Source: Patescibacteria group bacterium (GTDB lineage: Bacteria; Patescibacteriota; Patescibacteriia; JAHJFT01). Taken from it: a stretch of 64,000 bases of DNA. Position 1 is the stretch's first letter, and every line of letters starts with the position of its first letter. Of this stretch, positions 1 to 64,000 are shown piece by piece. Both the position numbers and the translations under genes were made by a program. Below the pieces are notes generated by a model. That model was given only the letters and a program-made list of their open reading frames with translations. It was not told the origin of the DNA and ran no database searches. The stretch spans positions 587,014 through 651,013 of the forward strand of contig JAQTTB010000001.1 in NCBI GenBank assembly GCA_028710985.1, in the 5' to 3' direction.

Positions 1-35
1 CATGAGCAACCTCCTTGTTGAAATCTTAGGAACAT

Positions 36-82
36 CTTGATTGACCACTTGCGTGATCCGCCAGGATGTTGAGCTGAAAAGG
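36..82 (+). repeat. 47-bp direct repeat, copy 1 (ttaggaacatcttgattgaccacttgcgtgatccgccaggatgttga)
   Basis: Identical 47-mer recurs at 713..759; the two copies flank the single-gene segment 83..712. Confidence 0.85.
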
Positions 83-127
83 TTCAGCTCAAGTGAAAGA
101 TTTTTCTGGTTCTTTCAGACCAAGGGG

Positions 128-658
128 CTAGTCGCGTTCTTGCATGGCAAGCTGATCGAGGAATGCCATCGGGTCATCGGCCGACTCCTCAAGGACGTTG
201 ACCACGTGGAGATTTTCGACGTCGATGTGTTCCTCATCGCGTTCGCACATGATGAGGAACTGAGTGATCATACCTTCGGCATCCTGGTCGGTTGGGGAGT
301 AGGCGGCCTTGGCCCGCAGCGAGTCGGCGGCCCGCTCGGCGTCCTGGAACAGGGCGACCGGCAGGCACGCCACTCGGTACAGGTCCTCCTCGGCGATCGG
401 GCCCACGACCTCGTGGAGGAAGTCCGAAGCTGCGATGTCTTCCGCGAGCTCGTCCTCGGTCCTGAAGTCCGCCTTCTCTACGCCATTCAGGTAGTGGCTG
501 ACGTAGCAGATTGGGCAGACCTCGGTGCTCGGGGGTCCCTTGACCCACGTCATCTCGTCCTTGCCCACGACCCGACCGCAGCCGCAGATCGCCTGGGCCT
601 TGGGATCGTAGAAAACGAGCACGGACTTGCCGTTTATGCGAACCATCCTCTTCTTCAT
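128..658 (-). CDS. hypothetical Cys-containing protein (176 aa), ORFan, GC-richer than surroundings
   Basis: Clean 176-aa ORF starting MKKRMVRINGK; AAGGAGA RBS 7 nt upstream on minus strand; CGCG...CPIC cysteine cluster; no family recognised; the mirror plus-strand ORF 41..700 is judged spurious. Confidence 0.5.
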   Translation of the reverse strand: MKKRMVRINGKSVLVFYDPKAQAICGCGRVVGKDEMTWVKGPPSTEVCPICYVSHYLNGVEKADFRTEDELAEDIAASDFLHEVVGPIAEEDLYRVACLPVALFQDAERAADSLRAKAAYSPTDQDAEGMITQFLIMCERDEEHIDVENLHVVNVLEESADDPMAFLDQLAMQERD

Positions 659-712
659 TGCGCCATCTCCTTCTTTCTAGCCAACCATCCGGTTGGGTAA
701 GGGGTTTTATTT

Positions 713-759
713 TTAGGAACATCTTGATTGACCACTTGCGTGATCCGCCAGGATGTTGA
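713..759 (+). repeat. 47-bp direct repeat, copy 2
   Basis: Perfect copy of 36..82. Confidence 0.85.
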
Positions 760-977
760 TATTAGAACAAAAAAGTCCGGTAAATATTCGAGGAGAACTC
801 AAACACTAACCGGGCTTTTGTGCGTAAAATACGCCTAAGCTTATCGTTTCTCTCTCCTCAATTTGTCATTTTAAATAACCATTTCATCATACCACGTTTT
901 GTAGGATTTGTCAAGAGTAAAATGGGCATTTCTTGGCTGTGTTGAGCCTTTTTGGCTTAGACTGGCTAAATTATCAT

Positions 978-1006
978 TTGATAATCAGTCTTAAAATTGA
1001 TATAAT
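978..1006 (+). promoter_or_regulatory. sigma70-like promoter (TTGATA-17-TATAAT) upstream of holB
   Basis: ttgata atcagtcttaaaattga tataat, 14 nt before the ATG at 1021. Confidence 0.55.
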
Positions 1007-1020
1007 TTGAAAACAAAATT

Positions 1021-2052
1021 ATGCGGAAATTAGCCAAGGCTGAAATCAAGGAGGCCAAAAAATTAGGAAGAAGGCTTTCGGTAATTGGCCATGAGCAAAT
1101 TTTGAGTTTTTTGGAAAAATCCCTGAACTCCGGCCGGCTCTCTCATGCGTATCTTTTTCTCGGTCCCGAGGACGTGGGCAAGGAATCCGCGGCGCGCTGG
1201 TGGCTGGAAAAAATCCTGCATCAGGGCCACGAAGGCGGGGAGCGCCATACTTTGGAAAATCATCCGGACGTCGCGGTGATTGAACGCGAAATTGACGAAA
1301 AAAGCAAAAAGCTCAAGAAATTAATCAGCATTGAGCAGATCCGCGATTTGCGCGACAAACTTTCCCTGACCTCGTTTCTCAATACTTACAAAGTCGCGCT
1401 TATCCGCGAAGCCGGACACCTGAGTATTGAGGCGGCAAACGCCTTGCTCAAAACCCTGGAAGAGCCGGCCGGAAAGACGATTATCATCCTGCTTGCCGAC
1501 GATGTTGCCCGCCTGCCGGCGACCATTGCCTCCCGCTGCCAAATTATTCAGTTCCGCGCCGTGCCGGAAAAAATTATTTACGACGCCCTGCGCGAGCGCG
1601 GCGCCGAGCGGGATGAAGCCGAGCTCCTCGCGCGCCTCGCGGCCGGTTCGCCGGGAAAAGCCCTGCGCCTGCTGGAAGACAAAAAGTTGCTTGAAGAATA
1701 TAAAAACGGAATTTTAGATTTTTTGCGGATTACCCGCGAGCCGGTCTGGCGCCGGTTTGACTACATCGATCGTCTGGTTCCGGCGCGCGGTGACCGCGAA
1801 GAAATTGCCAAAGAAATAAAAGGCGTTATTTCTCTCTGGCGCGGGATCATGCGCGACGCTTTGCTCTTGGCGCTGGATTGTCCGGATCTCATGATAAATT
1901 CTTGGGCGCGCAGCGAAATCCAGGCCTGGCAGGCAGACTACGGCGCGCCTCGGGTCTCGGGATTTTTGCGGAGTATTGAAGCCGCCGATGAGGCGATCAG
2001 TCAGAACGCGAATATCAAATTAGTTTTAGAAAATTTATTGCTTGAATTTTAA
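1021..2052 (+). CDS. holB: DNA polymerase III delta-prime subunit
   Basis: AAA+ clamp-loader motifs SHAYLFLGPEDVGK and TLEEP...IASRCQ. Confidence 0.85.
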   Translation: MRKLAKAEIKEAKKLGRRLSVIGHEQILSFLEKSLNSGRLSHAYLFLGPEDVGKESAARWWLEKILHQGHEGGERHTLENHPDVAVIEREIDEKSKKLKKLISIEQIRDLRDKLSLTSFLNTYKVALIREAGHLSIEAANALLKTLEEPAGKTIIILLADDVARLPATIASRCQIIQFRAVPEKIIYDALRERGAERDEAELLARLAAGSPGKALRLLEDKKLLEEYKNGILDFLRITREPVWRRFDYIDRLVPARGDREEIAKEIKGVISLWRGIMRDALLLALDCPDLMINSWARSEIQAWQADYGAPRVSGFLRSIEAADEAISQNANIKLVLENLLLEF

Positions 2053-2075
2053 ATAAAAAAATTAATCAGCGCATT

Positions 2076-3143
2076 ATGAAAAAAATTCTGCCGATAATTG
2101 CGATTACATCTCTATTCGCCCTTGCCGGATTGGGCTGCATTAAGATTTCCGGAACATCATCGGGTGAGACCGGGGGGGTCTGGAAAACCGCAGACCAGGG
2201 TGAGACCTGGGAGCAGAAAGTGTCTTATCCAACCGCCGAGGGCGTGGGCAAGATCGGGCAAATCAGCGTGCAGACCCTGGCGATCGATCCATCCGATCAT
2301 CTTGCAATTTATGCCGGCACGGCCGCCGACGGACTTCTTTATACGTACGACGGCGCCGAGACATGGAAATCGGCAAAACAGCTGGATACGGGTTCAGTTT
2401 CCAGCGTGACCATCAATCCCGAGAATAAATGCGAAATATACGCGGCGAGCCGCAATAAAGTTTACCGCAGTATTGACTGCAACCGCACCTTTGAACAGGC
2501 GTATTATGAAACCCGCGCGAGCGTGAACATTACGGATGTTGAAGTTGACTGGTATAACACCGCCGTGGTTTACGCCGCGACCTCGGAGGGAGATCTCATC
2601 AAGAGCCAGGATGCCGGTGCGAGCTGGTCGCCGGTGTACCGCTTCGACGGCGCGATTAATGATTTTATGGTTGATCCATTTGATTCGCGCATGCTTTACG
2701 CGGCCACGGAAAATAAGGGATTTTGGAAGAGCTCGGACGGCGGTGCGAGCTGGAATAATTTTGACGAGGTTCTCAAGGAATTTAAAAATTCTAAAGACGT
2801 TTATTTTGTCGCCGCGGACAGGACGTCGCAAAATACTGTAATTATCGTGACCAAATACGGGCTTATCCGCACGCTGGATGGCGGCAATACCTGGTCGGCC
2901 ATTGATCTGCTTACCCCGCCCAGTGAGGCGACGATTACTTCAATCGCGCTAAATCCGCGCGAAGGAAATGAAATTTATTACACTACCGCCAGTACGATCT
3001 ATAAATCAATTGACGGGGGCGCGAGTTGGATTACCAAGAAAGTTCCGGCCGCCGAGCGCGCCGCGTCTGCGATAATTGTTGATTCGGAAAATAACAAGGT
3101 CATCTATCTTGGCGTGAAAGAGGTCGCGAAGCAGGGTTATTAA
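2076..3143 (+). CDS. BNR/Asp-box repeat lipoprotein (Ycf48/sialidase-like beta-propeller)
   Basis: Signal peptide plus lipobox LAGLGC; at least six S-x-D-x-G-x-T-W Asp-box repeats. Confidence 0.75.
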   Translation: MKKILPIIAITSLFALAGLGCIKISGTSSGETGGVWKTADQGETWEQKVSYPTAEGVGKIGQISVQTLAIDPSDHLAIYAGTAADGLLYTYDGAETWKSAKQLDTGSVSSVTINPENKCEIYAASRNKVYRSIDCNRTFEQAYYETRASVNITDVEVDWYNTAVVYAATSEGDLIKSQDAGASWSPVYRFDGAINDFMVDPFDSRMLYAATENKGFWKSSDGGASWNNFDEVLKEFKNSKDVYFVAADRTSQNTVIIVTKYGLIRTLDGGNTWSAIDLLTPPSEATITSIALNPREGNEIYYTTASTIYKSIDGGASWITKKVPAAERAASAIIVDSENNKVIYLGVKEVAKQGY

Positions 3144-3154
3144 AAAGTAATTAT

Positions 3155-3709
3155 ATGATTGCAATAATTTTAAAGAACGAGGAGGAATTCAAAAAAGTAA
3201 TCGAGCATTTCAGGACCGATATCAGCTCGCTACGCACCGGCCGCGCCAACCCGGCGCTTGTGGAAAATATTCAGATCAAGGCGTACGGCTCCATGATGGA
3301 AATAAAAGGGCTCGCTTCAATCACGATTCCGGATCCAAAAACAATTGTCATCGATCCCTGGGACAAAAGTATTCTCAAGGATGTTGAAAAGGGAATTACC
3401 GAAGCGAACATCGGCATCAACCCCGTGGTTGACGGAACTATCGTCCGTTTGAGTATGCCGCTCATGACCGAAGAAAACCGCAAGGAGATGGTGAAGATTC
3501 TGAAGCAAAAAAGCGAGCAGTCGCGCGTCAGCTTGCGCGGCATCCGCGAAAAAGTAAAAAACGCGATCATCCAGGCCGAGGAGGCCAAGGAAATCAGCGA
3601 AGACGAGCGTTTTCGCGCGCAGGAGGACCTGGATAAATATGTCGGCGGATTCAATTCGGAGATTGACAAAATGACCGAGGAGAAAGAAAAAGAAATAATG
3701 ACAATTTAA
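3155..3709 (+). CDS. frr: ribosome recycling factor
   Basis: 184 aa, typical RRF sequence (DISSLRTGRANPALVENI...). Confidence 0.9.
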   Translation: MIAIILKNEEEFKKVIEHFRTDISSLRTGRANPALVENIQIKAYGSMMEIKGLASITIPDPKTIVIDPWDKSILKDVEKGITEANIGINPVVDGTIVRLSMPLMTEENRKEMVKILKQKSEQSRVSLRGIREKVKNAIIQAEEAKEISEDERFRAQEDLDKYVGGFNSEIDKMTEEKEKEIMTI

Positions 3710-3711
3710 AT

Positions 3712-5052
3712 ATGGCAAAAAAAGAATTAAATTCAATGGAAAAAATTGTGGCATTCTGCAAGCGGCGCGGATTTATTTTTCAGTCATCCGAAATCTACGG
3801 CGGATTCGCGAGCTGTTACGATTACGGCCCGCTCGGCGTCGAGTTGAAAAATAACATCAAGCGCGCCTGGTGGAGGTCCATGGTGCAGGAGAACCCTGAC
3901 ATTGTCGGTCTTGATGCCTCGATCCTGATGTCGCCCAAAGTATGGGAAGCTTCGGGGCATATGGGTTCCGGATTCACCGACCCCATGGCGGAATGCAAAA
4001 AATGCCATAAGCGCTTCCGGCCCGACAAGATCGAAAATCCCAAGTCATGTCCGGAATGCGGTGGAGAGCTGGGGGGGGCAAAACCGTTCAATCTTCTGGT
4101 AAAAACATTCATCGGGCCAGTTGAGGATACCGCCTCGGTGGCATATCTGCGTGGAGAAACTTGTCAGGGGATTTACGTTAATTTTGAAAATGTGCGCGAA
4201 TCAATGCGGCTAAAACTGCCGTTCGGCATCGCCCAGATCGGAAAATCATTTCGCAATGAAATCACACCCGGAAATTTTATCTTCCGCATGCGCGAATTTG
4301 AGCAGATGGAAATGCAATATTTTGTGAATCCCAAAGAAAAAGCGGGGCACTTTAAACGCTGGAAAGATGCTCGGATGCAATGGTATCTTGATTATGGAAT
4401 GAATAAGAAGAACTTAAAATTTTACGAACAGAAAAAAGAAGAATTGGCCCACTATTCAAGCGCGGCTTTCGATATTGAATACGAATTTCCTTTTGGTCTC
4501 GATGAACTCGAGGGCATTCATGACCGCGGGGACTGGGATCTTTCAAATCATTCCAAACATAGCGGTAAGGACCTGCGGTATTTCAACGAAGAGACTAAGG
4601 AAAAATATTTTCCCCACGTTGTCGAGACCTCGGCCGGAGCCGATCGCGCCACCCTGGCATTTTTGATTGATGCCTATAGCGTGGTTGAGGGTGGACGTAC
4701 CACCACCACCGAAAGCGCCAAAGAAGAAGAAGTCGTATTGAGGCTTGATAAAAGGCTGTCGCCGATTAAAGTCGCCGTATTGCCGCTTTCAAAAAAAGAG
4801 GAGCTGGCCTCGCCGTGTCGAAAGATTTACGAGGAGCTTGCTCGTCACTGGATGGTTCAGTATGATGAAACCGGTTCAATCGGCCGGCGTTACCGCCGCC
4901 AGGATGAAATCGGCACCCCCTACTGTATTACCTTTGATTTTGATTCGCTCGAGGACAAGTCCGTGACGGTCCGCGACCGCGATACCATGGAGCAGGAGAG
5001 AATCAAAATAGGTGATCTCGCGGATTATCTCGCAGAAAAACTCAATGTATAA
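3712..5052 (+). CDS. glyQS: glycine--tRNA ligase (dimeric class II type)
   Basis: N-terminus FQSSEIYGGFASCYDYGPLG and class II motifs. Confidence 0.9.
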   Translation: MAKKELNSMEKIVAFCKRRGFIFQSSEIYGGFASCYDYGPLGVELKNNIKRAWWRSMVQENPDIVGLDASILMSPKVWEASGHMGSGFTDPMAECKKCHKRFRPDKIENPKSCPECGGELGGAKPFNLLVKTFIGPVEDTASVAYLRGETCQGIYVNFENVRESMRLKLPFGIAQIGKSFRNEITPGNFIFRMREFEQMEMQYFVNPKEKAGHFKRWKDARMQWYLDYGMNKKNLKFYEQKKEELAHYSSAAFDIEYEFPFGLDELEGIHDRGDWDLSNHSKHSGKDLRYFNEETKEKYFPHVVETSAGADRATLAFLIDAYSVVEGGRTTTTESAKEEEVVLRLDKRLSPIKVAVLPLSKKEELASPCRKIYEELARHWMVQYDETGSIGRRYRRQDEIGTPYCITFDFDSLEDKSVTVRDRDTMEQERIKIGDLADYLAEKLNV

Positions 5053-6319
5053 ATTATCAAAATTAAAAAACGGCATCCGGTTTCTTTCGGTGCCGGTGGC
5101 CGGTACGAGCGCGGTTACGGTTTTTGTTTTATGCCGCGTCGGTTCGCGCTACGAAACTCCGAATCTCGCCGGCGCCTCTCATTTCATCGAACATCTGATG
5201 TTCAAAGGTACGGCGCGTCGGCCGACTACGCTTGATATCTCGCGCGAGCTTGATGGCATCGGCGCCGAATACAACGCCATGACTTCAAAAGACTGGACCG
5301 GCTATTACGTTAAGGCAAGTTCGCGCCATCTGCCGCTTGCCCTGGATGTTTTGTCCGACATGCTCTGGAATTCAAAATTTGATGAACAGGAATACGCTCG
5401 CGAAAAAGGTGTTATCATTGAAGAGATCAACATGTACGAAGATAATCCTAATATGCGCCTTGATTCTCTTTTGGAAGAAGCCATGTTTCCCGGGAATACG
5501 CTCGGCCGGGACATCGCCGGAACCCGCGAGAGTATCACGCGCATGAAACGCGGCGAAGTTATCGCGTATCGCGACCGGTTCTACGCGCCGCGCAACACCG
5601 TGGTCATCGCGGCCGGCGATATTGCCGGCGCTGCGCCTCGGGTCAAAAAGATTTTTGAAAATCTTGGCGTAAAAACTAAGCTCAAACCGCTCCGTTTTAA
5701 AAATTTTTACGGATTAACAAAATCTGCGTTCTTGCGCTGCCGCATCCAGCACAAAAAAACCAAACAGATTCATCTCGCCCTGGGATTTCCGGGGCTGCCG
5801 CATGACCACCGTGATTTGTCCGCGCTCACGCTCGGGAGCGTTATCCTCGGCGGCACCATGAGCTCGCGTCTTTTTATTGCGATCCGTGAACGTGAGGGCC
5901 TGGCGTACTACGTCAATTCATCGGTTGATTGTTATGAGGACGCCGGTATTTTTTCAATCCGCGCCGGGCTGGATACGTCGCGCCTTGTCAAAGCCGCTTC
6001 CATATTGATTGCGGAAATCGAAAAATTTAAAAAATTCGGCCCCACGGCCGAAGAGGTCCGCCGCGCTAAGGACACGGTACGCGGCAAGTTTGAGCTCGCG
6101 CTTGAAGATTCGGCGAATCAGGCCGATTTCTATGGTAAGCAAGCCCTGCTCATGAAACGCATCAAGACTCCGCAGGAAAAACTTCGGGAAATTCAGCGCG
6201 TTTCTGGCGCGGATATCGTGCGGGTCGCGGCCCGGATATTTGACTGGCGCCGCGCCGGCATCGCGATAATCGGACCATACCACCGTCCCTCGGATATTAC
6301 AAAATATTTTAAAGTATAG
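5045..6319 (+). CDS. M16 family zinc peptidase (insulinase-like)
   Basis: HFIEHLMFKGT inverted zinc-binding HxxEH motif; start overlaps glyQS stop by 8 nt. Confidence 0.85.
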   Translation: MYKLSKLKNGIRFLSVPVAGTSAVTVFVLCRVGSRYETPNLAGASHFIEHLMFKGTARRPTTLDISRELDGIGAEYNAMTSKDWTGYYVKASSRHLPLALDVLSDMLWNSKFDEQEYAREKGVIIEEINMYEDNPNMRLDSLLEEAMFPGNTLGRDIAGTRESITRMKRGEVIAYRDRFYAPRNTVVIAAGDIAGAAPRVKKIFENLGVKTKLKPLRFKNFYGLTKSAFLRCRIQHKKTKQIHLALGFPGLPHDHRDLSALTLGSVILGGTMSSRLFIAIREREGLAYYVNSSVDCYEDAGIFSIRAGLDTSRLVKAASILIAEIEKFKKFGPTAEEVRRAKDTVRGKFELALEDSANQADFYGKQALLMKRIKTPQEKLREIQRVSGADIVRVAARIFDWRRAGIAIIGPYHRPSDITKYFKV

Positions 6320-6320
6320 T

Positions 6321-7091
6321 ATGAACAATAAAATAATAATAGCCAACTGGAAAACATATTTATCCGTTTTTGAATCCGAAGAAATCGTGAGAGAGGTTTT
6401 GAAATTCGTAAAAAAACAAAAAGACATGCCCGAGCTCGTTTTTTGCCCGACATTTACGGCAATTCCGTCGGTTGCGAAAATTATCGGCGGCTCTGGAAAA
6501 ATGAAACTTGGTGCGCAGAACATGAACTGGCGCGACCGCGGACCCTTTACCGGCGAAGTCTCGCCAATCACGCTTAAGGAATTCGGCTGCGAGTTTGTTA
6601 TTCTTGGTCATTCGGAACGGAGAGTACATTATCACGAGACCGATCTCGAAATCCATGAGCGCATCAAACTCGCTCTGGAATACGGTCTGATCCCGGTGGT
6701 CTGCGTCGGCGAAACTGCGGAGGAAAGGCGAGCCGGACGTCGCGACGAAGTGGTGCGTCGTCAGGTAACCGAATCGCTCGGCATCCTTGACCTCAAGGGC
6801 AGTGAGCGTATTATTATTGCGTATGAGCCGGTTTGGGCAATCGGTTCCGGCCAGGCCGTCGCCGCCGATGACGTCGAAAGTTCGCATATGTCAATCAGGC
6901 AGACCATTATTGATAATTATTCCGAATCGGAATTTAATCTGCATTTTCAAATTATTTACGGAGGCAGCGTCGATGCCGCAAATCTTGAAGGCTTTCTGGA
7001 AAAGGAAATCGTGAGCGGCGTGCTCGTCGGGTCAGCAAGTTCTCGGACAGAAAGCCTAATCAGTATCATCGATGGCTGTATAAATTATTAA
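6321..7091 (+). CDS. tpiA: triosephosphate isomerase
   Basis: IIANWK, ILGHSERR and AYEPVWAIGSG motifs. Confidence 0.9.
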   Translation: MNNKIIIANWKTYLSVFESEEIVREVLKFVKKQKDMPELVFCPTFTAIPSVAKIIGGSGKMKLGAQNMNWRDRGPFTGEVSPITLKEFGCEFVILGHSERRVHYHETDLEIHERIKLALEYGLIPVVCVGETAEERRAGRRDEVVRRQVTESLGILDLKGSERIIIAYEPVWAIGSGQAVAADDVESSHMSIRQTIIDNYSESEFNLHFQIIYGGSVDAANLEGFLEKEIVSGVLVGSASSRTESLISIIDGCINY

Positions 7092-7093
7092 GT

Positions 7094-7987
7094 ATGATTT
7101 ATTGGATTTGTTTAATTGTCTTAGTGATCGCGGTTGTCGTTATCGCGGTGATCATATTCCGTAAATTTTCGCATCTTGCAATTATCGACGTCGATACAAT
7201 GATTCATGAAAAACAGGCAAAGATAAAGGAAGATATTATCTGGCGCCGGGTCGCGAGAAAAACCAAGGAGCGTAGCGAGCCAATTATTTCGGTCGCTTCG
7301 GAAATAAAAAGGGGAGTTGGTGTATTTTTGGAAAATATTTACAAGCGTGCCAAGGTTCTTGAAAAAAAGTATGCCATGGAACGCCGTGCCTCAAAGGCGT
7401 CGCGTCCGGTATCCGCACCCGCATCGCAGATTGGTGCCATCGTGAGCGAAGCGGAATCGTTATTTGATCAGGGGAAAATGGCCGAGGCTGAAGAAAAATA
7501 CATTGAAGCCATCGGAATCGACGGCCGTAATCCCGAAGCGTATTGGGGGCTTGGAAAAGTCTATATTGAAACAAAACAGTTTGACGAAGCCAAGCAGTCT
7601 TTGGATTTTTTAATAAAACTCGGCAAGGCCGACGACCGCGTGTACGAGACTCTGGGGGACATCGCGTTTTCAGAGAACCGATATAAAGACGCTAAGGAAT
7701 ATTATCTTATCGCCATCGCGAGAAATGATTCAGTCGTAAAATATTACTTATCGCTTGCCAAAACCTATGCCGCTCTGGACGATCGCTCGAATGCGCAGTC
7801 CACGCTCTTTGAAGCCAGGGAGATAGAGCCGAAGAACCCGAAAACCCTTGACTTCCTGATAGAAAATAGTATAATATTAGGCAACAAAGAGCAGGCGCAG
7901 CGGATTTTTGAAGAATTTCGCGCCCTGAATCCGGAAAATCCCAAATTTTCAGAATGGGAAATGGCCATTGAAAAGATGAAGAAATAA
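7094..7987 (+). CDS. membrane-anchored TPR-repeat protein
   Basis: N-terminal TM helix; TPR-like repeats (AEEKYIEAIGIDGRNPEAYWGLG...). Confidence 0.65.
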   Translation: MIYWICLIVLVIAVVVIAVIIFRKFSHLAIIDVDTMIHEKQAKIKEDIIWRRVARKTKERSEPIISVASEIKRGVGVFLENIYKRAKVLEKKYAMERRASKASRPVSAPASQIGAIVSEAESLFDQGKMAEAEEKYIEAIGIDGRNPEAYWGLGKVYIETKQFDEAKQSLDFLIKLGKADDRVYETLGDIAFSENRYKDAKEYYLIAIARNDSVVKYYLSLAKTYAALDDRSNAQSTLFEAREIEPKNPKTLDFLIENSIILGNKEQAQRIFEEFRALNPENPKFSEWEMAIEKMKK

Positions 7988-7990
7988 TTT

Positions 7991-8108
7991 GCCCAAGTAG
8001 CTCCTGCCTTCGTCCCGACTTCGTCGGGACTTCGGCAAGGCAAGCAGTTGGCACCCGCCCGCCACGCAAGCCGAGCTTGCGAGGCGTTGCGGGCGGGGAG
8101 CAACTCCA
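7991..8108 (+). pseudogene. tRNA-Thr(GGU) fragment copy interrupted by a ~94-nt GC-rich hairpin insertion
   Basis: gcccaagtagctc (identical to the 5' end of the intact tRNA at 8135), then an insertion containing hairpins gtcccgacttcgtcgggac and cccgcccgcc...gcgggcggg, then gagcaactcca, then divergence. Confidence 0.6.
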
Positions 8109-8134
8109 CACATTTCATAAAAAAATAATTTTTT

Positions 8135-8210
8135 GCCCAAGTAGCTCAGTTGGCAGAGCAACTCCATGGTAAGGAGTAGGTCAGCAGTTCAAATCTGCTC
8201 TTGGGCTCCA
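8135..8210 (+). tRNA. tRNA-Thr (anticodon GGU)
   Basis: Acceptor stem gcccaag/cttgggc, anticodon loop aTGGTaa, T-loop gttcaaatc, encoded CCA. Confidence 0.8.
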
Positions 8211-8214
8211 CTGC

Positions 8215-8300
8215 GGGTGGTTACCAAAGCAGTCAACTGGGGCAGACTGTAAATCTGCTGGCTCACGCCTTCGTAGGTGCGAATCCTACACCACCCACCA
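8215..8300 (+). tRNA. tRNA-Tyr (anticodon GUA), long variable arm
   Basis: Acceptor stem gggtggt/accaccc, anticodon loop ctGTAaa, long extra arm, CCA. Confidence 0.8.
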
Positions 8301-8301
8301 C

Positions 8302-8486
8302 GCTGATGTAGCTCAGTGGTAAGAGCAACGGTTTTGCCTGCCCGCCATAGCCCAAGCCGATGTAGCTCAGTGGTAGAGCAACGGTTTTGTAAACCGTAGG
8401 TCGTGGGTTCAAATCCCACCGTCGGCTAAGGCGACGGCAGGCGGGTAAACCGTAGGTCGTGGGTTCAAATCCCACCGTCGGCTCCA
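8302..8486 (+). other. composite tRNA-Thr(UGU) locus: 35-nt 5' half and 41-nt 3' half (with CCA) separated by a 109-nt insert that encodes a complete inner tRNA-Thr(UGU)
   Basis: 8302-8336 is acceptor, D-arm and anticodon stem through ttTG; 8446-8486 is Taa through T-arm, acceptor and CCA. Joining the two gives a canonical 76-nt tRNA. The insert is bounded by complementary 10-mers cctgcccgcc (8337-8346) and ggcaggcggg (8436-8445). Confidence 0.6.
8356..8427 (+). tRNA. tRNA-Thr (anticodon UGU), inner intact copy
   Basis: Acceptor stem gccgatg/cgtcggc, anticodon loop ttTGTaa, T-loop ggttcaaatcc. Confidence 0.8.
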
Positions 8487-8516
8487 TAGATAATTATTTA
8501 CGAATACCGTAAGCCT

Positions 8517-8672
8517 ATGTCGCAAGAAAATTTGATTAAGTTAGAGTGTGCTGATTGCAAAAAAATCAACTACTACTCAAAAAAGAACAAGAAAAAACTG
8601 AAAGAAAGGCTGCAGATGAAAAAATTCTGTAAAACCTGCAAGAAGCACACCGGCCATAAAGAAACCAAATAA
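8517..8672 (+). CDS. rpmG: 50S ribosomal protein L33 (51 aa; not in the ORF track)
   Basis: Translation MSQENLIKLECADCKKINYYSKKNKKKLKERLQMKKFCKTCKKHTGHKETK; two CxxC pairs typical of L33; conserved position before tRNA-Trp. Confidence 0.8.
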   Translation: MSQENLIKLECADCKKINYYSKKNKKKLKERLQMKKFCKTCKKHTGHKETK

Positions 8673-8690
8673 TCTGGTTTCTTTAAGTAT

Positions 8691-8763
8691 GGGGGCGTAA
8701 TTCAGTGGCAGAATGTCGGTCTCACCCGTCGCTCGCGAGCGACGGGTGTCTCCAAAACCGAAT
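8691..8763 (+). pseudogene. tRNA-Trp 5' fragment copy with a 25-nt palindromic insertion in the anticodon stem
   Basis: gggggcgtaattcagtggcagaatgtcggtctc + acccgtcgctcgcgagcgacgggtg + tctccaaaaccgaat, then divergence; matches the intact tRNA-Trp 37 nt downstream. Confidence 0.6.
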
Positions 8764-8799
8764 GAGCAAACAAGATTTATCAAAAGAGTTTAAATTCAT

Positions 8800-8873
8800 G
8801 GGGGCGTAATTCAGTGGCAGAATGTCGGTCTCCAAAACCGAATACGTGGGTTCGATTCCTACCGCCCCTGCCA
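8800..8873 (+). tRNA. tRNA-Trp (anticodon CCA)
   Basis: Acceptor stem gggggcg/cgcccct, anticodon loop ctCCAaa, T-loop ggttcgattcc, CCA. Confidence 0.8.
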
Positions 8874-8907
8874 AAAAATTCATCCCGATCGCGGGGTGAA
8901 TTTTTTG
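8874..8907 (+). terminator. rho-independent terminator after tRNA-Trp
   Basis: Hairpin ttcatcccgatcgcggggtgaa followed by TTTTTT. Confidence 0.5.
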
Positions 8908-8917
8908 ATATAGCAAA

Positions 8918-9018
8918 GGTAGGAATCGAAGGGCGCGAGAACCCCGACGAAATGTCGGGGTGGTGCGCAGCGCCCCGGACCGCGAGTCGGAGCGAGCGGG
9001 ATTCCTACCGCCCCTGCC
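8918..9018 (+). repeat. stem-loop built from an inverted plus a direct copy of the tRNA-Trp 3' end
   Basis: ggtaggaatcgaa (reverse complement of the T-arm) ... GC-rich loop ... gattcctaccgcccctgcca (identical to the tRNA-Trp 3' end); followed by hairpin aatcccgactttcgtcgggatt (9062-9083), the same hairpin family as at 8019. Confidence 0.55.
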
Positions 9019-9104
9019 AAAAAATCCTCTCGTAAGAAAGGTTTTTTTGTTTTAACAAAGAATCCCGACTTTCGTCGGGATTCTCTTAAGATCGAGCTAT
9101 CCAA

Positions 9105-9284
9105 TTAGTATTGTCTTGGAGGTCGATTTTTTCGCATTTCGCGATGGCAGTCTTTGCAGAGCAGCCGATCGAGACGGGCCGGATCCGGTTCAAAAGGCAG
9201 TTCTGTGATCTCGGCTCCGCATTTGGAGCAGACCCAGGTGCCCTTGAACATCTGGCGCGGTGCGAAATTGTTGTCGCTGTACAT
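9105..9284 (-). CDS. small CxxC-x20-CxxC zinc-ribbon protein (59 aa; not in the ORF track)
   Basis: Minus-strand translation MYSDNNFAPRQMFKGTWVCSKCGAEITELPFEPDPARLDRLLCKDCHREMRKNRPPRQY; resembles the CxxC-x17-CxxC small protein family. Confidence 0.5.
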   Translation of the reverse strand: MYSDNNFAPRQMFKGTWVCSKCGAEITELPFEPDPARLDRLLCKDCHREMRKNRPPRQY

Positions 9285-9498
9285 TTTCGTTGACCTTATG
9301 TTTTGCTCTTCTTAACCATCCAAGACATTAATATATGTAAATATATAATACGGATTATTAAGCTTACGCAAAACTTATGAATTATGAGCCTATTATAGCA
9401 CAATAGTCCATATCTGTCAAGCCGCCGCGGGGCGCTCGCTGTTGATTCGCGCAATTGGCGTATCAAGTCTTTTCGGATATAATAATAACATATTTTTT

Positions 9499-11205
9499 AT
9501 GTCAGCGATTTTCATACAACTAAGTTTGGTTTTGGCCGTGGCAGTGGCGGCTTCACTCATCATGAGGTTACTGCGTCAACCGCTCATCATCGGCTATATC
9601 ATCACCGGCATCATCGTCGGGCCGATGGTCCTGGGTTTGGTGCGGCAGGGCGATTCGATTGAGGCGTTTGCCCACATCGGGGTCGCACTGCTTCTTTTTA
9701 TTGTCGGCTTGGGGCTTCATCCTAAAATGATTCGCGATGTCGGGGGAGTGGCGGTGGTGACCGGACTCGGACAGATTATATTTACCACGGTCATCGGCTG
9801 GGTAATCGGTGTTTTGCTCGGCTATGCGTCGCTCACCGCGCTATATCTTGCGTTCGCTTTCACGATGAGCAGCACCATTATTATTTTGCGCCTCTTGCAT
9901 GCCAAGGAAGACCAGGATACACTCTACGGCCGGATTGCCATCGGATTCCTTCTGGTGCAGGACTTTGTCGCCATGATTGTTTTTATGGTTCTTGCGAGCG
10001 CGCGTGGTGGCGGTCCACCCGAAATGCTGATTCTTTCCGTGTTTTTGAAAATCGTAGTTGTTGTTGCCGTGCTCTTGATGCTGGTCAAGTTCATCGTGCC
10101 GCTCATCGACCGTTTCTTGGCGCCGAGCAGCGAGTTATTATTTATTTTTGCGATCAGCGTTTGTTTTATTTTCGCCAGCCTATTTGAATATTTTGATTTT
10201 TCTCGCGAACTCGGCGCGCTCGTTGCCGGTTTGGCGCTTTCGTTTTCGCCCTGCCACCGCGAAATGGCGACGCGGCTCAAACCGCTCCGGGATTTTTTCC
10301 TGGTCGCATTTTTTATCGTGCTCGGCGCGGGTATGAGCCTTGTTGATATTGAAAAATCAATCCCCATGATCGTGTTTTTTTCGGCATTCATACTGATCGG
10401 CAATCCGCTTATTGTCTATCTCATAATGACGTGCATGGGTTATACCAAGAAAACCAGCTTTTTCGCCGGGCTCACGGTCGCGCAGATCAGTGAATTCTCG
10501 CTTATACTTCTCGGCATGGGCGTGTCTCTTGGCCACATTCCGGCAAGCATCGTCGGGCCGGCAACCGTGGTTGGCGTTCTCACGATCGGCATCTCTACTT
10601 ACATGATAATGCACAATCACACCCTGTATCGCATTTTGGAAAGATTTCTTTCATTCCTTGCGCCGTGGCATAAACCGACGCGGGAAAAAGGCGCCGCATT
10701 CCGCCCTAAAAAGATTGACGTTCTTGTTCTCGGCAGCCATCGCCTGGGTGGCGGCATCGTGAATATGCTCAAAGAGCTGAAAGTAAATTTTCTAGTTATT
10801 GATCACGATCCGCTGGTTATTCACGCGTTGGAAAAACAAAAAGTTCCGGCCGTCTTCGGCTCGGCCGACGATATTTCGTTTTTGGATCATCTTCCGCTCA
10901 AAGAGACGCGCCTCATTATTTCAACCATACCTGACGTTGAGACAAATGAATTCTTGGTTCATTATGCCAAGACCGCCGCGCCAGCGGCCAATGTTGTCTG
11001 CGTGGCCAATCATGCGTCGCACGCCAAGAATTTATATGACGCCGGTGCCGCCTATGTGGTAATGCCGCCGTATCTTGGCCGAAAATATATTATTGATCTC
11101 GTGAAGCGAAATCGTTTGGATCCGTCAAAATATCGTGAAGAAAAAGCCTGCCACATTAAAGATTTAAGATACATTGGAAACGGTGCGAATTCGGACGGGG
11201 ATTAG
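9499..11205 (+). CDS. Kef-type K+/H+ antiporter (CPA2) with C-terminal RCK/TrkA-N domain
   Basis: About 12 TM helices then Rossmann motif VLVLGSHRLGGGIV. Confidence 0.8.
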   Translation: MSAIFIQLSLVLAVAVAASLIMRLLRQPLIIGYIITGIIVGPMVLGLVRQGDSIEAFAHIGVALLLFIVGLGLHPKMIRDVGGVAVVTGLGQIIFTTVIGWVIGVLLGYASLTALYLAFAFTMSSTIIILRLLHAKEDQDTLYGRIAIGFLLVQDFVAMIVFMVLASARGGGPPEMLILSVFLKIVVVVAVLLMLVKFIVPLIDRFLAPSSELLFIFAISVCFIFASLFEYFDFSRELGALVAGLALSFSPCHREMATRLKPLRDFFLVAFFIVLGAGMSLVDIEKSIPMIVFFSAFILIGNPLIVYLIMTCMGYTKKTSFFAGLTVAQISEFSLILLGMGVSLGHIPASIVGPATVVGVLTIGISTYMIMHNHTLYRILERFLSFLAPWHKPTREKGAAFRPKKIDVLVLGSHRLGGGIVNMLKELKVNFLVIDHDPLVIHALEKQKVPAVFGSADDISFLDHLPLKETRLIISTIPDVETNEFLVHYAKTAAPAANVVCVANHASHAKNLYDAGAAYVVMPPYLGRKYIIDLVKRNRLDPSKYREEKACHIKDLRYIGNGANSDGD

Positions 11206-12446
11206 GGGCCGGGTAGATATTTTATATCTTCGGTTTTCTCCGGCGCGTTCACCGATTTTCTGAATCCGACGCGCTCGGGTGCGTTGTCCGCGGTGCCGTG
11301 CATGCGGCCGCGGTAAACCGAATATTCGCCGAATTTATCATTGATATCGTCAAGCGCCTCGGTGAGGCGTTTTTTCTTTATGGCATCATCCCAGAATTCC
11401 ATCTGCCCGCTCCAGGGCCGGAGATCGGCCGCGGTTACCGCGAGCATGGTAACCTCGGAGCGCAGATTGTCGCGAAGCGCACGGAAAGAGATTTTCCAGA
11501 TGTCCAGACTGTCATAAACCGGCTGGGGTGTGCGGATATATTTATAATCCCCGAATTTGTATTTATACGACCAGCCGATATATATTTTCCCGGCCGCGCG
11601 GCCGGACTCGCGCAGGCGTCGGCCGGTTTTCTCACAGAGCTTCATGAGGATATTGCCCAAATATTCAGGATCCCGCGTGGCAAACGGCAGGCAGTACGAG
11701 TGGCCGATTGATTTTGGCGCGCGCTGCGCGTCCGGATCCACAACTTCGATCTCTTCGCCGTGGATTTTTGCCCAAAGATAATAACCCGGCCGGCCCATCG
11801 ACTGCATGAGGTTGGTTGGGGAGAAATTGTAGAGGTCGATCAGATTTAGGATGCCGAGCCGGTTAAGCCGTACCGCGATCCGGGTATTGATTCCCCAGAC
11901 ATCGGTGAGTTTCATGTCATTGTAGATGTTGGGAATGTCATCCGGCCGGATGATGCTCAGGCCGTCCGGTTTTTTAAATTCTGATGCCACTTTCGCGAGA
12001 AAGCGTGTAAATGAAATGCCGATTGAGCAGGAGAGCCAGCTGCCGATTTCTGAGTGGATGCGCCGCTTAATATCCCTGGCCATGCTTTCAACGGATGTAT
12101 AGTCCGCGGCATGGCCGGTGAGATCCAAAAATGCCTCGTCAATGCTGTATGGTTCCACGATCGGCGTATAATCTTTGAAAATTGAAAAAATGCCCTGGGT
12201 GACGAAGCGGTATTTAATCGGGTCGCATTGCACAAGCTCGATTCTGGGTACGAGTTTTTTTGCGTCGCCGGCAATTGTGCCGGTCTTTACCCCAAATGCT
12301 TTCGCTTCGCGGCTCGCGGCAATAATGCAGCCGTTTTTTGAAACATACGCGCAAACGCCAACCGGCTTGCCGCGCAGATGCGGATTGGCCTGCTGTTCGA
12401 CCGAGGCAAAATACGAATTCATGTCCGCGTGCATGACGATCCGCAT
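11202..12446 (-). CDS. dinB: DNA polymerase IV (Y-family translesion polymerase)
   Basis: MRIVMHADMNSYFASVEQ... UmuC/DinB N-terminus, palm and little-finger regions. Confidence 0.85.
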   Translation of the reverse strand: MRIVMHADMNSYFASVEQQANPHLRGKPVGVCAYVSKNGCIIAASREAKAFGVKTGTIAGDAKKLVPRIELVQCDPIKYRFVTQGIFSIFKDYTPIVEPYSIDEAFLDLTGHAADYTSVESMARDIKRRIHSEIGSWLSCSIGISFTRFLAKVASEFKKPDGLSIIRPDDIPNIYNDMKLTDVWGINTRIAVRLNRLGILNLIDLYNFSPTNLMQSMGRPGYYLWAKIHGEEIEVVDPDAQRAPKSIGHSYCLPFATRDPEYLGNILMKLCEKTGRRLRESGRAAGKIYIGWSYKYKFGDYKYIRTPQPVYDSLDIWKISFRALRDNLRSEVTMLAVTAADLRPWSGQMEFWDDAIKKKRLTEALDDINDKFGEYSVYRGRMHGTADNAPERVGFRKSVNAPEKTEDIKYLPGP

Positions 12447-12467
12447 GTTTCAATATAAAATTTATAT

Positions 12468-12716
12468 TTATCCGTCGGTGTAGATTTCTACGAGCCGCCA
12501 CTCCAGTGTTTCGGTGTCAAATTTTAATTTAAAATAATTCAGCGGGTCGGAGACTGAAAAATAAAAAATTTTCTTGCTGCCTTCGCGCACGCTGTGGATC
12601 AGATTCACCTGCTTAATATCGTATTTTTTGCCGTTCCATTTCATTAGCCACGGCATGGCGCGGTTATTCCGGAACGCGACCAGCACATCCACGGGTTCGT
12701 CAACGAGATCGTACAT
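12468..12716 (-). CDS. small protein of the lexA-dinB operon (82 aa), possible Y-polymerase accessory factor
   Basis: ORF between lexA and dinB on the same strand; no family recognised. The YolD-like suggestion rests only on position. Confidence 0.4.
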   Translation of the reverse strand: MYDLVDEPVDVLVAFRNNRAMPWLMKWNGKKYDIKQVNLIHSVREGSKKIFYFSVSDPLNYFKLKFDTETLEWRLVEIYTDG

Positions 12717-12836
12717 AAATCAGCTCTTCATTGAACAGGGCGAGCATTATGGCGCGGTAGGCTTTTTTAACTTTTCTCCGGTAGATTAATATTTTTTTCA
12801 TATTTTTTATTTTGGCCGCATGTATGCGGCCATTAC

Positions 12837-13463
12837 TTAAATCGCTTGGAACTTTCTCACTACCGCCTTCACCACGCCCTGTACAATCAAATCTTTTACA
12901 TAGATAGGCTGCATTGCGGAATTCGCCGGCTGGAGGCGGATGCGGCCGGCTTCGCGGTAAAATCGTTTTAGCGTGGCATAGGCGTTGTCCAAAAGCGCGA
13001 CCACCACATCGCCGTTTTTGGGCGATGGATTGCGCTCCACGATAACATAATCTCCGTCTAGGATGCCGTCCTCAATCATTGATCTGCCCTTGACGCGGAG
13101 AATGTACGAGTTGGCGCCGTCCACCACGATGTCCGCCGGTACGGCCATGGTCTCGCGCTCCTCGACCGCTTCAATCGGTTCGCCGGCCGTAATTAGCCCG
13201 GCAAGCGGCAGGGCAATGGCGCGGGAAAGATTTAGCATGCCGGCCGCGGGTTCAAGGCCGCGGATTTTTTCCGGTTTGATTTTCAAAAATCCTTTGTCGC
13301 GCAAATTCTGCAGATGTTCATGGACCGTGGCCGGCGAGGAGAGATTAAGCTCTTCGGCGATCTCGCGCACCGAAGGGGACAAGCCGTTATCCTTGATATA
13401 ATTCAAAATAAAATCGAGAACCCCTTTTTGTTTCTTTGTAATATTTTGCAACTTTTTTGCCAT
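12837..13463 (-). CDS. lexA: LexA repressor (S24 peptidase)
   Basis: N-terminal wHTH (GLSPSVREIAEELNLSSPATVHEHL), cleavage region, VKGRSMIEDGILDGDYV. Confidence 0.9.
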   Translation of the reverse strand: MAKKLQNITKKQKGVLDFILNYIKDNGLSPSVREIAEELNLSSPATVHEHLQNLRDKGFLKIKPEKIRGLEPAAGMLNLSRAIALPLAGLITAGEPIEAVEERETMAVPADIVVDGANSYILRVKGRSMIEDGILDGDYVIVERNPSPKNGDVVVALLDNAYATLKRFYREAGRIRLQPANSAMQPIYVKDLIVQGVVKAVVRKFQAI

Positions 13464-13468
13464 ATTGT

Positions 13469-13546
13469 TGAATCATGAATTAGGAATCATGAATCAGGAA
13501 TAAAGTTGCTTGGCAAGCCCCTGATTCCTGATTCATAATTCTTTAT
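13469..13546. repeat. Repeat family A: ~78-bp imperfect palindrome (gaatcatgaatcaggaat ... attcctgattcatgattc) directly upstream of lexA
   Basis: Arms gaatcatgaattaggaatcatgaatcaggaa / cctgattcctgattcataattc around a ~20-nt centre; further copies at 17449 and 33557. Confidence 0.75.
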
Positions 13547-13675
13547 TCTCTTGTTAAGACTAAAGATACTAAATTGAAATAATACGTCACTTATCCACAG
13601 CCTTGCTGGTATGCATATATTATATACCGAACAAAAACCGAACACAAGATGCTTGTCAAGCCCCGGACCATTCTA

Positions 13676-13704
13676 TTGACAGGATATGGCCAAAAGTGTA
13701 AGCT
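13676..13704 (+). promoter_or_regulatory. sigma70-like promoter (TTGACA-17-TAAGCT) for the 13745 gene
   Basis: ttgaca ggatatggccaaaagtg taagct; AGGAGG RBS at 13730-13735. Confidence 0.5.
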
Positions 13705-13744
13705 CAAAAGTCATCAACGTACTTTGAATAGGAGGACGACGAAA

Positions 13745-14713
13745 ATGGAAAACGGGGATAAGGCTATCGGTTCAAGCCAAGAGGATCCGGCCATTGATTT
13801 TAATTCTGCTTATCGCTGGTTCAAGGCTCTGATAATTGCCGGCGCCACCAAGCGCGACGCCGAAAAAATCATCAACGATCCGGATATGGCGAAGCGGCTA
13901 GTGGACTGGATGCGCAGCGGTCATCACTTGGCCGCCCCGCCAGCCGGCTATAAGCCGAGCCAGCCGCCGCCGGCATCCACCCGTCGCGTGGCGCTTGACA
14001 TTGAGCGCATGTATGATATTGATGAGCTTTTCGACGCTCCGGGCATGCGTGTGGAGCCGGCACTGCAGGTTGAGCGCTGGCGCGAACTCAACGCCGACGC
14101 TCGTCTCAATCTCTGCATCGACGAAGAGCACTTCAGGAGAATCCCTGTGCCGCCGCAGCGCCACCAGGACGATGTGCCGGTTGGCATGTCAGAAATTGCT
14201 CTGTGCTACGGTTTCGGTTTCGATGATGGTGGCAACGCCGATCTGGTAGAAAGCCTGCGGCGCTCTTGGCACATTCTAAAGTATCGCTTGGACAGGGGTT
14301 TAAAAATTGGTGTTTCCACGCCCTTCAAGATGAACGTAGACTATTTCCATCTGCGCCCCAATGCGGCGCCGCGGCCGCCTGGCTTCTTCTGGGCGAAGAT
14401 TCAGCTCGGCTGGCTCTATCAGGGACACTCTCTGGAGCTCGCGTTTCAGCGTATGTATCGCGGCGAAACCGCCATGGCACACGAGCCGCTCCAGATATTC
14501 AGCGTGACGCATCCCCAGCTCCTCGAGGAGTTTGACGGCGTGCGCATACCGTTTCTCATGCTCGGCGGATTCATGCTCGCGCCAAATGGCAACGGCGATT
14601 TCTCGAATCCCCGGATCGCCCCGCTTCTCAAGCGGCGACACGGTGATCTGGTATTGGAGGAGGGTCTGGAGATCCCGCATTCTCAGATCGGCCTCGCCAC
14701 CATGCGCATGTAG
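13745..14713 (+). CDS. hypothetical protein (322 aa), ORFan, GC-rich, own promoter/RBS/terminator
   Basis: ORF with AGGAGG 9 nt upstream of ATG 13745; no recognised domain. The longer ORF-track start 13649 would place the promoter inside the CDS. Confidence 0.5.
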   Translation: MENGDKAIGSSQEDPAIDFNSAYRWFKALIIAGATKRDAEKIINDPDMAKRLVDWMRSGHHLAAPPAGYKPSQPPPASTRRVALDIERMYDIDELFDAPGMRVEPALQVERWRELNADARLNLCIDEEHFRRIPVPPQRHQDDVPVGMSEIALCYGFGFDDGGNADLVESLRRSWHILKYRLDRGLKIGVSTPFKMNVDYFHLRPNAAPRPPGFFWAKIQLGWLYQGHSLELAFQRMYRGETAMAHEPLQIFSVTHPQLLEEFDGVRIPFLMLGGFMLAPNGNGDFSNPRIAPLLKRRHGDLVLEEGLEIPHSQIGLATMRM

Positions 14714-14717
14714 CCTA

Positions 14718-14767
14718 GACGGGAAAAATTAGGTTCACCCGACCTGATTCTTCCCGTCATTTTTTTA
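14718..14767 (+). terminator. rho-independent terminator
   Basis: gacgggaa...ttcccgtc hairpin followed by TTTTTTT. Confidence 0.5.
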
Positions 14768-14788
14768 TTATGGTATACTATATATGTT

Positions 14789-15322
14789 ATGGACTGGGGC
14801 AAAATCACAAGCTATGTCACAAATATTAACTGGGCTAATCCGACCTGGGATTTGTTCATTGTTCTGTTTTTCATTGTCGGCGCCCTGCTTTACGGCCTGT
14901 CGCTCGGCCGGGACCGCATCATCGTGATTCTGGTAAGTATTTACATGGCTCTTGCCGTGGTCACTAACGCGCCGTATATCAAGGGATTCAACGCCGAGTT
15001 CACCATCAATCAGGGCTTTGTCCTGCGCATCGGATTTTTTCTTGGGATTTTCGTGGTATTATTTTTCCTGCTTTCGCGGAGCGCGCTTTTGCGAACCCTG
15101 GGCTCAGATTCGGCCGGCGCCTGGTGGCAGGTGATTGTTTTCAGCTTTTTGCAGTGCGGGCTCATGATCTCTGTGACACTCGCGTTTTTGCCAACCGGCA
15201 CAACTAGCAATCTTTCGCCCTTCATCCAGCAGGCATTTCTTTCTGATCCGGCGCGTTTTTGCTGGCTTGTTCTGCCCATTGTCATGATGGCCGTGGCGCG
15301 GGGCAAGAAAAAAGAGATATAG
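14789..15322 (+). CDS. integral membrane protein (multi-TM), unknown function
   Basis: Four to five hydrophobic helices. Confidence 0.5.
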   Translation: MDWGKITSYVTNINWANPTWDLFIVLFFIVGALLYGLSLGRDRIIVILVSIYMALAVVTNAPYIKGFNAEFTINQGFVLRIGFFLGIFVVLFFLLSRSALLRTLGSDSAGAWWQVIVFSFLQCGLMISVTLAFLPTGTTSNLSPFIQQAFLSDPARFCWLVLPIVMMAVARGKKKEI

Positions 15323-15336
15323 GCTATCCAATAATT

Positions 15337-15525
15337 ATGGACGGCACGGAACGAAAAAACATTAAACCGGGAACCCCGGTTTTTATTGTTAAGAAAGACG
15401 ACCAGCCCACCGGCAAGTTGACCCGCGGCATTGTCAAAGATATTCTGACGAGCGCGTCCGTGCACCCGCGCGGCATCAAGGTGCGGCTGGAATCCGGCGA
15501 AGTGGGGAGAGTGCAGATTGTATAA
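15337..15525 (+). CDS. YwbE-family small protein (62 aa)
   Basis: GKLTRGIVKDILTSASVHPRGIKVRLESGEVGRVQ matches the YwbE signature. Confidence 0.6.
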   Translation: MDGTERKNIKPGTPVFIVKKDDQPTGKLTRGIVKDILTSASVHPRGIKVRLESGEVGRVQIV

Positions 15526-15537
15526 ATAAAAATAGCT

Positions 15538-16467
15538 ATGAAGAAAATCATCATTTTATTCAGCGCAATTTTACTTCTCGCCGGCGCCGGGTGCGGGAGC
15601 GGTGAGATTGTTTTGCCGACGCGCGAATCAAAAATACCGGCCGGCGCGGTCAAGATGGCGCCGGAAACCGATGTTGCTCCGCCGGAATTAAAATTAGATG
15701 ATTATTTTCCGCCCGTGCCGGTTGCCGGACCGGTTAATACGGCCGGCGGCGAGGATTCGCCTTTTTACGATCCGGAAAGCGATTCATTGTATTTCTTTTT
15801 TACGCCCGACGTGAGCGTGCCGGTGGAAAAACAAATCATTGACAACGTCACCGGCATCTATGTTTCAAAAAACATTGACGGCGAGTGGCAGGCGGCCGAG
15901 CGCGTGCTTCTCAATGATCCCGGGCAAGCCGGTTCCGACGGCTGCGAGTTTGTTCTGGGAAACAAGATGTGGTTCTGCGCGGTGCGCCAAGGCTACGCCG
16001 GCATCCACTGGTTTACCGCGGAATTTAAAAATAACAGATGGCAGAATTGGCGGCTCGCGGATTTTAATCAGGATTATAAAGTCGGAGAACTGCACATCAC
16101 CGCCGACGGCAAGGAGTTGTATTTTCATTCTGATCGCAATGGGGGAAGGGGCGGCTTGGATATTTGGGTTTCAAAAAATATTGACGGCGCGTGGCAGGAG
16201 CCCGAGAATGTCGCGGCCATAAATTCATCGCGCGATGAAGGCTGGCCCGCGCTCTCGCTCGACGGCAATGAGCTCTGGATTACCAAAGACTATGGAATCT
16301 GGCGGTCAAAAAAAATAAATGGCGAGTGGCAAGCCCCGGAACTTATCGTCTCATCCTTAGCGGGCGAAGCCACCATCGACGCGGACGGCAATGTTTATTT
16401 CGTGCATCATTATTATAAAGATGACAAAATGATTGAAGCGGATATTTATTTTCTTGAAAAAAAATGA
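15538..16467 (+). CDS. TolB-like beta-propeller (PD40-repeat) lipoprotein
   Basis: Lipobox LLAGAGC; repeats such as YFHSDRNGGRGGLDIWVS. Confidence 0.7.
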   Translation: MKKIIILFSAILLLAGAGCGSGEIVLPTRESKIPAGAVKMAPETDVAPPELKLDDYFPPVPVAGPVNTAGGEDSPFYDPESDSLYFFFTPDVSVPVEKQIIDNVTGIYVSKNIDGEWQAAERVLLNDPGQAGSDGCEFVLGNKMWFCAVRQGYAGIHWFTAEFKNNRWQNWRLADFNQDYKVGELHITADGKELYFHSDRNGGRGGLDIWVSKNIDGAWQEPENVAAINSSRDEGWPALSLDGNELWITKDYGIWRSKKINGEWQAPELIVSSLAGEATIDADGNVYFVHHYYKDDKMIEADIYFLEKK

Positions 16468-16489
16468 ACGGGACATCGCTGTCTCGTTC
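16466..16489 (-). terminator. rho-independent terminator for the 16488-16733 gene
   Basis: Hairpin gaacgagacagcgatgtcccgttc followed by T8 on the minus strand. Confidence 0.5.
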
Positions 16490-16733
16490 AGGCTAGCGCC
16501 GCGCTCCGGCCGTGAGTGAGGTTGATGACATTGAAGTAGCCTTCCTCGGCGGCGTACTGGATGGCCGCTCGGCGCAGGCGGATGATGGCTTTGGCCACAT
16601 CCTCGGGTCCGCATTCGTCCTCCACTAGGAGAAGCGGCTGCTGCGGCGGGTGCAGTTCGAACGGCACCTGGTCAGAAAAAAGGCTTGCCCAGATGCGGCT
16701 CTGGTGCGTGTAGATGAGGATTGAGAGCTTCAT
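16488..16733 (-). CDS. hypothetical protein (81 aa), ORFan cassette with textbook expression signals
   Basis: AAGGAGG 6 nt upstream of ATG; promoter TTGACA-17-TAAAAT at 16769-16797 (minus strand); own terminator. Confidence 0.5.
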   Translation of the reverse strand: MKLSILIYTHQSRIWASLFSDQVPFELHPPQQPLLLVEDECGPEDVAKAIIRLRRAAIQYAAEEGYFNVINLTHGRSAALA

Positions 16734-16768
16734 GATTTACCTCCTTGTTAGTTGCTCTGCAATAAAAT

Positions 16769-16797
16769 ATTTTAGCACAAATTAAAAGAATTGTCAA
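16769..16797 (-). promoter_or_regulatory. sigma70-like promoter (TTGACA-17-TAAAAT)
   Basis: Minus-strand ttgaca attcttttaatttgtgc taaaat. Confidence 0.5.
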
Positions 16798-16817
16798 GGC
16801 ATAGCGAGTCTTTTTTG

Positions 16818-16851
16818 TAAAAAATCCCCCGTTCGTGGAGGGGATTTTTTA
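16818..16851. terminator. bidirectional rho-independent terminator
   Basis: aaaaatcccc gttcgtg gaggggatttttt. Confidence 0.55.
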
Positions 16852-16860
16852 GTACCGATT

Positions 16861-17457
16861 CTATTGGTAGATGATAACCTCGCTTGCCGTGAATTCGGCC
16901 GCGTCTTTTATATTCGTTTCGGCCTTGACCGTAATGCGTCCGCCTTGCTCAATATCTTCAAACTCAGCCGGCGTATCATTGTATAAGGTTGGTGGCTCGG
17001 GGGGAGTTTGGTTCGCGGCGAGGGCGTTCATTTTTTTATTAAACGCCTCTTGTTCGGCGTCAAATTTTTCAGTGTCCTTTTCCGTGCGTATAATGAAGGT
17101 TGTCGCCGAGTCGGTTCGGACAATACGCGAAATGTTCTCGCGACTCGCGAGCGGATTGTCGGACAGCGGTTCGGCCGTAATGGTGAGCGCGCCGGCGCTG
17201 GCGTTTATATTCGTGATTGTGCCGGAGATCGCCATGATTTCCTCGGGTTCAGGCGCGAACAGGCCGGAAGCGTCAACCGCCTCTTTGGCCGCCTGCCAGG
17301 CCGTGGTATATCCCAGATTGAACGCGTCTTTGGCGGACTTTTGCCCCCAGAACAGGCCGGTGAGAAAAGCGGCGGCCAGAATAATTAGGGTACATATTGC
17401 AAAAAGCAGTAATTTCGTGCCAGCTAAGATTTTTTGTTCCATATTGATTTTAATCAT
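16861..17457 (-). CDS. membrane-anchored hypothetical protein (N-terminal TM)
   Basis: TM helix LLLFAICTLIILAAAFLTGLFWG then a soluble domain; the mirror plus-strand ORF is judged spurious. Confidence 0.55.
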   Translation of the reverse strand: MIKINMEQKILAGTKLLLFAICTLIILAAAFLTGLFWGQKSAKDAFNLGYTTAWQAAKEAVDASGLFAPEPEEIMAISGTITNINASAGALTITAEPLSDNPLASRENISRIVRTDSATTFIIRTEKDTEKFDAEQEAFNKKMNALAANQTPPEPPTLYNDTPAEFEDIEQGGRITVKAETNIKDAAEFTASEVIIYQ

Positions 17458-17491
17458 GAATTAAGTACTATATTCCTGATTCCTGATTCAT
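17449..17491. repeat. Repeat family A copy (ttaatcatgaatta...cctgattcctgattcata)
   Basis: Shares the 18-mer cctgattcctgattcata with 13521-13538. Confidence 0.7.
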
Positions 17492-17567
17492 ATTATACCG
17501 CCTTCTTGCCCATTTGGTAAGCGGTTCCTTCTATGATATAATAAAATAAATTTATTAAACATCATTT

Positions 17568-19745
17568 ATGAATAAAAATTCCGTATTTTTTAGGAAATTT
17601 TTAGTTTTCGTGTTCGCGCTTGCCACGGTCATGTGTGGCATTTTCATCGCCGACCGCATGATTCTGGCTTGGACCGGACCGACCGGCGTGCCGCCCGCGA
17701 ATAACACCCCGGGCGTTATCTGGAATTTGCCGGTCACGAGTTCAGCCCAAACCGCGGAATTTAATATTTCCGGTTCGGGCAAATTGAGCGGGGACATTTA
17801 TCTCACAAACAATAAAGCCATCCGCGCCGACGCAGCCGGCATTACCACAATCTGGTTTGGCAACTGGGGAGCCGGGGCGACAGGTTTTAAGCTCGGCGTA
17901 ACTGATGACATCGAGGCGCTCGGCACAATCACGGCCACGGAATATTGTCTCAATGGTTTTTGCATTACGGCTTGGCCAGCGCCCGGCGGCAGCGGCGACA
18001 TCACCGCAGTCACGGCCGGCACCGGTCTCTCGGGTGGTGGTGCCTCGGGCGACGTCACTTTGAATGCCGATACAACCTATCTCCAGCGCCGGGTTTCCGG
18101 CGTCTGCGCTGACGGTTCATCTATCCGCGTTATCAATGCCGACGGCACGGTTACTTGCGAAACCGATGATTCGGGCGTGGGCGGCGGGGGAGACATTACC
18201 GGCGTCACGGCCGGCGCCGGACTTTCGGGCGGCGGCCTTACGGGCGATGTGGCCCTTTCGATTGATTATGGACAAACTCAGAAAAGAGTAAATAATCCAT
18301 GTCCGGACGGACAGGCGATAAATTACATTGGCAGCGATGGTTCAGTTTTCTGCGTGGCAGTTGGTGTCGGAACGGGCGATCTGACGGATGTTTTAGCTGG
18401 CGGCGGCATCAATGTGACAAATTCGGGCGGCCCTCAACCGAGCGTGGCCATTAATCCTACCTACACTCAACGAAGAGTTTCATCGTCTTGTGCGGCCGGC
18501 ACATCCATCAGGGTGATAAATGAAGACGGCACGGTTTCGTGCCAGCCGGATACAAATGCCGGTGGCGACATCACCGGCGTTACGGCCGGTACCGGACTTA
18601 CGGGCGGCGGAGTTTCGGGCGACGTTGCATTAAGCGTGGATACGGCTTATCTCCAGAGAAGAGTATCCGGCACCTGCGCGGCGGGAAATTCAATCCGTAC
18701 CGTGAATGTCGACGGAACTGTGGCTTGTGAAACCGACGATGTCGGCACTGGCGATCTGACCGATCTGATTGCCGACCTTGGCATAAACATTGTTTCTCCC
18801 GAAGGGCCAATTCCGCGCATTTCCGTGAATACCTCCGTGATTCAAAAACAAGTTGGCGGCAGTTGCGTCGCTGGCCAGTCAATCCGGCAGATCAACACCG
18901 ACGGCACAGTTCTCTGCGAAGTTGACGATAATGCCGGTGGCGATATTACCGGTGTTACGGCCGGCACCAATCTCTCCGGCGGCGGCGTGAGCGGCGATGT
19001 CACCATTAATGTAATCGATTCGCCGACCTTTGCCGGTGCGCTTGGCGTAAACGGCCAGGCGATGAGCGCCACAGTCGGCATTCAGTCGCAGGGCACCGCA
19101 GCCGGTGGATATTTCGTTGATTCTAATAATACCGGCACCTACGCCTATCTCGGTTTTGGTACGTATGGCGTACAGGCCGTCGGTACCAGTATCGGCGTTT
19201 ATGGAACTGGCGCGACGTATGGCGGTTATTTTTATGATTCCACATCCTTGATGAGTGCTCGCCTTGCTTATGAAAGTTATGGTCTCTATACTTCTGGCAA
19301 TGTATATATCGGGGGGGCTTGTACCGGCGGCGGCACCTGCGACGAGGATGTTGCCGAATACATTGATTCATATTCCGGGGTTGAAGCCGGGGACGTGGTA
19401 GAAATTAGTTCTGACGGACGGGCAAGGAAATCAACCCAGGCATACAGCACCAAAGTCATTGGCGTTATCTCCACCAATCCGGCGATTATTTTTCCGGGCG
19501 GCAACGAAGGTGATGATAAACAAGCCAATCGCGAGCCGCTCGCACTCTCGGGAATCGTGCCAGTTAAAGTTTCAACCGAAAACGGCGTGATTCAGGCCGG
19601 CGATCTTCTCACGAGTTCAAACACTCCGGGCCATGCCATGCGCTGCACGGACAAAGTTCAATGCGGCGGAGCAATCATCGGCAAGGCCCTTGAATCATTT
19701 TCTGGAAAGGCCGGGACTATTAAGATGATCGTAACTCTTCAATAA
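17568..19745 (+). CDS. large secreted repeat protein: six ~62-aa repeats plus a distinct C-terminal domain
   Basis: N-terminal TM/signal; repeats GDITGVTAGTGLSGGGVSGDV...YLQRRVSG.CAAG.SIR.IN.DGTV.CE.DD; C-terminal GIVPVKVSTENGVIQAGDLL. Confidence 0.7.
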   Translation: MNKNSVFFRKFLVFVFALATVMCGIFIADRMILAWTGPTGVPPANNTPGVIWNLPVTSSAQTAEFNISGSGKLSGDIYLTNNKAIRADAAGITTIWFGNWGAGATGFKLGVTDDIEALGTITATEYCLNGFCITAWPAPGGSGDITAVTAGTGLSGGGASGDVTLNADTTYLQRRVSGVCADGSSIRVINADGTVTCETDDSGVGGGGDITGVTAGAGLSGGGLTGDVALSIDYGQTQKRVNNPCPDGQAINYIGSDGSVFCVAVGVGTGDLTDVLAGGGINVTNSGGPQPSVAINPTYTQRRVSSSCAAGTSIRVINEDGTVSCQPDTNAGGDITGVTAGTGLTGGGVSGDVALSVDTAYLQRRVSGTCAAGNSIRTVNVDGTVACETDDVGTGDLTDLIADLGINIVSPEGPIPRISVNTSVIQKQVGGSCVAGQSIRQINTDGTVLCEVDDNAGGDITGVTAGTNLSGGGVSGDVTINVIDSPTFAGALGVNGQAMSATVGIQSQGTAAGGYFVDSNNTGTYAYLGFGTYGVQAVGTSIGVYGTGATYGGYFYDSTSLMSARLAYESYGLYTSGNVYIGGACTGGGTCDEDVAEYIDSYSGVEAGDVVEISSDGRARKSTQAYSTKVIGVISTNPAIIFPGGNEGDDKQANREPLALSGIVPVKVSTENGVIQAGDLLTSSNTPGHAMRCTDKVQCGGAIIGKALESFSGKAGTIKMIVTLQ

Positions 19746-19762
19746 ATAATAGAATATCAGTT

Positions 19763-19820
19763 AATCGGTGAATCAGTGGATCGGGACGAAAAACCCGATT
19801 CACCGATTCACCGATTCACC
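19763..19820 (+). promoter_or_regulatory. Repeat C: inverted plus tandem (gattcaccg x3) hairpin immediately upstream of cysS
   Basis: cggtgaatcagtggatcggg acgaaaaa cccgattcaccgattcaccgattcaccg; ~20-bp imperfect stem ending 5 nt before the cysS ATG. Confidence 0.6.
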
Positions 19821-19824
19821 GTTT

Positions 19825-21219
19825 ATGCTCCAGCTTTACAACACCTTAACTCGCAAAAAGGACGAATTTGTTCCCATCAAAAACAAAGCAGTGGGGTTGT
19901 ACACCTGCGGTCCGACTGTTTATGATTTTGCGCACCTCGGCAATCTGCGCACTTATATTTTTGAGGATATCCTGAAACGCGTTTTGAAATTCAACGGCTT
20001 CCGCGTCAGGCATGTGATGAATGTTACCGATGTCGGTCATCTGGTTTCCGATGCCGATGAGGGCGAAGACAAAATGATGAAAGCGCTGAATCGCGAAAAG
20101 CTCGAGCCGTCGGTCGCTTCGCTCAAAAAACTCGCGGACAAGTATTTTGAAATATTTAAAAAAGATATTTCCGAGCTTAATATTCTTGAACCCGATGTCT
20201 GGTGCAAAGCCACCGGCCACATTAAAGAACAGATCAATCTCATTGAAACCCTGGTGCAAAAAGGTTTTGCCTATGAAACCGCGGACGGCATATATTTTAA
20301 CACGTCAAAATTAAAAGATTACGGTAAGCTCTCGGGCCAGGCTCGCGAAGAGCTTGAACCCGGAGCGCGGGTCGCGCTGAATCCGGAAAAAAGAAACCCG
20401 ACTGATTTCGCGCTCTGGATGAAGGCCGTCGGCAAGCACGCGAGCCATCTCATGCGCTGGCCAAGCCTCTGGGGGGACGGATTCCCGGGTTGGCATATTG
20501 AATGCTCGGCCATGAGCCGCAAATACCTGGGACAGCCGTTTGATATCCATTGCGGCGGCATTGACCATGTGTCCATTCACCACACCAATGAAATCGCCCA
20601 GAGCGAGGCGGCTTACGGAACACCGCTCGCTAATTTTTGGCTGCACGGTGAGTTTCTGACCGTGGCCGAAGGCAAGATGGCAAAATCCAGCGGTACGTTT
20701 ATTACTCTCGAAGAAGTTGTGAAAAAGAAAATTTGCCCGCTCGCGTATCGTTATCTCTGCCTCACGGCCCAATACCGTTCAAAGCTCAATTTTACCTGGG
20801 AGTCGCTAAAAGCCGCGGAAAGCGCTCTCGTCGCTCTCTCGGCTGAGTCCCAGTACTGGAAAAAACCGACTAAGCCCAATGCCGAGTGGATGGAAAAATT
20901 TACTCAGGCAATAAACGACGATCTGGACATGCCGCGGGCAATCGCCCTGCTTTGGTACGTAGTTAAAACGCGCGACGACGGGAGTAAAGCCGCTACGGTT
21001 CTGGAGTTTGATAAAATTTTTGGCCTGGGCCTCAAGGGTTGCGTTGCCAAGCCGCCGAAGATTCCGGCAAGCGTAAAAAAATTGGTTCGCGAGCGCGAAA
21101 GAGCGCGTGAGTCGCGGGAGTTCGCGCAAGCTGATAGCCTTCGCGGGGAAATTGAAAAAGCCGGCTTTACGGTTGAAGACACGGCCGACGGCGCGGTTAT
21201 CAGAATAAAAATTGCGTAA
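19825..21219 (+). CDS. cysS: cysteine--tRNA ligase
   Basis: HIGH (HLGNLRTY) and KMSKS (KMAKSSG) motifs; zinc-site residues. Confidence 0.9.
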   Translation: MLQLYNTLTRKKDEFVPIKNKAVGLYTCGPTVYDFAHLGNLRTYIFEDILKRVLKFNGFRVRHVMNVTDVGHLVSDADEGEDKMMKALNREKLEPSVASLKKLADKYFEIFKKDISELNILEPDVWCKATGHIKEQINLIETLVQKGFAYETADGIYFNTSKLKDYGKLSGQAREELEPGARVALNPEKRNPTDFALWMKAVGKHASHLMRWPSLWGDGFPGWHIECSAMSRKYLGQPFDIHCGGIDHVSIHHTNEIAQSEAAYGTPLANFWLHGEFLTVAEGKMAKSSGTFITLEEVVKKKICPLAYRYLCLTAQYRSKLNFTWESLKAAESALVALSAESQYWKKPTKPNAEWMEKFTQAINDDLDMPRAIALLWYVVKTRDDGSKAATVLEFDKIFGLGLKGCVAKPPKIPASVKKLVRERERARESREFAQADSLRGEIEKAGFTVEDTADGAVIRIKIA

Positions 21220-21251
21220 GTTTGCGAAAAATAGTATAATTTGGCTGTATT

Positions 21252-21740
21252 ATGGCTGAAGAAAAATCCATCAATTCGCCGGAAACCGGCGCTCCGGAGC
21301 GGGAAATCGTGACCATGCCTGAAGCGGTTGAAAAACAGCTTGAAGCGGAAATTGAATTTGTCCCGGTAGAGAAAACTCCCGAATCCGCCGAAGCGCCCCG
21401 TCCGGCTGCTCCCCCGACTGCGGTCGGAGCCCCGGCCGCACTCAAGGATCCGACCACCGCGGCAGTTGAAAAAATTTTGGAGCAGGACCTCGGCGATCTC
21501 TACGTCAAGCTCGACCCCGAAACGAAGAAGATACTGCGCGCACGCGGAGACATTCTGACCGAAAAGCTTAAAGCCGCGGTGAGCGGCGCGCGCGTCAAGG
21601 CGCGCAAGATTCTTTCCTGGATCCGGGAGTGGCTCCGGCTCATCCCGGGAATAAATAAGTATTTTTTGGAGCAAGAGGCAAAAATAAAAACCGATAAAAT
21701 TCTGGAGCTCGCGGAAGAGCAAAACAAAAAGCAAATATAA
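21252..21740 (+). CDS. hypothetical protein (162 aa), Pro/Ala-rich N-terminus
   Basis: ORF only. Confidence 0.45.
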   Translation: MAEEKSINSPETGAPEREIVTMPEAVEKQLEAEIEFVPVEKTPESAEAPRPAAPPTAVGAPAALKDPTTAAVEKILEQDLGDLYVKLDPETKKILRARGDILTEKLKAAVSGARVKARKILSWIREWLRLIPGINKYFLEQEAKIKTDKILELAEEQNKKQI

Positions 21741-21748
21741 AATAAAAT

Positions 21749-24298
21749 ATGCAGGTAGAAATCGGAGATGTACAACTTGCTGGTTTATTTTCGGAGCCAT
21801 GGATGATTTTTATTTATTATGTATTGGGGATAATCGCGATTATGGTTATCCTTATTTTTATTGTGCGCGCCATTCTTCAGCGCAAGGCGCATTTAAAGGG
21901 TGGTGCTTTTGAAAAAATAATTTTGCACATCACGGTTCCGAAGATTTCCACGGAAGAAAAAAATGCAACGGCCGACACTTTGCAAAAAATCCAGGAAGAA
22001 ATCGGCGTGGCCGAAACATTTTTTACATCCATCGGCGGTATGAAGGAACAGAAGGGTTTTCGGGCCTGGCTTATGGGCCGGGAGGATGAAATCGCCTTTG
22101 AAATGGTGGCCGAGGGCGGATTAATCCATTTTTATGTGGCCGTGCCGAGCTATCTCAGGGTTTATTTTGAAGAACAGCTCCATGCCCAATATCACAACGC
22201 CCAGATTGAAGAAACCGAAGACTACAATATTTTTTCTCCGCGCGGCGTGATTCTGGGGAGTTATCTTGTTTTCACGCGGCCTCATTATTTTCCAATAAAA
22301 ACCTATCGCAAATCCGAAACCGAACCCCTGAACGCTTTAACTAACGCGCTTTCGCGCATTGACGAAAACGACGGCGCGGCGATTCAGTTTATCGTGCGTT
22401 CGGCGGCGCCCAAATGGCGCAGGCGCGGAGTATATATCGCGACCCAGATGCAGCAGGGAAAAAAACTCTCTCAGGTTGAAAAAAAGAAAGGACTGGTGAA
22501 GGGTTTGGCCAAGTCATTCAGCTCGGCCATTGCTACCCCACCCAAAACTCCGGGAGGCGCGGCTAAGACGTCGCCTGAACCGTACCACTTGTCTCCGCTC
22601 GAGGAAGAAATGATAAAGGGCCTCGAGGAAAAGGCTTCAAAGGCCGGCATGGATGTGAATATCCGTGTAATTGTTTCGGCCGCTGACGCGCCTCGCGCCC
22701 AAATGTACCTTAGCAACATTTTGAATGCTTTTTCGCAATACAGCATCTATCAGTTTGGCAATGCTTTTAAAAAGTATATTCCTCCTACGCGCAAGAGGTT
22801 GATTCGTGATTTTATCTACCGCGGCTTCAATGAGCGGGCGCGCATTGTTCTGAATACCGAAGAAATGGCCAGTGTTTTCCATCTGCCCGGTCCGTGGATT
22901 GAAACACCAAATATCAATTGGATGGAGGCGCGCAAGGCCCCGCCGCCGGTTAATCTGCCCAAAGAGGGTATCACACTCGGCACGGCCGAATATCGCGGTA
23001 CGAGCCAGGAAGTAAAATTCAAAAAGAATGATCGCATGCGCCATTTTTACGTCATCGGTAAATCCGGCACTGGTAAAACTACGATTCTTAAGAACATGGT
23101 TTATCAGGATATCAAAAACGGGGAGGGCGTCTGCGTGATTGATCCGAACGGCGATTTCGCTGAGGACGCGCTCGGCTATGTGCCCAAAGAGCGGGTTGAC
23201 GACGTTATTTATTTTGACCCGTCGGACATGGCCCGGCCGATCGGTTTGAACATGCTTGAATCCAAAACCGAGTCTCTCAAGGATTTTGCCATTCAGGAAA
23301 TGATCGCGATTTTTTATAAATTGTTCACCGCCGAAATGATCGGCCCGATGTTCGAGCACAACATGCGCAATGTCATGCTCACCCTCATGTGCGATAATGA
23401 AAATCCCGGCACCATCGTTGAAATTCCGCGCATGTTTACGGACCAGGAATTTGCCAACACCTGGATCGCCAAGCTCAAGGATCCGGTGGTGCGCGCTTTT
23501 TGGGAAAAAGAAATGGCCAAAACTTCGGATTTCCACAAATCCGAAATGCTCGGCTACCTCATCTCCAAAGTCGGCCGATTTATTGAGAACGAGATGATGC
23601 GCAATATCATCGGCCAGCCGAAAAGCGGCTTCAATTTCCGCGAGGTCATGGACCAGGGTAAGATTCTTATTATCAATCTTTCCAAGGGCAAGGTCGGCGA
23701 CGTGAACGCCAACCTACTCGGCCTCATCATTGTTTCCAAATTGCAGATGGCCGCGTTTCAGCGCGCCGATGTGCCCGAAGAGCAGAGAAAGCCTTTTTAT
23801 TTATACATTGACGAGTTTCAGAATTTTATCACCGACTCCATCGCTATTATCCTTTCCGAGGCCAGAAAGTATAGCCTGTCTCTTAATGTTGCCCATCAAT
23901 ATATGGGTCAGCTCATCGGTGACAAGGGCGACACCAAGATCCGCGACGCCATCATGGGCAATGCCGGCACCATCGCTTGCTACCGTATCGGCCCGGAGGA
24001 CGCGGAAATCATGGAAAAAGAATTCGCGCCGGTTTTTTCGGCACACGATCTCATTAACGTTGAAAAGTTTACCTGTTATCTTAAGCTTTTGATTGACGGC
24101 GCCGCGGCCAAGCCATTCAACCTCAGCGTCAGCAAGCCGCCCGAGCCCAACCGCGAACTTGCCCAGAAAATAAAAGAATTATCGCGCCTCAAATACGGCC
24201 GCGACCGCGCCGTTGTTGAAGCCGAAATCATGGAGCGCTCACAGCTCGGCGGCTCGGTCCGCGCCGCCGGAACGCCTTTAAGCGAGTCTTCTACGTAA
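21749..24298 (+). CDS. membrane-anchored TraG/VirD4-like P-loop ATPase (type IV coupling-protein-like)
   Basis: N-terminal TM; Walker A YVIGKSGTGKTT; Walker B LYIDEFQNF; ARKYSLSLNVAHQYMGQL as in TraG/TraD. Confidence 0.65.
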   Translation: MQVEIGDVQLAGLFSEPWMIFIYYVLGIIAIMVILIFIVRAILQRKAHLKGGAFEKIILHITVPKISTEEKNATADTLQKIQEEIGVAETFFTSIGGMKEQKGFRAWLMGREDEIAFEMVAEGGLIHFYVAVPSYLRVYFEEQLHAQYHNAQIEETEDYNIFSPRGVILGSYLVFTRPHYFPIKTYRKSETEPLNALTNALSRIDENDGAAIQFIVRSAAPKWRRRGVYIATQMQQGKKLSQVEKKKGLVKGLAKSFSSAIATPPKTPGGAAKTSPEPYHLSPLEEEMIKGLEEKASKAGMDVNIRVIVSAADAPRAQMYLSNILNAFSQYSIYQFGNAFKKYIPPTRKRLIRDFIYRGFNERARIVLNTEEMASVFHLPGPWIETPNINWMEARKAPPPVNLPKEGITLGTAEYRGTSQEVKFKKNDRMRHFYVIGKSGTGKTTILKNMVYQDIKNGEGVCVIDPNGDFAEDALGYVPKERVDDVIYFDPSDMARPIGLNMLESKTESLKDFAIQEMIAIFYKLFTAEMIGPMFEHNMRNVMLTLMCDNENPGTIVEIPRMFTDQEFANTWIAKLKDPVVRAFWEKEMAKTSDFHKSEMLGYLISKVGRFIENEMMRNIIGQPKSGFNFREVMDQGKILIINLSKGKVGDVNANLLGLIIVSKLQMAAFQRADVPEEQRKPFYLYIDEFQNFITDSIAIILSEARKYSLSLNVAHQYMGQLIGDKGDTKIRDAIMGNAGTIACYRIGPEDAEIMEKEFAPVFSAHDLINVEKFTCYLKLLIDGAAAKPFNLSVSKPPEPNRELAQKIKELSRLKYGRDRAVVEAEIMERSQLGGSVRAAGTPLSESST

Positions 24299-24302
24299 AA
24301 AT

Positions 24303-24878
24303 ATGAACGATAACGATAGTGAAAATCAAAATCAGCCCGCCGCACAAAAGCAGGAAATTATTCTGAGGATACTGAAGCAGGTGCGCGAGAGCGTTGACGC
24401 CCTGATTAGCGTCGTTGAAGCCGGCAGCGAGGCGCCGCTCGCCGATCTGGAACGGTTCGCGTCGCAGGCCGTGCTTCCGACCGAGGCGAGCGAGACCGCC
24501 GAGGGCGGCCGCGTGATTGAGGGCGTGTTCAACGGCGAACAGATGGTCGGCTCCGACGGCCGCGAATATATGGTGCCGGCAAACTATGCTTCAAAATCAA
24601 AGCTCGTGGAAGGCGATATCTTAAAGCTCACGGTCACCGGCCAGGGAAATTTCATTTACAAGCAGATCGGGCCGATCGAACGCCAGCGCGTTGTCGGCGC
24701 CCTGGTGTATGAAAAAGAAAAAGACGAATATTTCGTGACCAGCGACCGCAAGACCTGGCGCGTGCTTCCGGCGAGTGTCACTTACTTTAAGGGCCAGGCC
24801 GGAGACGAAGCCGTGATCCTCGTGCCCAAAGACGCGCCTAGCTCCTGGGCGGCTGTAGAGAATATCATCCGGAAATAA
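24303..24878 (+). CDS. hypothetical protein (191 aa)
   Basis: ORF followed by a terminator hairpin at 24890-24920. Confidence 0.45.
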   Translation: MNDNDSENQNQPAAQKQEIILRILKQVRESVDALISVVEAGSEAPLADLERFASQAVLPTEASETAEGGRVIEGVFNGEQMVGSDGREYMVPANYASKSKLVEGDILKLTVTGQGNFIYKQIGPIERQRVVGALVYEKEKDEYFVTSDRKTWRVLPASVTYFKGQAGDEAVILVPKDAPSSWAAVENIIRK

Positions 24879-24955
24879 GTTTTGCAAAACAACGGTTGAC
24901 AATTCCGTTGTTTTTGTTATGCTTTTGCTTAGTTCATTGACAAGGAGGAAAAACC

Positions 24956-25891
24956 ATGAGCGCCCAACGTGACATGCAGGGCGCCACTGGCGTCATGCAA
25001 ATTTCCACACATTCCGGCGGCAGGTTCACTGTTCAGAAAAACCGTCTTCTCACGCGCAAAGAAGTAGACGGTCTGAGCCGGCTCAAGAACATTAGAAACC
25101 GGCGAGGCAAAAGGACGCGCCGGAGCCAGGCCGCGTTTGACGAGCTCGTTCTAAGGAACACCCGTCTTGTTACCAGCACAGCATTGCGGTATCCGGTTCG
25201 CGGCGTTGAGCTTGGAGATTGCTTTCAGGAAGGGATAATCGGCCTGATCGTCGGCGTGGAAAAGTACGATCATCGGCGAAAATGCACCTTAAGCACTTAC
25301 GCCACATGGTGGATCCGTCATAGCATTCTGCGTTTTCTCTGGGATCAGCGCGGCGATATTCACGTGGGCTGCAACATGGATCAGACCCTCATGAGAATCG
25401 CCCGCGCCAGGCACAAATACCACGTTCTGCACGGCCATTATCCGACCCGCGAAGAGGCCGCCCGGCTGATTGGGCTTAGCCCGCTTCAGTGTCGCAAGTT
25501 GGTGCGTAATTCGTACCTGACCAAGCAGATTATTAACGGAAACGAACCGTCCGGTGACAACACGATTCATGAATCCGAACTCGCGAGTGATGAACCGGCG
25601 GATACGACCGCCGAACACGACCGCCGCAACCTCCGCCGCTTGCTCGGGGAGGTGCTCGTCGAAGCCGAGGCGCAATGCGCCAAAGCCGATGCGAAAACGC
25701 AAGCCAGAAAAATGCGCAATCTCTCAATCGTGTGTGATCTGGCGGTGGGTCAAGAGTCAGGACGAGCTGTCGGCCGCCGCTATGGAATTTCCCGCCAGTG
25801 CGTGCAGCAAATATGCAAACGCGAATTTCGGCTCCTGCGCGACCTTCTCAAAGCGCGTAACGTTACTGTGGATGATATCCCCACGGCCTGA
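24956..25891 (+). CDS. RNA polymerase sigma factor, sigma-70 family
   Basis: Region 2 (EGIIGLIVGVEKYD...TYATWWIRHSI) and region 4 HTH; AAGGAGG RBS upstream. Confidence 0.8.
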   Translation: MSAQRDMQGATGVMQISTHSGGRFTVQKNRLLTRKEVDGLSRLKNIRNRRGKRTRRSQAAFDELVLRNTRLVTSTALRYPVRGVELGDCFQEGIIGLIVGVEKYDHRRKCTLSTYATWWIRHSILRFLWDQRGDIHVGCNMDQTLMRIARARHKYHVLHGHYPTREEAARLIGLSPLQCRKLVRNSYLTKQIINGNEPSGDNTIHESELASDEPADTTAEHDRRNLRRLLGEVLVEAEAQCAKADAKTQARKMRNLSIVCDLAVGQESGRAVGRRYGISRQCVQQICKREFRLLRDLLKARNVTVDDIPTA

Positions 25892-25924
25892 CGATCCCGC
25901 CTCCTCGGGGTCGTCGTTTTTTTT
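25890..25924 (+). terminator. rho-independent terminator
   Basis: gacgatcccgcctcctcggggtcgtc + T9. Confidence 0.6.
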
Positions 25925-25975
25925 GCAAGCTGCCTATTGAAAAAAATCTTGTTTTATTCTAAAATATGGGTACTT

Positions 25976-27511
25976 ATGGCATTAACGCTTTATAGAAAAT
26001 ATCGGCCGCAAAAGTTCTCCGAAGTTACGAATCAGGAGCATGTTAAGATTACCCTGGAGAATCAGATAACCATGGGCCAGGTGGCTCATGCCTATCTTTT
26101 TGCCGGGCCGCGCGGCGTGGGCAAAACCACCCTGGCGCGCATTCTGGCTAAGGCGGTCAACTGCCTGGAGCGCAAAGACAAGGAATCCGAACCCTGCAAC
26201 AAGTGCCGTTCCTGCGAAGAAATCGTGGCCAACCGGGCCATGGATATCGTGGAAATTGACGCCGCCTCCCACACCGGCGTCGAGAACGTGCGCGCCAATA
26301 TTATTGAAAACGTCCGTTTTAGCCCGGTGAGCCTCAAGCACAAGGTTTTCATCATTGACGAGGCACATATGCTTTCAACCTCGGCGTTCAACGCCCTGCT
26401 TAAGACCCTGGAAGAGCCGCCCGAGCGCGTCATCTTTATTCTCGCCACCACCGAGGCGCACAAAATTCCATCCACCATTATTTCGCGCTGCCAGCGCTTT
26501 GATTTCAAAAAGATCAGCGTAAATGAAATCGCCAAGCGCCTTGAATATATTGTCGCCGAGGAGGGGATTAAGGTTGAGCGTCCGGTGCTTGAACGCATCG
26601 CCCGGCTTTCCGAGGGCTGCGTGCGCGATTCCGAAAGCCTGCTCGCGCAGATTCTCGCGCTTGATGATAAAAAGATTTCCATGGAGCAGGCCGAGCTTGT
26701 TTTGCCGCGCACGAATTTTGACCAGGTGATTGAATTCTTGTCCGCCGTGAGCCGCCGCGATGCTCGCTCCGGCGTTGAGCTCGTGAACCGGCTTGCCGAA
26801 GACGGAGTTGACATGCGGCAGTTTTCGTCCGAGTGCCTGGAATTTATGCGCAATCTTCTTCTTGCGAAAATCGCCGGGCAGAACGCCGAACTCATGGCCG
26901 GCTGGAGCACGGAAATTCAGAATACCATTAACCAGATTCTTTCGGCCTGGACAGCCGCGGATATTGCCCGCGTGATTGAGCTCATGCTCGTAAAACAGCA
27001 CGACCTGAAATCCGCGTCGCCGGCGCAATTGCCGCTCGAGTTATTCGTGATTGAGGCAATCGGCGAGGAAGCGCCGTCTTTTAAGCCGGCAGAAAAGATT
27101 GCCGCCCCGGCTCCGGAAAAAAAATTCCGCGAACCCCGCCTGCCATGTCCGGCAAGGCCTGGCGGGCAGGCCCGCGTAAGCCTTGACCAAATTCATGAGA
27201 AGTGGCACGATTTCCTCTCCGGTCTTTCTGACGCCAATCAGTCGCTCAATCTGATATTGAGCGTGAGCAAGCCCACGGCAATGAACGGCGATACTTTGGA
27301 AATTGCTTGCAAATATAAATTTCATTGTGACCAGATTATGGCCGAACGCAACCGCCGCCCTGCCGAAGACGCGCTCTCCGCGCTGCTCGGCGAAAAAATT
27401 ATGATTCAGGCCGTGGTGCAGGACGATTTGCCAGTTGAACTCGCCGAAGAAGTCCCGGCCGCCACGGTCAATTCCGCGCTCCAGGAATTCGGCGGAAAGG
27501 TGATTGAATGA
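25976..27511 (+). CDS. dnaX: DNA polymerase III subunit gamma/tau
   Basis: LYRKYRPQKF, Walker A GPRGVGKTT, SRCQRF. Confidence 0.9.
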   Translation: MALTLYRKYRPQKFSEVTNQEHVKITLENQITMGQVAHAYLFAGPRGVGKTTLARILAKAVNCLERKDKESEPCNKCRSCEEIVANRAMDIVEIDAASHTGVENVRANIIENVRFSPVSLKHKVFIIDEAHMLSTSAFNALLKTLEEPPERVIFILATTEAHKIPSTIISRCQRFDFKKISVNEIAKRLEYIVAEEGIKVERPVLERIARLSEGCVRDSESLLAQILALDDKKISMEQAELVLPRTNFDQVIEFLSAVSRRDARSGVELVNRLAEDGVDMRQFSSECLEFMRNLLLAKIAGQNAELMAGWSTEIQNTINQILSAWTAADIARVIELMLVKQHDLKSASPAQLPLELFVIEAIGEEAPSFKPAEKIAAPAPEKKFREPRLPCPARPGGQARVSLDQIHEKWHDFLSGLSDANQSLNLILSVSKPTAMNGDTLEIACKYKFHCDQIMAERNRRPAEDALSALLGEKIMIQAVVQDDLPVELAEEVPAATVNSALQEFGGKVIE

Positions 27512-27521
27512 TTTTAAATAT

Positions 27522-27691
27522 TCGGAGATCGTCTAACGGCAGCCTGTCCGCCTCGGGAGGAGACGCCAGGTTTCCGCCAAAGGCGGACAGGCCCGCCATA
27601 GGCGGGCATGCTGGCCCTGGTAACCTGCCTGCCGGCAGGCAGGTCATGGTTCTCCGCCAGCGGGTGGATTCGCCTCCGGCGAAGAATCCAT
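27522..27691 (+). pseudogene. tRNA-Gln(CUG) pseudogene fragmented by four GC-rich palindromic insertions
   Basis: Segments tcggagatcgtctaacgg / acgccaggtt / ctggccctggtaa / tcatggttc / aatccat are colinear with the intact tRNA-Gln at 27952. They are separated by inserts of 23, 38, 20 and 32 nt, including cctgcctgccggcaggcagg, and the 3' acceptor strand is missing. Confidence 0.6.
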
Positions 27692-27699
27692 TTGAATTT

Positions 27700-27948
27700 A
27701 TGTCGTGCTTTATATACGTGATTATAAGTTGTAGCCACGGCAATAGATACGTCGGTAGTACTGATTGCGTCGAAAATAGGTTGGAAGAACACAATAGGGG
27801 AAGATGCCGCTATACATCAGGGAGAAGGCCGTGGGAGCTAGTCCACTCGGAGGAATTTGATACAAGAGCCGAAGCGATGAAACGAGAAAAATTTTTGAAA
27901 TCAGGCCAGGGAAGAAAGTATTTAGATGAAATTTTAAAGAAGAAATAA
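27700..27948 (+). CDS. GIY-YIG nuclease family protein (82 aa)
   Basis: FIYVIISCSHGNRYVGSTDCVENRLEEHNRG...REKFLKSGQGRKYL is the typical small GIY-YIG; the ORF-track N-terminal extension covers the pseudo-tRNA and is rejected. Confidence 0.7.
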   Translation: MSCFIYVIISCSHGNRYVGSTDCVENRLEEHNRGRCRYTSGRRPWELVHSEEFDTRAEAMKREKFLKSGQGRKYLDEILKKK

Positions 27949-27951
27949 TAT

Positions 27952-28025
27952 TCGGAGATCGTCTAATGGTAGGACGCCAGGTTCTGGCCCTGGTAATCAT
28001 GGTTCGAATCCATGTCTCCGAGCCA
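27952..28025 (+). tRNA. tRNA-Gln (anticodon CUG)
   Basis: Acceptor stem tcggaga/tctccga, D-stem gtct/ggac, anticodon loop ttCTGgc, T-loop ggttcgaatcc, CCA. Confidence 0.75.
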
Positions 28026-28033
28026 TCAAAAAA

Positions 28034-28055
28034 GACCACACGCGTGGCCTTTTTT
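28034..28055 (+). terminator. rho-independent terminator after tRNA-Gln
   Basis: gaccacacgcgtggcc followed by TTTTTT. Confidence 0.45.
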
Positions 28056-28079
28056 GATTTATAATGATAAAATAAAATC

Positions 28080-28394
28080 ATGCGCGAGCACGATCGTCGT
28101 TCAATCCGATTACCGACCTACGATTATAATTCGCCGGGCTATTATTATTTAACAATATGCACCGCCGATCGGTTATGCGTCTTTGGTCAAATCGAAGATA
28201 AGAAAATGGTTCTAAACGAAATTGGCAAAATTGCTGACAGACGGTGGAGGCAGATTCCGTTCCGTTTTCCGAATGTAAAATTAGATGTTTATGTCATCAT
28301 GCCGAATCATATACACGGAATCGTACAAATAATGGATAACGACGCCGTAGGGGCGATTCATGAATCGCCCCTACACGGTCTGGAGAGGCGATGA
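28080..28394 (+). CDS. IS200-like Y1 transposase, RAYT-like (REP-associated tyrosine transposase), C-terminally truncated (104 aa)
   Basis: RLPTYDYNSPGYYYLTICT...VIMPNHIHGIV (HxH motif); the C-terminal catalytic-Tyr helix is absent. Confidence 0.65.
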   Translation: MREHDRRSIRLPTYDYNSPGYYYLTICTADRLCVFGQIEDKKMVLNEIGKIADRRWRQIPFRFPNVKLDVYVIMPNHIHGIVQIMDNDAVGAIHESPLHGLERR

Positions 28395-28693
28395 TAGAGA
28401 TGCGGTTGATTCTATCGATTGAAAATGATATTATAGATACGATAAATATTAATCAGAACAATATGGAAAAACCAACATTCGAATCCGGCCCGGAGAGTGC
28501 CGAAGCCATTGAAAGTGAAATTGAGCGCCTTATCGGCGAGCTGGACAATTTTGATTTTGATGATTATTCGGCCGTTGTGCAGGATGAATGGTATGCGGTT
28601 GAAGAGGAAGCGCAGGTTGGCAAGGACCGGTCCGGGGCAAAGGCGCGCCTGGAAGAATTTATAAAATATTTAAAAGAACATAGCAAAAAATAA
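28391..28693 (+). CDS. hypothetical acidic small protein (start may be at 28463)
   Basis: ORF; Asp/Glu-rich. Confidence 0.35.
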   Translation: MIEMRLILSIENDIIDTININQNNMEKPTFESGPESAEAIESEIERLIGELDNFDFDDYSAVVQDEWYAVEEEAQVGKDRSGAKARLEEFIKYLKEHSKK

Positions 28694-28694
28694 T

Positions 28695-29036
28695 ATGAGG
28701 ACACCACTTATCATTCTCGCTGTCATCGTCGTCATCGGCCTCGGAGTATATCTTTATATGGCCATGGGAACCGTGGTCAATGCGCCGACCGGAGAACCGG
28801 GCGCCGTAATCCAACCCGGCCTTACTCTGGAGCAGGCGCGCGCCATTGCCGTGGCGAGCGATTGCGCCGCCGAGGGCCCGATCACGGACAATTCCTTTTA
28901 TAATGAAAATTCCAAAACCTGGTGGTTTGATATGGATATCGAAAAAACCGGCTGCGCGCCGGCCTGCGTAGTGAGCGAAGAAACGCGTACCGCGGAAATC
29001 AACTGGCGCTGCACCGGATTAATTATTCCGGAATAA
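28695..29036 (+). CDS. small membrane-anchored protein with four Cys
   Basis: N-terminal TM then a soluble part with two Cys pairs. Confidence 0.45.
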   Translation: MRTPLIILAVIVVIGLGVYLYMAMGTVVNAPTGEPGAVIQPGLTLEQARAIAVASDCAAEGPITDNSFYNENSKTWWFDMDIEKTGCAPACVVSEETRTAEINWRCTGLIIPE

Positions 29037-29082
29037 ATTTTACCGTTAAAAAATAAATAATTAATTTTTTTAATAAATAATT

Positions 29083-29481
29083 ATGAAAGGTTTCAACGCC
29101 AACATCGAGAAAGAGACCCTGGAGAACGCGAATTTCCGCAAGGTCCTCTACACCGGCAAGCACAGCCAGCTCGTGCTGATGAGCCTTAAGCCGCTTGAAG
29201 AAATCGGCATGGAGACGCATACCGATAATGACCAGTTCTTCCGTTTTGAAGCGGGCCAGGGCAAATGCGTGATTGACGGCAATGAATATGAATTATCCAA
29301 CGGTTCGGTGATTATCGTGCCGGCCGGCGCCGAGCATAACATCATTAATACCTCGGATGCCGAAGATCTCAAGCTTTACACTATTTATTCTCCGGCCCAC
29401 CACAAAGACGGCGTGGTGCGCGCGACCAAAGAAGAGGCCGCGGCCGACAGCCCGGAGTTTGACGGCGTGACCACCGAATAA
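29083..29481 (+). CDS. cupin-domain protein
   Basis: Cupin motifs (HTDNDQFFRFEAGQG ... VIIVPAGAEHNIIN). Confidence 0.7.
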   Translation: MKGFNANIEKETLENANFRKVLYTGKHSQLVLMSLKPLEEIGMETHTDNDQFFRFEAGQGKCVIDGNEYELSNGSVIIVPAGAEHNIINTSDAEDLKLYTIYSPAHHKDGVVRATKEEAAADSPEFDGVTTE

Positions 29482-29495
29482 CGCGTTAATAAAAA

Positions 29496-29524
29496 AATCC
29501 CTTCCTGAACGGAGGGATTTTTTA
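29496..29524. terminator. bidirectional terminator between the cupin gene and the P-type ATPase
   Basis: aaaaaaatcccttcctgaacggagggatttttt. Confidence 0.55.
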
Positions 29525-29532
29525 TTTATATT

Positions 29533-32073
29533 CTAAGCCGCCTTTTTTGCGTGGTTGCCGTTGAACGGCATATATTTATAGTATATTAACTTGATAATCT
29601 CGCTTAATATTAGATAGGCAATAATCATGCCGAAGACAATCATGAGCGGCTGAACCGGCGGAGCGGCGAAGTGGAAAAGATCGTGGCCGGCTCCGGTAAA
29701 TGGCAGGATAATCGTAATCGCGGCGCTTAGGATCGCAAGCAGCGCCACCGAGCGGCTCGGCGGAGCGGCGCGTAAAAAGAAATGCCGCGTCCGGATTGAA
29801 AAAATCAGTACAATTTCGGTTAAAATGCTTTCAATAAACCAAAGGGTGCGCAGGAGTTCGGGCCCGAGCTTATTGAATAATCCGAAAAAAATAAAATCAA
29901 AAATCGTGCTCACCATGGCAAGAAAAATAATCAATGTCATGGCCTGGCCAATGGGGCTGGATTTCGGCTTGCGGAGCTCCTCCACGTCAACCTTGTCGGT
30001 CGCCACGGAAATCAGGGGAAAATCGGAGAGCAGATTGGCAAGCAGAATCTGCACCGGCAGCATGGGGAGATAGGGGATAAAGAGAGAGATCGCGGCGATT
30101 GAATAAAAATTGCCGAAGTTTGAGGCCAGGGTGCATTTTATATATTTATTGATGTTGGAAAAGATATTCCGGCCGTGACGGATGCCGTTCACAATTACGC
30201 GCAGGTCTTTTTTTAAGAGCACAATATCCGCTGCCTCGCGCGAAACATCGGCCGCGTCTTTTACCGCGATTGCCACGTTGGCGATCTTGAGAGCCGGAGC
30301 GTCGTTGATGCCTTCGCCCAAAAATCCGACTTCATAATCTTTTTGCAGAGTCCGGATAATTTTATATTTCGTCTCTGGCGAAATCCGCGCGAACACGGAA
30401 AATTCGCGGCAGGCCTTTTCAAGTTTTGAATTTTTTAAAGAGTCAATCGTCTCGCCCAGTATTACCTTACTTGGATCGTCAATTAACCCGACCTCGCATC
30501 CCACGGCGCCGGCAACCTCCTTGCTGTCGCCGGTCAGAATCTTAATCTTCACGCCGAGTTTGTCGGCAAGCCGGATTGATTCACGGGCGGTTTCCTTGAG
30601 CGGATCATGGAAGGAGACGTAGCCCAGAAAAGTCAGGCCGTTCTCGTCTTCGGTCGTGTAGTCGTCCCGGTCGACAATTTTATAGCCAATGGCCAGTGTG
30701 CGGTTGCCGGCTTTTTCATCTTCTTTGATTTCTTCAAGTGAAATACGGCGGGTGTTGTGATTTTCAAATTTCGTGCAGAGCGACAGGATTGCCTCCGGCG
30801 CGCCTCGCACGATGAGCAGATTGCCGCCCCCATTGTTTGCGAACAGGGCGCTGTTGCGGAGCCGCGCGAAATCAAACGGCAGTTTTGCGAGAAATTTAAA
30901 TTTCTTTATTGCCTGCCGTACGCCGGCCGGCGCGTTTTCAAAAATTCCCTGGTCGAACGGATTGAAGAGCGACTTTTTCGAATCTTCGGCAAGTGGGGAG
31001 CCGAGAAGCCCGTAGAGCAGACAGCGCTCGCGGTCCGGGGAATGGATGTCCACCAGCTCGAGCTTGTTTTCGGTGAGAGTGCCGGTTTTATCCGTGCAGA
31101 GCACTTCGATGTCGCCCATGTCCTCAATCGCCGAAAGCCGCTTCACCACCACCTTGTCTTTCGCCATTTCGAGTGAACCGTGCGAAAGCGCGAAGGTTAC
31201 AACCACGGGGAGCGCTTCGGGTATGATGCTGACGATAAGCGCGATGCAGAATATCAGAAATTCCAGGTTGTTGGCTCCGCCCTTGATGATGAGATTTGCG
31301 ACAAAAATTAAGACAATCGTGGCGACAATAATTTTTAAAATAAACCGGCTGAATTTGAGAATGTATTTTTCATAGGCGCTCTCGCGGTTCACGCCGGCGA
31401 CCAGCTTGGCGATCTCTCCCATTGCCGAAGACCGGCCGGTTCCGATGACCGCGCCCGTCGCCTCGCCGGAAACGACCGAAGTGCCGCCAAAAATAATATT
31501 GCTTGCCGCGAATATCTCGCGCGTCTCGCGTTCGAGCGGTTCCGGATTTTTTGAAACCGGCGCCGACTCGCCGGTCAGCACCGATTCGTCAATCAAAAAA
31601 TTCTGCGCCCGCACCAGGCGGAGGTCGGCCGGCACCACATCCCCGGCTTCAAGCATTACGATATCGCCGTGCACCAGCTCCCGTTTGTCAACAAATTTTT
31701 CCGCGCCCTGGCGCATGATGCGGACTCGGGTGGGGATATATTTCTTGAGTAGCGCGACCGCGCGTTCGGCTTTTGACTCCTGCATAAATCCCAGGCCGGT
31801 GTTAAGGGCGATAAAAGAGAATATTACCAGGCCGTCCACGATTTCACCGATGACCAGGGCCACGAGTCCGGCGGCGAGCAGCAGATAAAAAAACGGCGAT
31901 TTGAACTGCCGGAGCAGGATATCGAACGGACCGGTTTCCCGGGCGCTGATTTCGTTTGGCCCGCCTTCCGCGAGCCGCCGCCGCGCTTCGGCGTCCCTTA
32001 GCCCCGATTCGCTGGTTTTTAAATCCGCGAGTACCTGCGTTACGATTTTTACGGTGTAGTTTGAAAATTTCAT
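29533..32073 (-). CDS. P-type cation-transporting ATPase (P2/P3 type, Mg2+/Ca2+-like)
   Basis: DKTGTLT phosphorylation motif, TGES, GDGINDAPAL, 10 TM helices. Confidence 0.85.
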   Translation of the reverse strand: MKFSNYTVKIVTQVLADLKTSESGLRDAEARRRLAEGGPNEISARETGPFDILLRQFKSPFFYLLLAAGLVALVIGEIVDGLVIFSFIALNTGLGFMQESKAERAVALLKKYIPTRVRIMRQGAEKFVDKRELVHGDIVMLEAGDVVPADLRLVRAQNFLIDESVLTGESAPVSKNPEPLERETREIFAASNIIFGGTSVVSGEATGAVIGTGRSSAMGEIAKLVAGVNRESAYEKYILKFSRFILKIIVATIVLIFVANLIIKGGANNLEFLIFCIALIVSIIPEALPVVVTFALSHGSLEMAKDKVVVKRLSAIEDMGDIEVLCTDKTGTLTENKLELVDIHSPDRERCLLYGLLGSPLAEDSKKSLFNPFDQGIFENAPAGVRQAIKKFKFLAKLPFDFARLRNSALFANNGGGNLLIVRGAPEAILSLCTKFENHNTRRISLEEIKEDEKAGNRTLAIGYKIVDRDDYTTEDENGLTFLGYVSFHDPLKETARESIRLADKLGVKIKILTGDSKEVAGAVGCEVGLIDDPSKVILGETIDSLKNSKLEKACREFSVFARISPETKYKIIRTLQKDYEVGFLGEGINDAPALKIANVAIAVKDAADVSREAADIVLLKKDLRVIVNGIRHGRNIFSNINKYIKCTLASNFGNFYSIAAISLFIPYLPMLPVQILLANLLSDFPLISVATDKVDVEELRKPKSSPIGQAMTLIIFLAMVSTIFDFIFFGLFNKLGPELLRTLWFIESILTEIVLIFSIRTRHFFLRAAPPSRSVALLAILSAAITIILPFTGAGHDLFHFAAPPVQPLMIVFGMIIAYLILSEIIKLIYYKYMPFNGNHAKKAA

Positions 32074-32204
32074 GCATTTATTATATCAAATTGCACGCCA
32101 AACTGCATGGGGACGCCCGATTTCATCAAAATACCGCTCGGTGCTATAATACTGTTCAAGGGGAGGAAATCATTTTAAAAAATTAATAATTAAGCCAAAT
32201 AAGT

Positions 32205-32888
32205 ATGGAATTTCTAATCTCAATCGGCAGGGCGATTGCCGAGGCGTGGTCGGATCTCATTGATAAGCTCATTGAATTTCTGCCCAGCCTGGTTGCCGCG
32301 TTAATCGTGCTGATTATTGGCATCCTAATTGCCAAAGCCCTCGGTCAGTTGGTGCGCAAGATCATCCGCGCCATCAAGATTGACCAGTTTATTAAAAAAA
32401 TTAATATCGTGCATAAAATCGAACAGGCCGGCACGATCGTTGATTTTTCATATATCCTTGGCTGGCTCGTTAAGTGGTTTTTATACATCGTGCTTCTTAT
32501 CGCGGTTTCCGAGATTCTGAGCCTTGGTCAGTTCACCCTGTTCCTCCGCGACATCGCGCTCTATGTACCGAACGTAATCATTGCAGTGCTTATACTAGTG
32601 GTCGGTTTGGTGCTTGGCGAATTCATTAATACTTTGATCGTCAGCATCCTCAAGGGCACTAAAGCGAAACTCGGCGCTTTGGCCGGCACGGTTGCCAAGT
32701 GGTCAATCTTCATTTTCGCGACCCTCGCCGCCCTGATTCAGCTCGGCGTGGCCGTTGCCCTGATCCAGACGCTTTTCACCGCCATCGTGGTGACAATCGC
32801 GCTTTCGGCCGGCCTTGCCTTTGGCCTTGGCGGACGCGACGCAGCAAGAGAATTTATTGAGAAAGTAAGAAAAGACCTCCGAGAATAG
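32205..32888 (+). CDS. membrane protein with conserved-TM-helix repeats (MscS-associated type)
   Basis: Multiple TM helices; ORF only. Confidence 0.5.
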   Translation: MEFLISIGRAIAEAWSDLIDKLIEFLPSLVAALIVLIIGILIAKALGQLVRKIIRAIKIDQFIKKINIVHKIEQAGTIVDFSYILGWLVKWFLYIVLLIAVSEILSLGQFTLFLRDIALYVPNVIIAVLILVVGLVLGEFINTLIVSILKGTKAKLGALAGTVAKWSIFIFATLAALIQLGVAVALIQTLFTAIVVTIALSAGLAFGLGGRDAAREFIEKVRKDLRE

Positions 32889-33022
32889 TTAAACATTCAA
32901 TTTTACAAAAACGGCCCCGGTTATGACGGGGTCGTTTTATATATGTGGATAAGTAGTTTTGACAAAAATTCATTATGAATATATATTCATAATATAACTA
33001 CGAAACGTGATCCGAGGGGATT

Positions 33023-33193
33023 ATGCCAAATCTTGAAAAAATCAAGGAAGTCATGTTCGGCCCCAAGCCGCTGAAGACGCCTCGTTATGAGGGCGTTCCT
33101 CGCCAATGGGGCTGGAGCACGGAATTCATCTATCGCTGGCGGAATACGACCGCCGAAAATTTGGAACGGCGATTCGTGGCAAGCTTCCGCTGA
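33023..33193 (+). CDS. small hypothetical protein (56 aa; not in the ORF track)
   Basis: GAGGGG RBS; the promoter region carries the 22-bp perfect palindrome attatgaatatatattcataat overlapping the -10; followed by a 19-bp-stem hairpin. Confidence 0.3.
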   Translation: MPNLEKIKEVMFGPKPLKTPRYEGVPRQWGWSTEFIYRWRNTTAENLERRFVASFR

Positions 33194-33250
33194 GTAACGG
33201 CAAAATAACCGTGTAGAGACGCGACATGTCGCGTCTCTACACGGTTATTT
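33194..33250 (+). terminator. long perfect hairpin (19-bp stem) with T-rich tail
   Basis: aaccgtgtagagacgcgac atg tcgcgtctctacacggtt attt. Confidence 0.45.
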
Positions 33251-33286
33251 GTCTCCCAAAAACAAAAACAAAAAAAATAGAAAAAT

Positions 33287-33559
33287 ATGGCAAGACCCCG
33301 CCTCAAACGGAGGGTTCAATTTACGCCCAAAGCTACCTCGTTCAAGCCCGACGTTCCTGGCGAGGGTTTTTTTGATTATATTGAACTCACGCTTGAGGAA
33401 GCCGAAGCCATTCGTCTCAAAAACGTTGAAGGTCTGGACCAGATTCCGGCGGCCCGCGCCATGAGGACATCGCAAGCCACTTTTCACCGAATCTTAAAAT
33501 CCGCCTATCGCAAAATTGGGGACGCCATTGTCCATGGCCGCGTCATTAAAATACGTTGA
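33287..33559 (+). CDS. DUF134/UPF0251 family predicted DNA-binding protein
   Basis: MARPRLKRRVQFTPKATSFKP...LTLEEAEAIRLKNVEGLDQIPAARAMRTSQATFHRILKSAYRKIGDAIV matches DUF134. Confidence 0.7.
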   Translation: MARPRLKRRVQFTPKATSFKPDVPGEGFFDYIELTLEEAEAIRLKNVEGLDQIPAARAMRTSQATFHRILKSAYRKIGDAIVHGRVIKIR

Positions 33560-33636
33560 ATCATGAATCAGGAATCATGAATCAGGAATCGCAGCATAGA
33601 AAGACCCTGATTCCTAATTCCTGATTCCTGATTCCT
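33557..33636. repeat. Repeat family A copy (tandem gaatcatgaatcaggaatc x2 ... cctgattcct x3)
   Basis: Palindromic arrangement around a 15-nt centre. Confidence 0.75.
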
Positions 33637-33703
33637 CATGCTAAGCAACGCTGCGCATTCGGTATTCTAAACAGTCTCAAAATAGAGTATAATATACTCA
33701 AAT

Positions 33704-35068
33704 ATGAACAGGGGGAATGAACAAAAACAAAAAAACGCGCTTCAGGCGTGGGTGGTTACGGTTGACATGGGTTACGGCCATCAGCGCGCCACCTGGCCGC
33801 TTCGCGGCATGGCGCTGGATCGCGAAATCATCGTGGCCAATGACTATGAGGGCATTCCGCGCCGCGACCGGTTTATCTGGAAAAATTCGCGCAAGATGTA
33901 CGAGACGATTTCCCGTATAAAAAAAGTGCCCTGGATCGGTCAAAAGATTTTTAACTTGATGGATAAGCAGCAGCAGATTCCGTGGTTTTATCCGCGCCGC
34001 GATCTTTCCGAGCCGTCGGGCCAGGTCAGACAATATTACTGGGCAATGCGCCGCCTTGGGTGGGGCAAGCACCTTATCAATTATCTTAATGCCAAGCCTC
34101 TGCCATTGGTTACCTCTTTTCCGGTAGTTGCGTTCATGGCAGAGTTTTTTGGTTTCAAAAAAGACATTTATCTGATTGTTACCGACACGGATATCAGTCG
34201 CGCCTGGGCCGCGCTTGTCCCAAAGAAAAGCCGGGTTAATTATTTTGCTTCCAATCCGCGCGCCATCGAGCGGCTCAAAATGTACGGCGTTAAGTCCGAA
34301 CGGATTTACATGACCGGTTTTCCGCTTTCAAAATCCCTAGTTGGCGGGCCGTCGCTCGCGATTATAAAAAAAGACTTGGCTCAAAGGCTTTATAATTTGG
34401 ATCCAAAGAGAAATTATATTTCAAAATACCGCCATACTATCGAGTACCAGCTTGGCAAGCGATATTTTCCGTGCAAGCCGCCGCGCCGGCCGCTTACCAT
34501 CACTTTCGCTGTTGGCGGCGCAGGGGCACAGAAGGATTTGGGCATTGCCATTTGCCGCAGTCTGAAAAAAGAAATCTTTAAAAAACAACTGGTAATCAAT
34601 CTTGTTGCCGGCTCGCGAAACGAAGTTGCCATCTATTTTCGCCGCCGGTTGGAAAAAGCGGGTCTAAAAAACCAAATCGGAAAAGGAGTGAAGATTCATT
34701 ATGAAACCAGCAAAGAAAAATATTTTGATAAATTTGATCAGTTGCTTCATACTACCGACATCCTCTGGACCAAGCCGAGTGAATTAAGTTTTTACGCCGG
34801 ACTCGGTATTCCGATTATCATGACTCCGCCGGTTGGCTCGCAGGAATTTTTTAATCGTATCTGGCTTAAAACCATGGGCGCGGGCATGACTCAGTATCCA
34901 CCAAGCCTTTCCAATGAGTGGCTCTTTGAATGGCTGGATTCCGGCTGGCTGGCCAAGGCCGCCATGCAGGGATTCTTGGAGGCCCCTAAGCTCGGCACTT
35001 ACAGTATTGAAGAAGTGATCTTTCGCAAGCATGTCTTGCGCGAACCGCACGTAATTTTGCGATACTGA
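33704..35068 (+). CDS. GT-B fold glycosyltransferase (MGDG-synthase/UgtP-like)
   Basis: N-terminal VDMGYGHQRA glycine-rich motif and domain layout; weak family assignment. Confidence 0.45.
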   Translation: MNRGNEQKQKNALQAWVVTVDMGYGHQRATWPLRGMALDREIIVANDYEGIPRRDRFIWKNSRKMYETISRIKKVPWIGQKIFNLMDKQQQIPWFYPRRDLSEPSGQVRQYYWAMRRLGWGKHLINYLNAKPLPLVTSFPVVAFMAEFFGFKKDIYLIVTDTDISRAWAALVPKKSRVNYFASNPRAIERLKMYGVKSERIYMTGFPLSKSLVGGPSLAIIKKDLAQRLYNLDPKRNYISKYRHTIEYQLGKRYFPCKPPRRPLTITFAVGGAGAQKDLGIAICRSLKKEIFKKQLVINLVAGSRNEVAIYFRRRLEKAGLKNQIGKGVKIHYETSKEKYFDKFDQLLHTTDILWTKPSELSFYAGLGIPIIMTPPVGSQEFFNRIWLKTMGAGMTQYPPSLSNEWLFEWLDSGWLAKAAMQGFLEAPKLGTYSIEEVIFRKHVLREPHVILRY

Positions 35069-35121
35069 TATCGATAAACGCAAAGGTCGATAAAATGTTA
35101 GAAATACGAAAATAAATAATT

Positions 35122-35601
35122 ATGCAAAAAACCAACACATTCGGTTTCACGCTCGTAGAGCTCCTGATCGTCGTCGTCATTATCGGCATCTTGGCTGCGG
35201 TTGTGTATTTCGCCCTTGACCCGACCCGCCGCTTTGGCGAGAGCCGCGACGCCACCCGCTGGAGCGAAGTGAACGCCATGCTGAACGCCGTGCTAAAATA
35301 TCAGATTGATTATGACGGTGATTTGCCGGCCGGTATTGACAGCGCTTCTACCACCGCGCAGGTTCTTGGCGCAAACGCCAGCGGCTGTGACAGTGGCTGT
35401 ACCAATGGAGGTACAACGGTTTCCGCGTGTTTGGATCTCTCGGATAGTTTAGTCAATAAATATATCGATTCTATTCCAGAGGATCCAAGGACCGGGACCC
35501 CTGGTTTTACGGATTATTATCTCAATAAATCCGCCAACGGCGGCATCACGGTCGGTGCTTGCGATCCGGAACAGACCGCGGCAATCTCGGTTACTCGATA
35601 A
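35122..35601 (+). CDS. type IV pilin-like protein (prepilin N-terminal methylation domain)
   Basis: GFTLVELLIVVVIIGILAA. Confidence 0.75.
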   Translation: MQKTNTFGFTLVELLIVVVIIGILAAVVYFALDPTRRFGESRDATRWSEVNAMLNAVLKYQIDYDGDLPAGIDSASTTAQVLGANASGCDSGCTNGGTTVSACLDLSDSLVNKYIDSIPEDPRTGTPGFTDYYLNKSANGGITVGACDPEQTAAISVTR

Positions 35602-35625
35602 AAAATAAAATTAAATAAAAAAAAT

Positions 35626-35961
35626 ATGAAAAAGAAAAAAAATAAAAAATGCTGCTGCAATTCGGCCTGGATTGGCCTCACTTCAGCGGTCGGCGAAATT
35701 GCCTATGTCGCGCTCGTGGTGCTCTTCTTCTGGCTTGCCGACGAGATGACATTCGGCAATATGGAATTTATTGGCGTGGGGCTGTTTCTCCTGGTCTTTG
35801 TTTTTTCGGCCATAGTTTCGGGCTCAATCCTGATCGTGTATCCGGCCGTGCTCGTCCTGCGCGGTGAAGTGAAGAGAGGGCTTACCATTCTTGCCTGGAC
35901 AGCGGTGTTCCTGTTTGGCTTCATCGCCCTGGGCATGATCGGCGGGATATTGATGGTATAG
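35626..35961 (+). CDS. small membrane protein
   Basis: Three hydrophobic helices. Confidence 0.45.
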   Translation: MKKKKNKKCCCNSAWIGLTSAVGEIAYVALVVLFFWLADEMTFGNMEFIGVGLFLLVFVFSAIVSGSILIVYPAVLVLRGEVKRGLTILAWTAVFLFGFIALGMIGGILMV

Positions 35962-36050
35962 TCGGAGTGTTGGGGCCGCATATATGCGACCCTTACGAAC
36001 GGTTTAGCTATAAAAATCGTCCCAATATTATTCGGGACGATTTTTTATTT

Positions 36051-37421
36051 TTAGAATTGCACCATGACCTCATTGCTGTATGCGCCGCACGAGCCGTTTT
36101 CATTATGCGCGCAGATGCGGAAATGGTACTCACCCGCGGCTTGAAGCGGGTAAAAATAATGCCGGCCGTACGAATAGGGGAAGTGGAAATAATTATCCGG
36201 TGGAAAAGTCGGATTCGTCGTTGTGCCTTGGATGATATTAAAGCCGTATGGCGATTCTATATTTTCAATTATCCAATTGAGATAAACGCCGCGTTCGTTC
36301 GGAGAGGCGTAGAGCAGAATTTTCGCCTCTTGTTTTATTTCAACCGGTTTGGCTGCCGGCGCGACTGGAGCCGCGGCTGCCGGTTCGGATGCCGCACCGA
36401 CGACCGCCGGGGCGGTTTCAGCCGGAGCAAAGATGTTTTCCAGCCGGCCGAGTGGCTGGCCGGAGAGTGAATCAAGCTCGCGGTTCCATGAGTAAAATTC
36501 TATTGCCAGTTCGCTGTCCGTAATTGACGAAATTGAGGTTGATTGCTGTTTCGAGTCGGCGCGATTTTCGATCACCGCCTTTTCGCCTTGGAGCAGGATC
36601 CGCTCGCTGGTTCCGGACGCGCCGTACATTTTTAAATTCACATTGCTTTCAAGCGCCCGGACCGCAAGTAGGGTCGATTCATGAATCGACCCCGCGCCTT
36701 CAATTTCCACGCCAAAAGCCGTGCCGAGCGCCGTGGTCTCGGCATTGAGCGAGCGCACGGTGTAGACAAGTGAGCCGCTTTTACTCACGCGGCTGTAGCT
36801 CTCACCAACTATCTGCTGAATGATGATGGAGTTTTCATTGGCTTCTTCAACGATAATATGCGCGTTCGCGCCAAGCCGTATCGCGCTGCCGTCGCTGAAA
36901 GCAAGAACCGCGCGGCTTGCCTCGCCGGTACGTATTTGGCGCTGGGCCGTGACGAGCGTCTCCACGGCGGCAGATGCCCAATAATTATTTTCCCAAATTT
37001 CAACCGTTCCTTGCGTGTAAACAAGAGTTGCCATAATTGGCGCCCCGACGGGCGTCGGGGGCGGGATAATGAAATTATTATTTGTTATTACCGGGTCCGT
37101 TCCGAATGGCACAAAGAATCTGATTCCGAGATAAATAGCGAGCACGATCGCGGAGAAAGCGAACGTCAAACCCGAGGCGTAACGATAGATTGATTTTTTG
37201 CGCGCGACACGCTCCTGTTTTTCGTCGGCCCAGCCATAATACAGTTTCTCTTTCAGAGTTTCGGCAAAAAAAGCGTCAATTTCAATATTCCTTGAGTCAA
37301 CGAGTCGGGTCTGGGCGAGTTTGCCGCCCAACTCAAAAAGCTCCTTATCTTCCGGGCCCAATTTTTCGGGTCGGCTGTCAAGAAAGGCTTTATTTAATTT
37401 ATTGGCGTTAAAATTCAGCAT
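36051..37421 (-). CDS. anti-sigma factor, FecR-like, single TM, C-terminal beta-rich domain
   Basis: Follows the ECF sigma gene with a 14-nt overlap; TM helix; FecR-like segment. Confidence 0.65.
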   Translation of the reverse strand: MLNFNANKLNKAFLDSRPEKLGPEDKELFELGGKLAQTRLVDSRNIEIDAFFAETLKEKLYYGWADEKQERVARKKSIYRYASGLTFAFSAIVLAIYLGIRFFVPFGTDPVITNNNFIIPPPTPVGAPIMATLVYTQGTVEIWENNYWASAAVETLVTAQRQIRTGEASRAVLAFSDGSAIRLGANAHIIVEEANENSIIIQQIVGESYSRVSKSGSLVYTVRSLNAETTALGTAFGVEIEGAGSIHESTLLAVRALESNVNLKMYGASGTSERILLQGEKAVIENRADSKQQSTSISSITDSELAIEFYSWNRELDSLSGQPLGRLENIFAPAETAPAVVGAASEPAAAAPVAPAAKPVEIKQEAKILLYASPNERGVYLNWIIENIESPYGFNIIQGTTTNPTFPPDNYFHFPYSYGRHYFYPLQAAGEYHFRICAHNENGSCGAYSNEVMVQF

Positions 37422-37992
37422 ATTCGTCGGTTTGTAGTAAATTTACGCGCTCGGCGATTTGACGCAGAGATTTGAGCGCGCGGTGCACTCGCACGGCGAC
37501 CGCGCTCGCGCGGCAGCCCAGGATTACGGCAATTTCGTGATTATCCAATTCTTCAAAGAATTTAAGCGATAACACTTCCTGATATTCGGGCTTGAGCTGG
37601 TCCAGACACTCCCGAAGTTCCTCGCCGGTTTCCAAGAGGCAGACGCTTTCCTGGGGAGAAATCGGACAAGTGTCAGCCACGCGTTCGCGGATAACTTCCG
37701 GATCCATGGCCCATTCTTTCTTTTTCCGGGCGTTGTCAATAATAACGTTGGTGGCAATGCGGTATATCCAGGCTCCAAAGCTGATGCCGCGCTCCTCGTA
37801 GCGTCCCAGGTTCGCGAGCGCCTTAGCGAATGTCTGCGAGGTCAGATCCTCGGCTTCCTGGCGATGTCCGACGCGGTTCATGATGTATCCGAAGATTTTT
37901 GGCAAATAGTAATAGTACAGCTCTTCAAAAGCTTGCATGTTCCTTTTTGCCTGAATGACGAGCAAACGCTCTTTGTTGCGGTCCATAGCCAT
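37408..37992 (-). CDS. ECF (group 4) RNA polymerase sigma factor
   Basis: Regions 2 and 4 (FEELYYYYLPKIFGYIMNRV ... LKFFEELDNHEIAVILGCRASAV). Confidence 0.85.
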   Translation of the reverse strand: MAMDRNKERLLVIQAKRNMQAFEELYYYYLPKIFGYIMNRVGHRQEAEDLTSQTFAKALANLGRYEERGISFGAWIYRIATNVIIDNARKKKEWAMDPEVIRERVADTCPISPQESVCLLETGEELRECLDQLKPEYQEVLSLKFFEELDNHEIAVILGCRASAVAVRVHRALKSLRQIAERVNLLQTDEYAEF

Positions 37993-38039
37993 AAATACAA
38001 CGCAGAATTTACATTATAATTTCAGCAAGAATTAGTCAA

Positions 38040-38070
38040 ATTAAATAAAAAATTTTCCCAGGTCCGGGAA
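38040..38070. terminator. palindromic terminator hairpin
   Basis: aaaattttcccaggtccgggaaaatttt. Confidence 0.45.
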
Positions 38071-38083
38071 AATTTTATTATTA

Positions 38084-38605
38084 TTATTTTCGTTGGTTTT
38101 GTTCAACCATTTTTCGGATTGCCTCGAGCGCCCGAAGCTTCCGGGCGGTTTTATCGGCGCGTTCCTTGGGGCCGTGCGCGTTCTGATAGTCAAAAGATGC
38201 CTGAGTTTCGGATATACAGGTAAGGAGTGGAGAAGCCTCGGGATCGCTAATGTTAATGCTTTTCCAATTGTCATTTTGAATATCTCGGAGAAGCTGCTGC
38301 AGATCTTCGGATTCTTTTTTAAAATCTCGGGCCGCTTCGGCGTCGCTTTGCCGTTCGGCATCAATAACCAGCGTCTGTTTATCATCAATCATTTTTCCAA
38401 GCCATCGTTCCGCCGCTTCAACCGACGCAGTACGAGCTTCTGCGCCGTGTTCGCTCGGCGTCAGACGAAATTTTTTCAGCATCTCTTGTTTAAATTCGTC
38501 AGCGGGCTGGGCGCTGTCACTCGAACCGACGTGGGCGCCGCCTTCTTCAGCCGGCACAAAATCGCTCGGATACGGTTCACTTATTGGCTCATGTTTTTCT
38601 GGCAT
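38084..38605 (-). CDS. hypothetical protein (173 aa) downstream of era
   Basis: ORF; start taken at MPEKHEP because the longer ORF-track version reads through the AT-rich repeat and overlaps era. Confidence 0.45.
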   Translation of the reverse strand: MPEKHEPISEPYPSDFVPAEEGGAHVGSSDSAQPADEFKQEMLKKFRLTPSEHGAEARTASVEAAERWLGKMIDDKQTLVIDAERQSDAEAARDFKKESEDLQQLLRDIQNDNWKSINISDPEASPLLTCISETQASFDYQNAHGPKERADKTARKLRALEAIRKMVEQNQRK

Positions 38606-38606
38606 A

Positions 38607-38700
38607 ATATTTAATTTTGAATTTAAAATTTTGAATTTCGAATTTAGGTTTTTTGATTTTGAAATTAAGAATTCGAAATTCAAAATTCTAAAATGCCTCT
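38607..38700. repeat. Repeat family B: AT-rich degenerate tandem (gaattcgaaatt / aaattcaaaattc units)
   Basis: Similar arrays at 53110-53215 and 54322-54392. Confidence 0.6.
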
Positions 38701-39548
38701 GCCCAATGCTCAGATACTTCAACCTCGAGTTCAAGATAAACTTTTTTTTGCGTAATTGCTTCGATATCGCGCCGCGCCGATTGGCCGATCGATTTTATCA
38801 TGTGGCCGCCCTTTCCAACAATCATTCCCTTGTAACGCGGCGTGTGTGTTAGTATGCGCGCCCTGATATAGAGTACGCCGGTTTCTCGTTCCTCGATTTC
38901 ATCAACCTCAACATTCGTTGAATAAGGAAGCTCCTGATGCAGTCTCATAAAAACTTTTTCACGGATGAGTTCGGCGAACCAGAGTTTATTTTCAACGTTC
39001 GTGAGCTGGTGCTCGGGATAGAATGGTTCACCCTCGGGCAGCACATCCAGAACCTTTTCCATCAGGAGGCCGAGATTCTTGGCATCAATCGCCGAAACCG
39101 AAATCATATCGTTGAAATTTTTTGCAAGCGCTTTATATTCCTCAATGAACGGGGGATTGGGAATATCGGATTTATTTATAACCAAAAATTTAGGTTTATT
39201 TATCGTGTCAACCAAGGCGAGGAGCTCACGTTCTTCCGGGCCGATTGGTTTGGTCGGGTCAATGACATAAATCAGGGCGTCGATATTTCTCATTGATTCG
39301 CGTGCGCGTACATTTAATTTTTTTGTCAAAATATCCTTGCCCTTGTGGAAAATGCCGGGCGTGTCAATAAAAACAATCTGCCCGCGCTTGTGGTGCACGA
39401 TGCCCTGGAGCGCGTGCCGGGTGGTTTGCGGCTTTGGCGTGGTGATGGCGACCTTGGTGCCGACCAGCGCATTTAGAAGCGTTGATTTGCCGACATTTGA
39501 CCGGCCGACGAGAACCACGAAGCCGGATTTTTTATCCGGAATATCCAT
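38688..39548 (-). CDS. era: GTPase Era
   Basis: G1 GRSNVGKST, G3/G4 motifs, C-terminal KH domain. Confidence 0.9.
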   Translation of the reverse strand: MDIPDKKSGFVVLVGRSNVGKSTLLNALVGTKVAITTPKPQTTRHALQGIVHHKRGQIVFIDTPGIFHKGKDILTKKLNVRARESMRNIDALIYVIDPTKPIGPEERELLALVDTINKPKFLVINKSDIPNPPFIEEYKALAKNFNDMISVSAIDAKNLGLLMEKVLDVLPEGEPFYPEHQLTNVENKLWFAELIREKVFMRLHQELPYSTNVEVDEIEERETGVLYIRARILTHTPRYKGMIVGKGGHMIKSIGQSARRDIEAITQKKVYLELEVEVSEHWAEAF

Positions 39549-39650
39549 ATTTCTTATATAAATCTACAATATTTTTAGTGATTTGTCAATGTTTGGTAGG
39601 GAACAAAATCATTGAAAATTGAGCGGTTTTGTGATACAATCTCATAAAAT

Positions 39651-40364
39651 ATGCTAAGCATCATAATCCCAACCTATAACGAAGAACAGCTTCTGCCGCG
39701 TCTGCTCGCTTCCATCAAGGAGCAGGATTATTGCGATTACGAAATAATTGTGGCTGATGCCGCCTCAAGCGATCGTACGCCCGCGATTGCCGCCGAATTC
39801 GGCGCGCGCGTGGTGCCAGGCGGATTGCCGCCGGTGGGACGCAATCGCGGCGCCGCGACGACCACGGGCGAGAAGATTCTGTTTTTGGATGCGGACGTGG
39901 TTTTGCCGCGCCGCGATTTTCTCTCCAGCGCGATCCAGGAGTTCGATTCGCGCGCCCTGGATATCGCCACCTGCCGGGTCGATCCGATAGGCGACAAAAA
40001 AATCGATAAGTTGTTTCATTGGTTTTATAATTTTTACACCGCGTGTCTGGCTTCAATCCGACCGCACGCCCCTGGGTTTTGCATTCTGGTGCGCCGCCAT
40101 CTGCATGAAAAACTGGGCGGTTTTGACGAAGAAATCAAGCTCGCCGAAGACCAGGATTATTCCCAGCGCGCCGCCAAACTCGGACAATTCGGCTTTCTTT
40201 CCGAATATCTGCCGGTTTCCACGCGCCGGTTTGAACGCGACGGCCGGCTCAATGTCATCTTCAAATATGTTATCTGCGAGTTTTATATGATGCTTTTCGG
40301 CGGGCCGAAAAGTGACATATTCAAATATCGCTTCGGCTATCCGAAGGATAAAACATTAAAGTGA
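39651..40364 (+). CDS. family 2 glycosyltransferase
   Basis: LSIIIPTYNEE and DADVVLP motifs. Confidence 0.8.
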   Translation: MLSIIIPTYNEEQLLPRLLASIKEQDYCDYEIIVADAASSDRTPAIAAEFGARVVPGGLPPVGRNRGAATTTGEKILFLDADVVLPRRDFLSSAIQEFDSRALDIATCRVDPIGDKKIDKLFHWFYNFYTACLASIRPHAPGFCILVRRHLHEKLGGFDEEIKLAEDQDYSQRAAKLGQFGFLSEYLPVSTRRFERDGRLNVIFKYVICEFYMMLFGGPKSDIFKYRFGYPKDKTLK

Positions 40365-40430
40365 GTGTGTTTCACAAATATGAAACACGCTCATCCCGAG
40401 TCCCCCGCGGTGCGGGGGCGAGGGATCTCT
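40365..40430 (+). promoter_or_regulatory. Motif D: hairpin plus CTCATCCCGAG-[inner hairpin]-CGAGGGATCTC box
   Basis: gtgtttcacaaatatgaaacacg then ctcatcccgag tcccccgcggtgcggggg cgagggatctc; related copies at 48344, 59017 and 59627. Confidence 0.55.
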
Positions 40431-40503
40431 GATATTCCAAATAAGGAATCCCGCTAAAAAAGTGATATGCGCCTAGAATTATCTAATAGTTTAAATTAAA
40501 AAT

Positions 40504-41679
40504 ATGCGGAGGAAAATTTTTATTTTCGCTTTTGCGATATTGTTTGCCCTTGGCGTCCAGCCGGCGTTTGCTTATACATACGACATTGGTATTCAGCAGG
40601 CCGGCATATTTTTTTCCAAAACCAGGCTCATTGCCGACGATCAGATTCGCATCTATGCGAGAATTCAGAATTACGGTACTACCGACGTGGCCGGCTATGT
40701 CGCGTTTTTCAAGGGAAATGAAAAGATCGGAGACTCGCAGGTCGTGACCGTGCGCGCCGGCGGTTTGGATGACGAAGTTTATGTTGATTTCACCGTGCCG
40801 CGTGGCATGTTTAATATCCGCGCCGAAATCAAGGGCCAGAATCCGGGGGACGAGAATCCGGCAAACGACGTGGAGATAACCACTATGTTGTATCCCGAGA
40901 TTGATGACGACGGCGACGGTATTCCGAACGGCGACGACAATTGCGATAGCGTGGCCAATCCGGATCAGGAAGATACTGATCGTGACGGCTTAGGCGATGT
41001 CTGCGATCCGGATGATGATAATGACGGCGTGCCGGACGATCGGGAGCAGGACGAGGGCACCAACCCCACCGATCCGGATACCGACAATGATGGCTTTGAC
41101 GATTCCGAAGATAGCTATCCACTTGACCCGGCCCGCCACGAGGTTCCGCCGGCCGAAACCGCTGAGTCTAGGCCCGAAGAACAACCCGAATCCCCGGCAA
41201 AAACCGAGGAACAAAGCACTCGGCAGGAAACCATCGCCGAGGATGAGGAGGTTGTAACCCCCGAAGAAACTCTGCCAGTCAAAGAACTTCCATCGCTCGG
41301 TAATCTGCAAATTTCTCCGTATGCTTCATTCAGTTTCTGTCGGCTTACCTGGAACCAGTATGAGTTTCAGGCCCTCGGCGCCATGCGCGAGAATTACACA
41401 TATCACTGGGAGTTTGGCGACGGCGAGAACTCGGATTCGGAAAAGATATCTCACACGTTCGCGAAGAGCGGGGATTACACCGTCTCGCTTGAGGTCACCG
41501 ACCTCGGCGGCAATATCGCGCGCGACGAAGTCTATATCTCAATCAGTTTTTTCAATTTTGACAACTGGAAACTCCGTGCGCTGGTCGGCGGATTTCTGGC
41601 GGCGGTCGTAATAATTCTCATTATTCTCGGCCGGATGGCGCAGAAAAGTCAGGAAAAACACGGAAGCACTAATAAGTAA
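40504..41679 (+). CDS. secreted thrombospondin-type-3 (Ca-binding Asp-rich) repeat protein with C-terminal TM
   Basis: Signal peptide; DDDGDGIPNGDDNCDSVANPDQEDTDRDGLGDVCDPDDDNDGVPDD. Confidence 0.7.
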   Translation: MRRKIFIFAFAILFALGVQPAFAYTYDIGIQQAGIFFSKTRLIADDQIRIYARIQNYGTTDVAGYVAFFKGNEKIGDSQVVTVRAGGLDDEVYVDFTVPRGMFNIRAEIKGQNPGDENPANDVEITTMLYPEIDDDGDGIPNGDDNCDSVANPDQEDTDRDGLGDVCDPDDDNDGVPDDREQDEGTNPTDPDTDNDGFDDSEDSYPLDPARHEVPPAETAESRPEEQPESPAKTEEQSTRQETIAEDEEVVTPEETLPVKELPSLGNLQISPYASFSFCRLTWNQYEFQALGAMRENYTYHWEFGDGENSDSEKISHTFAKSGDYTVSLEVTDLGGNIARDEVYISISFFNFDNWKLRALVGGFLAAVVIILIILGRMAQKSQEKHGSTNK

Positions 41680-41682
41680 ACC

Positions 41683-43314
41683 ATGCGTGAAAAACTGAAA
41701 AATTTCTTTAATGGCAAATCAACCAGCATAATTTCCGCGGCCGTGATTGTCGCGGCTGCTTCTTTCGCAAGCCGGCTCCTCGGCGTGGTGCGCGACCGCA
41801 TTCTCGCCGGCCAGTTCGGCGCCGGCGACGAACTTGATATTTATTACGCTGCGTTCCGCCTGCCCGATCTTGTCTACAGCCTGCTTGTCGCCGGCGCGCT
41901 TTCGGCCGGATTTATTCCCATCTTCGCCGAACTCATTAGCGGCGACAAATCGCAGAAAGCGGCTTGGCGCGTGGCGAACGGTGTCTTGAATATCGTTTTT
42001 TTGGGCACGGCCGCGCTTTGCGCCATTCTTGCTCTGCTCGCGCCTTATATCATTCCGTTTGTCACGCCCGGATTTTCCGGCGAAAAGCTTGAATTCACTA
42101 TTCAACTCTCGCGCATCATGTTTCTCTCGCCGTTATTTTTGGGCCTTGGTGCCGTGTTCGGCGGCATCCTGCAGACGCATAAGCGCTTCATCCTGTATTC
42201 AGTCGCGCCCATATTCTATAATCTGGGCATCATCTTCGGCGCGTTATTTTTAGTGGACCGCTTCGGCTTGGCCGGGCTCGCTTACGGCGTGGCAATTGGC
42301 GCATTTTTGCATTTTGCGGTGCAGATTCCCGGCGCGTACGCGCTCGGCTGGCGCTACTCGCCGGCTCTGCCCCTTGGCGATAAGCATGTCCGGAAAATCG
42401 GCAAAATGATGGTGCCGCGCGTTTTGAGCCTCGCGGTCAACAATATTAATATCATCGTCATCACGGCCATTGCTTCAACCCTTGCGGCCGGCAGCGTGGC
42501 GGTTTTTAATCTCGCGAACAATCTTCAGTATTTTCCGGTCGGCATTATCGGTTTCTCGTTTGCTATTGCCGCGTTTCCGACCATCTCCGAATTCGCGGCA
42601 TCCGAATCCTGGGAAAAATTCAGAAAAGCATTTTCCAATACCGTGCGCGATATTCTTTTTTTCATGATCCCGGCTTCAATCGTCTTCCTTCTGCTCCGCG
42701 CCCAGATCGTGCGCGTCATTCTGGGTTATGGCGAGTTTTCTTGGGAGGATACCATTCTCACCGCCGACGCGCTCGCGTTTTTTGCTTTAAGCCTTTTTGC
42801 GCAGGCAATCGTCCCGCTTTTGGTGCGCATGTTTTTCGCGGTAAAAAATACGGCCACGCCGTTCATTGCCGCCATACTTTCGGCCGCGCTCAATATCGCG
42901 CTCGCGCTCTGGCTCATTGAGCCGCTTGGCGTGGTCGGCCTTGCTCTCGCGTTCACCGCCGCGAGCATCTTTAACGCCGTTTTTCTCTGGGTGGCTTTGC
43001 GTTTCCGGGTCGGATACCTTTTCGAATTTACAATTATCCAGTCTTTGTATAAGATAACCGTTGCGGCGCTTGCCATGGGCCTGGTCATCCAGGTTTCCAA
43101 ATATCTAGTTGAGCCGTTTGTGAACATGCAGACATTCATCGGTATTCTGACGCAGGGCGCGGTCGCCGGCGGGCTCGGGCTTCTGGTCTATTGCCTCGTC
43201 TGCCTGATCCTCCGCAGTCCGGAAATGCTGAATTTTAAAGCCTCTCTGCAGAGAAAATTATTTAAAAAATATTACAAACCCCAGGAGAGCCTGGAAGGAG
43301 CAGATAAACTGTGA
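41683..43314 (+). CDS. murJ: lipid II flippase MurJ
   Basis: MviN/MurJ N-terminus and 14-TM topology. Confidence 0.85.
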   Translation: MREKLKNFFNGKSTSIISAAVIVAAASFASRLLGVVRDRILAGQFGAGDELDIYYAAFRLPDLVYSLLVAGALSAGFIPIFAELISGDKSQKAAWRVANGVLNIVFLGTAALCAILALLAPYIIPFVTPGFSGEKLEFTIQLSRIMFLSPLFLGLGAVFGGILQTHKRFILYSVAPIFYNLGIIFGALFLVDRFGLAGLAYGVAIGAFLHFAVQIPGAYALGWRYSPALPLGDKHVRKIGKMMVPRVLSLAVNNINIIVITAIASTLAAGSVAVFNLANNLQYFPVGIIGFSFAIAAFPTISEFAASESWEKFRKAFSNTVRDILFFMIPASIVFLLLRAQIVRVILGYGEFSWEDTILTADALAFFALSLFAQAIVPLLVRMFFAVKNTATPFIAAILSAALNIALALWLIEPLGVVGLALAFTAASIFNAVFLWVALRFRVGYLFEFTIIQSLYKITVAALAMGLVIQVSKYLVEPFVNMQTFIGILTQGAVAGGLGLLVYCLVCLILRSPEMLNFKASLQRKLFKKYYKPQESLEGADKL

Positions 43315-43373
43315 ACAACCTCCGCAACTTTTGCATCATCGCGCACATTGACCACGGCCTGCCTTCGGCAGGC
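43311..43373 (+). repeat. 47-nt duplicate of the lepA 5' end (GTG-start variant) followed by hairpin gcctgccttcggcaggc
   Basis: 41/47 identity to lepA 43402-43448; five of the six differences are synonymous third positions and the sixth changes ATG to GTG; overlaps the murJ stop codon. Confidence 0.7.
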
Positions 43374-43401
43374 GAGAGTGCCCTAATCAACGTTTAATCA
43401 C

Positions 43402-45171
43402 ATGAACAATCTCCGCAACTTTTGCATCATTGCCCATATCGACCACGGTAAGTCCACGCTGGCTGACCGTTTTTTAGAATTAACAGGCACGGTTGATAAA
43501 AGAAAAATGAAAGAGCAGATTCTGGACAGCATGGATCTTGAGCGCGAAAAGGGGATCACCATCAAACTCCAGCCCGTGCGCATGGAATACGAGGGATATA
43601 TTTTAAATCTGATTGACACTCCCGGGCATGTTGATTTTAATTACGAAGTTTCGCGGTCATTGGCCGCGGTTGAGGGCGCGATTCTCTTGGTTGACGCGAC
43701 CCAGGGCGTGCAGGCGCAGACACTCGGCAATCTGTATATGGCCCTGGAGCAGAATCTCGCCATCATTCCGGTATTGAATAAAATTGATCTGCAAAATGCC
43801 GATGTCGAACGCTGCCGCGAGGAGCTCGTGAAACTCATCGGCTGTAAGCGCGAAGAGATTTTTGAAGTTTCGGCCAAGACCGGCAAAAATGTTGAACAAG
43901 TACTCCGGGCTGTGATTCGCGAAGTTCCGCCCCCGTTCGGCGAGGCGTCCGCTCCCCTCCAAGCTTTAATTTTCGATTCCGACTACGATGAATATAAAGG
44001 CGTTGTCGCCGACGTGCGTTTGAAAAACGGGGAGCTGTATCCCGGTGACCGCATCCGGCTCGTCGGCACCGCCGCGCCGACCGAAGCGCTTGAAGTCGGA
44101 TATTTCCGGCCCCAGCTTGTGAAATCCGCCAAACTCGCGGCCGGCGACATCGGTTACATCGTCACGAGCCTTCGGACGATCAAGGATTGCCGCGTCGGCG
44201 ATACCATCACCCTGGAAAGCAATCCGGCGGCGCTTCTGCCCGGATACAAAGAGGTCAGGCCCATGGTTTATGCCGGCATTTTTCCGCGCGACGGCGCCGA
44301 GTACGCCCGCCTGCGCGAGGCCATGGACAAGTTAAAATTAAATGACGCGGCCCTCGCTTTTGAACCCGAACGCTCGCAGGCGCTCGGCTTCGGCTTCCGT
44401 TGCGGGCTCCTCGGCATGCTTCATCTTGAAATCGTGCAAGAGCGGCTCCGGCGCGAATACAATCTGGATCTCGTGGTCACCATTCCGTCGGTGGCTTACA
44501 AAATATTTGACACCAAGGGAGAAGAGATTACCATCAAGTCCGCGCAGGAGATGCCCGACCCGTCGCGCGTTGAGCATATCGAAGAGCCGTGGGTGAGCGT
44601 GGACATCGTTACCCCCAAAGAGTTTGTCGGCAATATCATGTCGCTCGTCTCCGAACGCCGCGGCATTTACAAAAACACCGAATATCTGGATCCGAGCCGC
44701 ACGATTATGCATTATGACATTCCGCTCGCCGCCGTGATTGTTGATTTTTACGATAAACTTAAGAGCGCGTCATCCGGATACGCTTCGTTAAATTACGAAT
44801 TCATCGGCTATCGCCAGGCCAAGATAATCAAGCTCACGATCCTGGTGGCCGAAGAAACGGTTGAAGCCCTGTCCATGCTTGTGCCCGAAGATGAAGCCTA
44901 CCGCGAAGGCAAGCGCATCGTCACCCTGCTCAAAGAAAGCCTGCCGCGCCAGCAGTTTGTCATCAAAATTCAGGCCGCGATCGGCGGCAAGATTATCGCC
45001 GCCGAGCGGCTTTCCGCCTTCCGCAAGGATGTCATCGCCAAACTCTACGGCGGGGACGTCACGCGCAAAAACAAACTTCTGGAAAAACAGAAAAAGGGAA
45101 AGAAAAAAATGATGTCCCGCGGCCACGTGGAAATCCCGACTGAAACATTTTTGAAAGTACTTAAAAGATAA
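43402..45171 (+). CDS. lepA: elongation factor 4
   Basis: NFCIIAHIDHGKSTLADR G-domain and LepA C-terminal domain. Confidence 0.92.
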   Translation: MNNLRNFCIIAHIDHGKSTLADRFLELTGTVDKRKMKEQILDSMDLEREKGITIKLQPVRMEYEGYILNLIDTPGHVDFNYEVSRSLAAVEGAILLVDATQGVQAQTLGNLYMALEQNLAIIPVLNKIDLQNADVERCREELVKLIGCKREEIFEVSAKTGKNVEQVLRAVIREVPPPFGEASAPLQALIFDSDYDEYKGVVADVRLKNGELYPGDRIRLVGTAAPTEALEVGYFRPQLVKSAKLAAGDIGYIVTSLRTIKDCRVGDTITLESNPAALLPGYKEVRPMVYAGIFPRDGAEYARLREAMDKLKLNDAALAFEPERSQALGFGFRCGLLGMLHLEIVQERLRREYNLDLVVTIPSVAYKIFDTKGEEITIKSAQEMPDPSRVEHIEEPWVSVDIVTPKEFVGNIMSLVSERRGIYKNTEYLDPSRTIMHYDIPLAAVIVDFYDKLKSASSGYASLNYEFIGYRQAKIIKLTILVAEETVEALSMLVPEDEAYREGKRIVTLLKESLPRQQFVIKIQAAIGGKIIAAERLSAFRKDVIAKLYGGDVTRKNKLLEKQKKGKKKMMSRGHVEIPTETFLKVLKR

Positions 45172-45183
45172 ATTTTTTTAATT

Positions 45184-45873
45184 ATGCCATTAAATATAAG
45201 CTATAGTGCAGAATTTGAAAAACGAAGAATAAAAAACACGATTAAAAAATTGTCTTGGTATAAAAAATTAGGGTACTCGCCCTGTTTCCCGAAAAATATT
45301 AATCCCCAAAATGATAATTTAAAAAAAATATACGCCGCTTTTAAAAATGAATACGACGAGGCAGATTATAAAAGAGCCGCTAGGGAGATTAACGAAAAAT
45401 TTTCTAAAATTGAAAGTACTTTTTACGATAAGCTAGAGAAAATATGCGGTAAAAAAATCAAAAGAAATTTTAAATTGATACTTACTAAATATGGCGTTGG
45501 CGGTTCTTATTCATCGCCAAATACAATAATATTCAACATTAAATGGAAGTTTTCAAACTCGGTTAATATAGTTTTGCATGAAATTACGCACCTAGTAATT
45601 GAACCGCACATAAAAAAATATCAAGTTCAACATAATGAAAAAGAACGGATAGTCGATTTGATTTTGACATCAAAGCCCATTGGATTGAAAAATTATAAAA
45701 TGCAACAAAGAGGAGAAGAATATAAGAAATTTTTTGACCCGCTATTTAAAAAATATTTTAAACCGCCCATAGGCAGTTTTTTTAAAAAATTAGCACGACT
45801 ACACAGAAATCCTTCCCTGCCCCTCCCTCCTGCCTGCCGACAGGCAGGTTATAAAGGGAGGGGACCGGAATAG
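45184..45873 (+). CDS. AT-rich hypothetical protein with HEITH (HExxH) motif; 3' end runs into GC-rich hairpins
   Basis: ~30% GC ORF against a ~52% background; LHEITHLV; the C-terminal ~20 codons coincide with palindromes cctgcctgccgacaggcagg and cccctcctt...aaggagggg. Confidence 0.45.
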   Translation: MPLNISYSAEFEKRRIKNTIKKLSWYKKLGYSPCFPKNINPQNDNLKKIYAAFKNEYDEADYKRAAREINEKFSKIESTFYDKLEKICGKKIKRNFKLILTKYGVGGSYSSPNTIIFNIKWKFSNSVNIVLHEITHLVIEPHIKKYQVQHNEKERIVDLILTSKPIGLKNYKMQQRGEEYKKFFDPLFKKYFKPPIGSFFKKLARLHRNPSLPLPPACRQAGYKGRGPE

Positions 45874-45953
45874 CACGGCCGCAGTATCTTGTTCCCCTCC
45901 TTAATAAAGGAGGGGAAAGGGGAGGATTTTACAAGTGGATTTTAGAACAGCGC

Positions 45954-46317
45954 ATGAAATATTATCCGACCTACAATTCAAAATTAAAACCAACGGCACG
46001 CGTTTTGCGGAACAGTATGACTCCCGCGGAAATACTTCTCTGGTCAGGGTTGAAAGCCAAGCAATTCTGCGGATTGCAATTTTACCGGCAGCGTCCGCTC
46101 GGCAATTATATTGTTGATTTTTATTGCCCCGCCAAAAAGCTCGTGATTGAAGTTGATGGCGGGCATCATTGTTATGATGACAAGCAGGTCGCGAACGACA
46201 AAAAGAGACGCTTATCTTAAAAAAGTTTTTAAATTAAAAATATTGCGATTTAATAATGTTGATATCTTGAATAGCATTGACGAAGTGCTCGAGAGAATTG
46301 CGGAACAAATATATTGA
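45954..46317 (+). pseudogene. DUF559 (Vsr-like endonuclease domain) gene with a frameshift in an A-run
   Basis: Frame 1 (45954-46220) gives LLWSGLKAKQFCGLQFYRQRPLGNYIVDFYCPAKKLVIEVDGGHH...DKKRRLS*; the conserved C-terminus LKKVFKLKILRFNNVDILNSIDEVLERI continues in the +1 frame to 46317; the shift falls in ttaaaaaag near 46215. Confidence 0.6.
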
Positions 46318-46340
46318 TATATTTAGCAAAATAATATAAT
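46313..46340 (+). promoter_or_regulatory. promoter-like element (TTGATA-15-TATAAT) for the 46407 gene
   Basis: ttgata tatttagcaaaataa tataat; the spacer is a bit short. Confidence 0.35.
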
Positions 46341-46406
46341 GTAACTTTACATCGCAGACGATTTATACTTCACGGTTATCTAGCCGTGAGAAAAAAGGAG
46401 GAGGCC

Positions 46407-46859
46407 ATGGAGCAGGATCAGCGCGATAAGTATTTGGCTGCGGTTGACCGGTTCAAGCCGCACCTAGTTGACTGGAGCAGGCGCATCCGTGTACTCGCGG
46501 CCGACGAGGAGGCGCGCGGCAAGGCCGAATACGAGCGCGTTATGAGCGAGGGAGAAACCCGGCCCGGTGATGGAATCATAGCCGAGGTTTGGCCCTATGC
46601 CAGACTCAAAACTAATCACGAGTTCATGGTGCGCGAAAGCGAGCTCAGTATCTTCGGCAAGGAGGACAGCTGGCGCCGGCCGTGGAGCGACGTCGAGGAA
46701 GACGGGCGCAATGCGTTCTTCAAGCTCTTTCTCGGGCATGTGCCCATGTGCCACTTCCGTGGGTCAAGCGATGCCGCCATGCCTGACTTCCGCGTCCTGC
46801 TCATCGGCCTCCTGGAGGATGATGCCAAATTCATCCAAGTGCTGGAGGGGAGGAGCTAG
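46407..46859 (+). CDS. hypothetical protein (150 aa), ORFan cassette 1 of the lepA-recJ island
   Basis: AGGAGG 6 nt upstream of ATG; ~60% GC; own terminator at 46888-46922. Confidence 0.5.
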   Translation: MEQDQRDKYLAAVDRFKPHLVDWSRRIRVLAADEEARGKAEYERVMSEGETRPGDGIIAEVWPYARLKTNHEFMVRESELSIFGKEDSWRRPWSDVEEDGRNAFFKLFLGHVPMCHFRGSSDAAMPDFRVLLIGLLEDDAKFIQVLEGRS

Positions 46860-46887
46860 CCTCACGCGGCTCAAGACATCCTAACTC

Positions 46888-46922
46888 GACCCATTTGCCA
46901 AGAGCAAGTGGGTCTTTTTTTT
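46888..46922 (+). terminator. rho-independent terminator
   Basis: gacccatttgccaagagcaagtgggtc + T9. Confidence 0.65.
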
Positions 46923-46938
46923 ATGAAAAGGCGAGCGG

Positions 46939-46967
46939 TTGACAAAATATCACATTTATGATATTAT
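46939..46967 (+). promoter_or_regulatory. textbook sigma70 promoter (TTGACA-17-TATTAT)
   Basis: ttgaca aaatatcacatttatga tattat. Confidence 0.55.
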
Positions 46968-46990
46968 AGTCAGTTTTAAAGGAGGATAAG

Positions 46991-47362
46991 ATGAGCCGCA
47001 AGCACAAAGAGGCGATAGCTCACCTGAAGGCGATCGGGGTGATACGAGGATACGACATCAAGTCAAAGCTCCCCGAGCTAGAGAGGACGTCCACCTTCCT
47101 GCGGTTCCCACCGCCTCCGGATTTTCTAAGAGTGGACCCTTCTACCGATCGGGCGGTGATGGACGAGGTTCTGCTGCGAGAACGCGCCTCACTTCATGCC
47201 ATGTGGGCAAGGGAGTTTGATCAGGGGATGGCGATGGAAGACCGTCGTATCGCCATGTGTGAGTACGAAGAAGGGCCGAGAGAGGCCCTCATGAAGCCGC
47301 CCTGGTACAAGCGCCTGCTGGTTCGTCTCGGAATGGCCAAGTCTCCGCGAATCGAGCCCTAG
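46991..47362 (+). CDS. hypothetical protein (123 aa), ORFan cassette 2
   Basis: AAAGGAGG RBS; own promoter and terminator. Confidence 0.5.
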   Translation: MSRKHKEAIAHLKAIGVIRGYDIKSKLPELERTSTFLRFPPPPDFLRVDPSTDRAVMDEVLLRERASLHAMWAREFDQGMAMEDRRIAMCEYEEGPREALMKPPWYKRLLVRLGMAKSPRIEP

Positions 47363-47417
47363 CGAAGCAAAAGCTACTCTCCGATCATATTGAATACATC
47401 ATCGATGCCTGCTCAAG

Positions 47418-47450
47418 CGCCATCGCACCTCTGCGACGGCGTCTTTTTTT
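47418..47450 (+). terminator. rho-independent terminator
   Basis: cgccatcgcacctctgcgacggcg + tcTTTTTTT. Confidence 0.6.
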
Positions 47451-47494
47451 CTGCATAATTTTGTGCTAAGCTCATAAATAGAGGAGGAGATACG

Positions 47495-47770
47495 ATGAAT
47501 TATTCCAGCCTGGACGAAGCTTATCTTGCCTTGGAGAGAATGCGTAAAGAGCGAGAAACTGCGCTTACGAAAGAGGAGAAGGATAAGCTGGACATGGATA
47601 TCGCATACCTTCGGCACGAGATTAGAAGTGCTTCCTCGGAGGAAGTCCTATACGCGCGTTGGGGCGATAGCGACTTCGACGAGCCTGACGACTCCGACGG
47701 GTTCTGCGACCCTGACGGACCCTATGACTTCGACGAGTTCGCGGGAGACGGCGACGGAGGCTGTCTCTAG
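47495..47770 (+). CDS. hypothetical acidic protein (91 aa): N-terminal helical region, Asp/Glu/Gly-rich C-terminal tail; ORFan cassette 3
   Basis: GAGGAGG RBS; tail DSDFDEPDDSDGFCDPDGPYDFDEFAGDGDGG. Confidence 0.5.
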   Translation: MNYSSLDEAYLALERMRKERETALTKEEKDKLDMDIAYLRHEIRSASSEEVLYARWGDSDFDEPDDSDGFCDPDGPYDFDEFAGDGDGGCL

Positions 47771-47824
47771 GAAGAAATTCCTGAACTTGAAGAGGGCTAT
47801 GGAGAAGTGAGCCAGCGCCTGTCT

Positions 47825-47853
47825 TTGACAATTTCCGCAAAATGATGTAGCTT
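47825..47853 (+). promoter_or_regulatory. sigma70-like promoter (TTGACA-17-TAGCTT) driving a non-coding region
   Basis: ttgaca atttccgcaaaatgatg tagctt. Confidence 0.45.
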
Positions 47854-47859
47854 TTAAAT

Positions 47860-48155
47860 ATTCAAGGAGAGCCTCGAGAGGGACCCGCACACCTCTGGAT
47901 GCCGAGACTTTCCAGAGCTGCCAAAAGAGGGCACGCAGAGAGGAGCTCTGGCCAGCGAACCTTTCCTTCCGGAGAACCCATCAGTATCGGGCGCTGCGTT
48001 TCCTGTATGCGGTTTCCGGTATGCGTGGGAGTGGAGGAAATGGCCACCAATAATCTCTGCACCTTATTTTGTTCCTTTCTTGATGTTATCCGTCGCCCTT
48101 GCGATGGAACCGTTTCGTCATGTCCTGCCTTGCCTTCAAGTCGGGACTTTTTTTA
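47860..48155 (+). ncRNA. candidate structured non-coding RNA (~300 nt, GC-rich, promoter to T-run)
   Basis: No RBS-preceded ORF; the only ORF (47899-48162) is Cys-rich, low-complexity and lacks an SD; the region ends in a T7 run at 48148-48154; no known RNA family recognised. Confidence 0.3.
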
Positions 48156-48230
48156 TCTATAATTTTTTATGGCGTTGTTACGGCGAACTCATTGCCCTAT
48201 ATCCCGTCGTATAGTAAAATATAACTGCTT

Positions 48231-48338
48231 ATGAGACCAAGGCATATAAAATTAATAAAAAGACTAGTGATTCTGGTATTTTTTTTGTTTATAATTTTGA
48301 GTACCATCCTTTGGACAATGGCCCCACTGTTTTACTAA
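48231..48338 (+). CDS. possible 35-aa hydrophobic peptide (MRPRHIKLIKRLVILVFFLFIILSTILWTMAPLFY)
   Basis: Short ORF with one TM-like segment in the AT-rich spacer; no RBS; very tentative. Confidence 0.2.
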   Translation: MRPRHIKLIKRLVILVFFLFIILSTILWTMAPLFY

Positions 48339-48343
48339 TATGA

Positions 48344-48408
48344 GAGCGTTGAATATTTATGAAACGCCCTCATCCCGAGTTCCGATCGCAATCGGGACGA
48401 GGGATCTA
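48344..48408 (+). promoter_or_regulatory. Motif D copy upstream of recJ
   Basis: agcgttgaatatttatgaaacgc then cctcatcccgag ttccgatcgcaatcgggac gagggatct, followed by tattatact. Confidence 0.55.
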
Positions 48409-48476
48409 TTATACTCGCGGCAAGAAACATCGATTATAAAAGAGATGAATATTTTTAGTTATCCAACGGTCTAAAT

Positions 48477-50201
48477 ATGCGCAAGGCTTGGAAAATCGCC
48501 GAGGCCGTGAGCCCGGATTATTGCGCCCGGTTTCCGGAAATCTCACCGGTCGTGGTTCAGCTTCTGGCGAACCGTGGCCTTGAGAGCCAGGAGCAGATTG
48601 ACGAATTTTTGGCGCCGGATTTTACGCGGGATATTAAAGATCCTTTTTTATTTACGCGCATGCGCGACGCGGTTGAGCGCGTTTTTCAGGCGATTGAGGC
48701 GCGGGAAAAAATTACGGTCTGGAGCGATTACGACGCCGACGGCGTCACGAGCGGCACAATTGCGCGCTCGGTTATCCGCGAGGTCGGAGCAAAGTTGGGC
48801 TATGACGGCGAGCTGGTTGACTTTTACATTCCGCACCGCGACCTGGAAGGCTACGGCCTCAATCAGGCCGGGGTTGAAAGAATCGCCAAAGAGGGGTGCA
48901 AACTTCTGGTTGCCACGGATTGCGGCATCGGCAATGCCAATGAAATCGCCTGGCTCCGGAAAAAAGGAATCGATGTCATCGTAATCGACCACCACCAGGT
49001 GCCCGACCGCCTGCCGGACGCGATTATTATTCATACTTCAACGCCCGGTGAGATTTATCCGTTCAAGCCCTTTGCCGCGGCCGGCGTGGCGTTCAAATTT
49101 GCCTGCGCCCTGATTACCGCAGGGCGGGAGCGGGGGATTGATTTTTCTCCGGGTTTTGAAAAATGGTACCTGGATCTCGTGGCCATCGCCACGGTGACGG
49201 ACATGATGCCCCTCATCGGAGAGAACCGCACCCTGGAAAAGTTCGGGCTCGTGGTGCTCGCAAAAACGCGGCGGCCGGGCCTGCGCAAACTGTTTGAAGC
49301 CGCCGGCATCGCGTCCGAGAAGCTGGACACGCGTTCCATCGGATTTCAGATCGGGCCGCGCCTTAACGCCGCAAGCCGCATGGACCACGCCAATCAGGCA
49401 TTCGCGCTCCTCAATGCCGAAGACGAAAAACAAGCCGCCGAACTCGCGACAGAGCTTTGCTCATTGAATCAGCAGCGCCGGGACATCACCAAAGAAACAT
49501 ACGATCAGGCAATCGCGCAAATCGGCGATCCGGGCAACCGGAAAATTCTTTTCAGCCGGAATGAATCCTGGCCGCCGTCAATCGTCGGGCTGGTGGCCGG
49601 CAAAGTCTGCGATGATTACTATCGCCCGGTGATTCTCATCGGCCGCGAAGGGGAGAGGTGGCTTGGTTCGGGCCGGAGCATTCCCGAGTTTGACATTACT
49701 GCCGCCCTGCACTCGGCCGAAGAGCATCTGGCGCGCTTTGGCGGCCATCCCGGGGCCTGCGGCTTTGACATGAAGTCCGAGGCCGATATCGCGCCGTTTA
49801 TTGAAAAACTCACCAAATACGCCGAAGAGCGATTAGCCTGCGTCGCGCTCGCGCCGGCCATAAATATTGAGGCCGAATTGGGGCTCGATGAAACAAATTT
49901 TGATCTGGTGCACGCGCTCGCTGAATTCGCGCCGCACGGCATGAATAATCCCAAGCCCATATTTTTGGCGCGCGATCTCACGGTCGTGAGTTTTGAAACC
50001 ATGGGCATGGACCAAAAGCATCTGAAAATCGCGGTAAAGACTCCGGCCGGCGCCACAAAAAAATTAGTCGGTTTCGGCATCGCCGGCCGCATCTCCGAAC
50101 TCAAAGTCGGCGCCAAGCTTGAACTCGCTTACGAACTTGATATCAACCAGTGGAATGGGAATCAGGAGCTGCAATTTAAAATTATTGATTTTAAATTATG
50201 A
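48477..50201 (+). CDS. recJ: single-stranded-DNA-specific exonuclease RecJ
   Basis: DHH motifs (DYDADGV, ATDCGIGN, VIDHH) and DHHA1 domain. Confidence 0.9.
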   Translation: MRKAWKIAEAVSPDYCARFPEISPVVVQLLANRGLESQEQIDEFLAPDFTRDIKDPFLFTRMRDAVERVFQAIEAREKITVWSDYDADGVTSGTIARSVIREVGAKLGYDGELVDFYIPHRDLEGYGLNQAGVERIAKEGCKLLVATDCGIGNANEIAWLRKKGIDVIVIDHHQVPDRLPDAIIIHTSTPGEIYPFKPFAAAGVAFKFACALITAGRERGIDFSPGFEKWYLDLVAIATVTDMMPLIGENRTLEKFGLVVLAKTRRPGLRKLFEAAGIASEKLDTRSIGFQIGPRLNAASRMDHANQAFALLNAEDEKQAAELATELCSLNQQRRDITKETYDQAIAQIGDPGNRKILFSRNESWPPSIVGLVAGKVCDDYYRPVILIGREGERWLGSGRSIPEFDITAALHSAEEHLARFGGHPGACGFDMKSEADIAPFIEKLTKYAEERLACVALAPAINIEAELGLDETNFDLVHALAEFAPHGMNNPKPIFLARDLTVVSFETMGMDQKHLKIAVKTPAGATKKLVGFGIAGRISELKVGAKLELAYELDINQWNGNQELQFKIIDFKL

Positions 50202-50614
50202 AAAAACTCCGTATCTACACCGACGGCGGTGCCCGTGGGAACCCCGGCCCGGCCGGTATTGGCGCCGTAATCTATGACGCCCAAGATCAGCAAGCCGGCG
50301 CGCTTGCGCGGATTTCGGAATTCATCGGCAATGCCACCAATAATCAGGCCGAATACCGCGCTCTGATCGCCGGACTTGAAAAAGCCGCCGAGCTCGGCGC
50401 CGACCAAGTGGAAGTAATTTCCGATTCCGAACTTTTGGTCAAGCAGTGCCGCGGCGAGTACAAAATCAAGAATCCGGATCTGGCCCAGCTCTTTATGAAA
50501 GTCTGGAACTTGATACAGAAATTCAAAAAAGTCACATTTCACCACTCATTGCGCTCGGGCAATGCCGAAGCCGACGCGTTGGTGAATTTGGCTATTGATA
50601 AAAACAACCGTTAG
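50198..50614 (+). CDS. rnhA: ribonuclease HI
   Basis: IYTDGGARGNPGPAGIG...NNQAEY...D catalytic residues. Confidence 0.85.
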   Translation: MKKLRIYTDGGARGNPGPAGIGAVIYDAQDQQAGALARISEFIGNATNNQAEYRALIAGLEKAAELGADQVEVISDSELLVKQCRGEYKIKNPDLAQLFMKVWNLIQKFKKVTFHHSLRSGNAEADALVNLAIDKNNR

Positions 50615-50628
50615 AAATCCAAAATCCA
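50600..50628 (+). repeat. left inverted repeat (gaaatccaaaatccaaatg) flanking the four-helix-bundle gene
   Basis: Reverse complement recurs at 51053-51078 (tttggattttgaaatttggattttt). Confidence 0.55.
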
Positions 50629-50629
50629 A

Positions 50630-50998
50630 ATGTCAAACCAAGGTCAAAATCCAAACGCCAAAAAGTATGATTTGTCTGAACGCACCGCGAGGTTCGGAGG
50701 GAATATTATAGATTTCGTTGGGACCATCTCGGACAATTCAATTACCCGGCCGCTCAAGAGCCAGGCCGTTCGTTCTGGAACCAGCATCGGCGCAAACTAC
50801 ATGGAGGCTGACGGCGCAGAATCCAGAAAAGACTTTTTTCATAAAATCGGCATATGCAAAAAAGAGGCAAAAGAAACCATGCACTGGTTGCGCATGATCG
50901 CCAGGACAAATATGGTATCAAAAGAAAAATGTATTGCTTTATGGAAAGAAGCGCATGAACTCGCGTTAATCTTTTCCGCGATTATTATCAAGAAGTAA
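50630..50998 (+). CDS. four-helix-bundle protein (23S rRNA intervening-sequence protein family)
   Basis: Typical family sequence (YDLSERTARFGGNIIDF...SIGANYMEADGAESRKDFFHKIGICKKEAKET.HWL). Confidence 0.8.
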   Translation: MSNQGQNPNAKKYDLSERTARFGGNIIDFVGTISDNSITRPLKSQAVRSGTSIGANYMEADGAESRKDFFHKIGICKKEAKETMHWLRMIARTNMVSKEKCIALWKEAHELALIFSAIIIKK

Positions 50999-50999
50999 T

Positions 51000-51080
51000 T
51001 TGGGCTTTGGATTTTCCGCCAGGGGCGGATCTGCCTCGGGCATGAGGTTTGAACTTTGGATTTTGAAATTTGGATTTTTA
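51000..51080 (+). repeat. right inverted repeat (tttggattttg units) flanking the four-helix-bundle gene
   Basis: See 50600-50628. Confidence 0.55.
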
Positions 51081-51124
51081 AGTCAGTTTTTGGCTAAAAC
51101 TAGAATAATTAATCAATCAGCCAT

Positions 51125-51149
51125 CAGGCCCTGCGGCCTGTTTATTTTT
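51125..51149 (+). terminator. rho-independent terminator
   Basis: caggccctgcggcctg + tttatttttg. Confidence 0.5.
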
Positions 51150-51204
51150 GTGCATATCTCGATATAAAATTAGGTTATTTTATGATAAAATACAACCATA
51201 AACT

Positions 51205-53112
51205 ATGACAGAGAAAAGGCGAACAATTATTGAGTTCGGATTTGTTTTTTTGGTATTTGCGTTTTTGATATTTATCGGTCCGCAAGCCTCACGAGCCGCG
51301 GCTGATGATTTTTTCCGCGGCTGGATCTGGAACGACCATATCGGCTGGATTTCCATGAACTGCGCGGATACCGGAACCTGCGCCGCGGTTGATTACGGCG
51401 TGGACATGGATCTCTCGAACGGCAATATCACGGGCTACGCCTGGTCCGAGAACGCCGGCTGGATTTGTTTTGGTTCAACCTGCGCGGGCGTGACGCCCCA
51501 GGGCGGCGGGAGTTATGCCGGATACGCGAGTTCCACCGGCGAGATCGGCGGCTGGGCAAAAATGGAATGGCTGAATATGCCCTCCGAAGGCTGGATTTCA
51601 TTAAACTGCGCCAACCCGGCGGTTTGCGGCGCCTCAAATTACAAAACCACGATCAGCACATTTGATAATACCGATGTCGGAGGATGGGCCTGGAACGGGA
51701 ACGGCGCCGGCGCGAATCAAACCGGCCTGGGTTGGTTTGATTTTTCCCGCGTCATCGGCACCAAAGAATTTATGTGCCAGGATCTCCTGGACAACGACGC
51801 CGACGGCCTAATTGACTGCGCCGATCCGGATTGCCCGTGCGCCCTGGAAATGAACGAGCCGCTCTGCACTGACGGAATTGATAACGACGGCGATGTTCTG
51901 GTTGACTGCCTGGACAATCAGCCAAATCTCGCCAATAGTTGCTGGCACCATGATCCCTATTGCCCCACCAACGAAGCCCTGGCCTGGCTCTGGGACGGTT
52001 CTTCCTGGGTTCAGCCCGGCGGCAGCGTCACCTGCCACGACGGTTCGGACAATGATTATGACGGCGTAGTGAACGGCGCTTACGACCAAAGTCCGCTCAC
52101 CGGCCGCGATTGTTTTGATGCCGACTGCGCTCCGTTCTGCACAGAGGAACCGGAAAATTGCGCCGACGGATTTGATAATAACTGGAACGGGCTTACGGAT
52201 TGCGACGACCCGATCTGTGCTGGTACCTGCTCCGGATTCTGCGAATTTAATGATTCGCCATGCGACGAAATCGGTGCGGTTTGCTACGAAGATCCGGAAA
52301 CTCATCAAAAATATTACTGCAAGGCCCGTCCCTGGCTCGAAACTAAATACGGCCAGGTCTACGGCCAGCTTGGCGTTGAGGGCCCAGCCGCGCCCGAGGG
52401 CATGTCTAATGCCACTTTCTGCGTTATCGCTGCGACCGGCGGGATTGCGAATTTTACAAGTGAACAGAGTTGTTATATTTCTCCGGAGGATGTTTTTGGC
52501 TTCCCGAGCCAGCTCAATAAATACACCAACATTCTCGGCAACCTCGATATCGCGGGAATTATAAGCGGTCTCTACGGCGATGTTGTGCCCATGACGAGCA
52601 ACATCATCCCCCCGGTTCTGAACGGGAAAATATACTATTGGGCCGACGGCGACCTCAATATCCAATCCGCGATTCAAATTGCCGATGCAATCGGTAATGG
52701 CAGCGGTGCCGGACTTATTATTGTCCGAGGCGACATTCGGTTTGACTATGATGTGATCTATGGCACAAGTAATATCTCCAAGCTCAAACAGCTTGCTTCA
52801 ATCGGCTGGATCGCATTAAGGGATCCCGTTTCCGGTTTGGGCGGTAATATCTACATCGGCAATGACGTGAACAATCTCGTTGGCGCGTTTTATGCCGAAG
52901 AAATGGTGCAGACTGATGCGGGCAATGTGCCGCTTTTAGTCAACGGTTTGATGATTTCCAAGAAATTTGATTTCAATCGCGTCTTCTCCAGCGGCGCCCA
53001 GGGCGCGGAGCGCATCATCTTTGACGGCCGTGCGCTCACCAATCCGCCGCCGGGCATGGAGGATCTGACGAGATCATTGCCCTCAATTCAAGAAGTCGTA
53101 CCAACGAGGTAA
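51205..53112 (+). CDS. large secreted Cys/Asp-rich repeat protein (TSP3/Ca-binding-like modules), first gene of the pilus cluster
   Basis: N-terminal TM; repeated CxDGxDNDxDGxxDCxDPDC modules. Confidence 0.6.
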   Translation: MTEKRRTIIEFGFVFLVFAFLIFIGPQASRAAADDFFRGWIWNDHIGWISMNCADTGTCAAVDYGVDMDLSNGNITGYAWSENAGWICFGSTCAGVTPQGGGSYAGYASSTGEIGGWAKMEWLNMPSEGWISLNCANPAVCGASNYKTTISTFDNTDVGGWAWNGNGAGANQTGLGWFDFSRVIGTKEFMCQDLLDNDADGLIDCADPDCPCALEMNEPLCTDGIDNDGDVLVDCLDNQPNLANSCWHHDPYCPTNEALAWLWDGSSWVQPGGSVTCHDGSDNDYDGVVNGAYDQSPLTGRDCFDADCAPFCTEEPENCADGFDNNWNGLTDCDDPICAGTCSGFCEFNDSPCDEIGAVCYEDPETHQKYYCKARPWLETKYGQVYGQLGVEGPAAPEGMSNATFCVIAATGGIANFTSEQSCYISPEDVFGFPSQLNKYTNILGNLDIAGIISGLYGDVVPMTSNIIPPVLNGKIYYWADGDLNIQSAIQIADAIGNGSGAGLIIVRGDIRFDYDVIYGTSNISKLKQLASIGWIALRDPVSGLGGNIYIGNDVNNLVGAFYAEEMVQTDAGNVPLLVNGLMISKKFDFNRVFSSGAQGAERIIFDGRALTNPPPGMEDLTRSLPSIQEVVPTR

Positions 53113-53215
53113 TCCCGAATTCTGAATTTCGAATTTTGATTCAATTATGAAATTAAGAATTATTAATTGATTCGAAATTCAGAATTCAAAATTCGAACAT
53201 ATTTAGACACATATT
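53110..53215. repeat. Repeat family B array
   Basis: gaattctgaatttcgaattttg ... gattcgaaattcagaattcaaaattcgaa. Confidence 0.6.
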
Positions 53216-53242
53216 AGAAAATTTGGTATAATTTATCTATAA

Positions 53243-54322
53243 ATGCCTTTATTTGGTAAACCGACAAAAAAGAGTTACCTCGGCGTCGACCTCGGTGCCG
53301 GCGGAATTAAAGTTGTGGAACTTATGAACGAGCGGGGACGCGCCCGGCTAGTGACTTATGGTTACAGCGACCGCCCGTTTGAGGTTATGTCGACCAATAT
53401 TATCGATACGGCCAAAGACGCCGCCGAAACTCTGAAAAAAATTTGCCAAAAAGCCCAGACCTCGTCCACAAAGGCCGTGGCCGGTTTGCCGGTTGCTTCA
53501 GTTTTTAGCTCAATTATTACGGTCCAGGCAAAAAATCGCGACGAGCTCAAAGAGGCGATTCAGGCTAAGGCAAAAAAGCTGATCCCCATGCCAATTGAAG
53601 AAATGATTATTGATTCCAAGATTTTAAACAAGCTGCCCGAGGGCAACAAAGAGTTCCCGGCCGAGTCGCGCAATATCCGCGTTTTGATCACCGGCGCGCC
53701 CAAGGGCATTGTAAAAAAATACATTGAAATATTTAAAATCGCGGGTTTGGAACTCTTGAGTCTCGAGACCGAGGCGTTTGCCCTGATTCGTTCGCTCGTG
53801 GGCAAGGACCCGTCGTCAATCATGATTATTGATTTCGGTTCGGTGCGTACAAACTTAAGCGTGATTGAAAAGGGTATACCCTTTCTGAACCGCAGCATAA
53901 ACATGGGCGGGCTGACGATCACTAAAACCATCAGTCAGAGTCTGGGCCTGGGCCTCAAGGAATCCGACCAGATGAAGCACGACATCGCTTCGCTCTCGCG
54001 CGTCGCGCCGGGCGGCAGTCTGCCCAAGCTTTTGGACAATCTGCTCCAGCCGATCGTGAATGAAATCAAATATTCGCTCAATATGTATGCCGCGCAAAAA
54101 GAAAGCGAGGGGACCACGGTGCAAAAAATAATTCTCACCGGCGGTTCATCGCTCTTGCCCAATCTTTCGGATTATTTTACCAAACTTTTGAATATCAACA
54201 CCTATCTCGGCGATCCGTGGGCGCGCGTTATTTATCCCACCGAGCTGAAGCCGGTTCTTGATGATATCGGTCCGCGCTTTTCCGTGCCGGTCGGACTCGC
54301 CATGAGAGACATCGGAATCTAA
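53243..54322 (+). CDS. pilM: type IV pilus assembly protein PilM (actin-like ATPase)
   Basis: LGVDLGAGGIKVVEL and actin-fold layout. Confidence 0.85.
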   Translation: MPLFGKPTKKSYLGVDLGAGGIKVVELMNERGRARLVTYGYSDRPFEVMSTNIIDTAKDAAETLKKICQKAQTSSTKAVAGLPVASVFSSIITVQAKNRDELKEAIQAKAKKLIPMPIEEMIIDSKILNKLPEGNKEFPAESRNIRVLITGAPKGIVKKYIEIFKIAGLELLSLETEAFALIRSLVGKDPSSIMIIDFGSVRTNLSVIEKGIPFLNRSINMGGLTITKTISQSLGLGLKESDQMKHDIASLSRVAPGGSLPKLLDNLLQPIVNEIKYSLNMYAAQKESEGTTVQKIILTGGSSLLPNLSDYFTKLLNINTYLGDPWARVIYPTELKPVLDDIGPRFSVPVGLAMRDIGI

Positions 54323-54392
54323 TTTCGAATTTCGAATTCTGGATTTCGAATTTCAAAATTCAAAATTGATTCAGAATTCAAAATTCGAAATT
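54322..54392. repeat. Repeat family B array
   Basis: taatttcgaatttcgaattctggatttcgaatttcaaaattcaaaattgattcagaattcaaaattcgaaatt. Confidence 0.6.
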
Positions 54393-55253
54393 ATGACTAA
54401 CGGAGGAATTAGCCTGCTGCCTGAGGACATGAAAAAACTGGAGCAGGAGGAACTTGGAGAAAAGCCAAGCAAAGAGCCGGAAAAGGCTCCGAGTTTTCAT
54501 ATTCCCGGCACTGAACCACAAATGTCTCAATCCGAAGATCTTGGTCCGTTGCCCGCGCCCCGGCCACCGGTTTCCCAATTTACGTCCGAAGCAAAGAGAG
54601 AAGCCCCGGTTGCGCCCTATAAACAACGACTGTCGCGTCCCGGTGAGCCGTCTAAACCGCCGCCGCCACCGATTCCACAGCGCCGTTCGCTTCAGGTTAG
54701 TTTGATTCCCGAGGAAGTGAAGGAAAAGAAACAGAATATCAAATTCCGTAAAATTGCGCTCGGTGCTGTCTTGGGTATTGAAGTCGCGTGCTTGATCGTA
54801 TTCATGCTCGTGGCCGACGGTTTTGTTGAGGCAAAGCGCCAGCAGATTGAAAAAATTGATGCCGATATTGCCAATACCAAGGCGCAGATTGGAACAATGC
54901 GCGACGAGAATGCGGAAATTTTTATGGCCGAGAAAAAGCTTAATGCCGTAAATTATTTGCTCGGCCGGCACGCCGTGCCTTCAAAGATATTTGAATTCTT
55001 GGAGAAGAATACTCTTTCCGCGGTCTGGTATGAGAGTTATATTTCTACCGGAAAGGGTGAGCTATCGCTTTCGGCAGCGGCGGATAATTTGGAAACCGCA
55101 GCAAAACAAATTGCGCATTTAGAGGCAATGCCCGAAGTTAAGGAAATTCGGGTCAATAATTTTGAAAACAGGACGGATTTGTTAGGTCGGGAAACCGGTG
55201 TCAGCTTTGAAATGCAGATTGTGTTCGTTGACGGATTTTTAAACGCCAATTGA
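54393..55253 (+). CDS. pilN: PilN-like pilus assembly protein (TM plus periplasmic coiled coil)
   Basis: Position after pilM; single TM (IALGAVLGIEVACLIVFMLV). Confidence 0.55.
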   Translation: MTNGGISLLPEDMKKLEQEELGEKPSKEPEKAPSFHIPGTEPQMSQSEDLGPLPAPRPPVSQFTSEAKREAPVAPYKQRLSRPGEPSKPPPPPIPQRRSLQVSLIPEEVKEKKQNIKFRKIALGAVLGIEVACLIVFMLVADGFVEAKRQQIEKIDADIANTKAQIGTMRDENAEIFMAEKKLNAVNYLLGRHAVPSKIFEFLEKNTLSAVWYESYISTGKGELSLSAAADNLETAAKQIAHLEAMPEVKEIRVNNFENRTDLLGRETGVSFEMQIVFVDGFLNAN

Positions 55254-55849
55254 TTATGGCCGAGCCAACGCCAATTTCAAAAACCAAAGAAGTTAAACCC
55301 AGGCCCAGGGCGCCGTCCGCGCTGTGGGTGCGGTATTATAAATCATTATTTATTTTCTCAGTGCTCGTCATTGCAGTCGTCGGCTGGTTTTTACTAATCG
55401 GCCCGAAATATGCGGAGATGAGCGCCATGGATGTCGGAGCCAAACAGGCTGAACTCAACGCCTACAATGCTACGCTGCAGAAGTTTCAAAAAGCGGTGAG
55501 CGACTGGCAGGCGGCTCCGTCCGAATCCCGGGCTAAACTTGATTATTTTCTGCCAACTGGCGAAGACGCGCCCGGTCTGGTTGCGCTCTTGGATGTCATG
55601 GCAAGAACGAGCGGATTCGCCGTAACCCAGATTTCCTTTTCGCATCTGGAGCAGCCGATTGAGCCGGCATCCGAAGTGTATCCCATCCTGATTTCCATGA
55701 GTGTTGAGGGCGGGGGATATGCCGAACTCAAAAAATTTATTGATAAAATCGAAAGCGATCTTCGGCTCATGGATGTCGACACCCTGACCTTTCAGTCGGG
55801 CAAGGGATCGTATGTTTTTAACATCGTTGCGTATTTTCTCAAAAAGTGA
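55250..55849 (+). CDS. pilO: PilO-like pilus assembly protein
   Basis: Position; TM helix plus coiled coil. Confidence 0.5.
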   Translation: MIMAEPTPISKTKEVKPRPRAPSALWVRYYKSLFIFSVLVIAVVGWFLLIGPKYAEMSAMDVGAKQAELNAYNATLQKFQKAVSDWQAAPSESRAKLDYFLPTGEDAPGLVALLDVMARTSGFAVTQISFSHLEQPIEPASEVYPILISMSVEGGGYAELKKFIDKIESDLRLMDVDTLTFQSGKGSYVFNIVAYFLKK

Positions 55850-55850
55850 G

Positions 55851-56147
55851 ATGAAAAAGACTTTATACAAAATCGGCGGCATCGTTGCTCTCGTGATTCT
55901 CGGAGGGATTATTTATTTTGGATTTTTCGCCGCGCCGGCAGTTGAATCGCCTTCAGTCGAAATCGGGGCTTCGCAGATTGGCATTAAAATTCCGGCCTTG
56001 AATATGGCGCCTCTTTCGGAAAAGGATTTTTCATCGTTAAAAATATTCAAATCATTGCCCCTGGCCGTCGGGACGGCGGGCAATGTTTTCCCGTTTCAGG
56101 AAATTATTTTAATCGCGGCAAGTGAAACCGCGGCAATCGTGCAATAA
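55851..56147 (+). CDS. small membrane-anchored protein (PilP-like?)
   Basis: Position and TM only. Confidence 0.35.
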   Translation: MKKTLYKIGGIVALVILGGIIYFGFFAAPAVESPSVEIGASQIGIKIPALNMAPLSEKDFSSLKIFKSLPLAVGTAGNVFPFQEIILIAASETAAIVQ

Positions 56148-56151
56148 AAAT

Positions 56152-57888
56152 ATGCCATTTGGAAAAATAAACACAAAGATAATCGATGAACTTATCGCCA
56201 AGGGCAAACTTGATGCTAAGCAGCAGAAAGCGGCGCTCGCCGAGCTTGAGGCCGGACGCAGTCCGGAGGAGGTTTTGGTTAAAGGTGGATTAATTAAAGA
56301 GGATGACCTGACTCGGGCGCGGGCCGTTGCCTATAATATCCCATTCAAGGACTTGGCCGGGACGGTGATTTCAAATGAGGTTATAAATCTTCTGCCGAGG
56401 GAGAAATCAGAGCAGTACAACATGATTGCTTTTGCCCGCGATGCCGGGGGAATTAGCATCGGCTTGGTTGACCCGCGCGATTATCAGTCCATGGAAGCGG
56501 TTGAGTTTTATGCCGAAGAGAATGGTTTAAAAGTAAAATTTTTTATTGTATCCCCGACTGCATTCCGCAAGGCAATGCGCCAATTCCAGATACTAGGCAA
56601 GGAAGTGGAAATGGAGCTCGAATCAGCCAAGGAGAAATTTGCACCCAAAGAAGAAAAATTGCCCGAGGAAGACATTGAGAAGGTGCTTACCGGCGCGCCG
56701 GTTGCGCGCATTGTTTCTACGATCATGCGCCACGCGGTTGAATCCGGCGCATCGGATATTCACATTGAACCGACCGACGGGCCGAGCCGCGTGCGCTACA
56801 GAATTGACGGCGTATTGCGTACCGCTTTGCGCCTGCCGAAGTATATCCATTCGGCAATTATGTCGCGCATCAAGGTTATGGCCAACCTTAAGATTGATGA
56901 AACTCGCATTCCGCAGGACGGCCGCATCACCGATATAATCGGCGGTAAAAAAATTGATTTTCGCATTTCAACATTCCCGTGTTCGGATAATGAAAAAGTC
57001 GCCATGAGAATTTTGGACACTTCAGCCGGCGCGCCGACCTTGGCGGGTTTGGGTTTTAGTCCGAGAAATGTTGAACTCATTGAAAAAGAAATCAAATCGC
57101 CGCATGGCATGTTTCTCATCACCGGTCCGACCGGTTCGGGCAAATCAACCACGCTTTATGCCGTTCTCAATATGGTGAAAGGGGAGAATACCAACGTCGT
57201 GACGCTCGAGGATCCGGTTGAATATTTCATGGAAAGCGTCAACCAGTCGCAGATTCGTCCGGAAATTGGTTATACGTTCGCGAGCGGCCTTCGCGCGATT
57301 CTGCGCCAGGACCCGAATATCATTATGGTCGGCGAAATCCGCGACCGCGAGACCGCCGAGCTCGGCGTGCATGCCGCGCTCACCGGCCACTTGCTTTTTT
57401 CAACTATTCATACGAATGACGCGCTCGGCGCCGTGCCGCGCCTCATTGATATGGGCGTAGAGCCTTTCTTGCTCGCGTCAACTCTGAACGTGGTCATTGC
57501 CCAGCGCCTCGCGCGCCGCATCTGCGATAACTGCAAGGAGGTCGTTGCTCTGCCCAAGGATGTTGAAGACGAAATGCGCGAGGAGCTCGCCGGCATTCCC
57601 AATGAAGTCTTGCCCAAGGGCGTCAAGCTGAATGGCAGCGTTTCTGCTTATCGCGGCAAGGGCTGCCCGCGCTGCAACGGAACCGGATATTCCGGCCGCA
57701 TCTCGGTTGCCGAAATTATGAGAGTAACCAAAGAAATGGAGCAAATTATTGAGGAGGGTTTTCCGAGCGAAAAGGCCGAAGCAGAAATTAAAAATCAAAA
57801 AATGATTCGTTTGCGCCAGGACGGTTTTCTCAAGGTATTGCTCGGGCTTACTACCGTCGAAGAGGTTATGCGCATCAGCCAGGAGTAA
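56152..57888 (+). CDS. pilB: type IV pilus assembly ATPase PilB/GspE
   Basis: Walker A LITGPTGSGKSTT, Asp/His boxes, C-terminal CxxC...CxxC tetracysteine. Confidence 0.9.
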   Translation: MPFGKINTKIIDELIAKGKLDAKQQKAALAELEAGRSPEEVLVKGGLIKEDDLTRARAVAYNIPFKDLAGTVISNEVINLLPREKSEQYNMIAFARDAGGISIGLVDPRDYQSMEAVEFYAEENGLKVKFFIVSPTAFRKAMRQFQILGKEVEMELESAKEKFAPKEEKLPEEDIEKVLTGAPVARIVSTIMRHAVESGASDIHIEPTDGPSRVRYRIDGVLRTALRLPKYIHSAIMSRIKVMANLKIDETRIPQDGRITDIIGGKKIDFRISTFPCSDNEKVAMRILDTSAGAPTLAGLGFSPRNVELIEKEIKSPHGMFLITGPTGSGKSTTLYAVLNMVKGENTNVVTLEDPVEYFMESVNQSQIRPEIGYTFASGLRAILRQDPNIIMVGEIRDRETAELGVHAALTGHLLFSTIHTNDALGAVPRLIDMGVEPFLLASTLNVVIAQRLARRICDNCKEVVALPKDVEDEMREELAGIPNEVLPKGVKLNGSVSAYRGKGCPRCNGTGYSGRISVAEIMRVTKEMEQIIEEGFPSEKAEAEIKNQKMIRLRQDGFLKVLLGLTTVEEVMRISQE

Positions 57889-57890
57889 AT

Positions 57891-59006
57891 ATGTCCCAGC
57901 CGGAAAATATTGAAAAGAGTTTTGCGGAACAGGATCTGGGAAAGCTTGCCAGAAAAGGTTTGCGTTTGCTTTCTCGCGTCAGTACTCGCGATCGGGTGGT
58001 TTTTTCGCGCCAGCTCTCGGTAATGATTTCCGCGAACGTGCCGTTGCTTCGCGCCCTGCGCTCCATGGTCCAACAGACCGAAAATCCGGCTCTCAAAGAT
58101 ATCGTAGAAAATCTTGCCGACGAAATTGAAGGCGGCGCCAAACTTTCGGATGCCATGGCGCTCCACTCGGATGCTTTTTCCGAGTTCTACATCAGTATGG
58201 TGCGCTCCGGTGAAACCACCGGCCGTATCGACCAGACCCTGAATTACTTAGCGGATGAGCAGGAAAAGGATTACGAGCTCATGAGCAAGATCCGCGGTTC
58301 CATGATTTATCCGGCGTTTATCATCTGCGGCCTTTTGGCGGTTGGCGTCCTGATGATGGTGTTCGTGATTCCCAAGCTGACGGATATTCTTCAGGAATCG
58401 GGGGCGACCCTGCCATGGACCACGCGCGCTCTCATCTTTACGAGCGGATTCATGACCGGATACTGGTGGCTCATTTTAATCGCGTTCGTGCTCGCGGTTG
58501 TCGGTCTCCGCGTCGTTTTGCAGATTCCGGCCGGTCGCCTGATTTGGGACAGTCTCAAGATTCATCTGCCGCTCTTTGGTAAAATATTCCGCAAGATTTA
58601 TATCGTCCGGCTGACGCGCACGCTTTCCACTCTGATTACCGGCGGGGTTGATATTGTGAGCGGGCTCACGGTTGTCTCCAATGTCGTGGGCAACGCGGTT
58701 TACAAAAAAATGATCGTGGAAACTATCAGCGAAGTTGAAGACGGCAACTCCATTACCACGGTTTTTCGCGAGTCCAAGCTTATTCCGCCCATGGTGGTGC
58801 AGATGATCGCGATCGGCGAGGAAACCGGGCAGATGGCTTTCGTGCTTGAGAAACTTACGGATTTCTTTTCGCGCGAAGTCCGTACCCTGGTGGAAAGCCT
58901 TGTGACCGTAATTGAGCCGGCAATCATGATTGTCATGGGCGTCGCTGTGGGCATCATGGTTTCCGCTGTTCTTATGCCCATGTACAATCTGGCTTCTGAA
59001 TATTAA
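57891..59006 (+). CDS. pilC: type IV pilus platform protein PilC/GspF
   Basis: Two GspF domains, three TM helices. Confidence 0.85.
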   Translation: MSQPENIEKSFAEQDLGKLARKGLRLLSRVSTRDRVVFSRQLSVMISANVPLLRALRSMVQQTENPALKDIVENLADEIEGGAKLSDAMALHSDAFSEFYISMVRSGETTGRIDQTLNYLADEQEKDYELMSKIRGSMIYPAFIICGLLAVGVLMMVFVIPKLTDILQESGATLPWTTRALIFTSGFMTGYWWLILIAFVLAVVGLRVVLQIPAGRLIWDSLKIHLPLFGKIFRKIYIVRLTRTLSTLITGGVDIVSGLTVVSNVVGNAVYKKMIVETISEVEDGNSITTVFRESKLIPPMVVQMIAIGEETGQMAFVLEKLTDFFSREVRTLVESLVTVIEPAIMIVMGVAVGIMVSAVLMPMYNLASEY

Positions 59007-59016
59007 AAATGATATA

Positions 59017-59068
59017 ATCGAGCTGTTGATCCATTCAACAGCTCGCCCTGAACGTAGTGAAGGGTCTA
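59017..59068 (+). promoter_or_regulatory. Motif D variant upstream of the major pilin (hairpin plus CCTGAACGTAGTGAAGGGTCT)
   Basis: gagctgttgatccattcaacagctc then gccctgaacgtagtgaagggtc. Confidence 0.5.
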
Positions 59069-59105
59069 AAAAATTAATTAATTAACTAATTACCTTATTG
59101 AACTT

Positions 59106-59543
59106 ATGAAGAACAAAAAAGGTTTTACCCTGATTGAGCTTCTGGTGGTAATCGCCATCATCGGCCTTCTCTCGACTTTGGCCGTGGTCGCGCTCCAGAG
59201 CGCTCGTCAGAAATCGCGCGATGCCAAGCGCGTATCGGATATCAAGCAGGTGCAAACCGCGCTTGATATGTATTTTTCGGATGGAAATAAATATCCGGAG
59301 CAAACCGCCACTTTGGGAGTGGCACCAGCCACGATACTCTGCAGTACAGGCGGATTCGTAGGCACTTGCGCAAGCCCGGCCACTAAATATATGGAGCGCG
59401 TTCCGGCCGATCCGAGCACGAATTCCTATATTTACACCGGTGCCGCGCTAGGCGCATCGTATGCTCTTACATTCACGCTTGAGGGCGCGACCGGCGGCCT
59501 GCCGGCCGGCGCACATACGGCGACCCCCGGCGGAATTCAGTAA
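59106..59543 (+). CDS. type IV pilin (prepilin N-terminal methylation domain)
   Basis: MKNKKGFTLIELLVVIAIIGLLSTLAVVAL. Confidence 0.8.
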   Translation: MKNKKGFTLIELLVVIAIIGLLSTLAVVALQSARQKSRDAKRVSDIKQVQTALDMYFSDGNKYPEQTATLGVAPATILCSTGGFVGTCASPATKYMERVPADPSTNSYIYTGAALGASYALTFTLEGATGGLPAGAHTATPGGIQ

Positions 59544-59568
59544 TTCGCAGTTAAATGCTTATCAAAAC

Positions 59569-59593
59569 ATCCCCCTTGATTGGGGGATTTTTG
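59569..59593 (+). terminator. rho-independent terminator after the pilin gene
   Basis: atcccccttgattgggggat + TTTTT. Confidence 0.6.
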
Positions 59594-59626
59594 ATTTACG
59601 GATAAGCAAAAAAATGGTAAAATGAG

Positions 59627-59690
59627 ACCGTTAAATTGATTTAACGGTCTCATCCTGAACGAAGTGAAGGATCTCTCAATGGTGTTTATG
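59627..59690 (+). promoter_or_regulatory. Motif D variant overlapping the pilD RBS/start
   Basis: gagaccgttaaattgatttaacggtctc then atcctgaacgaagtgaaggatctc. Confidence 0.5.
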
Positions 59691-60452
59691 GAAAACGGGA
59701 TAATTTACGCAATCGCCGTTATTTTGGGCTTAGTCGCCGGCAGTTTTATTAATGCCTTGGCATGGCGGCTCAAAACCGGCGAGTCGGTCCTGCGCGGACG
59801 TTCGCATTGCCCTCGGTGCCGCCACGGCCTCGCCTGGCGTGATTTGGTGCCACTCTTGTCGTTCATCGCGCTTTGCGGTCGCTGCCGTCATTGTAAAAAG
59901 TCCATTTCCTGGCAGTATCCGGCCGTGGAGGTCATTGCCGCTTTGCTCGCGGCCATCATTCTTTGGCACGGGCTTGCTTCGGGATATGAAATATTTGAAT
60001 TTTGCCGTGACTGGTTTTTCAGCGGTATTCTGCTCGTAATTTTTATTTATGATTTGCGATGGGGGATTATTTTGGATCAGGTTTCACTGCCCTCAATTAT
60101 TGCCGCGCTCTCAATTAATTTACTGCTCGGCGTATCCTGGTTCAGCCTGATCATCGCCGCCGCGCTCGGTGCGTCATTCTTTGGCCTGCAGTTTGCCATC
60201 TCTCGCGGCAAGTGGATTGGCGCCGGCGATATTCGCATGGGCGCGCTCATGGGCGCGATGCTTGGCTGGCCGTCAATTCTCGTTGGTTTGTTTCTCGCGT
60301 ATATTTTAGGTTCTGCCGTGGCCGTGCCTCTTCTGATTTCTAAAACCAAAAAAATGAAATCCACCATTCCGCTTGGTCCGTTTCTGGCAGTCGGCACGTT
60401 CGTGGCCATGCTTTGGGGCCAGCAGATAATCAATTGGTATCTGGGATTATGA
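59679..60452 (+). CDS. pilD: prepilin peptidase (A24 family)
   Basis: N-terminal Cys tetrad (CPRCRH...CGRCRHC) and A24 TM core. Confidence 0.85.
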   Translation: MVFMENGIIYAIAVILGLVAGSFINALAWRLKTGESVLRGRSHCPRCRHGLAWRDLVPLLSFIALCGRCRHCKKSISWQYPAVEVIAALLAAIILWHGLASGYEIFEFCRDWFFSGILLVIFIYDLRWGIILDQVSLPSIIAALSINLLLGVSWFSLIIAAALGASFFGLQFAISRGKWIGAGDIRMGALMGAMLGWPSILVGLFLAYILGSAVAVPLLISKTKKMKSTIPLGPFLAVGTFVAMLWGQQIINWYLGL

Positions 60453-61057
60453 TATACAAAAACGGCTTTTCTCTTATCGAGGTGCTTGTATCCATCTCCA
60501 TCTTTGCGCTGATTACCACCTCCCTGGTCGCAAATTTTCGCGGCGGGGAGACCAAGAACCAGCTTAATCTTGCGGCGTCAAACACCGTAGCCGAACTGCG
60601 CAAGGCGCAGAGCATGACCCAGGCCGGACAGCCGACCCGGGTTTGCCTTAGCGGCGATCAAATTATCGGAAATTGCGAGGCCAATCCTTCCTGCGCCGGC
60701 ACCTGCGTTGAAAATGTTCCGGTCGGCGGTTGGGGACTGGTTTTTACGAGCGGCAGCGACAAGATGAAGCTGTTTGCAAACAGCGAGCTTGCGGTTGCGT
60801 TTGATGAATCGGAAGAACAAGTGAGTGAATTACCGGTTTCTCCGACCGGCCGCGTTAAAATTTCCGGCATTACGACCGATACCGGACCCGTCAATACCCT
60901 GGTCGTGTATTTTAGACCGCCTGTGGATCGCATTGTTTTTGCCGGCGATGTCGCATTGAATCCAACCAACGCAACCATCGTGCTGGAACACATGACAAGT
61001 GGCGCGACCCGGATAATTAAAATAAATAATATTTCAGGAAGAATTGATGTTGAATGA
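60449..61057 (+). CDS. minor pilin / pseudopilin
   Basis: GFSLIEVLVSISIFALITT. Confidence 0.6.
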   Translation: MIYKNGFSLIEVLVSISIFALITTSLVANFRGGETKNQLNLAASNTVAELRKAQSMTQAGQPTRVCLSGDQIIGNCEANPSCAGTCVENVPVGGWGLVFTSGSDKMKLFANSELAVAFDESEEQVSELPVSPTGRVKISGITTDTGPVNTLVVYFRPPVDRIVFAGDVALNPTNATIVLEHMTSGATRIIKINNISGRIDVE

Positions 61058-61655
61058 TAATCAAAAGGGGCAGGGCCTCATTGAAATGCTTATCGCCATC
61101 GCGATTATTCTAACCGCAATCGTCGGCGGTCTTTCGCTTATGATCTCAAGCTATAATGCTGAGCAGGAAAGCGCCCGTCGCACCGTCGCGGCGAATCTTG
61201 GCCGCGAAGCCATCGAAATCTGCCGCGGTCTGCGCGACAGCGCGTGGATAAACCGCGCGGCTTTTGAGAGCTGGTTCACGAACGCGGATTTGGATTACTC
61301 ATTCGCGCCGTCATTTGATGAAGCGCAGATGAAATGGACGCTCAGCTCCGTGCCGGACGCAATTTCCGATGCCGCCGCGGGCGTTTATCAATATAAAACC
61401 GGTTCGCTTGCCGGCATGATGAATAATTTTGAGGCGCATGACGCCGCGACCACGCTGTTTCGCCGCATTATTTTCATGAATCCAATCTGCTGGAATTCGG
61501 TTACCCAAACCGAATCCACAGTGGAGGACGGAAGCCGTTGCACGCCGCTTGAAACCGTGGGCGTCAAAATCCGGGCGCGCGTTGAATGGTCGGAGCGCGG
61601 ACGCACCCACGGCGTCAATGTAGAGGACCAACTTTATAATTGGAGATGGCGATGA
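61044..61655 (+). CDS. minor pilin / pseudopilin
   Basis: GQGLIEMLIAIAIILTAIVGG. Confidence 0.6.
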   Translation: MMLNDNQKGQGLIEMLIAIAIILTAIVGGLSLMISSYNAEQESARRTVAANLGREAIEICRGLRDSAWINRAAFESWFTNADLDYSFAPSFDEAQMKWTLSSVPDAISDAAAGVYQYKTGSLAGMMNNFEAHDAATTLFRRIIFMNPICWNSVTQTESTVEDGSRCTPLETVGVKIRARVEWSERGRTHGVNVEDQLYNWRWR

Positions 61656-62251
61656 AGAATAAAAATAACAAAGGATTTACGCTCATGGAGATGCTGGTCG
61701 TTCTGGCCGTATTTTCTACTTTTGTAATAATGGCAACGGATTTGTTCTTGACCGTGAACCGCGTGCAAAGGGAAACCCAGGTGTCCGAGCGAGTTTTGAG
61801 TGAAAACCGTTCCATTTTGGAGACCATTGCCCAGGAAGTGCGGCAGAGCAGGGTTGATTACAAAGCCTATGGCGATCCGGCAAATCCGGCTGACGCGATT
61901 GTGAGTCCGGTTGGCGAGCTAAAATTACTTTCTGCGGCCGCGGAAAAAGTATTAATCAAAAAAGATTCTACGTTCTGCCCGTCCGCCCTGAGCACGCCCT
62001 GTGTGGTCGTGAGCCGCGATAACGGCGTGAGCTGGGCTTCAATGACGCCAAAGGGCATCCGCGTGATTGATATGAAATTTATCGTGAGTCCGGCGCTGGA
62101 TCCGTTTTATTTCAACGGCACTGATTATCTTTCGTCCGAGCAGCCGCTTGTTACCGTAATTTTAAATCTTGAAAGCACGGACGAGATGGGCAAAAAACAC
62201 GCCCAAGTCAGCAATCAAACCAGCATTGCCGTGCGCGCTTATGAAAGATAA
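61652..62251 (+). CDS. minor pilin / pseudopilin
   Basis: KGFTLMEMLVVLAVFSTFVIMAT. Confidence 0.6.
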   Translation: MKNKNNKGFTLMEMLVVLAVFSTFVIMATDLFLTVNRVQRETQVSERVLSENRSILETIAQEVRQSRVDYKAYGDPANPADAIVSPVGELKLLSAAAEKVLIKKDSTFCPSALSTPCVVVSRDNGVSWASMTPKGIRVIDMKFIVSPALDPFYFNGTDYLSSEQPLVTVILNLESTDEMGKKHAQVSNQTSIAVRAYER

Positions 62252-63044
62252 AAATATCAAAATTAAAAAAAATGAACAGGGAACGGTTTTGCTCCTCGCG
62301 CTTTTGCTCATGGCGTCGGTTGTTGTTGCCGGAGTCGGCATGGGACAAATTATTATGTCGCAAATCCAGCAGGCGATTCTAACCGATGATTCAATCACCG
62401 CGTTCTACGCCGCCGAGGCCGGGCTGGAAAGTTCTCTCTTCAAATTGCGCGCCCTGGATATGTCCGCGGGTTCGCTGCCCGTCGCCGGAACGCTTGATAA
62501 CGGCGCGACCTGGAGCATTACGACCCAGAGTTCGCGGGCGGATGTTACGGTAAGTCTCGCGGACAATCAAACCTACCAGCTGGATCTTTTTAATCCCGAT
62601 AATCTTGCTGAAGCGCCGGGCATTGAGTCATTGCGGTTTACCTGGACCGGCGCCGGCCAGCTTGAAATGGCGTACATCAGCTGGTTTCCGTCCGCCGCAA
62701 TTAATACCGCCGTCTGGCCGCAACAGGAATATCAGGTCGTGACGCCGCCCTTGTCGCTCGTTGGCCCGGCGGTTATCCGCAATGAATTTTCGGCAAATCA
62801 GGCGTATCGCGTGCGCCTGCGCGCCGTGAACGGGGCGCTCTCCAGCCTCAATATCACCGGCTGGAGCATGGACAATGCCGTGGCCGGAAGCCAAATTGCT
62901 ATGCCGTCGCATATCTCCCTTTCTTCAACCGGCCGGTTTGCCCGCGCGCGGCAGGCGCTTTCGGCGAGCATCCCGCGTTTTGCCCAGCTCTCGGGCATCT
63001 TTGATTTTGTTTTGTTCAGCGAAGAAAAAATTTCCAAAGAATAA
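62241..63044 (+). CDS. PilX-like pilus-associated protein
   Basis: EQGTVLLLALLLMASVVVAGVGMGQ N-terminus typical of PilX. Confidence 0.5.
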   Translation: MKDKNIKIKKNEQGTVLLLALLLMASVVVAGVGMGQIIMSQIQQAILTDDSITAFYAAEAGLESSLFKLRALDMSAGSLPVAGTLDNGATWSITTQSSRADVTVSLADNQTYQLDLFNPDNLAEAPGIESLRFTWTGAGQLEMAYISWFPSAAINTAVWPQQEYQVVTPPLSLVGPAVIRNEFSANQAYRVRLRAVNGALSSLNITGWSMDNAVAGSQIAMPSHISLSSTGRFARARQALSASIPRFAQLSGIFDFVLFSEEKISKE

Positions 63045-63047
63045 TGT

Positions 63048-64000
63048 ATGGATAAAAATCAGGCAAAAATTAGGATAAAAAAATTACGCGATGAAATCAA
63101 TCGCCATCGCTATCTTTATCATGTTCTGGACAAGATTGAGATTTCCGACGCCGCGCTCGATTCCTTGAAGCACGAGCTCTGGAAGCTGGAGCAGGAATTT
63201 CCGTATCTCATTACCCCGGATTCGCCGACCCAGCGCGTCGGCGGCGTGCCGCTCAAAGAATTCACGCAAGTCCGCCACGGCTCGCCCATGCTTTCCATTG
63301 AAGATATTTTTGAATATTCCGAGCTCGAAGCGTGGCTCGAGCGCTGCCGCAAGATTCTAGCGCGCGAGGATTTTGATTTTTACACCGAAATAAAAATGGA
63401 CGGTCTGGCCTTGAGCCTCATTTACCGCGACGGCGCCCTTGTGACCGGCGCGACGCGCGGCGACGGCCGGACCGGAGAAGATGTCACGCAAAATGTAAAA
63501 ACCATTGAAGCTATTCCGCTCCGCCTGCGCGAGCCGAGCCCGGCCGAGATCAAGAATTTTGGCTCTGACAAATTTAAAAAATTTGTTGAATCCGGTTTCC
63601 GCGGCGATTTTGAAATCCGCGGCGAGGCATTCATGACCAAGACGGTTTTTGAAAAATTGAACCAGGAACAGAAAAAGAATGGCCTGCCCGAATTTGCAAA
63701 TCCGCGCAATGTTTCCGCCGGCAGCATCCGCCAGCTTGATTCCAAGATTACCGCGTCGCGGCATCTTGATTTTTTTGGCTACGATGTCATCACCGATCTC
63801 GGCCTGGAATCTCACGAGCAGGTTCACGATCTGATGAAGCTTTTGGGAATCAAGATTAATCCCGAGAGCCGCCACTGCCGGAATATTAAAGAGGTCCATG
63901 AGTATCATGAAAAAATTCGTAAAATCCGGCCGCGGCTCAATTATTGGACTGACGGCATCGTGGTAATCGTAAATTTCGTCCCGGCGTTTAAAAAACTCGG
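63048..64000 (+). CDS. ligA: NAD-dependent DNA ligase LigA, 5' partial (continues past window end)
   Basis: Adenylation-domain motifs KMDGLALSL (KxDG) and EIRGE; no stop before position 64000. Confidence 0.85.
   Translation, partial: MDKNQAKIRIKKLRDEINRHRYLYHVLDKIEISDAALDSLKHELWKLEQEFPYLITPDSPTQRVGGVPLKEFTQVRHGSPMLSIEDIFEYSELEAWLERCRKILAREDFDFYTEIKMDGLALSLIYRDGALVTGATRGDGRTGEDVTQNVKTIEAIPLRLREPSPAEIKNFGSDKFKKFVESGFRGDFEIRGEAFMTKTVFEKLNQEQKKNGLPEFANPRNVSAGSIRQLDSKITASRHLDFFGYDVITDLGLESHEQVHDLMKLLGIKINPESRHCRNIKEVHEYHEKIRKIRPRLNYWTDGIVVIVNFVPAFKKL

Follow-up and report, generated by a model that had tools for sequence, protein, structure and literature searches.

Broken tRNA copies with GC-rich hairpin inserts in a CPR bacterium resemble scars of an element with a tiny nuclease gene

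Introduction

The closest known systems to the arrangement described here are the Ssn nuclease/hairpin units and the GIY-YIG insertions in CPR rRNA genes; the comparison with the Ssn clade (cd10448) is one of features. The Ssn nuclease binds single-stranded DNA at a hairpin and makes its cut on the upstream side, in a study that mentions neither tRNA nor CPR (Chenal et al. 2025, PMC11893778). The rRNA-gene insertions of CPR are mostly found where a stem-loop has its tip or its base, and their GIY-YIG proteins were judged to stand outside homing; tRNA goes unmentioned there as well (Tsurumaki et al. 2024, PMC11270868). Our own literature search, incomplete in coverage, returned no account of bacterial tRNA genes with GIY-YIG genes or hairpin modules nested in them.

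Here we describe a tRNA cluster at positions 7991-9100 of a 64,000-nt stretch of DNA from a Patescibacteria group bacterium (assembly GCA_028710985.1, contig JAQTTB010000001.1, positions 587,014 to 651,013; hereafter, the window). The host is an ultra-small CPR bacterium, and the three affected tRNA genes belong to one operon.

Each working gene for tRNA-Thr(GGU), tRNA-Thr(UGU) and tRNA-Trp adjoins, or sits inside, pieces of its own second copy, and these copies break in tRNA loops, where GC-rich hairpin or palindrome modules fill the breaks. This duplication, with one intact copy always kept, is the core of the phenomenon and went unnoticed in the original prediction for this DNA. The fragments have the look of scars left by a selfish element that seems not to have been described, one made of GC-rich hairpins and a tiny nuclease gene and able to invade tRNA genes with one working copy always spared.

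Results

Each of three tRNA genes has a broken second copy

ARAGORN and Rfam both call intact genes for tRNA-Thr(GGU), tRNA-Tyr, tRNA-Thr(UGU) and tRNA-Trp, with rpmG among them, and exact-word mapping placed copies of each tRNA solely beside its own parent gene (features are on the plus strand unless stated otherwise). Rfam was searched over 7000-10000 with a permissive threshold (E ≤ 1) and over the whole window at gathering score; the searches returned five tRNAs only and no intron, ribozyme or sRNA family. A candidate hidden tRNA at 31800-31910 was rejected as a chance match in coding sequence.

The 5' copy of tRNA-Thr(GGU) (7991-8108) covers tRNA positions 1-32 in three pieces (7991-8003, 8045-8053 and 8098-8108, corresponding to positions 1-13, 13-21 and 22-32) and stops in the anticodon loop. 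The single 94-nt insert previously described here is inserted sequence indeed, but consists of two GC-rich D-loop inserts of 41 nt (8004-8044) and 44 nt (8054-8097), with a 9-nt piece of the D-loop kept between them. The first junction of the copy is the same in two Logan assemblies. The inserts are homologous to D-loop inserts of two other loci, L053 and L096 (z 6.4 for 8054-8097 against L096), and Thr(GGU) fragments that stop at position 32 and carry D-loop inserts also occur in the distant relatives L005 and L053. In the spacer that follows (8109-8134), repeat mapping revealed a diverged second copy of a 15-nt leader from the end of the TPR gene; the duplication must therefore have happened at the DNA level and taken in the flank. 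Next come the intact tRNA-Thr(GGU) (8135-8210) and tRNA-Tyr(GUA) (8215-8300), the latter being the sole tRNA of the cluster without fragment copies. A promoter-like site, TTGACT-16-TATAAT (7848-7875), lies within the TPR gene end and is a consensus match only (11/12); if it is used, the decorated Thr(GGU) fragment would be a transcribed operon leader.

The original prediction overlooked that tRNA-Thr(UGU) is nested between two halves of the same tRNA. The outer 5' half (8302-8336, positions 1-35, two differences from the inner copy) is followed by a GC-rich spacer, cctgcccgccatagcccaa (8337-8355); the inner, intact gene (8356-8427; ARAGORN, Rfam) does not encode CCA. A second GC-rich spacer, aaggcgacggcaggcgg (8428-8444), is complementary to and pairs with the first, and the outer 3' half (8445-8486) runs from the anticodon onward, includes CCA and is identical to the inner copy. 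The nested region has a fold z-score of -5.1, and the same onion layout was found again in L054.

Beyond rpmG (8517-8672; ribosomal protein L33, PF00471, E 2e-17) lies the 5' copy of tRNA-Trp (8691-8763), which covers positions 1-44 in two pieces (8691-8723 and 8748-8763). Its anticodon loop is interrupted by a perfect 24-nt palindrome (8724-8747, centre TCGCGA) that is bordered by a 5-nt GTCTC repeat; palindromes of this type recur in L044 and L056, adjoining GIY-YIG ORFs. Mapping thus bears out the earlier claim that the Thr(GGU) and Trp genes are each preceded by their own truncated 5' copies with hairpin inserts.

The intact tRNA-Trp (8800-8873) is followed by a hairpin between A- and T-runs that resembles a bidirectional terminator (8872-8907, no strand assigned; inverted-repeat mapping), and then by a long GC-rich hairpin (8918-9019; DNA fold -28.8 kcal/mol, z -3.2). 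As had been predicted, the latter is built from copies of the tRNA's 3' end: an inverted T-arm copy (8918-8930) opens it, and Trp positions 55-74 copied in direct orientation (9000-9019), with the break in the T-loop, close it. Comparable 3'-end copies lie downstream of Trp in L007, L023, L074 and L076. A perfect 11-bp hairpin, AGAATCCCGAC/GTCGGGATTCT (9059-9084, no strand assigned), is related to hairpins at 8012-8030 and 8941-8961; the CCCGAC..GTCGGG recurrence noted before at 8019 and 9064 was found again, together with the inverse-orientation copy at 8941-8961. A zinc-ribbon ORF does exist on the minus strand at 9105-9284. It had been proposed to replace secE-nusG, but this pair is absent downstream of tRNA-Trp in 10/10 CPR relatives and is not an expected neighbour, so nothing was replaced.

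A fourth case in the window carries a nuclease gene

The fourth case, at tRNA-Gln (27522-28025), consists of a decorated 5' fragment, a GIY-YIG gene and an intact tRNA, in that order. Word mapping and insert analysis show that the fragment (27522-27691) spans tRNA positions 1 to about 62 and holds four GC-rich inserts: one in the D-loop (27543-27561), a two-hairpin module in the anticodon loop (27573-27610), a palindrome in the variable loop (27624-27643) and a module in the T-loop (27653-27683). The gene (27700-27948) encodes an 82-aa single-domain GIY-YIG protein in which the catalytic residues are kept (PF01541, E 1.5e-15, residues 3-72 of 82); it is the sole member of its family in the window, and its homologues measure 78-85 aa. 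In a profile search, its closest solved relatives were the UPF0213 proteins 1zg2 (1.4e-14) and 1ywl, followed by SLX1. The protein is a catalytic domain alone, without a DNA-binding domain, and its match to TIGR01453 reaches 18.6 bits against a cut-off of 56. The intact tRNA-Gln(CUG) (27952-28025; ARAGORN, Rfam) closes the locus, which is identical in an NCBI assembly.

Inserts belong to recurring hairpin families placed in tRNA loops

A conserved 35-nt two-hairpin module lies at the break, mostly after tRNA position 34/35. Its 44 matches include 36 on the ORF strand; 95% of cells are paired, and 18 cells show double (compensatory) changes compared with 6.6 in shuffles (0/500 shuffles as high). 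In most loci the module precedes the ORF by about 50 nt; in L097, L119, L120, L126, L138 and L164 it is present on both sides. GC-rich inserts fall within the four tRNA loops in 52 of 62 cases (p 2e-13), with hot spots after positions 34, 13 and 19.

The window contains nine perfect GC-rich hairpins (about one in shuffles), five of them in the two tRNA regions. Its inserts are homologous to inserts of ORF-bearing loci, and the palindrome CCTGCCTGCCGGCAGGCAGG is identical in the window's Gln fragment and in the Thr(GGU) fragment of L165. The proposed repeated insertion of small palindromic elements is upheld to the extent that the inserts belong to recurring families of GC-rich hairpins and palindromes; for the excision proposed alongside it, we found no evidence. 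When a covariance model of the two-hairpin module was run over the whole window with filters off, the Gln-locus copy alone was significant, and the Thr and Trp inserts represent other hairpin families. The published SRM motif (HGTCWY...) had no match in the window (0-1 in shuffles), and the module pattern had none in 2.9 million IMG/VR viral contigs.

The fragment/nuclease/tRNA architecture is widespread in CPR

Loci were scanned with a three-sequence protein alignment (A2), another (A1) having been rejected as too diverse, and 73 metagenome loci had a related nuclease gene plus enough downstream sequence. In 59 of the 73, a same-strand tRNA lies ≤150 nt past the GIY-YIG stop codon; of the 56 among these with enough upstream sequence, 47 have a fragment of that tRNA ahead of the ORF, in most cases covering positions 1-35. 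In most of the 14 loci without a downstream tRNA (nine listed), the intact tRNA precedes the ORF and a 3' fragment follows it. The architecture is widespread in CPR and involves Tyr, Ser, Pro, Thr, Gln, Asn, Trp, His and Gly tRNAs. Relatives of the window's subfamily share its layout: L166 at Gln, L164 at Asn with the module on both sides, and L165 beside a TPR gene as in the window. Among genome loci anchored on rpmG, tRNA fragments of at least 13 nt occurred in 22/80 (0/8 among those labelled non-CPR). Every case examined has an intact copy next to the fragments, which are truncated, and ARAGORN in intron mode found no locus among eight in which the sole tRNA copy is interrupted.

Several pairs of loci bear on mobility. 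L091 and L092 have an 887-nt cassette in common at 99.8% identity, in flanks of 89-91%, with the right boundary at the tRNA 3' end. L096 and L102, whose upstream contexts are unrelated, are 94% identical from a point no more than 2 nt away from where the 5' fragment begins. L136 differs from L135 by one added fragment-plus-insert unit at Thr(GGU), a presence/absence polymorphism whose boundary is the first base of the tRNA. As in homing, the cassette is closer between genomes than the flanks are, as L091/L092 show, and boundaries lie at the target gene, at the first base of the tRNA in L096/L102 and L135/L136. These near-identical cassettes in diverged flanks, with the one polymorphism, indicate recent mobility, and L135/L136 and L091/L092 show the process to be active. 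Mismatches between fragments and intact copies are concentrated in the acceptor stem, which suggests different alleles rather than decay.

Discussion

Taken together, we consider it rather probable, by sequence comparison and analogy, that 7991-9100 holds ORF-less derivatives of nuclease/hairpin elements, produced by nuclease-driven breakage and duplicative repair. The proposed mechanism is inferred. The nuclease is predicted to be a minimal Slx1/UPF0213/Ssn-like enzyme. Its target would be either the hairpin module or, where a tRNA gene folds as single-stranded DNA, the loops of that gene, and it would nick beside this target. Repair of the break would duplicate the tRNA segment on one side, by one of two routes: the cassette could be copied from a donor chromosome after DNA uptake, the conserved tRNA halves serving as homology arms in a homing-like manner, or the repair could be local and duplicative. 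Invasion of an essential single-copy gene would not be lethal because one complete tRNA copy is always left. Deletion between direct tRNA repeats could later drop the nuclease gene while the scars stay, and successive rounds would yield an onion of older halves surrounding a young intact gene.

Several observations weigh against this reading. Neither a nuclease gene nor a recognisable remnant was found inside 7991-9100, and the canonical two-hairpin module occurs once only in the window, at the Gln locus; the link of the cluster to the nuclease elements draws on analogy and insert homology. Thr(GGU) fragments that stop at position 32 and carry D-loop inserts are shared with the distant relatives L005 and L053, so that this arrangement could be old and fixed, or even work as an operon leader. 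The leader copy at 8117-8131 comes from the end of the neighbouring TPR gene, which a tandem duplication on the spot explains at least as readily as the import of cargo does. The 82-aa protein has no DNA-binding domain and, for the homing version in particular, the target site persists in the intact copy, leaving self-immunity without explanation. Exact-protein look-ups of the 82-aa ORF, the zinc-ribbon protein, rpmG and the transporter gene returned no record and no independent assembly for the interior of 7991-9100.

An improbable alternative is that MITE- or REP-like GC palindromes, autonomous or mobilised in trans (for example, by a REP-associated tyrosine transposase near tRNA-Gln), land in the loops of tandem-duplicated tRNA pseudo-copies, with the GIY-YIG gene a frequent passenger. 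The same 20-nt palindrome does occur at unrelated sites in different genomes (window 27624 and 45829; L165), a 5-nt direct repeat stands on both sides of the Trp palindrome, dnaX contains a GC palindrome too, and a RAYT-like ORF lies at 28080-28394 (NF047646, E 5e-7). That ORF, however, is truncated and scores 29.6 bits against a cut-off of 80, and its GTAG-tagged hairpin, GTAGGGGCG, occurs once in the window and is unlike the tRNA inserts, whereas a REP/RAYT system has an intact Y1 transposase and many copies of its tagged palindrome. Instead, fragments and modules go together with the GIY-YIG gene, in fixed orientation, at more than 60 loci, and a passenger would have no reason to lie, nearly every time, between overlapping copies of one tRNA.

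We regard as less likely still that the decorated copies are functional RNA, either as intron-containing or split tRNA genes of the archaeal style or as a structured leader controlling processing of the tRNA operon. The loop positions of the inserts recall archaeal multi-intron tRNAs; the outer Thr(UGU) halves and their complementary spacers fold as a pre-tRNA with an extended anticodon stem (z -5.1), a promoter-like site precedes the first fragment and fragments are often identical to the intact gene. Distant relatives have similar Thr(GGU) fragments as well. Yet most copies miss the 3' or 5' half and can give no tRNA product, an adjacent intact copy is always there, the fragments match no Rfam family, and several inserts are perfect palindromes with no loop, as is typical of events at the level of DNA. 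To our knowledge, bacteria have no splicing endonuclease.

An assembly artefact, in which metagenome assembly collapsed or looped repeats, seems very improbable. Logan contigs end within insert 2 (window position 8081), many MAG contigs end close to this tRNA cluster, an N gap makes copy numbers in the L054 array unreliable, and L107 and L130 change partners within a module. Against this, simple graph loops would not give fragments with unique junctions and with differences from the intact genes; two Logan runs have an identical first junction, and the Gln locus is identical in the NCBI assembly; the source contig is 744,538 nt long; and the architecture appears in dozens of assemblies from various studies and assemblers.

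Least probable of all is the reading of the fragments as att-site scars, left by an integrase that integrated and excised islands or phages at tRNA genes: direct downstream copies of tRNA 3' parts (Trp 9000-9019; Thr(UGU) 8445-8486) resemble attR sites and the breaks match integrase sublocations in tRNA genes, which include the anticodon loop and T-loop, but the integrase activity once proposed here finds no integrase gene within 5 kb (no tyrosine or serine recombinase in the ORF lists for 5000-13000 and 25500-29000), "elements" or spacers of only 17-126 nt, 5' fragments upstream of genes that, like the spacers of 17-35 nt, are at odds with att sites, several inserts inside a single fragment, a module pattern missing from the viral contigs and, at other loci, a small GIY-YIG nuclease as the linked gene.

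The nuclease-element reading can be extended to a bolder proposal that we hold tentatively and would sooner doubt than defend: CPR may harbour undescribed self-propagating "tRNA-replacement" elements, each combining a hairpin module with the gene for a minimal GIY-YIG nuclease, specific for single strands or for structure, and with a spare copy or half of the target tRNA. Such elements would invade the same tRNA gene in other genomes after DNA uptake, with the universally conserved halves as recombination arms, replacing tRNA genes horizontally across lineages and leaving onions of dead halves around a live gene.

If the nuclease-element reading is true, a selfish element can live in an essential single-copy RNA gene without splicing, by duplicating or carrying the part it destroys. 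It would account for the pseudo-tRNA fragments of streamlined CPR genomes and for MAG contig breaks at tRNA clusters, and would offer a route to horizontal tRNA gene replacement. The recently described hairpin-guided Ssn-type nucleases would gain a new class of targets and would reach a new phylum-level group, and the many natural nuclease/hairpin pairs would be potential single-stranded-DNA tools. Annotators would then treat tRNA halves beside intact tRNAs in CPR genomes as real features, not noise.

Comparison with known systems

Archaeal disrupted tRNA genes (multiple BHB introns, split, permuted) likewise carry short GC-rich inserts at several loop positions, and complementary sequences after the 5' half and before the 3' half. 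The host here is bacterial, however, and truncated, interrupted copies beside an intact one make splicing needless. Integrative elements that regenerate tRNA genes also break them in the anticodon loop or T-loop and restore them with a duplicated segment; in contrast, the present elements have no recombinase, measure tens to about 400 nt, show 5' as well as 3' duplications and have hairpin modules at the junction.

Homing endonuclease genes, whether in group I introns of bacterial tRNA anticodon loops or free-standing GIY-YIG Seg genes such as T4 segB in its tRNA cluster (PMC2330249), share the position of a nuclease gene in or beside conserved tRNA genes, cassettes that are nearly identical where the flanks have diverged, and the coexistence of ORF-containing and ORF-less forms reminiscent of a gain-degeneration-loss cycle. 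They differ in that no self-splicing intron is present here (no Rfam match), the protein has no DNA-binding domain, and the target is rescued through duplication rather than splicing, so that the intact copy retains the putative target site.

The CPR rRNA-gene insertions that encode GIY-YIG proteins (Tsurumaki et al. 2024, PMC11270868) come from the same host group and likewise place GIY-YIG ORFs in structural RNA genes in the form of neither group I nor group II introns. Those insertions are thought to be removed from the rRNA transcript, whereas the function of the tRNA genes here is kept by duplication of part or all of the gene. The Ssn units with their NTS/SRM repeats pair a single-domain GIY-YIG protein of about 80-95 aa, within a class range of about 80-100 aa, with oriented GC-rich hairpin repeats that flank the gene, sometimes on both sides in an IS-like hairpin-gene-hairpin arrangement, and their cut site upstream of the hairpin corresponds to the junction at which tRNA sequence stops and the module starts (PMC11893778). 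Unlike Ssn repeats, which are dispersed in hundreds of copies (PMC11893778), the hairpins described here have no match to the published SRM motif and lie inside tRNA genes.

Three tRNA genes around rpmG are accompanied by partial copies of themselves

The window derives from a CPR/Patescibacteria genome, and the proteins it encodes match those of Patescibacteria MAGs. The rpmG gene is flanked by four intact tRNA genes, called by both ARAGORN and Rfam: tRNA-Thr(GGU) (8135-8210), tRNA-Tyr (8215-8300), tRNA-Thr(UGU) (8356-8427), and tRNA-Trp (8800-8873). Exact-word mapping of each tRNA across all 64 kb found long colinear copies nowhere but next to the parent gene, and bore out the original prediction of truncated 5' copies with GC-rich inserts ahead of tRNA-Thr(GGU) and tRNA-Trp. 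The Thr(GGU) copy comprises positions 1-32 of the gene, split into three pieces by two GC-rich D-loop inserts of 41 and 44 nt; the insertion first described as a single 94-nt element is present, but is made up of both inserts and the 9 nt of tRNA retained between them. The copy also takes in ~15 nt of leader, namely the last bases of the TPR gene upstream, so the event that produced it took place at the DNA level. Ahead of tRNA-Trp lie its positions 1-44, with a perfect 24-nt palindrome inside the anticodon loop, and the stem-loop predicted behind the gene is a long GC-rich hairpin (fold z -3.2) with a copy of positions 55-74 at its end.

A nested arrangement at Thr(UGU) had gone unremarked: an outer 5' half, a 19-nt spacer, the intact gene without CCA, a 17-nt spacer complementary to the first, and an outer 3' half with CCA (fold z of the nested unit, -5.1). 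Perfect GC-rich hairpins are about nine times as abundant in the window as in shuffled sequence and are concentrated at tRNA regions.

The secE-nusG genes, originally considered missing after tRNA-Trp, are no peculiarity of this locus, since 10 of 10 relatives also have other genes there. The convergent gene facing the tRNA operon (9105-9284, minus strand) codes for a small zinc-ribbon protein of the treble-clef type with a CxxC-x17-CxxC motif (TIGR04272, PF23477); two hairpins within the tRNA fragments are of the same CCCGAC/GTCGGG family as the terminator-like hairpin of this gene (9059-9084).

A complete version encodes a single-domain GIY-YIG nuclease

The stretch 27522-28025 comprises, in order, a tRNA-Gln fragment (positions 1 to ~62) with inserts in every one of the four loops, an 82-aa ORF, and the intact tRNA-Gln gene. 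The ORF is a GIY-YIG catalytic domain alone (PF01541, E 1.5e-15) and keeps the conserved Tyr, Tyr, Arg, His, and Glu residues; the nearest solved structures are the UPF0213 proteins 1zg2 and 1ywl, minimal bacterial Slx1-like proteins, with SLX1 next. An identical copy of the locus is found in an NCBI assembly, and the exact nuclease protein is present on a 744,538-nt NCBI contig.

Directly 3' of tRNA-Gln is a truncated ORF similar to REP-associated tyrosine transposases (RAYTs; 28080-28394, plus strand; NF047646, E 5e-7, below cut-off), whose 3' end carries a GTAG-tagged perfect hairpin, GTAGGGGCGATTCATGAATCGCCCCTAC (28347-28374), that occurs once in the window.

The architecture recurs across CPR loci

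Anchoring on rpmG, with one genome per species, yielded 80 loci. Fragments of at least 13 nt lay beside their parent tRNA in 22 of the 80, and in none of the eight loci of this set labelled non-CPR. The onion-like Thr(UGU) arrangement reappears at L054, with an identical break point and spacers that are again complementary, and the order fragment, hairpins, GIY-YIG ORF, intact tRNA is seen at L053, L011, L017, L044, and L056. A metagenome scan with three of these ORFs as queries yielded 80 further loci: in 59 of the 73 with enough downstream sequence, a tRNA on the same strand lies at most 150 nt past the GIY-YIG stop codon, and a fragment of that same tRNA lies upstream in 47 of 56 tRNA-bearing loci with enough upstream sequence. 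Most of the remainder have the intact tRNA 5' of the ORF and a 3' fragment behind it. Together, these counts indicate that the ORF is nearly always bracketed by overlapping copies of a single tRNA, and just one of those copies is complete.

Among ORFs related to that of the window at 70-75% identity, the arrangement is repeated at Gln (L166), Asn (L164), and Tyr (L165, where the cassette adjoins a TPR gene). The L166 contig is binned outside CPR (record labelled Candidatus Margulisbacteria) yet has the tRNA-Gln fragment/GIY-YIG/tRNA-Gln layout, which may reflect mis-binning or spread past Patescibacteria. In three rpmG-anchored loci (L023, 4370-4453; L074, 2860-2933; L076, 2855-2937), a conserved ~70-nt element, ..GGAGTTGGAGAGAAGCC..CCGTAAG.CCGTTG.GG..GCACCGAGGAGCC, lies 3' of tRNA-Trp and leads into a copied Trp T-arm and 3' acceptor end; Rfam has no name for this element, whose sequence is unlike the window equivalent (8918-8999).

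Two-hairpin modules and tRNA loops

The break is marked by a 35-nt module, CCACCGCC-N4-GGCGGGG-(T/C)(G/C)-CCGCC-N4-GGCGG(C/G)A, which has 44 matches (36 on the same strand as the ORF). It follows position 34/35 in Tyr, Ser, Pro, and Thr tRNAs and falls in the D-loop of several Ser tRNAs, while the Gln/Asn subfamily has a related module in the T-loop. Compensatory changes support both hairpins (95% of cells paired; 18 double-change cells versus 6.6 in shuffles, a count that none of 500 shuffles reached). Of 62 GC-rich inserts in the full set of loci, 52 fall within the four tRNA loops, versus 38% expected (p 2e-13). The window Thr and Trp inserts do not match the canonical module; they are homologous to inserts at equal positions in other loci, ORF-bearing ones included, and one 20-nt palindrome is identical in the window and L165.

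Similar hairpins were observed elsewhere in the window. Within dnaX (25937-27511), a GC-rich palindrome of tRNA-insert flavour (27135-27170, ccccgcctgcca...tggcgggcagg) lies in frame in the DnaX linker region (translation REPRLPCPARPGGQARV) and may be a hairpin insertion tolerated by a protein gene. Intergenic positions 45800-45935 hold a cluster of nested GC-rich hairpins, including CCTGCCTGCCgacaGGCAGG, a near-copy of the tRNA-Gln fragment palindrome, so that this hairpin family also exists away from tRNA genes.

Signs of mobility and alternative explanations

Several pairs of loci point to activity. L091 and L092 have in common an 887-nt cassette at 99.8% identity, with flanks, including rpmG, at 89-91%, and on the right the cassette extends to the intact tRNA's 3' end. 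L096 and L102 are 94% identical from a point no more than 2 nt away from the start of the 5' fragment, with unrelated upstream contexts. L136 equals L135 plus one additional fragment-and-insert unit at Thr(GGU), with identity of 100% downstream and 95.7% upstream. Where fragments and intact copies mismatch, the differences cluster in the acceptor stem, as expected of different functional alleles rather than random decay.

Outer fragments can also represent an allele of the isoacceptor clearly distinct from that of the neighboring intact tRNA, or even another tRNA body (L126, 1081-1108 versus 1414-1447; L130, 1577-1619; L138, 470-497): the L126 acceptor reads GGGCAGG versus GGGTGGA between outer fragment and adjacent intact tRNA, and the Ser(UGA) 5' half of L138 is wholly unlike its intact neighbor.

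Repeats seem to break short-read assemblies at the rpmG/tRNA cluster: many MAG contigs (L003-L082) end no more than a few hundred bases from it, some have N gaps there (L028, L054), and array copy numbers, for example at L054, are unreliable. L107 (1-1171) and L130/L131 (410-1580) are 99.6% identical across tRNA-Ser(GGA) to the middle of a two-hairpin module. Beyond that point they enter separate tRNA loci, one a Tyr cassette and the other a Ser 3' half; such a switch implies that modules promote rearrangements or, alternatively, that assemblers make false joins at them. An assembly artefact was nonetheless rejected for the fragments themselves, given unique junctions, independent assemblies, and reproduction of the first junction in two Logan runs. 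Integrase activity, as originally proposed, is at odds with the lack of a recombinase among the ORFs at 5000-13000 and 25500-29000, the tiny spacers, and the existence of 5' fragments. A REP/RAYT origin was rejected on the grounds that the nearby RAYT-like ORF is incomplete and has a hairpin unlike the tRNA inserts. Functional split tRNAs are dismissed because only truncated copies occur, with an intact gene adjacent in every case examined.

A proposed origin for the fragments

The most plausible reading of the region around rpmG is that it contains three products, each lacking the ORF, of the process behind the GIY-YIG/tRNA units. In a full unit, exemplified by L097, a 5' half, module, ORF, intact tRNA, module, and 3' half follow one another; deletions between its direct tRNA repeats would yield every layout seen. 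Analogy with the Slx1-like/Ssn-like family suggests that the nuclease recognizes hairpins or loops in single-stranded DNA, which would fit the loop positions of the inserts. A complete gene could be kept by one of two routes: recombination by way of the tRNA halves, or a duplicative repair event in place. At Thr(GGU), the leader copy of local origin (8117-8131) favors local duplication; allele differences and cassette boundaries favor transfer at other loci.

Relationship to known systems

Searches of the literature, with incomplete coverage, found no prior description of a tRNA-nested GIY-YIG/hairpin architecture, and the published SRM motif of Ssn systems has no match in the window. tRNA genes go unmentioned in the papers describing the two closest known systems, one being Ssn nucleases and their associated hairpin repeats (PMC11893778) and the other the insertions that encode GIY-YIG proteins in rRNA genes of CPR bacteria (PMC11270868).

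What the first reader, a model, noticed from the sequence alone, without database searches (positions are those of the whole stretch)
8302..8486. tRNA-Thr(UGU) split in its anticodon loop by a 109-nt insert that encodes another complete tRNA-Thr(UGU)
Exon-like halves at 8302-8336 and 8446-8486 join into a canonical 76-nt tRNA-Thr with encoded CCA. The insert is bounded by complementary 10-mers (cctgcccgcc / ggcaggcggg) that would bring the halves together. Inside it sits a full tRNA-Thr(UGU) (8356-8427) whose 3' half is 100% identical to the outer 3' half. Bacterial tRNA introns are normally group I introns of at least 200 nt, so a short helix-bounded insert carrying a tRNA is not a described arrangement. 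It could be a splicing-competent permuted/nested tRNA, a processing substrate that yields one tRNA plus fragments, or a rearrangement scar.
Basis: seen in the sequence. Interest (0 to 1): 0.65.

Follow-up and report, generated by a model that had tools for sequence, protein, structure and literature searches.

The report
tRNA gene nested inside its twin
A complete threonine tRNA gene, bracketed by short GC-rich arms, sits inside the anticodon loop of a second copy of the same gene; dozens of uncultured Patescibacteria show the same layout, which most likely marks a small DNA insertion that carries a spare copy of the gene it breaks, not an intron.

Summary
Window 8302-8336 and 8446-8486 join into a canonical 76-nt tRNA-Thr(UGU). 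The 109-nt insert carries a full tRNA-Thr(UGU) at 8356-8427 (Rfam 79 bits). The two "10-mers" are not exact complements, but they do pair.

The locus is not a one-off. Three other tRNAs in the window (Thr-GGU, Trp, Gln) have hairpin-riddled partial copies beside the intact gene. Of 122 junction matches (one metagenome scan plus the window), 50 show the same nest at the same site, with the same arms (CCYGCC.../...GGCRGG).

In relatives the inner tRNA often differs from the outer one. The outer halves co-vary with each other, and many outer copies are degraded or hairpin-ridden. In every nest scored, the inner gene is intact; that was the scoring criterion.

No group I core and no bulge-helix-bulge motif is present.

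Best reading: a DNA-level, probably mobile, ORF-less cassette that brings a replacement tRNA for the gene it splits. The inner gene works and the outer halves are relics. Small GIY-YIG nuclease genes tightly linked to tRNAs in these genomes are candidate drivers, which is inferred, not shown.

I found no published description. Splicing of the outer tRNA is unlikely but not excluded.

The parts
8302..8336 (+). Outer tRNA-Thr(UGU) 5' half, positions 1-35. It differs from the inner copy by T3 and one extra A in the D loop.
   Evidence: ARAGORN on the joined halves; repeat family D4
8337..8355 (+). Left arm CCTGCCCGCC (8337-8346) plus spacer ATAGCCCAA. The spacer ends in CCAA, which resembles the CCAC that precedes the outer copy.
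   Evidence: (D4, D16)
8356..8427 (+). Inner, complete tRNA-Thr(UGU). It ends at discriminator position 73 and has no encoded CCA. Inferred to be the working gene.
   Evidence: ARAGORN 8355-8428; RF00005, 79 bits
8428..8445 (+). Spacer AAGGCGAC plus right arm GGCAGGCGGG. It pairs with the left arm.
8446..8486 (+). Outer tRNA-Thr(UGU) 3' half, positions 36-73, plus encoded CCA. Identical to the inner 3' half through position 73.
   Evidence: (D1)
7991..8108 (+). Same phenomenon: an interrupted 5' copy (positions 1-32) of tRNA-Thr(GGU), with GC-rich hairpin inserts at both ends of the D loop (8004-8045 and 8054-8097). It lies 26 nt upstream of the intact gene at 8135-8210.
   Evidence: D6, D13, I1, I7; identical in two Logan assemblies
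8691..8763 (+). Same phenomenon: the outer 5' part (positions 1-44) of tRNA-Trp, with a 26-nt perfect palindrome (8723-8748) in the anticodon loop. The intact tRNA-Trp follows at 8800-8873.
   Evidence: (D2, D9, I5)
8918..9019 (+). Same phenomenon: the outer 3' part of tRNA-Trp. It comprises a T-stem complement GGTAGGAATC, a GC-rich insert, then GATTCCTACCGCCCCTGCCA (9000-9019). It lies downstream of the intact tRNA-Trp, so Trp is nested too.
   Evidence: (I6)
27522..27691 (+). Same phenomenon: an interrupted copy (positions 1 to about 64) of tRNA-Gln(CUG) with four GC-rich inserts, at the D loop/stem boundary and in the anticodon, variable and T loops.
27700..27948 (+). 82-aa GIY-YIG (UPF0213-type) nuclease ORF between the interrupted and the intact tRNA-Gln (27952-28025).
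   Evidence: PF01541, 57.7 bits; PDB 1YWL, 1ZG2

Best explanation
This is a DNA-level insertion, not an intron. A cassette of about 109 bp with no ORF sits between positions 35 and 36 of a resident tRNA-Thr(UGU) gene. The cassette consists of a C-rich left arm, a complete tRNA-Thr(UGU) gene and a G-rich right arm. Because it carries its own copy of the gene it splits, the insertion is tolerated. The cluster is probably transcribed as one precursor. The two arms pair into a GC-rich helix that closes off the inner tRNA domain, so the duplicated halves do not misfold with each other. RNase P and a 3' end nuclease then release the inner tRNA, and CCA is added afterwards. The outer halves are displaced remnants that are discarded and decay over time. 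The cassette belongs to a family found widely in Patescibacteria. It most likely spreads or re-forms by break-and-repair at loop-coding positions of tRNA genes (homing-like recombination). The small GIY-YIG nuclease genes tightly linked to tRNAs in these genomes are candidate drivers. Shown here: the architecture, its recurrence, the 5'-upstream/3'-downstream polarity, the conserved arms, decay of outer copies with intact inner copies, and the absence of known intron signatures. Inferred: mobility, the nuclease responsible, the processing pathway, and the function of the arms.
For: (1) Architecture and fold.
(2) The same layout recurs in the window. Thr(GGU), Trp and Gln each have a hairpin-interrupted partial copy next to the intact gene.
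(3) Polarity. In 80 Patescibacteria loci plus the window (248 tRNAs), 5'-end fragments lie upstream in 24 cases against 2, and 3'-end fragments lie downstream in 15 against 2. Break points cluster at loop positions 13/14, 19-21, 31-36, 44-46 and 51-56.
(4) Identical nests occur at the same anticodon-loop site with the same arms in genomes L054 and L065. They also occur in 50 of 122 junction matches from one metagenome scan plus the window (42 unique), with inserts of about 94-124 nt.
(5) In most nests the inner and outer tRNAs have different acceptor and T stems, and the two outer halves co-vary with each other across the insert, with 6-7 double-sided changes at each of outer acceptor pairs 4-7. 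So a distinct tRNA was placed inside a formerly functional gene.
(6) Outer copies decay. Of 39 unique nests not cut by a contig end, 17 keep both halves, 12 lack a 3' half and 10 have a disrupted 5' half. L160 has a mismatch at pair 1-72. The inner tRNA is ARAGORN-valid in all, because that was the scoring criterion. One related pair (L181/L187) shows a compensatory change in the inner acceptor stem.
(7) Multi-layer nests exist (L054, L119, L181), as expected if the intact inner copy is hit again.
(8) A subfamily (L108, L121/L152, L131, L175) shares the same defect next to the right arm (GGGG|TAAAT|AGGT) although the outer acceptor stems differ. This fits co-transfer of flanking exon sequence by recombination.
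(9) GIY-YIG ORFs: 33 of 34 in 1.9 Mb lie within 300 nt of a tRNA, all 33 on the tRNA's strand, and most end 4-20 nt before it. Several sit between an interrupted copy and the intact gene. Precedent: the phage GIY-YIG homing endonuclease SegB cuts inside tRNA genes and drives segmental amplification that includes a full tRNA-Tyr (PMC13096335).
Against: No enzyme is encoded in the cassette, and no empty-site/filled-site pair from one population was recovered, so mobility is inferred only.
In the window the inner and outer copies are 96% identical, which fits a local self-copying event as well as an incoming cassette.
Elements with near-identical arms carry quite different inner tRNAs (L106, L160, L172). 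That is awkward for a cassette that travels as one fixed unit.
Many outer tRNAs are still flawless, which requires frequent recent events or some retained function.
In L185 the inner tRNA lacks the D-loop GG and has an odd T loop, while the outer copy looks canonical.
The 82-aa GIY-YIG protein has no DNA-binding domain, and its activity on tRNA genes is unknown.
There are no expression data.
The Logan contigs recovered for this organism do not span 8302-8486.
Confidence: 0.6

Rival explanations
1. Local repair scar with no mobile cassette. The resident tRNA-Thr(UGU) gene was broken in its anticodon loop, GC-rich palindromic filler was added, and the break was patched with a copy of the cell's own tRNA gene. 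Hairpin insertion at tRNA loops would then be a recurrent mutational process in these bacteria, and nests would be the survivable outcomes.
For: In the window the inner and outer copies are nearly identical: 39/39 in the 3' half and two differences in the 5' half. The inner copy shares 'CCA(a/c)G' with the upstream flank of the outer copy (D4). Hairpins without any cargo sit at loop positions of many redundant tRNA fragments. Near-identical arms occur with different inner tRNAs. GC hairpins of this type are enriched near tRNAs, 64% within 500 nt against about 23% expected.
Against: In most related nests the inner and outer tRNAs differ by fully compensated stem changes. Copying followed by decay would not produce that. 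No source or mechanism is known for filler with so constant a sequence (CCYGCC.../...GGCRGG) across many genomes. The shared flanking defect across different outer tRNAs suggests transfer between lineages.
Confidence: 0.2
2. Functional intron or two-for-one gene. The insert is removed from the transcript and the outer halves are ligated, so the locus yields two tRNA-Thr(UGU) molecules. This would be a new kind of bacterial tRNA intron that encodes a tRNA.
For: The outer halves join into a flawless tRNA with encoded CCA. The arm helix brings the junctions together. Many outer tRNAs in relatives keep perfect, co-varying stems. Patescibacteria do carry genuine (group I) introns at position 35/36 of tRNA genes (PMC13011429). 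In L185 the inner copy looks worse than the outer one.
Against: No group I core was found at E<=1, and 109 nt is well below the 184-894 nt reported for bacterial tRNA group I introns. There is no bulge-helix-bulge: the junctions lie inside a continuous helix. ARAGORN in intron mode calls nothing. Outer copies are often truncated, carry hairpins in every loop, or lack the 3' strand of the anticodon stem. The partial copies at Thr(GGU) and Gln in the same window lack 3' ends, so they cannot be spliced into tRNAs.
Confidence: 0.08
3. Remnant of one or more integrase-mediated integrations at the tRNA gene. A genomic island restored the target gene, then lost its interior, leaving displaced tRNA fragments.
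For: Integrative elements typically target anticodon and T loops of tRNA genes, restore the gene and leave a displaced fragment (PMC4383910). Displaced 3' fragments lie about 105-190 nt downstream of tRNA-Trp and tRNA-Arg in several relatives.
Against: A crossover inside an identity block leaves one displaced fragment, not a 5' half and a 3' half abutting a cassette at one point. There is no integrase and no island-sized interior in any of the nests examined, whose inserts run 94-124 nt. The GC-rich complementary arms are not a feature of att sites.
Confidence: 0.05
4. Assembly artefact caused by repeats or strain mixtures.
For: L054 and L003 contain N gaps inside such arrays, and layer counts there are unreliable. 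Logan contigs of this organism break in these repeats.
Against: The outer and inner 5' halves in the window differ at two positions, so this is not a graph loop. The same architecture, with lineage-specific sequences, occurs in dozens of independent assemblies from different projects and assemblers. The neighbouring interrupted copy is reproduced exactly in two other runs.
Confidence: 0.02

Closest known systems
Integrative genetic elements that target tRNA genes and restore them (Islander-type tDNA islands; PMC4383910)
   Same: The insertion splits a tRNA gene at a loop-coding position, the incoming DNA supplies a working replacement, and displaced gene fragments mark the borders.
   Different: Here the insert is about 100 bp with no integrase. 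It carries a whole tRNA rather than a partial one, both a 5' and a 3' displaced half remain and meet at one point, and GC-rich complementary arms bound the insert.
Free-standing GIY-YIG homing endonucleases at tRNA genes (phage T4/T6 SegB; PMC13096335)
   Same: GIY-YIG genes are tightly linked to tRNA genes. SegB cuts inside tRNA genes (its motif covers the T loop) and generates repeated segments that contain a full tRNA.
   Different: The Thr(UGU) cassette has no ORF. The GIY-YIG proteins seen here are about 80-aa catalytic-domain-only UPF0213 proteins in a cellular genome, and their cleavage activity is untested. The product is a nest, not a tandem array.
Group I introns at position 35/36 of Patescibacteria tRNA genes (PMC13011429)
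   Same: Same phylum, and an unusual anticodon-loop position (35/36, or 34/35 given the 1-nt ambiguity). Standard tRNA finders miss the interrupted gene.
   Different: There is no ribozyme core and the insert is 109 nt against at least 184 nt. The content of the insert is a tRNA gene plus two arms, and self-splicing is not expected.
Archaeal split, intron-containing and permuted tRNA genes (Nanoarchaeum split tRNAs; BHB introns; PMC3218864, PMC4033280)
   Same: tRNA halves are brought together by GC-rich complementary sequences, and inserts occur at many loop positions.
   Different: This is a bacterium. No bulge-helix-bulge motif forms at the junctions and the order is not permuted. An intact copy of the same tRNA always accompanies the broken one, and the broken copies decay.
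Small palindromic mobile repeats (REP/REPIN with RAYT transposases; MITEs; mitochondrial GC clusters). This comparison rests on my own knowledge of those families.
   Same: Short GC-rich hairpin-forming units recur in non-essential DNA, and inverted-repeat ends flank a short interior. A truncated RAYT-like ORF lies at 28080-28394 in the window.
   Different: The units sit almost exclusively at loop positions of tRNA gene copies. Their sequences are only loosely conserved (CCYGCC...GGCRGG). No clear target-site duplication is seen, and the RAYT match is weak (29.6 bits against a cut-off of 80). Cargo consisting of the target gene itself is not a described feature of these families.

Membership tests
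Group I intron in a bacterial tRNA gene | Catalytic core detectable by the Rfam group I model | tested here: not met
   cmscan of 7000-10000 at E<=1 lists only tRNAs and chance hits, with no group I match
Group I intron in a bacterial tRNA gene | Length compatible with a ribozyme (184-894 nt reported for bacterial tRNA introns) | tested here: not met
   The insert is 109 nt, of which 72 nt is a tRNA
Group I intron in a bacterial tRNA gene | U as last exon base and G as last intron base | tested here: inconclusive
   Writing the junction as 34/35 gives U34|G...G|G35, but this follows from a 1-nt ambiguity and is weak evidence
Archaeal-type BHB intron / split tRNA | Bulge-helix-bulge (3-nt bulge, 4-bp helix, 3-nt bulge) at the exon-intron junctions | tested here: not met
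   In the single-sequence fold and in the 12-sequence consensus fold, both junctions lie in a continuous helix with at most a 1-nt bulge
Archaeal-type BHB intron / split tRNA | Splicing endonuclease and ligase encoded in the genome | not tested
   Only a 64-kb window is available and I did not screen it for these enzymes
Permuted tRNA gene | 3' half encoded upstream of the 5' half | tested here: not met
   The order is 5' half, insert, 3' half
Integrase-type island in a tRNA gene | Integrase gene inside the element | tested here: not met
   No ORF fits in the 109-nt insert, and related inserts are 94-124 nt
Integrase-type island in a tRNA gene | One regenerated gene plus one displaced partial copy, sharing an identity block | tested here: not met
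   Both a 5' and a 3' displaced half flank a complete inner gene
Free-standing GIY-YIG homing endonuclease locus (SegB-like) | GIY-YIG ORF adjacent to the tRNA target | tested here: not met
   None lies within or next to 8302-8486. The feature is met at tRNA-Gln in the same window (27700-27948) and at 33 of 34 GIY-YIG ORFs in related loci
Free-standing GIY-YIG homing endonuclease locus (SegB-like) | The endonuclease cleaves the allele that lacks it | not testable with these tools
   Needs biochemistry or genetic crosses
REP/REPIN-RAYT system | RAYT gene present and flanked by the repeats | tested here: inconclusive
   A truncated ORF at 28080-28394 matches NF047646 at 29.6 bits, below the cut-off of 80. 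There is only one such ORF in 1.9 Mb of related loci
MITE-like element | Terminal inverted repeats | tested here: met
   The arms CCTGCCCGCC and GGCAGGCGGG pair. The helix is conserved in 12 nests
MITE-like element | Target-site duplication | tested here: inconclusive
   At most one shared G at the junctions

The most novel reading that the evidence does not exclude
Patescibacteria harbour a previously undescribed class of minimal selfish cassettes: a tRNA gene between two GC-rich inverted arms. These cassettes home into the anticodon loop of the same tRNA species and complement the gene they destroy, re-invade their own cargo to build Russian-doll nests, and are mobilised in trans by the tRNA-linked UPF0213 GIY-YIG nucleases. 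A bolder version is that the outer tRNA is still produced by a new bacterial splicing route.
Probability: 0.4. Interest if true: 0.85.

Novelty: new variant of a known kind. Interest (0 to 1): 0.72.

Why it matters
If the reading is right, tRNA genes in these tiny, streamlined genomes are a battleground for very small selfish DNA. A 100-bp unit survives in an essential single-copy gene only because it brings a spare. That has four consequences:
- It would explain why tRNA finders and completeness estimates stumble in Patescibacteria.
- It gives a route for replacing tRNA alleles between lineages.
- It gives a testable role to the widespread UPF0213 GIY-YIG proteins, whose function is unknown.
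- It offers a bacterial counterpart to the long debate on how archaeal split and intron-containing tRNA genes arose.

It also supplies natural designs in which a GC clamp insulates one tRNA fold inside another.

Tried and rejected
- Group I intron: rejected, with no Rfam hit and too short an insert.
- BHB or archaeal-type intron and permuted tRNA: rejected on structure and gene order.
- ARAGORN intron mode: calls nothing.
- Tandem duplication followed by decay: rejected by the 5'-upstream/3'-downstream polarity.
- Strand bias of the hairpins: I first read the C-rich-arm-first orientation as a strand bias. It is meaningless, because a hairpin reads the same on both strands.
- Arm complementarity against shuffles: significance is only moderate, because C-rich and G-rich arms pair even when shuffled.
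- Phage carriage: the single viral-contig hit (L203) is a chance match with no tRNA.
- Promoter/terminator scan of 7900-9150: uninformative.
- Independent contigs of this organism spanning the nest: not obtained. Exact-protein look-ups with L33 and the 59-aa zinc-ribbon protein found nothing, and the Logan contigs stop in the repeats.
- RAYT as the driver: only a weak, truncated hit.
- Literature: eight full-text searches found nothing on a tRNA nested in a tRNA, or on hairpin-interrupted tRNA copies in these bacteria.

Full report
**1. The observation**

The window carries a tRNA cluster on the + strand: Thr(GGU) 8135-8210, Tyr 8215-8300, a Thr(UGU) locus, the L33 gene 8517-8672, and Trp 8800-8873.

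- At the Thr(UGU) locus, 8302-8336 is positions 1-35 of a tRNA-Thr(UGU). 8446-8486 is positions 36-73 plus CCA.
- Joined, they give a 76-nt sequence that ARAGORN folds as a canonical tRNA-Thr(UGU).
- The 109 nt between them contain a complete tRNA-Thr(UGU): ARAGORN 8355-8428, and Rfam 8356-8427 at 79 bits.
- The two 3' halves are an exact 39-nt repeat.
- The 5' halves differ by C3->T and one extra D-loop A in the outer copy.
- The minimum-free-energy fold of the whole 185 nt is a nested double cloverleaf, with the arm helix stacked on the outer anticodon stem.
- The inner copy ends at the discriminator base without CCA. The outer 3' half and all other tRNAs of the window encode CCA.

**2. The locus is not alone in the window**

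- Upstream of Thr(GGU) lies a copy of its first 32 nt, with GC-rich hairpins inserted at both ends of the D loop (7991-8108).
- Upstream of Trp lies a copy of its first 44 nt, with a 26-nt perfect palindrome in the anticodon loop (8691-8763).
- Downstream of Trp lies its T arm, with a large GC-rich insert, followed by the 3' acceptor strand and CCA (8918-9019). Trp is therefore nested too.
- Upstream of tRNA-Gln (27952-28025) lies a copy of its first ~64 nt. It has four GC-rich inserts, one at or in each loop, and is followed by an 82-aa GIY-YIG ORF that ends a few bases before the intact gene.
- Two Logan assemblies from other runs reproduce the Thr(GGU) partial copy exactly and then break in the palindrome.

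**3. Relatives**

An L33-anchored scan returned 80 loci, almost all from Patescibacteria genomes (Uhrbacteria, Falkowbacteria and others).

- Among 248 tRNAs, fragments holding the tRNA's 5' end lie upstream of the intact gene in 24 cases against 2. Fragments holding the 3' end lie downstream in 15 cases against 2. This polarity is what nesting predicts. Tandem duplication followed by decay does not predict it.
- Homology breaks cluster at loop positions. The sequence beyond a break almost always starts YCCGCC or CCTGCC and forms a GC hairpin.
- Such hairpins are enriched near tRNAs: 64% lie within 500 nt, against about 23% expected.
- L054 and L065 have Thr(UGU) nests at the same anticodon-loop spot with the same kind of arms. 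L054 has several layers.

**4. A metagenome scan**

I scanned metagenomes with the junction between the 5' half and the left arm, GAGCAACNGTYTTGCCYGCC.

- Of 122 matches, counting the window, 50 (42 unique) have an ARAGORN-valid tRNA-Thr(UGU) starting 13-29 nt after the junction. Inserts are typically 94-124 nt.
- The rest are chance matches in coding sequence or deeper, hairpin-disrupted nests.
- In most nests the inner and outer tRNAs differ in their acceptor and T stems.
- In a 12-sequence consensus fold, outer acceptor pairs 4-7 each show 6-7 double-sided compensatory changes across the insert, and so do the inner pairs. The arm helix, CC(C/U)GCC with GGC(G/A)GG, is nearly invariant.
- The outer gene was therefore a real, lineage-specific tRNA, and a different tRNA now sits inside it.

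**5. Which copy works**

- Outer copies form a decay series among the 39 unique nests not cut by a contig end: both halves intact in 17, no 3' half in 12, and a hairpin-disrupted 5' half in 10.
- Some outer copies lack the 3' strand of the anticodon stem (L108, L121, L131, L175). L160 has a mismatch at pair 1-72. The L065 outer copy has hairpins in every loop.
- Inner copies are intact in every nest scored. That was the criterion for scoring a nest, so it is not independent evidence.
- One related pair (L181/L187) shows a compensatory change in the inner acceptor stem.
- One counter-example is L185, whose inner copy lacks the D-loop GG.
- The partial copies at Thr(GGU) and Gln in the window lack 3' ends and cannot give tRNAs.
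- Taken together, this favours the inner gene as the functional one.

**6. Not a known intron**

- No group I core is detected at E<=1. At 109 nt the insert is below the 184-894 nt reported for bacterial tRNA group I introns, including the Patescibacteria introns at 35/36.
- The junctions lie inside a continuous helix, without the bulge-helix-bulge motif that the archaeal enzyme needs.
- The gene order is not permuted.

**7. Mechanism (inferred)**

The simplest account is a DNA insertion that carries a replacement for the essential gene it splits. Supporting observations:

- The cassette has a constant position and constant arms.
- Multi-layer nests exist (L054, L119, L181), as expected if the intact inner copy is hit again.
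- A subfamily shares the same defect next to the right arm although the outer acceptor stems differ. This fits co-transfer of flanking sequence by recombination.

A candidate driver is the UPF0213-type GIY-YIG nuclease.

- 33 of 34 such ORFs in 1.9 Mb lie within 300 nt of a tRNA. All 33 are on the tRNA's strand, and most end 4-20 nt before it.
- Several sit between an interrupted copy and the intact gene, preceded by a conserved double hairpin.
- The closest solved structures are 1YWL and 1ZG2.
- The phage enzyme SegB, also GIY-YIG, cuts in tRNA genes and amplifies segments that hold a whole tRNA.

I propose that in the transcript the GC arm helix insulates the inner fold from the duplicated halves. 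None of the enzymology is shown.

**8. Weak points**

- No empty-site allele was recovered, and the cassette encodes no enzyme.
- In the window the two copies are 96% identical, which a local self-copying repair would also give.
- Near-identical arms go with different inner tRNAs.
- Many outer tRNAs are still perfect.
- The nest itself is not spanned by the independent contigs I could fetch.

For these reasons a local repair scar (0.2) and a functional intron (0.08) remain rivals.

**9. Novelty**

Eight full-text literature searches found nothing on a tRNA nested in a tRNA, or on hairpin-interrupted tRNA copies in these bacteria. The nearest described systems are:

- tRNA-targeting islands that restore their target (PMC4383910);
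- SegB-type endonucleases (PMC13096335);
- Patescibacteria group I introns at 35/36 (PMC13011429);
- archaeal split tRNAs.

I file the locus as a new variant of a target-restoring insertion. It is recurrent and apparently undescribed.

Noticed in passing
window 27700-27948, and 34 ORFs in L003-L198: Small (~80-aa) UPF0213 GIY-YIG ORFs are almost always glued to a tRNA gene. 33 of 34 lie within 300 nt, all 33 on the same strand, and most end 4-20 nt before Tyr, Trp, Gln, Ser, Leu or Thr genes. They are often preceded by a tRNA 5' fragment and a conserved double hairpin (TCCGCC-NNN-GGCGGA, then CTCGCC-TCY-GGCGAG).
   Followed up: partly
window 28080-28394: A truncated ORF just downstream of tRNA-Gln weakly matches REP-associated tyrosine transposase (29.6 bits, cut-off 80). 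It ends in the palindrome GTAGGGGCGATTCATGAATCGCCCCTAC (28347-28374). A similar palindrome, GGGTCGATTCATGAATCGACCC, lies at 36671-36692.
   Followed up: partly
window 45810-45917: Inside an AT-rich island (about 36% GC over 45001-46000) sits a hairpin of the same family as the tRNA inserts (cctgcctgccgacaggcagg, flanked by ccctccct/agggaggg). A second hairpin follows at 45892-45917. Next comes an ORF that looks like a DUF559/Vsr-type endonuclease, judged by eye and not tested.
   Followed up: no
window 27135-27175: A GC-rich stretch with the same CCCGCCTGCC / GGCGGGCAGG motifs lies inside the linker region of the dnaX-like ORF (25937-27511). It may be an insert tolerated within a coding region.
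   Followed up: no
window 33203-33250: A 48-nt perfect palindrome, AAATAACCGTGTAGAGACGCGACATGTCGCGTCTCTACACGGTTATTT. It is the longest in the window and unrelated in sequence to the tRNA hairpins.
   Followed up: no
L023 11828-11955, L074 10315-10435, L076 3206-3335: Between tRNA-Trp and its displaced 3' fragment, three genomes share a conserved GC-rich segment of about 90 nt (...ccgtaag(t/g)ccgttg...gcaccgaggagcctccgattcc), preceded by a terminator-like hairpin. The equivalent window region had no Rfam match. It could be a structured RNA or a conserved insert.
   Followed up: no
L119 (minus strand, around 2400), L054 9430-9962, L181: Russian-doll nests occur. L119 has a third tRNA-Thr(UGU) cassette inside the D arm of the second. 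L054 and L181 have repeated (5' half + arm) or (arm + 3' half) units. Copy numbers there are uncertain because of assembly gaps.
   Followed up: partly
L001/L002 ends, L204/L205 starts (window about 8081, 8845 and 8966): Logan contigs of this organism from three other runs all terminate inside the tRNA repeat and hairpin region. These structures fragment short-read assemblies, which may hide tRNA genes in such genomes.
   Followed up: partly
L003 8684-9457: A repeated unit precedes the intact tRNA-Tyr: a near-complete tRNA-Tyr with a double hairpin in its T loop, followed by a GIY-YIG ORF. One ORF copy is degenerate and an N gap interrupts the array. It looks like a tandemly amplified endonuclease-tRNA module.
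   Followed up: no

Follow-up and report, generated by a model that had tools for sequence, protein, structure and literature searches.

Genes and features of the lepA-recJ interval

The window analysed here is a stretch of 64,000 nucleotides from a Patescibacteria group bacterium, in which lepA and recJ, both on the + strand, are separated by a gap of 3305 bp. The flanking genes and the features between them are the following:

43402..45171, + strand: lepA (EF4), left flank; NCBI name translation elongation factor 4
45184..45873, + strand: HExxH gene, 229 aa, putative metallopeptidase, compact zincin-like; 3' end fused into the palindrome
45806..45930, no strand assigned: nested palindromic element with CCCTCC/GGGAGG hairpins, ancestral upstream neighbour of DUF559
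45954..46317, + strand: DUF559 (Vsr-like PD-(D/E)XK nuclease) pseudogene, with a +1 frameshift at the A5 run 46200-46204
46407..46859, + strand: ORF150, monocistronic and led by a Shine-Dalgarno (SD) sequence at 46395-46404; terminator at 46888-46922
46991..47362, + strand: ORF123, orphan; promoter at 46939-46967, SD at 46979-46986, terminator at 47417-47451
47495..47770, + strand: ORF91, orphan; SD at 47481-47490, helical N-terminal half, acidic Gly-rich tail
47771..48153, + strand: non-coding stretch; promoter-like sequence at 47826-47854, hairpin and T7 at 48122-48153
48231..48338, + strand: gene of a 35-aa transmembrane micropeptide, conserved; forms the right flank with recJ
48477..50201, + strand: recJ, right flank; Pfam DHH, DHHA1 and RecJ_OB

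The gene order murJ-lepA-recJ-rnhA is kept across 61 related loci, with recJ 3' of lepA and rnhA next after recJ; murJ precedes lepA in most related loci with upstream sequence available, and lepA is 60-78% identical to its copies in 80+ related loci. In the 61 loci, the distance between lepA and recJ is 195 bp at the median and 102 bp at the least; in 25 of them it exceeds 300 bp, reaching 3981 bp, with unrelated cargo that includes CBS-domain-like proteins, a Nudix-like protein, probable enzymes and membrane proteins (names read off the translations). Because unrelated cargo occupies this site in 25 loci, the 3305-bp gap represents one filling of a recurrent hot spot. The sequence-only reading, made from the letters of the window, had described a mosaic accessory interval of 3.3 kb between two core genes and had proposed a comparison across relatives; our comparison agrees with it, as the content varies and is accessory rather than an identical core. 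The interval is accessory DNA and a genuine insertion hot spot between conserved syntenic genes, whose cargo here comprises a peptidase-like gene acquired recently, a nuclease gene that is now broken, and three small orphans.

Integration hot spots, that is, variable chromosomal regions between conserved core genes, are a general concept of comparative genomics. The present site resembles them in its conserved flanks (murJ-lepA and micropeptide-recJ-rnhA), in a gap that is usually minimal and in its lineage-specific cargo. It differs in that the insert is not bounded by an integrase, a tRNA or direct repeats, and in that it consists of a few small genes, not a large island, and is in part vertically inherited within a sub-clade.

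The micropeptide gene belongs to the right flank. A like ORF (MKRKK..W..S....SM..WT) lies just 5' of recJ in 33 of the 36 short-gap relatives, its motif is counted 38 times on the + strand vs 5 on the - strand, and an HMM from which the peptide of the window had been left out gives that peptide 18.9 bits. What had been listed as a possible 35-aa hydrophobic peptide is real and conserved upstream of recJ in relatives. Its sequence is not in the protein collection, and the NCBI accessions of ORF91 and RecJ are consecutive, so that it has no record in this genome; some Parcubacteria carry it annotated as a hypothetical protein.

The closest relatives define the order from the lepA side. In two of them, L090 and L095 (lepA 78% identical), lepA is followed by palindromes, a DUF559 gene and an 86-aa gene, after which L095 has an additional 170-aa gene that is absent from the L090 order; both continue with an ORF150-like gene, an 80-83-aa gene and a Ser_hydrolase gene. 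In a third, L010 (77% identical), lepA is followed by an ORF150-like gene and then a hydrolase gene. These three contigs do not reach recJ, and their DUF559-ORF150 block is placed from the lepA side only.

An AT-rich putative metallopeptidase gene that ends in a palindromic element

Among the genes of the interval, only the HExxH gene is compositionally foreign. Its GC is 0.32 and its GC3 0.27-0.30, against 0.51 for the window and about 0.6 for GC3, and its codon score is -0.06 against 0.223 ± 0.052 for native genes. The family is found throughout Patescibacteria and its members were seen only there; it has no Pfam model, and the neighbours of its homologues differ in other genomes. GC3, codon usage and these varying contexts support a recent horizontal arrival.

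The HEITH motif of the product is invariant across the family, and the predicted fold is a compact zincin with an invariant H-E-x-x-H…E. The product is a putative cytoplasmic zinc peptidase; searches of Pfam, NCBIfam and PDB sequences gave no significant match. Compared with the gluzincin metallopeptidases (M1 aminopeptidase and LTA4H catalytic domains; thermolysin), this putative peptidase is small, at ~208 aa, has no accessory domains and shares only 8-15% sequence identity with the hits.

The homologues stop at about 208 aa, whereas the copy in the window runs on into the GC-rich nested palindrome, which contains its last ~18-20 codons. The gene lost its own stop codon and so ends inside the older palindrome; the sequence-only reading had noted a ~30% GC gene with an HExxH motif ending inside GC-rich palindromes.

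The palindrome folds at -75.6 kcal/mol (z -8.8) and is present as a single copy within the window. It can be aligned across three genomes (the window, L090 and L095) and is duplicated in L095; its hairpin B aligns with ~1883-1925 of L090 and ~1192-1235 of L095, and in the window it carries additional palindromic inserts of 20 nt and 56 nt. Hairpins of a related CCCTCC/GGAGGG type are also present at other Patescibacteria loci, one of them in-frame inside the lepA of another locus, L050.

Rickettsia palindromic elements and REP/MITE-like repeats are palindromic repeats that extend or insert into coding regions. The GC-rich nested hairpins described here are like them in being repeated in L095, in having copies in other Patescibacteria and in entering reading frames, in the lepA of L050 and here at the 3' end of the HExxH gene, whose last ~18 codons they supply; unlike them, only a handful of copies were seen.

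A frameshifted DUF559 gene

Pfam DUF559 matches positions 45954-46220 (E 5.5e-22) and, in the +1 frame, 46147-46317 (E 9e-4), which confirms the earlier suggestion of a DUF559-like gene broken by a +1 frameshift in an A-run. The frameshifted sequence is identical in three assemblies, so the break is no assembly error, and the gene, being frameshifted, is probably inactive. Intact orthologues of 103-125 aa lie at the same position in L090 and L095 and are 63-69% identical to the pseudogene. The match to the Vsr/DUF559 PD-(D/E)XK endonucleases (PF04480) is thus clear and is shared by intact sister genes; unlike typical members, the gene of the window is frameshifted and no cytosine methyltransferase partner is visible beside it.

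An alternative is that the block descends from a selfish element headed by the DUF559 nuclease, of Vsr or homing type. The nuclease and palindromic target-like repeats would have colonised the 3' flank of lepA in the sub-clade, carrying small fast-evolving cargo genes, and in this genome the nuclease would have decayed and the cargo turned over. This is consistent with palindromes and DUF559 directly 3' of lepA in three genomes, with the duplicated and dispersed hairpins, including the one inside the L050 lepA, and with the variation among genomes of the small genes adjoining DUF559; furthermore, a group I intron homing endonuclease is among the members of the VSR/DUF559/DUF2726 group of PD-(D/E)XK nucleases (PMC3424549). 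However, the ORF150-like gene of L010 comes straight after lepA without DUF559, and no intron, intein, integrase or terminal repeats surround the block. DUF559 was found in none of 80 lepA loci (L010-L089) and later only in L090, its near-duplicate contig L091 and L095, and DUF559 proteins may also be chromosomal mismatch-repair-type nucleases (PMC12907096). We therefore consider a selfish element an unlikely origin of the block.

Three small genes with Shine-Dalgarno sequences

ORF150, ORF123 and ORF91 all score as coding, and each is preceded by an AGGAGG-type SD sequence, a signal present in only about 3 of the ~58 other genes of the window (Fisher p 0.005). Both halves of the original description, an AGGAGG ribosome-binding site on each small gene and native genes mostly lacking a strong SD, are thus borne out, and the trio is a non-random cluster that could reflect shared origin or shared regulation. 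Other parts of that description apply to some of the genes: a GC of ~60% fits ORF150 (0.60) and ORF123 (0.59), with 0.55 for ORF91; the one small-gene promoter called by the consensus scan is that of ORF123 (TTGACA-17-TATTAT, 11/12); and strong terminators follow ORF150 (-18.4 kcal/mol, T8) and ORF123 (-16.8 kcal/mol, T7), while ORF91 has none of its own and the next one lies at 48122-48153. From their coding scores and from the SD sequences, promoters and terminators around them, the three are predicted to be real genes. Each appears to have its own leadered, SD-dependent mRNA, while most genes of this genome would instead lack an SD and have a -10 box near the start codon.

The same design of promoter, SD and terminator is found on an unrelated 81-aa orphan at 16488-16733, and is therefore no mark of the lepA-recJ island; the 322-aa gene at 13745 and small genes of L090, L095 and L093 share the style. 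In phage morons, a single gene with its own promoter and terminator is inserted among other genes. ORF150 and ORF123 are comparably self-contained, with a sigma-70-like candidate promoter, a strong SD and an intrinsic terminator, but they have neither prophage context nor viral relatives here, and the design recurs on other chromosomal orphans of this genome and its relatives.

The three genes differ in their distribution. An exhaustive HMMER search of 1.84 billion proteins found 7 cluster representatives of the ORF150 family, in which W89, W93, F104, L107 and F108 are invariant. Orthologues follow lepA in L010, L090 and L095, where other genes, not ORF123 or ORF91, come next; other homologues adjoin purC/E or follow tRNA-Arg, again without these two. 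The SD and the N-termini of the orthologues support a predicted start at ATG 46407, not at GTG 46386 of the NCBI record. The codon score of ORF150 (0.220) is native-like.

ORF123 has no homologue in a word-indexed search of 5.8 billion proteins and no match in phages, plasmids, IMG/VR, PDB, Pfam, PHROGs, PADLOC or NCBIfam. It is coding-like in the correct frame (score 0.080, z 4.0; best alternative frame -0.088), and as this score is below the native one, ORF123 may be of foreign origin.

ORF91 is a singleton cluster with a native-like codon score (0.195), and its orphan status rests on smaller searches, in which phages, plasmids, IMG/VR and PDB gave no match. Apart from PHROG 18528 (function unknown; E 7e-4), which matches along the helical stretch 16-57, there is no lead. 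Reading the ORF91 sequence directly shows D or E at 14 of the last 38 positions and two copies of DFDE, corresponding to a direct repeat, D17. Neither ORF123 nor ORF91 was found in the closest relatives (lepA 77-78% identical).

The sequence-only reading had joined the three genes and the adjacent non-coding RNA into one horizontally acquired functional set, of a defence, anti-defence or toxin-antitoxin-like kind. Three adjacent SD-led monocistronic genes in a genome that rarely uses SD, their position at a variable site, the acidic tail of ORF91 and its weak PHROG match point in that direction. Against it, the three genes do not co-occur in any relative, and ORF150 homologues sit at unrelated loci without the other two, a pattern that the reading itself had named as contrary to it. 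The codon usage of ORF150 and ORF91 is native, which speaks against a foreign, co-acquired module. No significant match was obtained in PADLOC, PHROGs, Pfam, NCBIfam or PDB, which agrees with the earlier reading, where none of the three cassette proteins was matched to a family, and gives no defence, anti-defence or toxin-antitoxin family for any of the proteins; phages, plasmids and IMG/VR hold no relative. Moreover, ORF150 and ORF123 each have a separate candidate promoter and terminator, unlike toxin-antitoxin operons, and the same cassette design is carried by unrelated orphans elsewhere. A single functional set is thus highly improbable, and nothing shows that the genes of the interval work together as a system. 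While nearly every sequence observation of the earlier reading holds, its undescribed three-gene system does not. Most likely, the products are small soluble proteins that would act independently, in binding or regulatory roles.

The non-coding stretch downstream of ORF91

The region 3' of ORF91 has no coding signal (ORF87 scores -0.132). Positions 47855-48160 fold at -110.9 kcal/mol, with z -3.3 on the + strand vs +1.0 on the - strand, and the stretch ends in a hairpin and T7 (terminator -12.1 kcal/mol), in accordance with the ~300 nt of structured non-coding sequence ending in a T-run that had been noted. The promoter assigned to it, TTGACA(47826)-17-TAGCTT, is present in the sequence but below the threshold of the consensus scan. 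An SD-like AAGGAGAG at 47864-47871 has no start codon behind it. In the covariance-model scan that had been suggested, no Rfam family matched, even with the cut-off relaxed to E ≤ 10; a comparison with related loci L003-L089 gave neither similar DNA nor translated similarity, and the neighbour proteins of L090 and L095 have no match in the stretch.

A stand-alone structured small RNA (47855-48153), for example a divergent 6S-like or regulatory one, with its own promoter and unrelated to the orphans, would account for the perfect -35 TTGACA with a -10-like TAGCTT, which resembles the TTGACA-17-TAAGCT upstream of the gene at 13745, and for the rod-like fold on the + strand only, the terminal hairpin with T7 and the lack of coding signal. 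Nevertheless, the absence of an Rfam family and of a homologous sequence in the loci compared (L003-L089) argues against it. The stretch may simply be a 3' UTR, because no terminator separates it from ORF91, and the SD-like sequence without a start codon fits a decayed cassette equally well. We regard a stand-alone small RNA as unlikely. The ORF91 transcript probably continues through ~380 nt of structured, untranslated sequence up to the hairpin at 48122-48153. The stretch may belong to the ORF91 mRNA as a long 3' UTR, form a small RNA of its own or represent a fourth cassette that has decayed.

A probable composite variable region

We interpret the interval, with a probability of about 70%, as a composite variable region at a recurrent hot spot, with layers of different age, and not as one machine. 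The hot spot would extend from the lepA stop codon to the micropeptide-recJ unit in a Parcubacteria-type Patescibacteria genome. Its oldest layer comprises the GC-rich palindromic repeats, the DUF559 (Vsr-like) nuclease gene and the ORF150-family gene, common to the nearest sister lineages. In its own lineage, one extra A in the A-run has broken the DUF559 gene, and a compact HExxH...E zincin gene of a kind common in Patescibacteria, probably captured from a low-GC donor, has landed 12 nt downstream of the lepA stop. With the loss of its stop codon, this gene has come to end within the older palindrome, gaining a disordered tail of ~18 residues. ORF123 and ORF91 are lineage-restricted orphans and stand in place of the other small genes of the sister genomes, where an 86-aa winged-helix-like gene, an 80-83-aa gene and then a serine hydrolase gene are found.

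Organization of the lepA-recJ region

The region lies on a contig of 744,538 bp from a Patescibacteria MAG, with SRR22315506 and SRR22315508 as the metagenomes of its source environment. Its genes carry locus tags PHW53_03090 onwards and are all encoded on the + strand:

41683-43314, +, murJ
43402-45171, +, lepA
45184-45873, +, HExxH ORF
45806-45930, GC-rich palindromes
45954-46317, +, DUF559, read in two frames
46407-46859, +, ORF150
46991-47362, +, ORF123
47495-47770, +, ORF91
47771-48230, stretch without coding signal
48231-48338, +, 35-aa ORF
48477-50201, +, recJ, followed by rnhA and a 23S-IVP-family gene

The sequence-only reading had seen in this 3305-bp gap a foreign module of three small genes (ORF150, ORF123 and ORF91, named for their lengths in amino acids) and a candidate for an undescribed system. 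Its observations are confirmed and its interpretation finds partial support. The region is variable in an ordinary way, though well resolved: one gene arrived recently by horizontal transfer, several others are orphans, and a new system is not demonstrable. As a candidate new system the region fails, and it is of little direct importance. The results that can best be reused are the map of the hot spot, a compact zincin family and a conserved micropeptide gene.

An insertion hot spot between lepA and recJ

A LepA scan of metagenome contigs gave 80 loci at 60-77% identity (related loci on other contigs are designated L010, L090 and so on), in which the usual gene order according to tblastn is murJ-lepA-recJ-rnhA. 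Across the 61 loci with both genes, the lepA-recJ gap ranges from 102 to 3981 bp around a median of 195 bp, and it exceeds 300 bp in 25 of them. The large gaps hold CBS-domain-like proteins, a Nudix-like protein, large probable enzymes, a recurrent 125-145-aa membrane protein and others, as read from translations, and these contents are unrelated to one another and to those of the window. Since the gap varies among the 61 loci and the contents of the large gaps are unrelated, the idea that accessory DNA sits here between conserved genes was right, and the region behaves as a chromosomal variable site. A recJ scan of GTDB genomes found one distant relative only (34% identity, with little upstream sequence).

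In L010, one of the nearest relatives, the murJ-lepA junction is also expanded (3880-6271) and encodes a 633-aa coiled-coil protein and a 115-aa protein on the opposite strand, so that a second variable site adjoins lepA.

A conserved micropeptide gene upstream of recJ

The short gap encodes a peptide of 29-36 aa in 33 of the 36 short-gap loci (for example L074 11798-11896, L079 9673-9771 and L063 4655-4759). The gene ends 5-80 nt 5' of recJ, and the peptide, with the consensus MKRKKxxKxxWxxISxxVxxSMVxWTxGxxF, is by its sequence a single-pass membrane peptide (MKRKK..W..S....SM..WT...). The 35-aa ORF of the window occupies the same position and scores 18.9 bits against an HMM from which it had been left out; judged by this likeness, it is a member of the family, and it has no significant match in Pfam, PHROGs, PADLOC or NCBIfam. 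Its spacer to recJ is widened to 138 nt, compared with 5-80 nt in the relatives, by a further GC-rich hairpin (CCCTCATCCCGA…TCGGGACGAGGG) at 48366-48405, between the micropeptide gene and recJ. The micropeptide has no protein record in the window's genome and appears as "hypothetical protein" in some Parcubacteria records, such as OQA39108.1; the comparison thus reveals a conserved membrane micropeptide gene that is uncalled in this genome's record.

Because the short gap already encodes the micropeptide, the insertion point is between the lepA stop and the micropeptide gene. For a large clade of Patescibacteria this documents a cleanly delimited hot spot of insertion (lepA | micropeptide-recJ), which aids the distinction of core and accessory DNA in these reduced genomes. 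Several relatives without the micropeptide ORF have, directly 5' of recJ, a recurrent multi-pass membrane protein of 123-145 aa (...HHHYQ...VIFLF...) that fills the gap (L012 11884-12255, L013 2908-3339, L065 5863-6300, L017 12184-12576, L014 4394-4786, L075 3508-3891).

A foreign gene for a putative compact zincin

The HExxH gene has a GC content of 0.32 and a GC3 of 0.30, compared with 0.51 for the window and about 0.6 for native GC3. Its codon score is -0.060 on a log-odds scale trained on 32 native window genes, which score 0.223 ± 0.052. On the same scale, ORF150 has 0.220, ORF91 has 0.195, ORF123 is intermediate between the native genes and the HExxH gene (0.080), and the first frame of DUF559 has 0.077. 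The HExxH gene is the only clearly foreign gene of the island.

Its protein has 54 homologues of about 205-210 aa, none with Pfam domains, and every homologue with a named source is from Patescibacteria. Their contexts vary: beside polA, beside a nucleotidyltransferase gene, where an integrase lies two genes upstream, or beside Gmad2 and DUF218 genes. The homologues end soon after ...FFKKLxxxxx, and the window copy runs about 18 residues further, into a C-terminal tail that is predicted to be disordered and is encoded by the older palindrome. The earlier end of the homologues and the palindrome-encoded tail indicate that the gene went in 12 nt past the stop codon of lepA, and that its own stop codon was lost where the two sequences joined.

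By sequence, the protein matches none of the named peptidase families: the best Pfam score was 14.8 bits for DUF4932 (cut-off 28.7), and NCBIfam and a PDB profile search were empty. The family has no relatives in PDB sequence and profile searches, the protein has no PADLOC-DB defence-model match, and a viral fold library holds no structural relatives of its model. Residues H132, E133, H136 and E154 do not vary among 25 sequences, and E154 would be the downstream Glu that serves as third zinc ligand. An AlphaFold2 model based on 25 sequences has high confidence (pLDDT 90.4) and shows a zincin fold. We regard the protein as a putative zinc-dependent peptidase, a compact HExxH...E zincin spread through Patescibacteria, and its family as one uncharacterised family defined here.

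An inherited block of palindromes, DUF559 and ORF150

In the close relatives L090 and L095 (LepA 78% identical), lepA is followed by GC-rich palindromes, an intact DUF559 gene, an 86-aa gene, an ORF150-like gene, a gene of 80-83 aa and Ser_hydrolase, with an additional 170-aa gene between the 86-aa and ORF150-like genes in L095. In L010 (77%), lepA is followed by an ORF150-like gene and then a hydrolase gene. The presence of the same block downstream of lepA in relatives means that the palindromes, DUF559 and ORF150 predate the window's genome.

The CCCTCC/GGGAGG palindrome at 45806-45930 folds at -75.6 kcal/mol (z -8.8). Its hairpin B aligns base for base with the element 5' of DUF559 in L090 and L095, compared with which the window element has an extra 20-nt inner palindrome and a 56-nt hairpin. 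A GC-rich palindrome (…CCCCCTGCCTGCCGGCAGGCAGGC…) that resembles this inner palindrome lies inside the lepA frame (4520-6397) of another locus, L050, at about 5110-5170, and lengthens lepA there; a hairpin at 19314-19348 of L048 resembles that at 45892-45917 of the window. Hairpins of tandem 7-8-nt units (GAATCAT/GAATCAG, GAATTTC/GAATTCT) belong to a repeat class other than the island's GC-rich palindrome and occur at many intergenic sites of the window (13477-13548, 19756-19819, 33558-33639, 38613-38692, 53117-53187, 54320-54393).

Positions 45954-46220 match Pfam DUF559 (PF04480) at E 5.5e-22 and 78 bits (cut-off 20.6), and the +1 frame carries the match of the C-terminal part (E 9e-4). One extra A in the A5 run at 46200-46204 splits the gene, a +1 frameshift that is identical in three independent assemblies; the frame is broken in the window and intact in the orthologues of L090 and L095, which are 63-69% identical to the pseudogene. 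The VSR/DUF559/DUF2726 group of PD-(D/E)XK nucleases takes in DUF559, Vsr and also a homing endonuclease of a group I intron (PMC3424549; PMC12907096), which leaves room for a minority reading in which a selfish DUF559-led element seeded the lepA-recJ site. The majority reading is that of a chromosomal variable site with an older, inherited block. From this block the window has lost the 86-aa gene (L090 2327-2587, L095 1635-1895), which follows DUF559 in the relatives, where the two copies share 80% identity and resemble, on reading, a winged-helix DNA-binding domain; only 89 nt remain between DUF559 and ORF150.

For ORF150 the start at ATG 46407 (150 aa) is backed by an SD sequence at 46395-46404 and by the N-termini of its homologues, and the NCBI record has GTG 46386 (157 aa). 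The window protein contains the family core W-x-x-x-W...(R/K)NAFFxLF...PD(F/Y)R...LED(D/E), in which W89, W93, F104, L107 and F108 are invariant across the family. This family is very small and is the other uncharacterised family defined here: an exhaustive HMMER search of 1.84 billion proteins with its profile returned only 7 cluster representatives at E ≤ 5e-11, and among 5.8 billion proteins a word-indexed search picked up a single homologue. Sequence and profile searches gave no PDB match for the family, and an AlphaFold2 model from 2 sequences was unusable (pLDDT 43). Distant homologues lie beside purC/E in L093 and after nusB-rnc-tRNA-Arg in L094. The L094 gene (7897-8369), right after tRNA-Arg, has an in-frame TAG exactly at a conserved Trp (VDW/VSW position), which could be a nonsense mutation, an error or recoding.

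The small genes ORF150, ORF123 and ORF91

All three small genes are coding in their annotated frame, with z values of 4.0-6.5 against shuffles and the correct frame beating the others. As had been noticed, they match no known family: Pfam, PHROGs, PADLOC and NCBIfam gave no significant hit and no PDB chain was found. Pattern scans of IMG/VR and tblastn against phages and plasmids returned nothing for any of the three, and ORF123 has no homologue in the word-indexed search of 5.8 billion proteins. The sole lead for ORF91 is PHROG 18528 (function unknown), at E 7e-4 over its helical stretch. PADLOC-DB holds nothing for ORF150 or ORF123, and for ORF91 only PD-Lambda-1 (E 0.048, 10.5 bits).

The proposal that the three genes were acquired together is not supported: they do not travel together across relatives, an outcome that the sequence-only reading had itself set as a refutation, and ORF150 homologues occur without ORF123 and ORF91 both at unrelated loci (L093, L094) and in L010, L090 and L095. 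In these five loci, blastp, tblastn and hhalign found nothing like ORF123 or ORF91. Aligning the two with the small-gene families of the sister loci by hhalign showed no significant relation, the best being a 22-residue winged-helix-like stretch at E 0.045. 

Several known systems were considered for these genes. A toxin-antitoxin module was rejected because ORF150 and ORF123 are separate units, each with a promoter, SD sequence and terminator of its own, and because the genes match no family and do not co-occur in relatives; a known anti-phage defence system, because PADLOC-DB models have no component match beyond that of ORF91 to PD-Lambda-1. An integron gene-cassette array was discarded since the hairpins are terminators and no integrase ORF exists in 42-51.5 kb. 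The acidity of ORF91 is, on direct reading, confined to its Gly-rich tail, and a DNA-mimic or anti-restriction protein of the Ocr/ArdA type was rejected for lack of a Pfam, PHROG anti-restriction or PDB match. We think it quite improbable that this Parcubacteria sub-clade maintains, downstream of lepA, a DUF559/palindrome-linked array of self-contained, SD-led, fast-evolving micro-genes whose turnover comes from an undescribed conflict function (host-symbiont or phage interaction). Such an array would comprise ORF150 with the 86-aa winged-helix-like gene and a gene of 80 aa in the sisters, and ORF150, ORF123, ORF91 and a structured RNA in the window; the acidic-aromatic DFDE repeats of ORF91 would be a protein- or DNA-mimic bait.

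The structured stretch downstream of ORF91

The suggestion of a promoter-fed, structured non-coding stretch was borne out in its sequence features: the stretch starts with a promoter-like TTGACA-17-TAGCTT, followed by an SD-like AAGGAGAG without a start codon behind it, and ends in a terminator. The fold of 47855-48160 is strand-specific, with -110.9 kcal/mol and a z of -3.3 for the + strand as opposed to a z of +1.0 for the - strand. ORF87 (an open frame within the stretch), the open frame 47858-48214 and the other frames all have codon scores typical of non-coding sequence, and ORF87 has no significant match in Pfam, PHROGs, PADLOC or NCBIfam. The proposed Rfam scan gave no family: at gathering thresholds the whole window yields tRNAs only, and at E ≤ 10 the segment 45100-48540 yields only chance-level microRNA and scaRNA hits, with none for 47855-48153.

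No similar sequence was found in the related loci. A decayed Ser_hydrolase, 86-aa or 80-aa gene was rejected after tblastn and tblastx found nothing, RNase P after its conserved sequence blocks were compared by eye, and tmRNA by ARAGORN and Rfam. The stretch may be a 3' UTR that belongs to ORF91, a small RNA in its own right (conceivably a divergent 6S-like RNA) or the decayed remains of a fourth cassette.

Two classes of expression design

ORF150, ORF123 and ORF91 each have an AGGAGG-type SD sequence at proper spacing. The hairpins after ORF150 (-18.4 kcal/mol, T8) and ORF123 (-16.8 kcal/mol, T7) have stems of 10-11 bp followed by T7-T8 and are therefore strong intrinsic terminators. The description of three GC-rich cassettes, each with its own ribosome-binding site and terminator, stands for the SD sequences and for these two terminators; it does not for ORF91, which has no terminator directly after it (the first one downstream is a hairpin with T7 at 48122-48153) and a GC content of 0.55, not about 60%.

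Native genes almost always lack SD sequences, much as had been noticed, and outside the island a clear one precedes only three window genes: one of 322 aa at 13745, an orphan of 81 aa on the - strand at 16488-16733, and a member of the sigma-70 family at 24956. The concentration of SD sequences in the island departs from a random distribution (Fisher p 0.005). Upstream of the native genes the sequence is rich in A/T, and a TATAAT-like box often lies 8-14 nt 5' of the ATG (for example 1021, 21252, 33704, 39651 and 53243), which suggests leaderless or short-leader mRNAs for most native genes. A few genes, mostly small orphans and the sigma-70-family gene, have instead a TTGACA promoter, a strong AGGAGG and their own terminator (13745, 16733 on the - strand, 24956).

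The island units resemble phage morons in design but have no phage context here. The cassette design is not peculiar to the island: it is also found on small genes of L090, L095 and L093, and it looks like the lineage's normal expression mode for a minority class of small, lineage-restricted genes. Such a two-class expression design in this genome bears on translation start in Patescibacteria. The 81-aa orphan at 16488-16733 shows the design in full, with TTGACA-17-TGnTAAAAT, AAGGAGG and a hairpin followed by T8.
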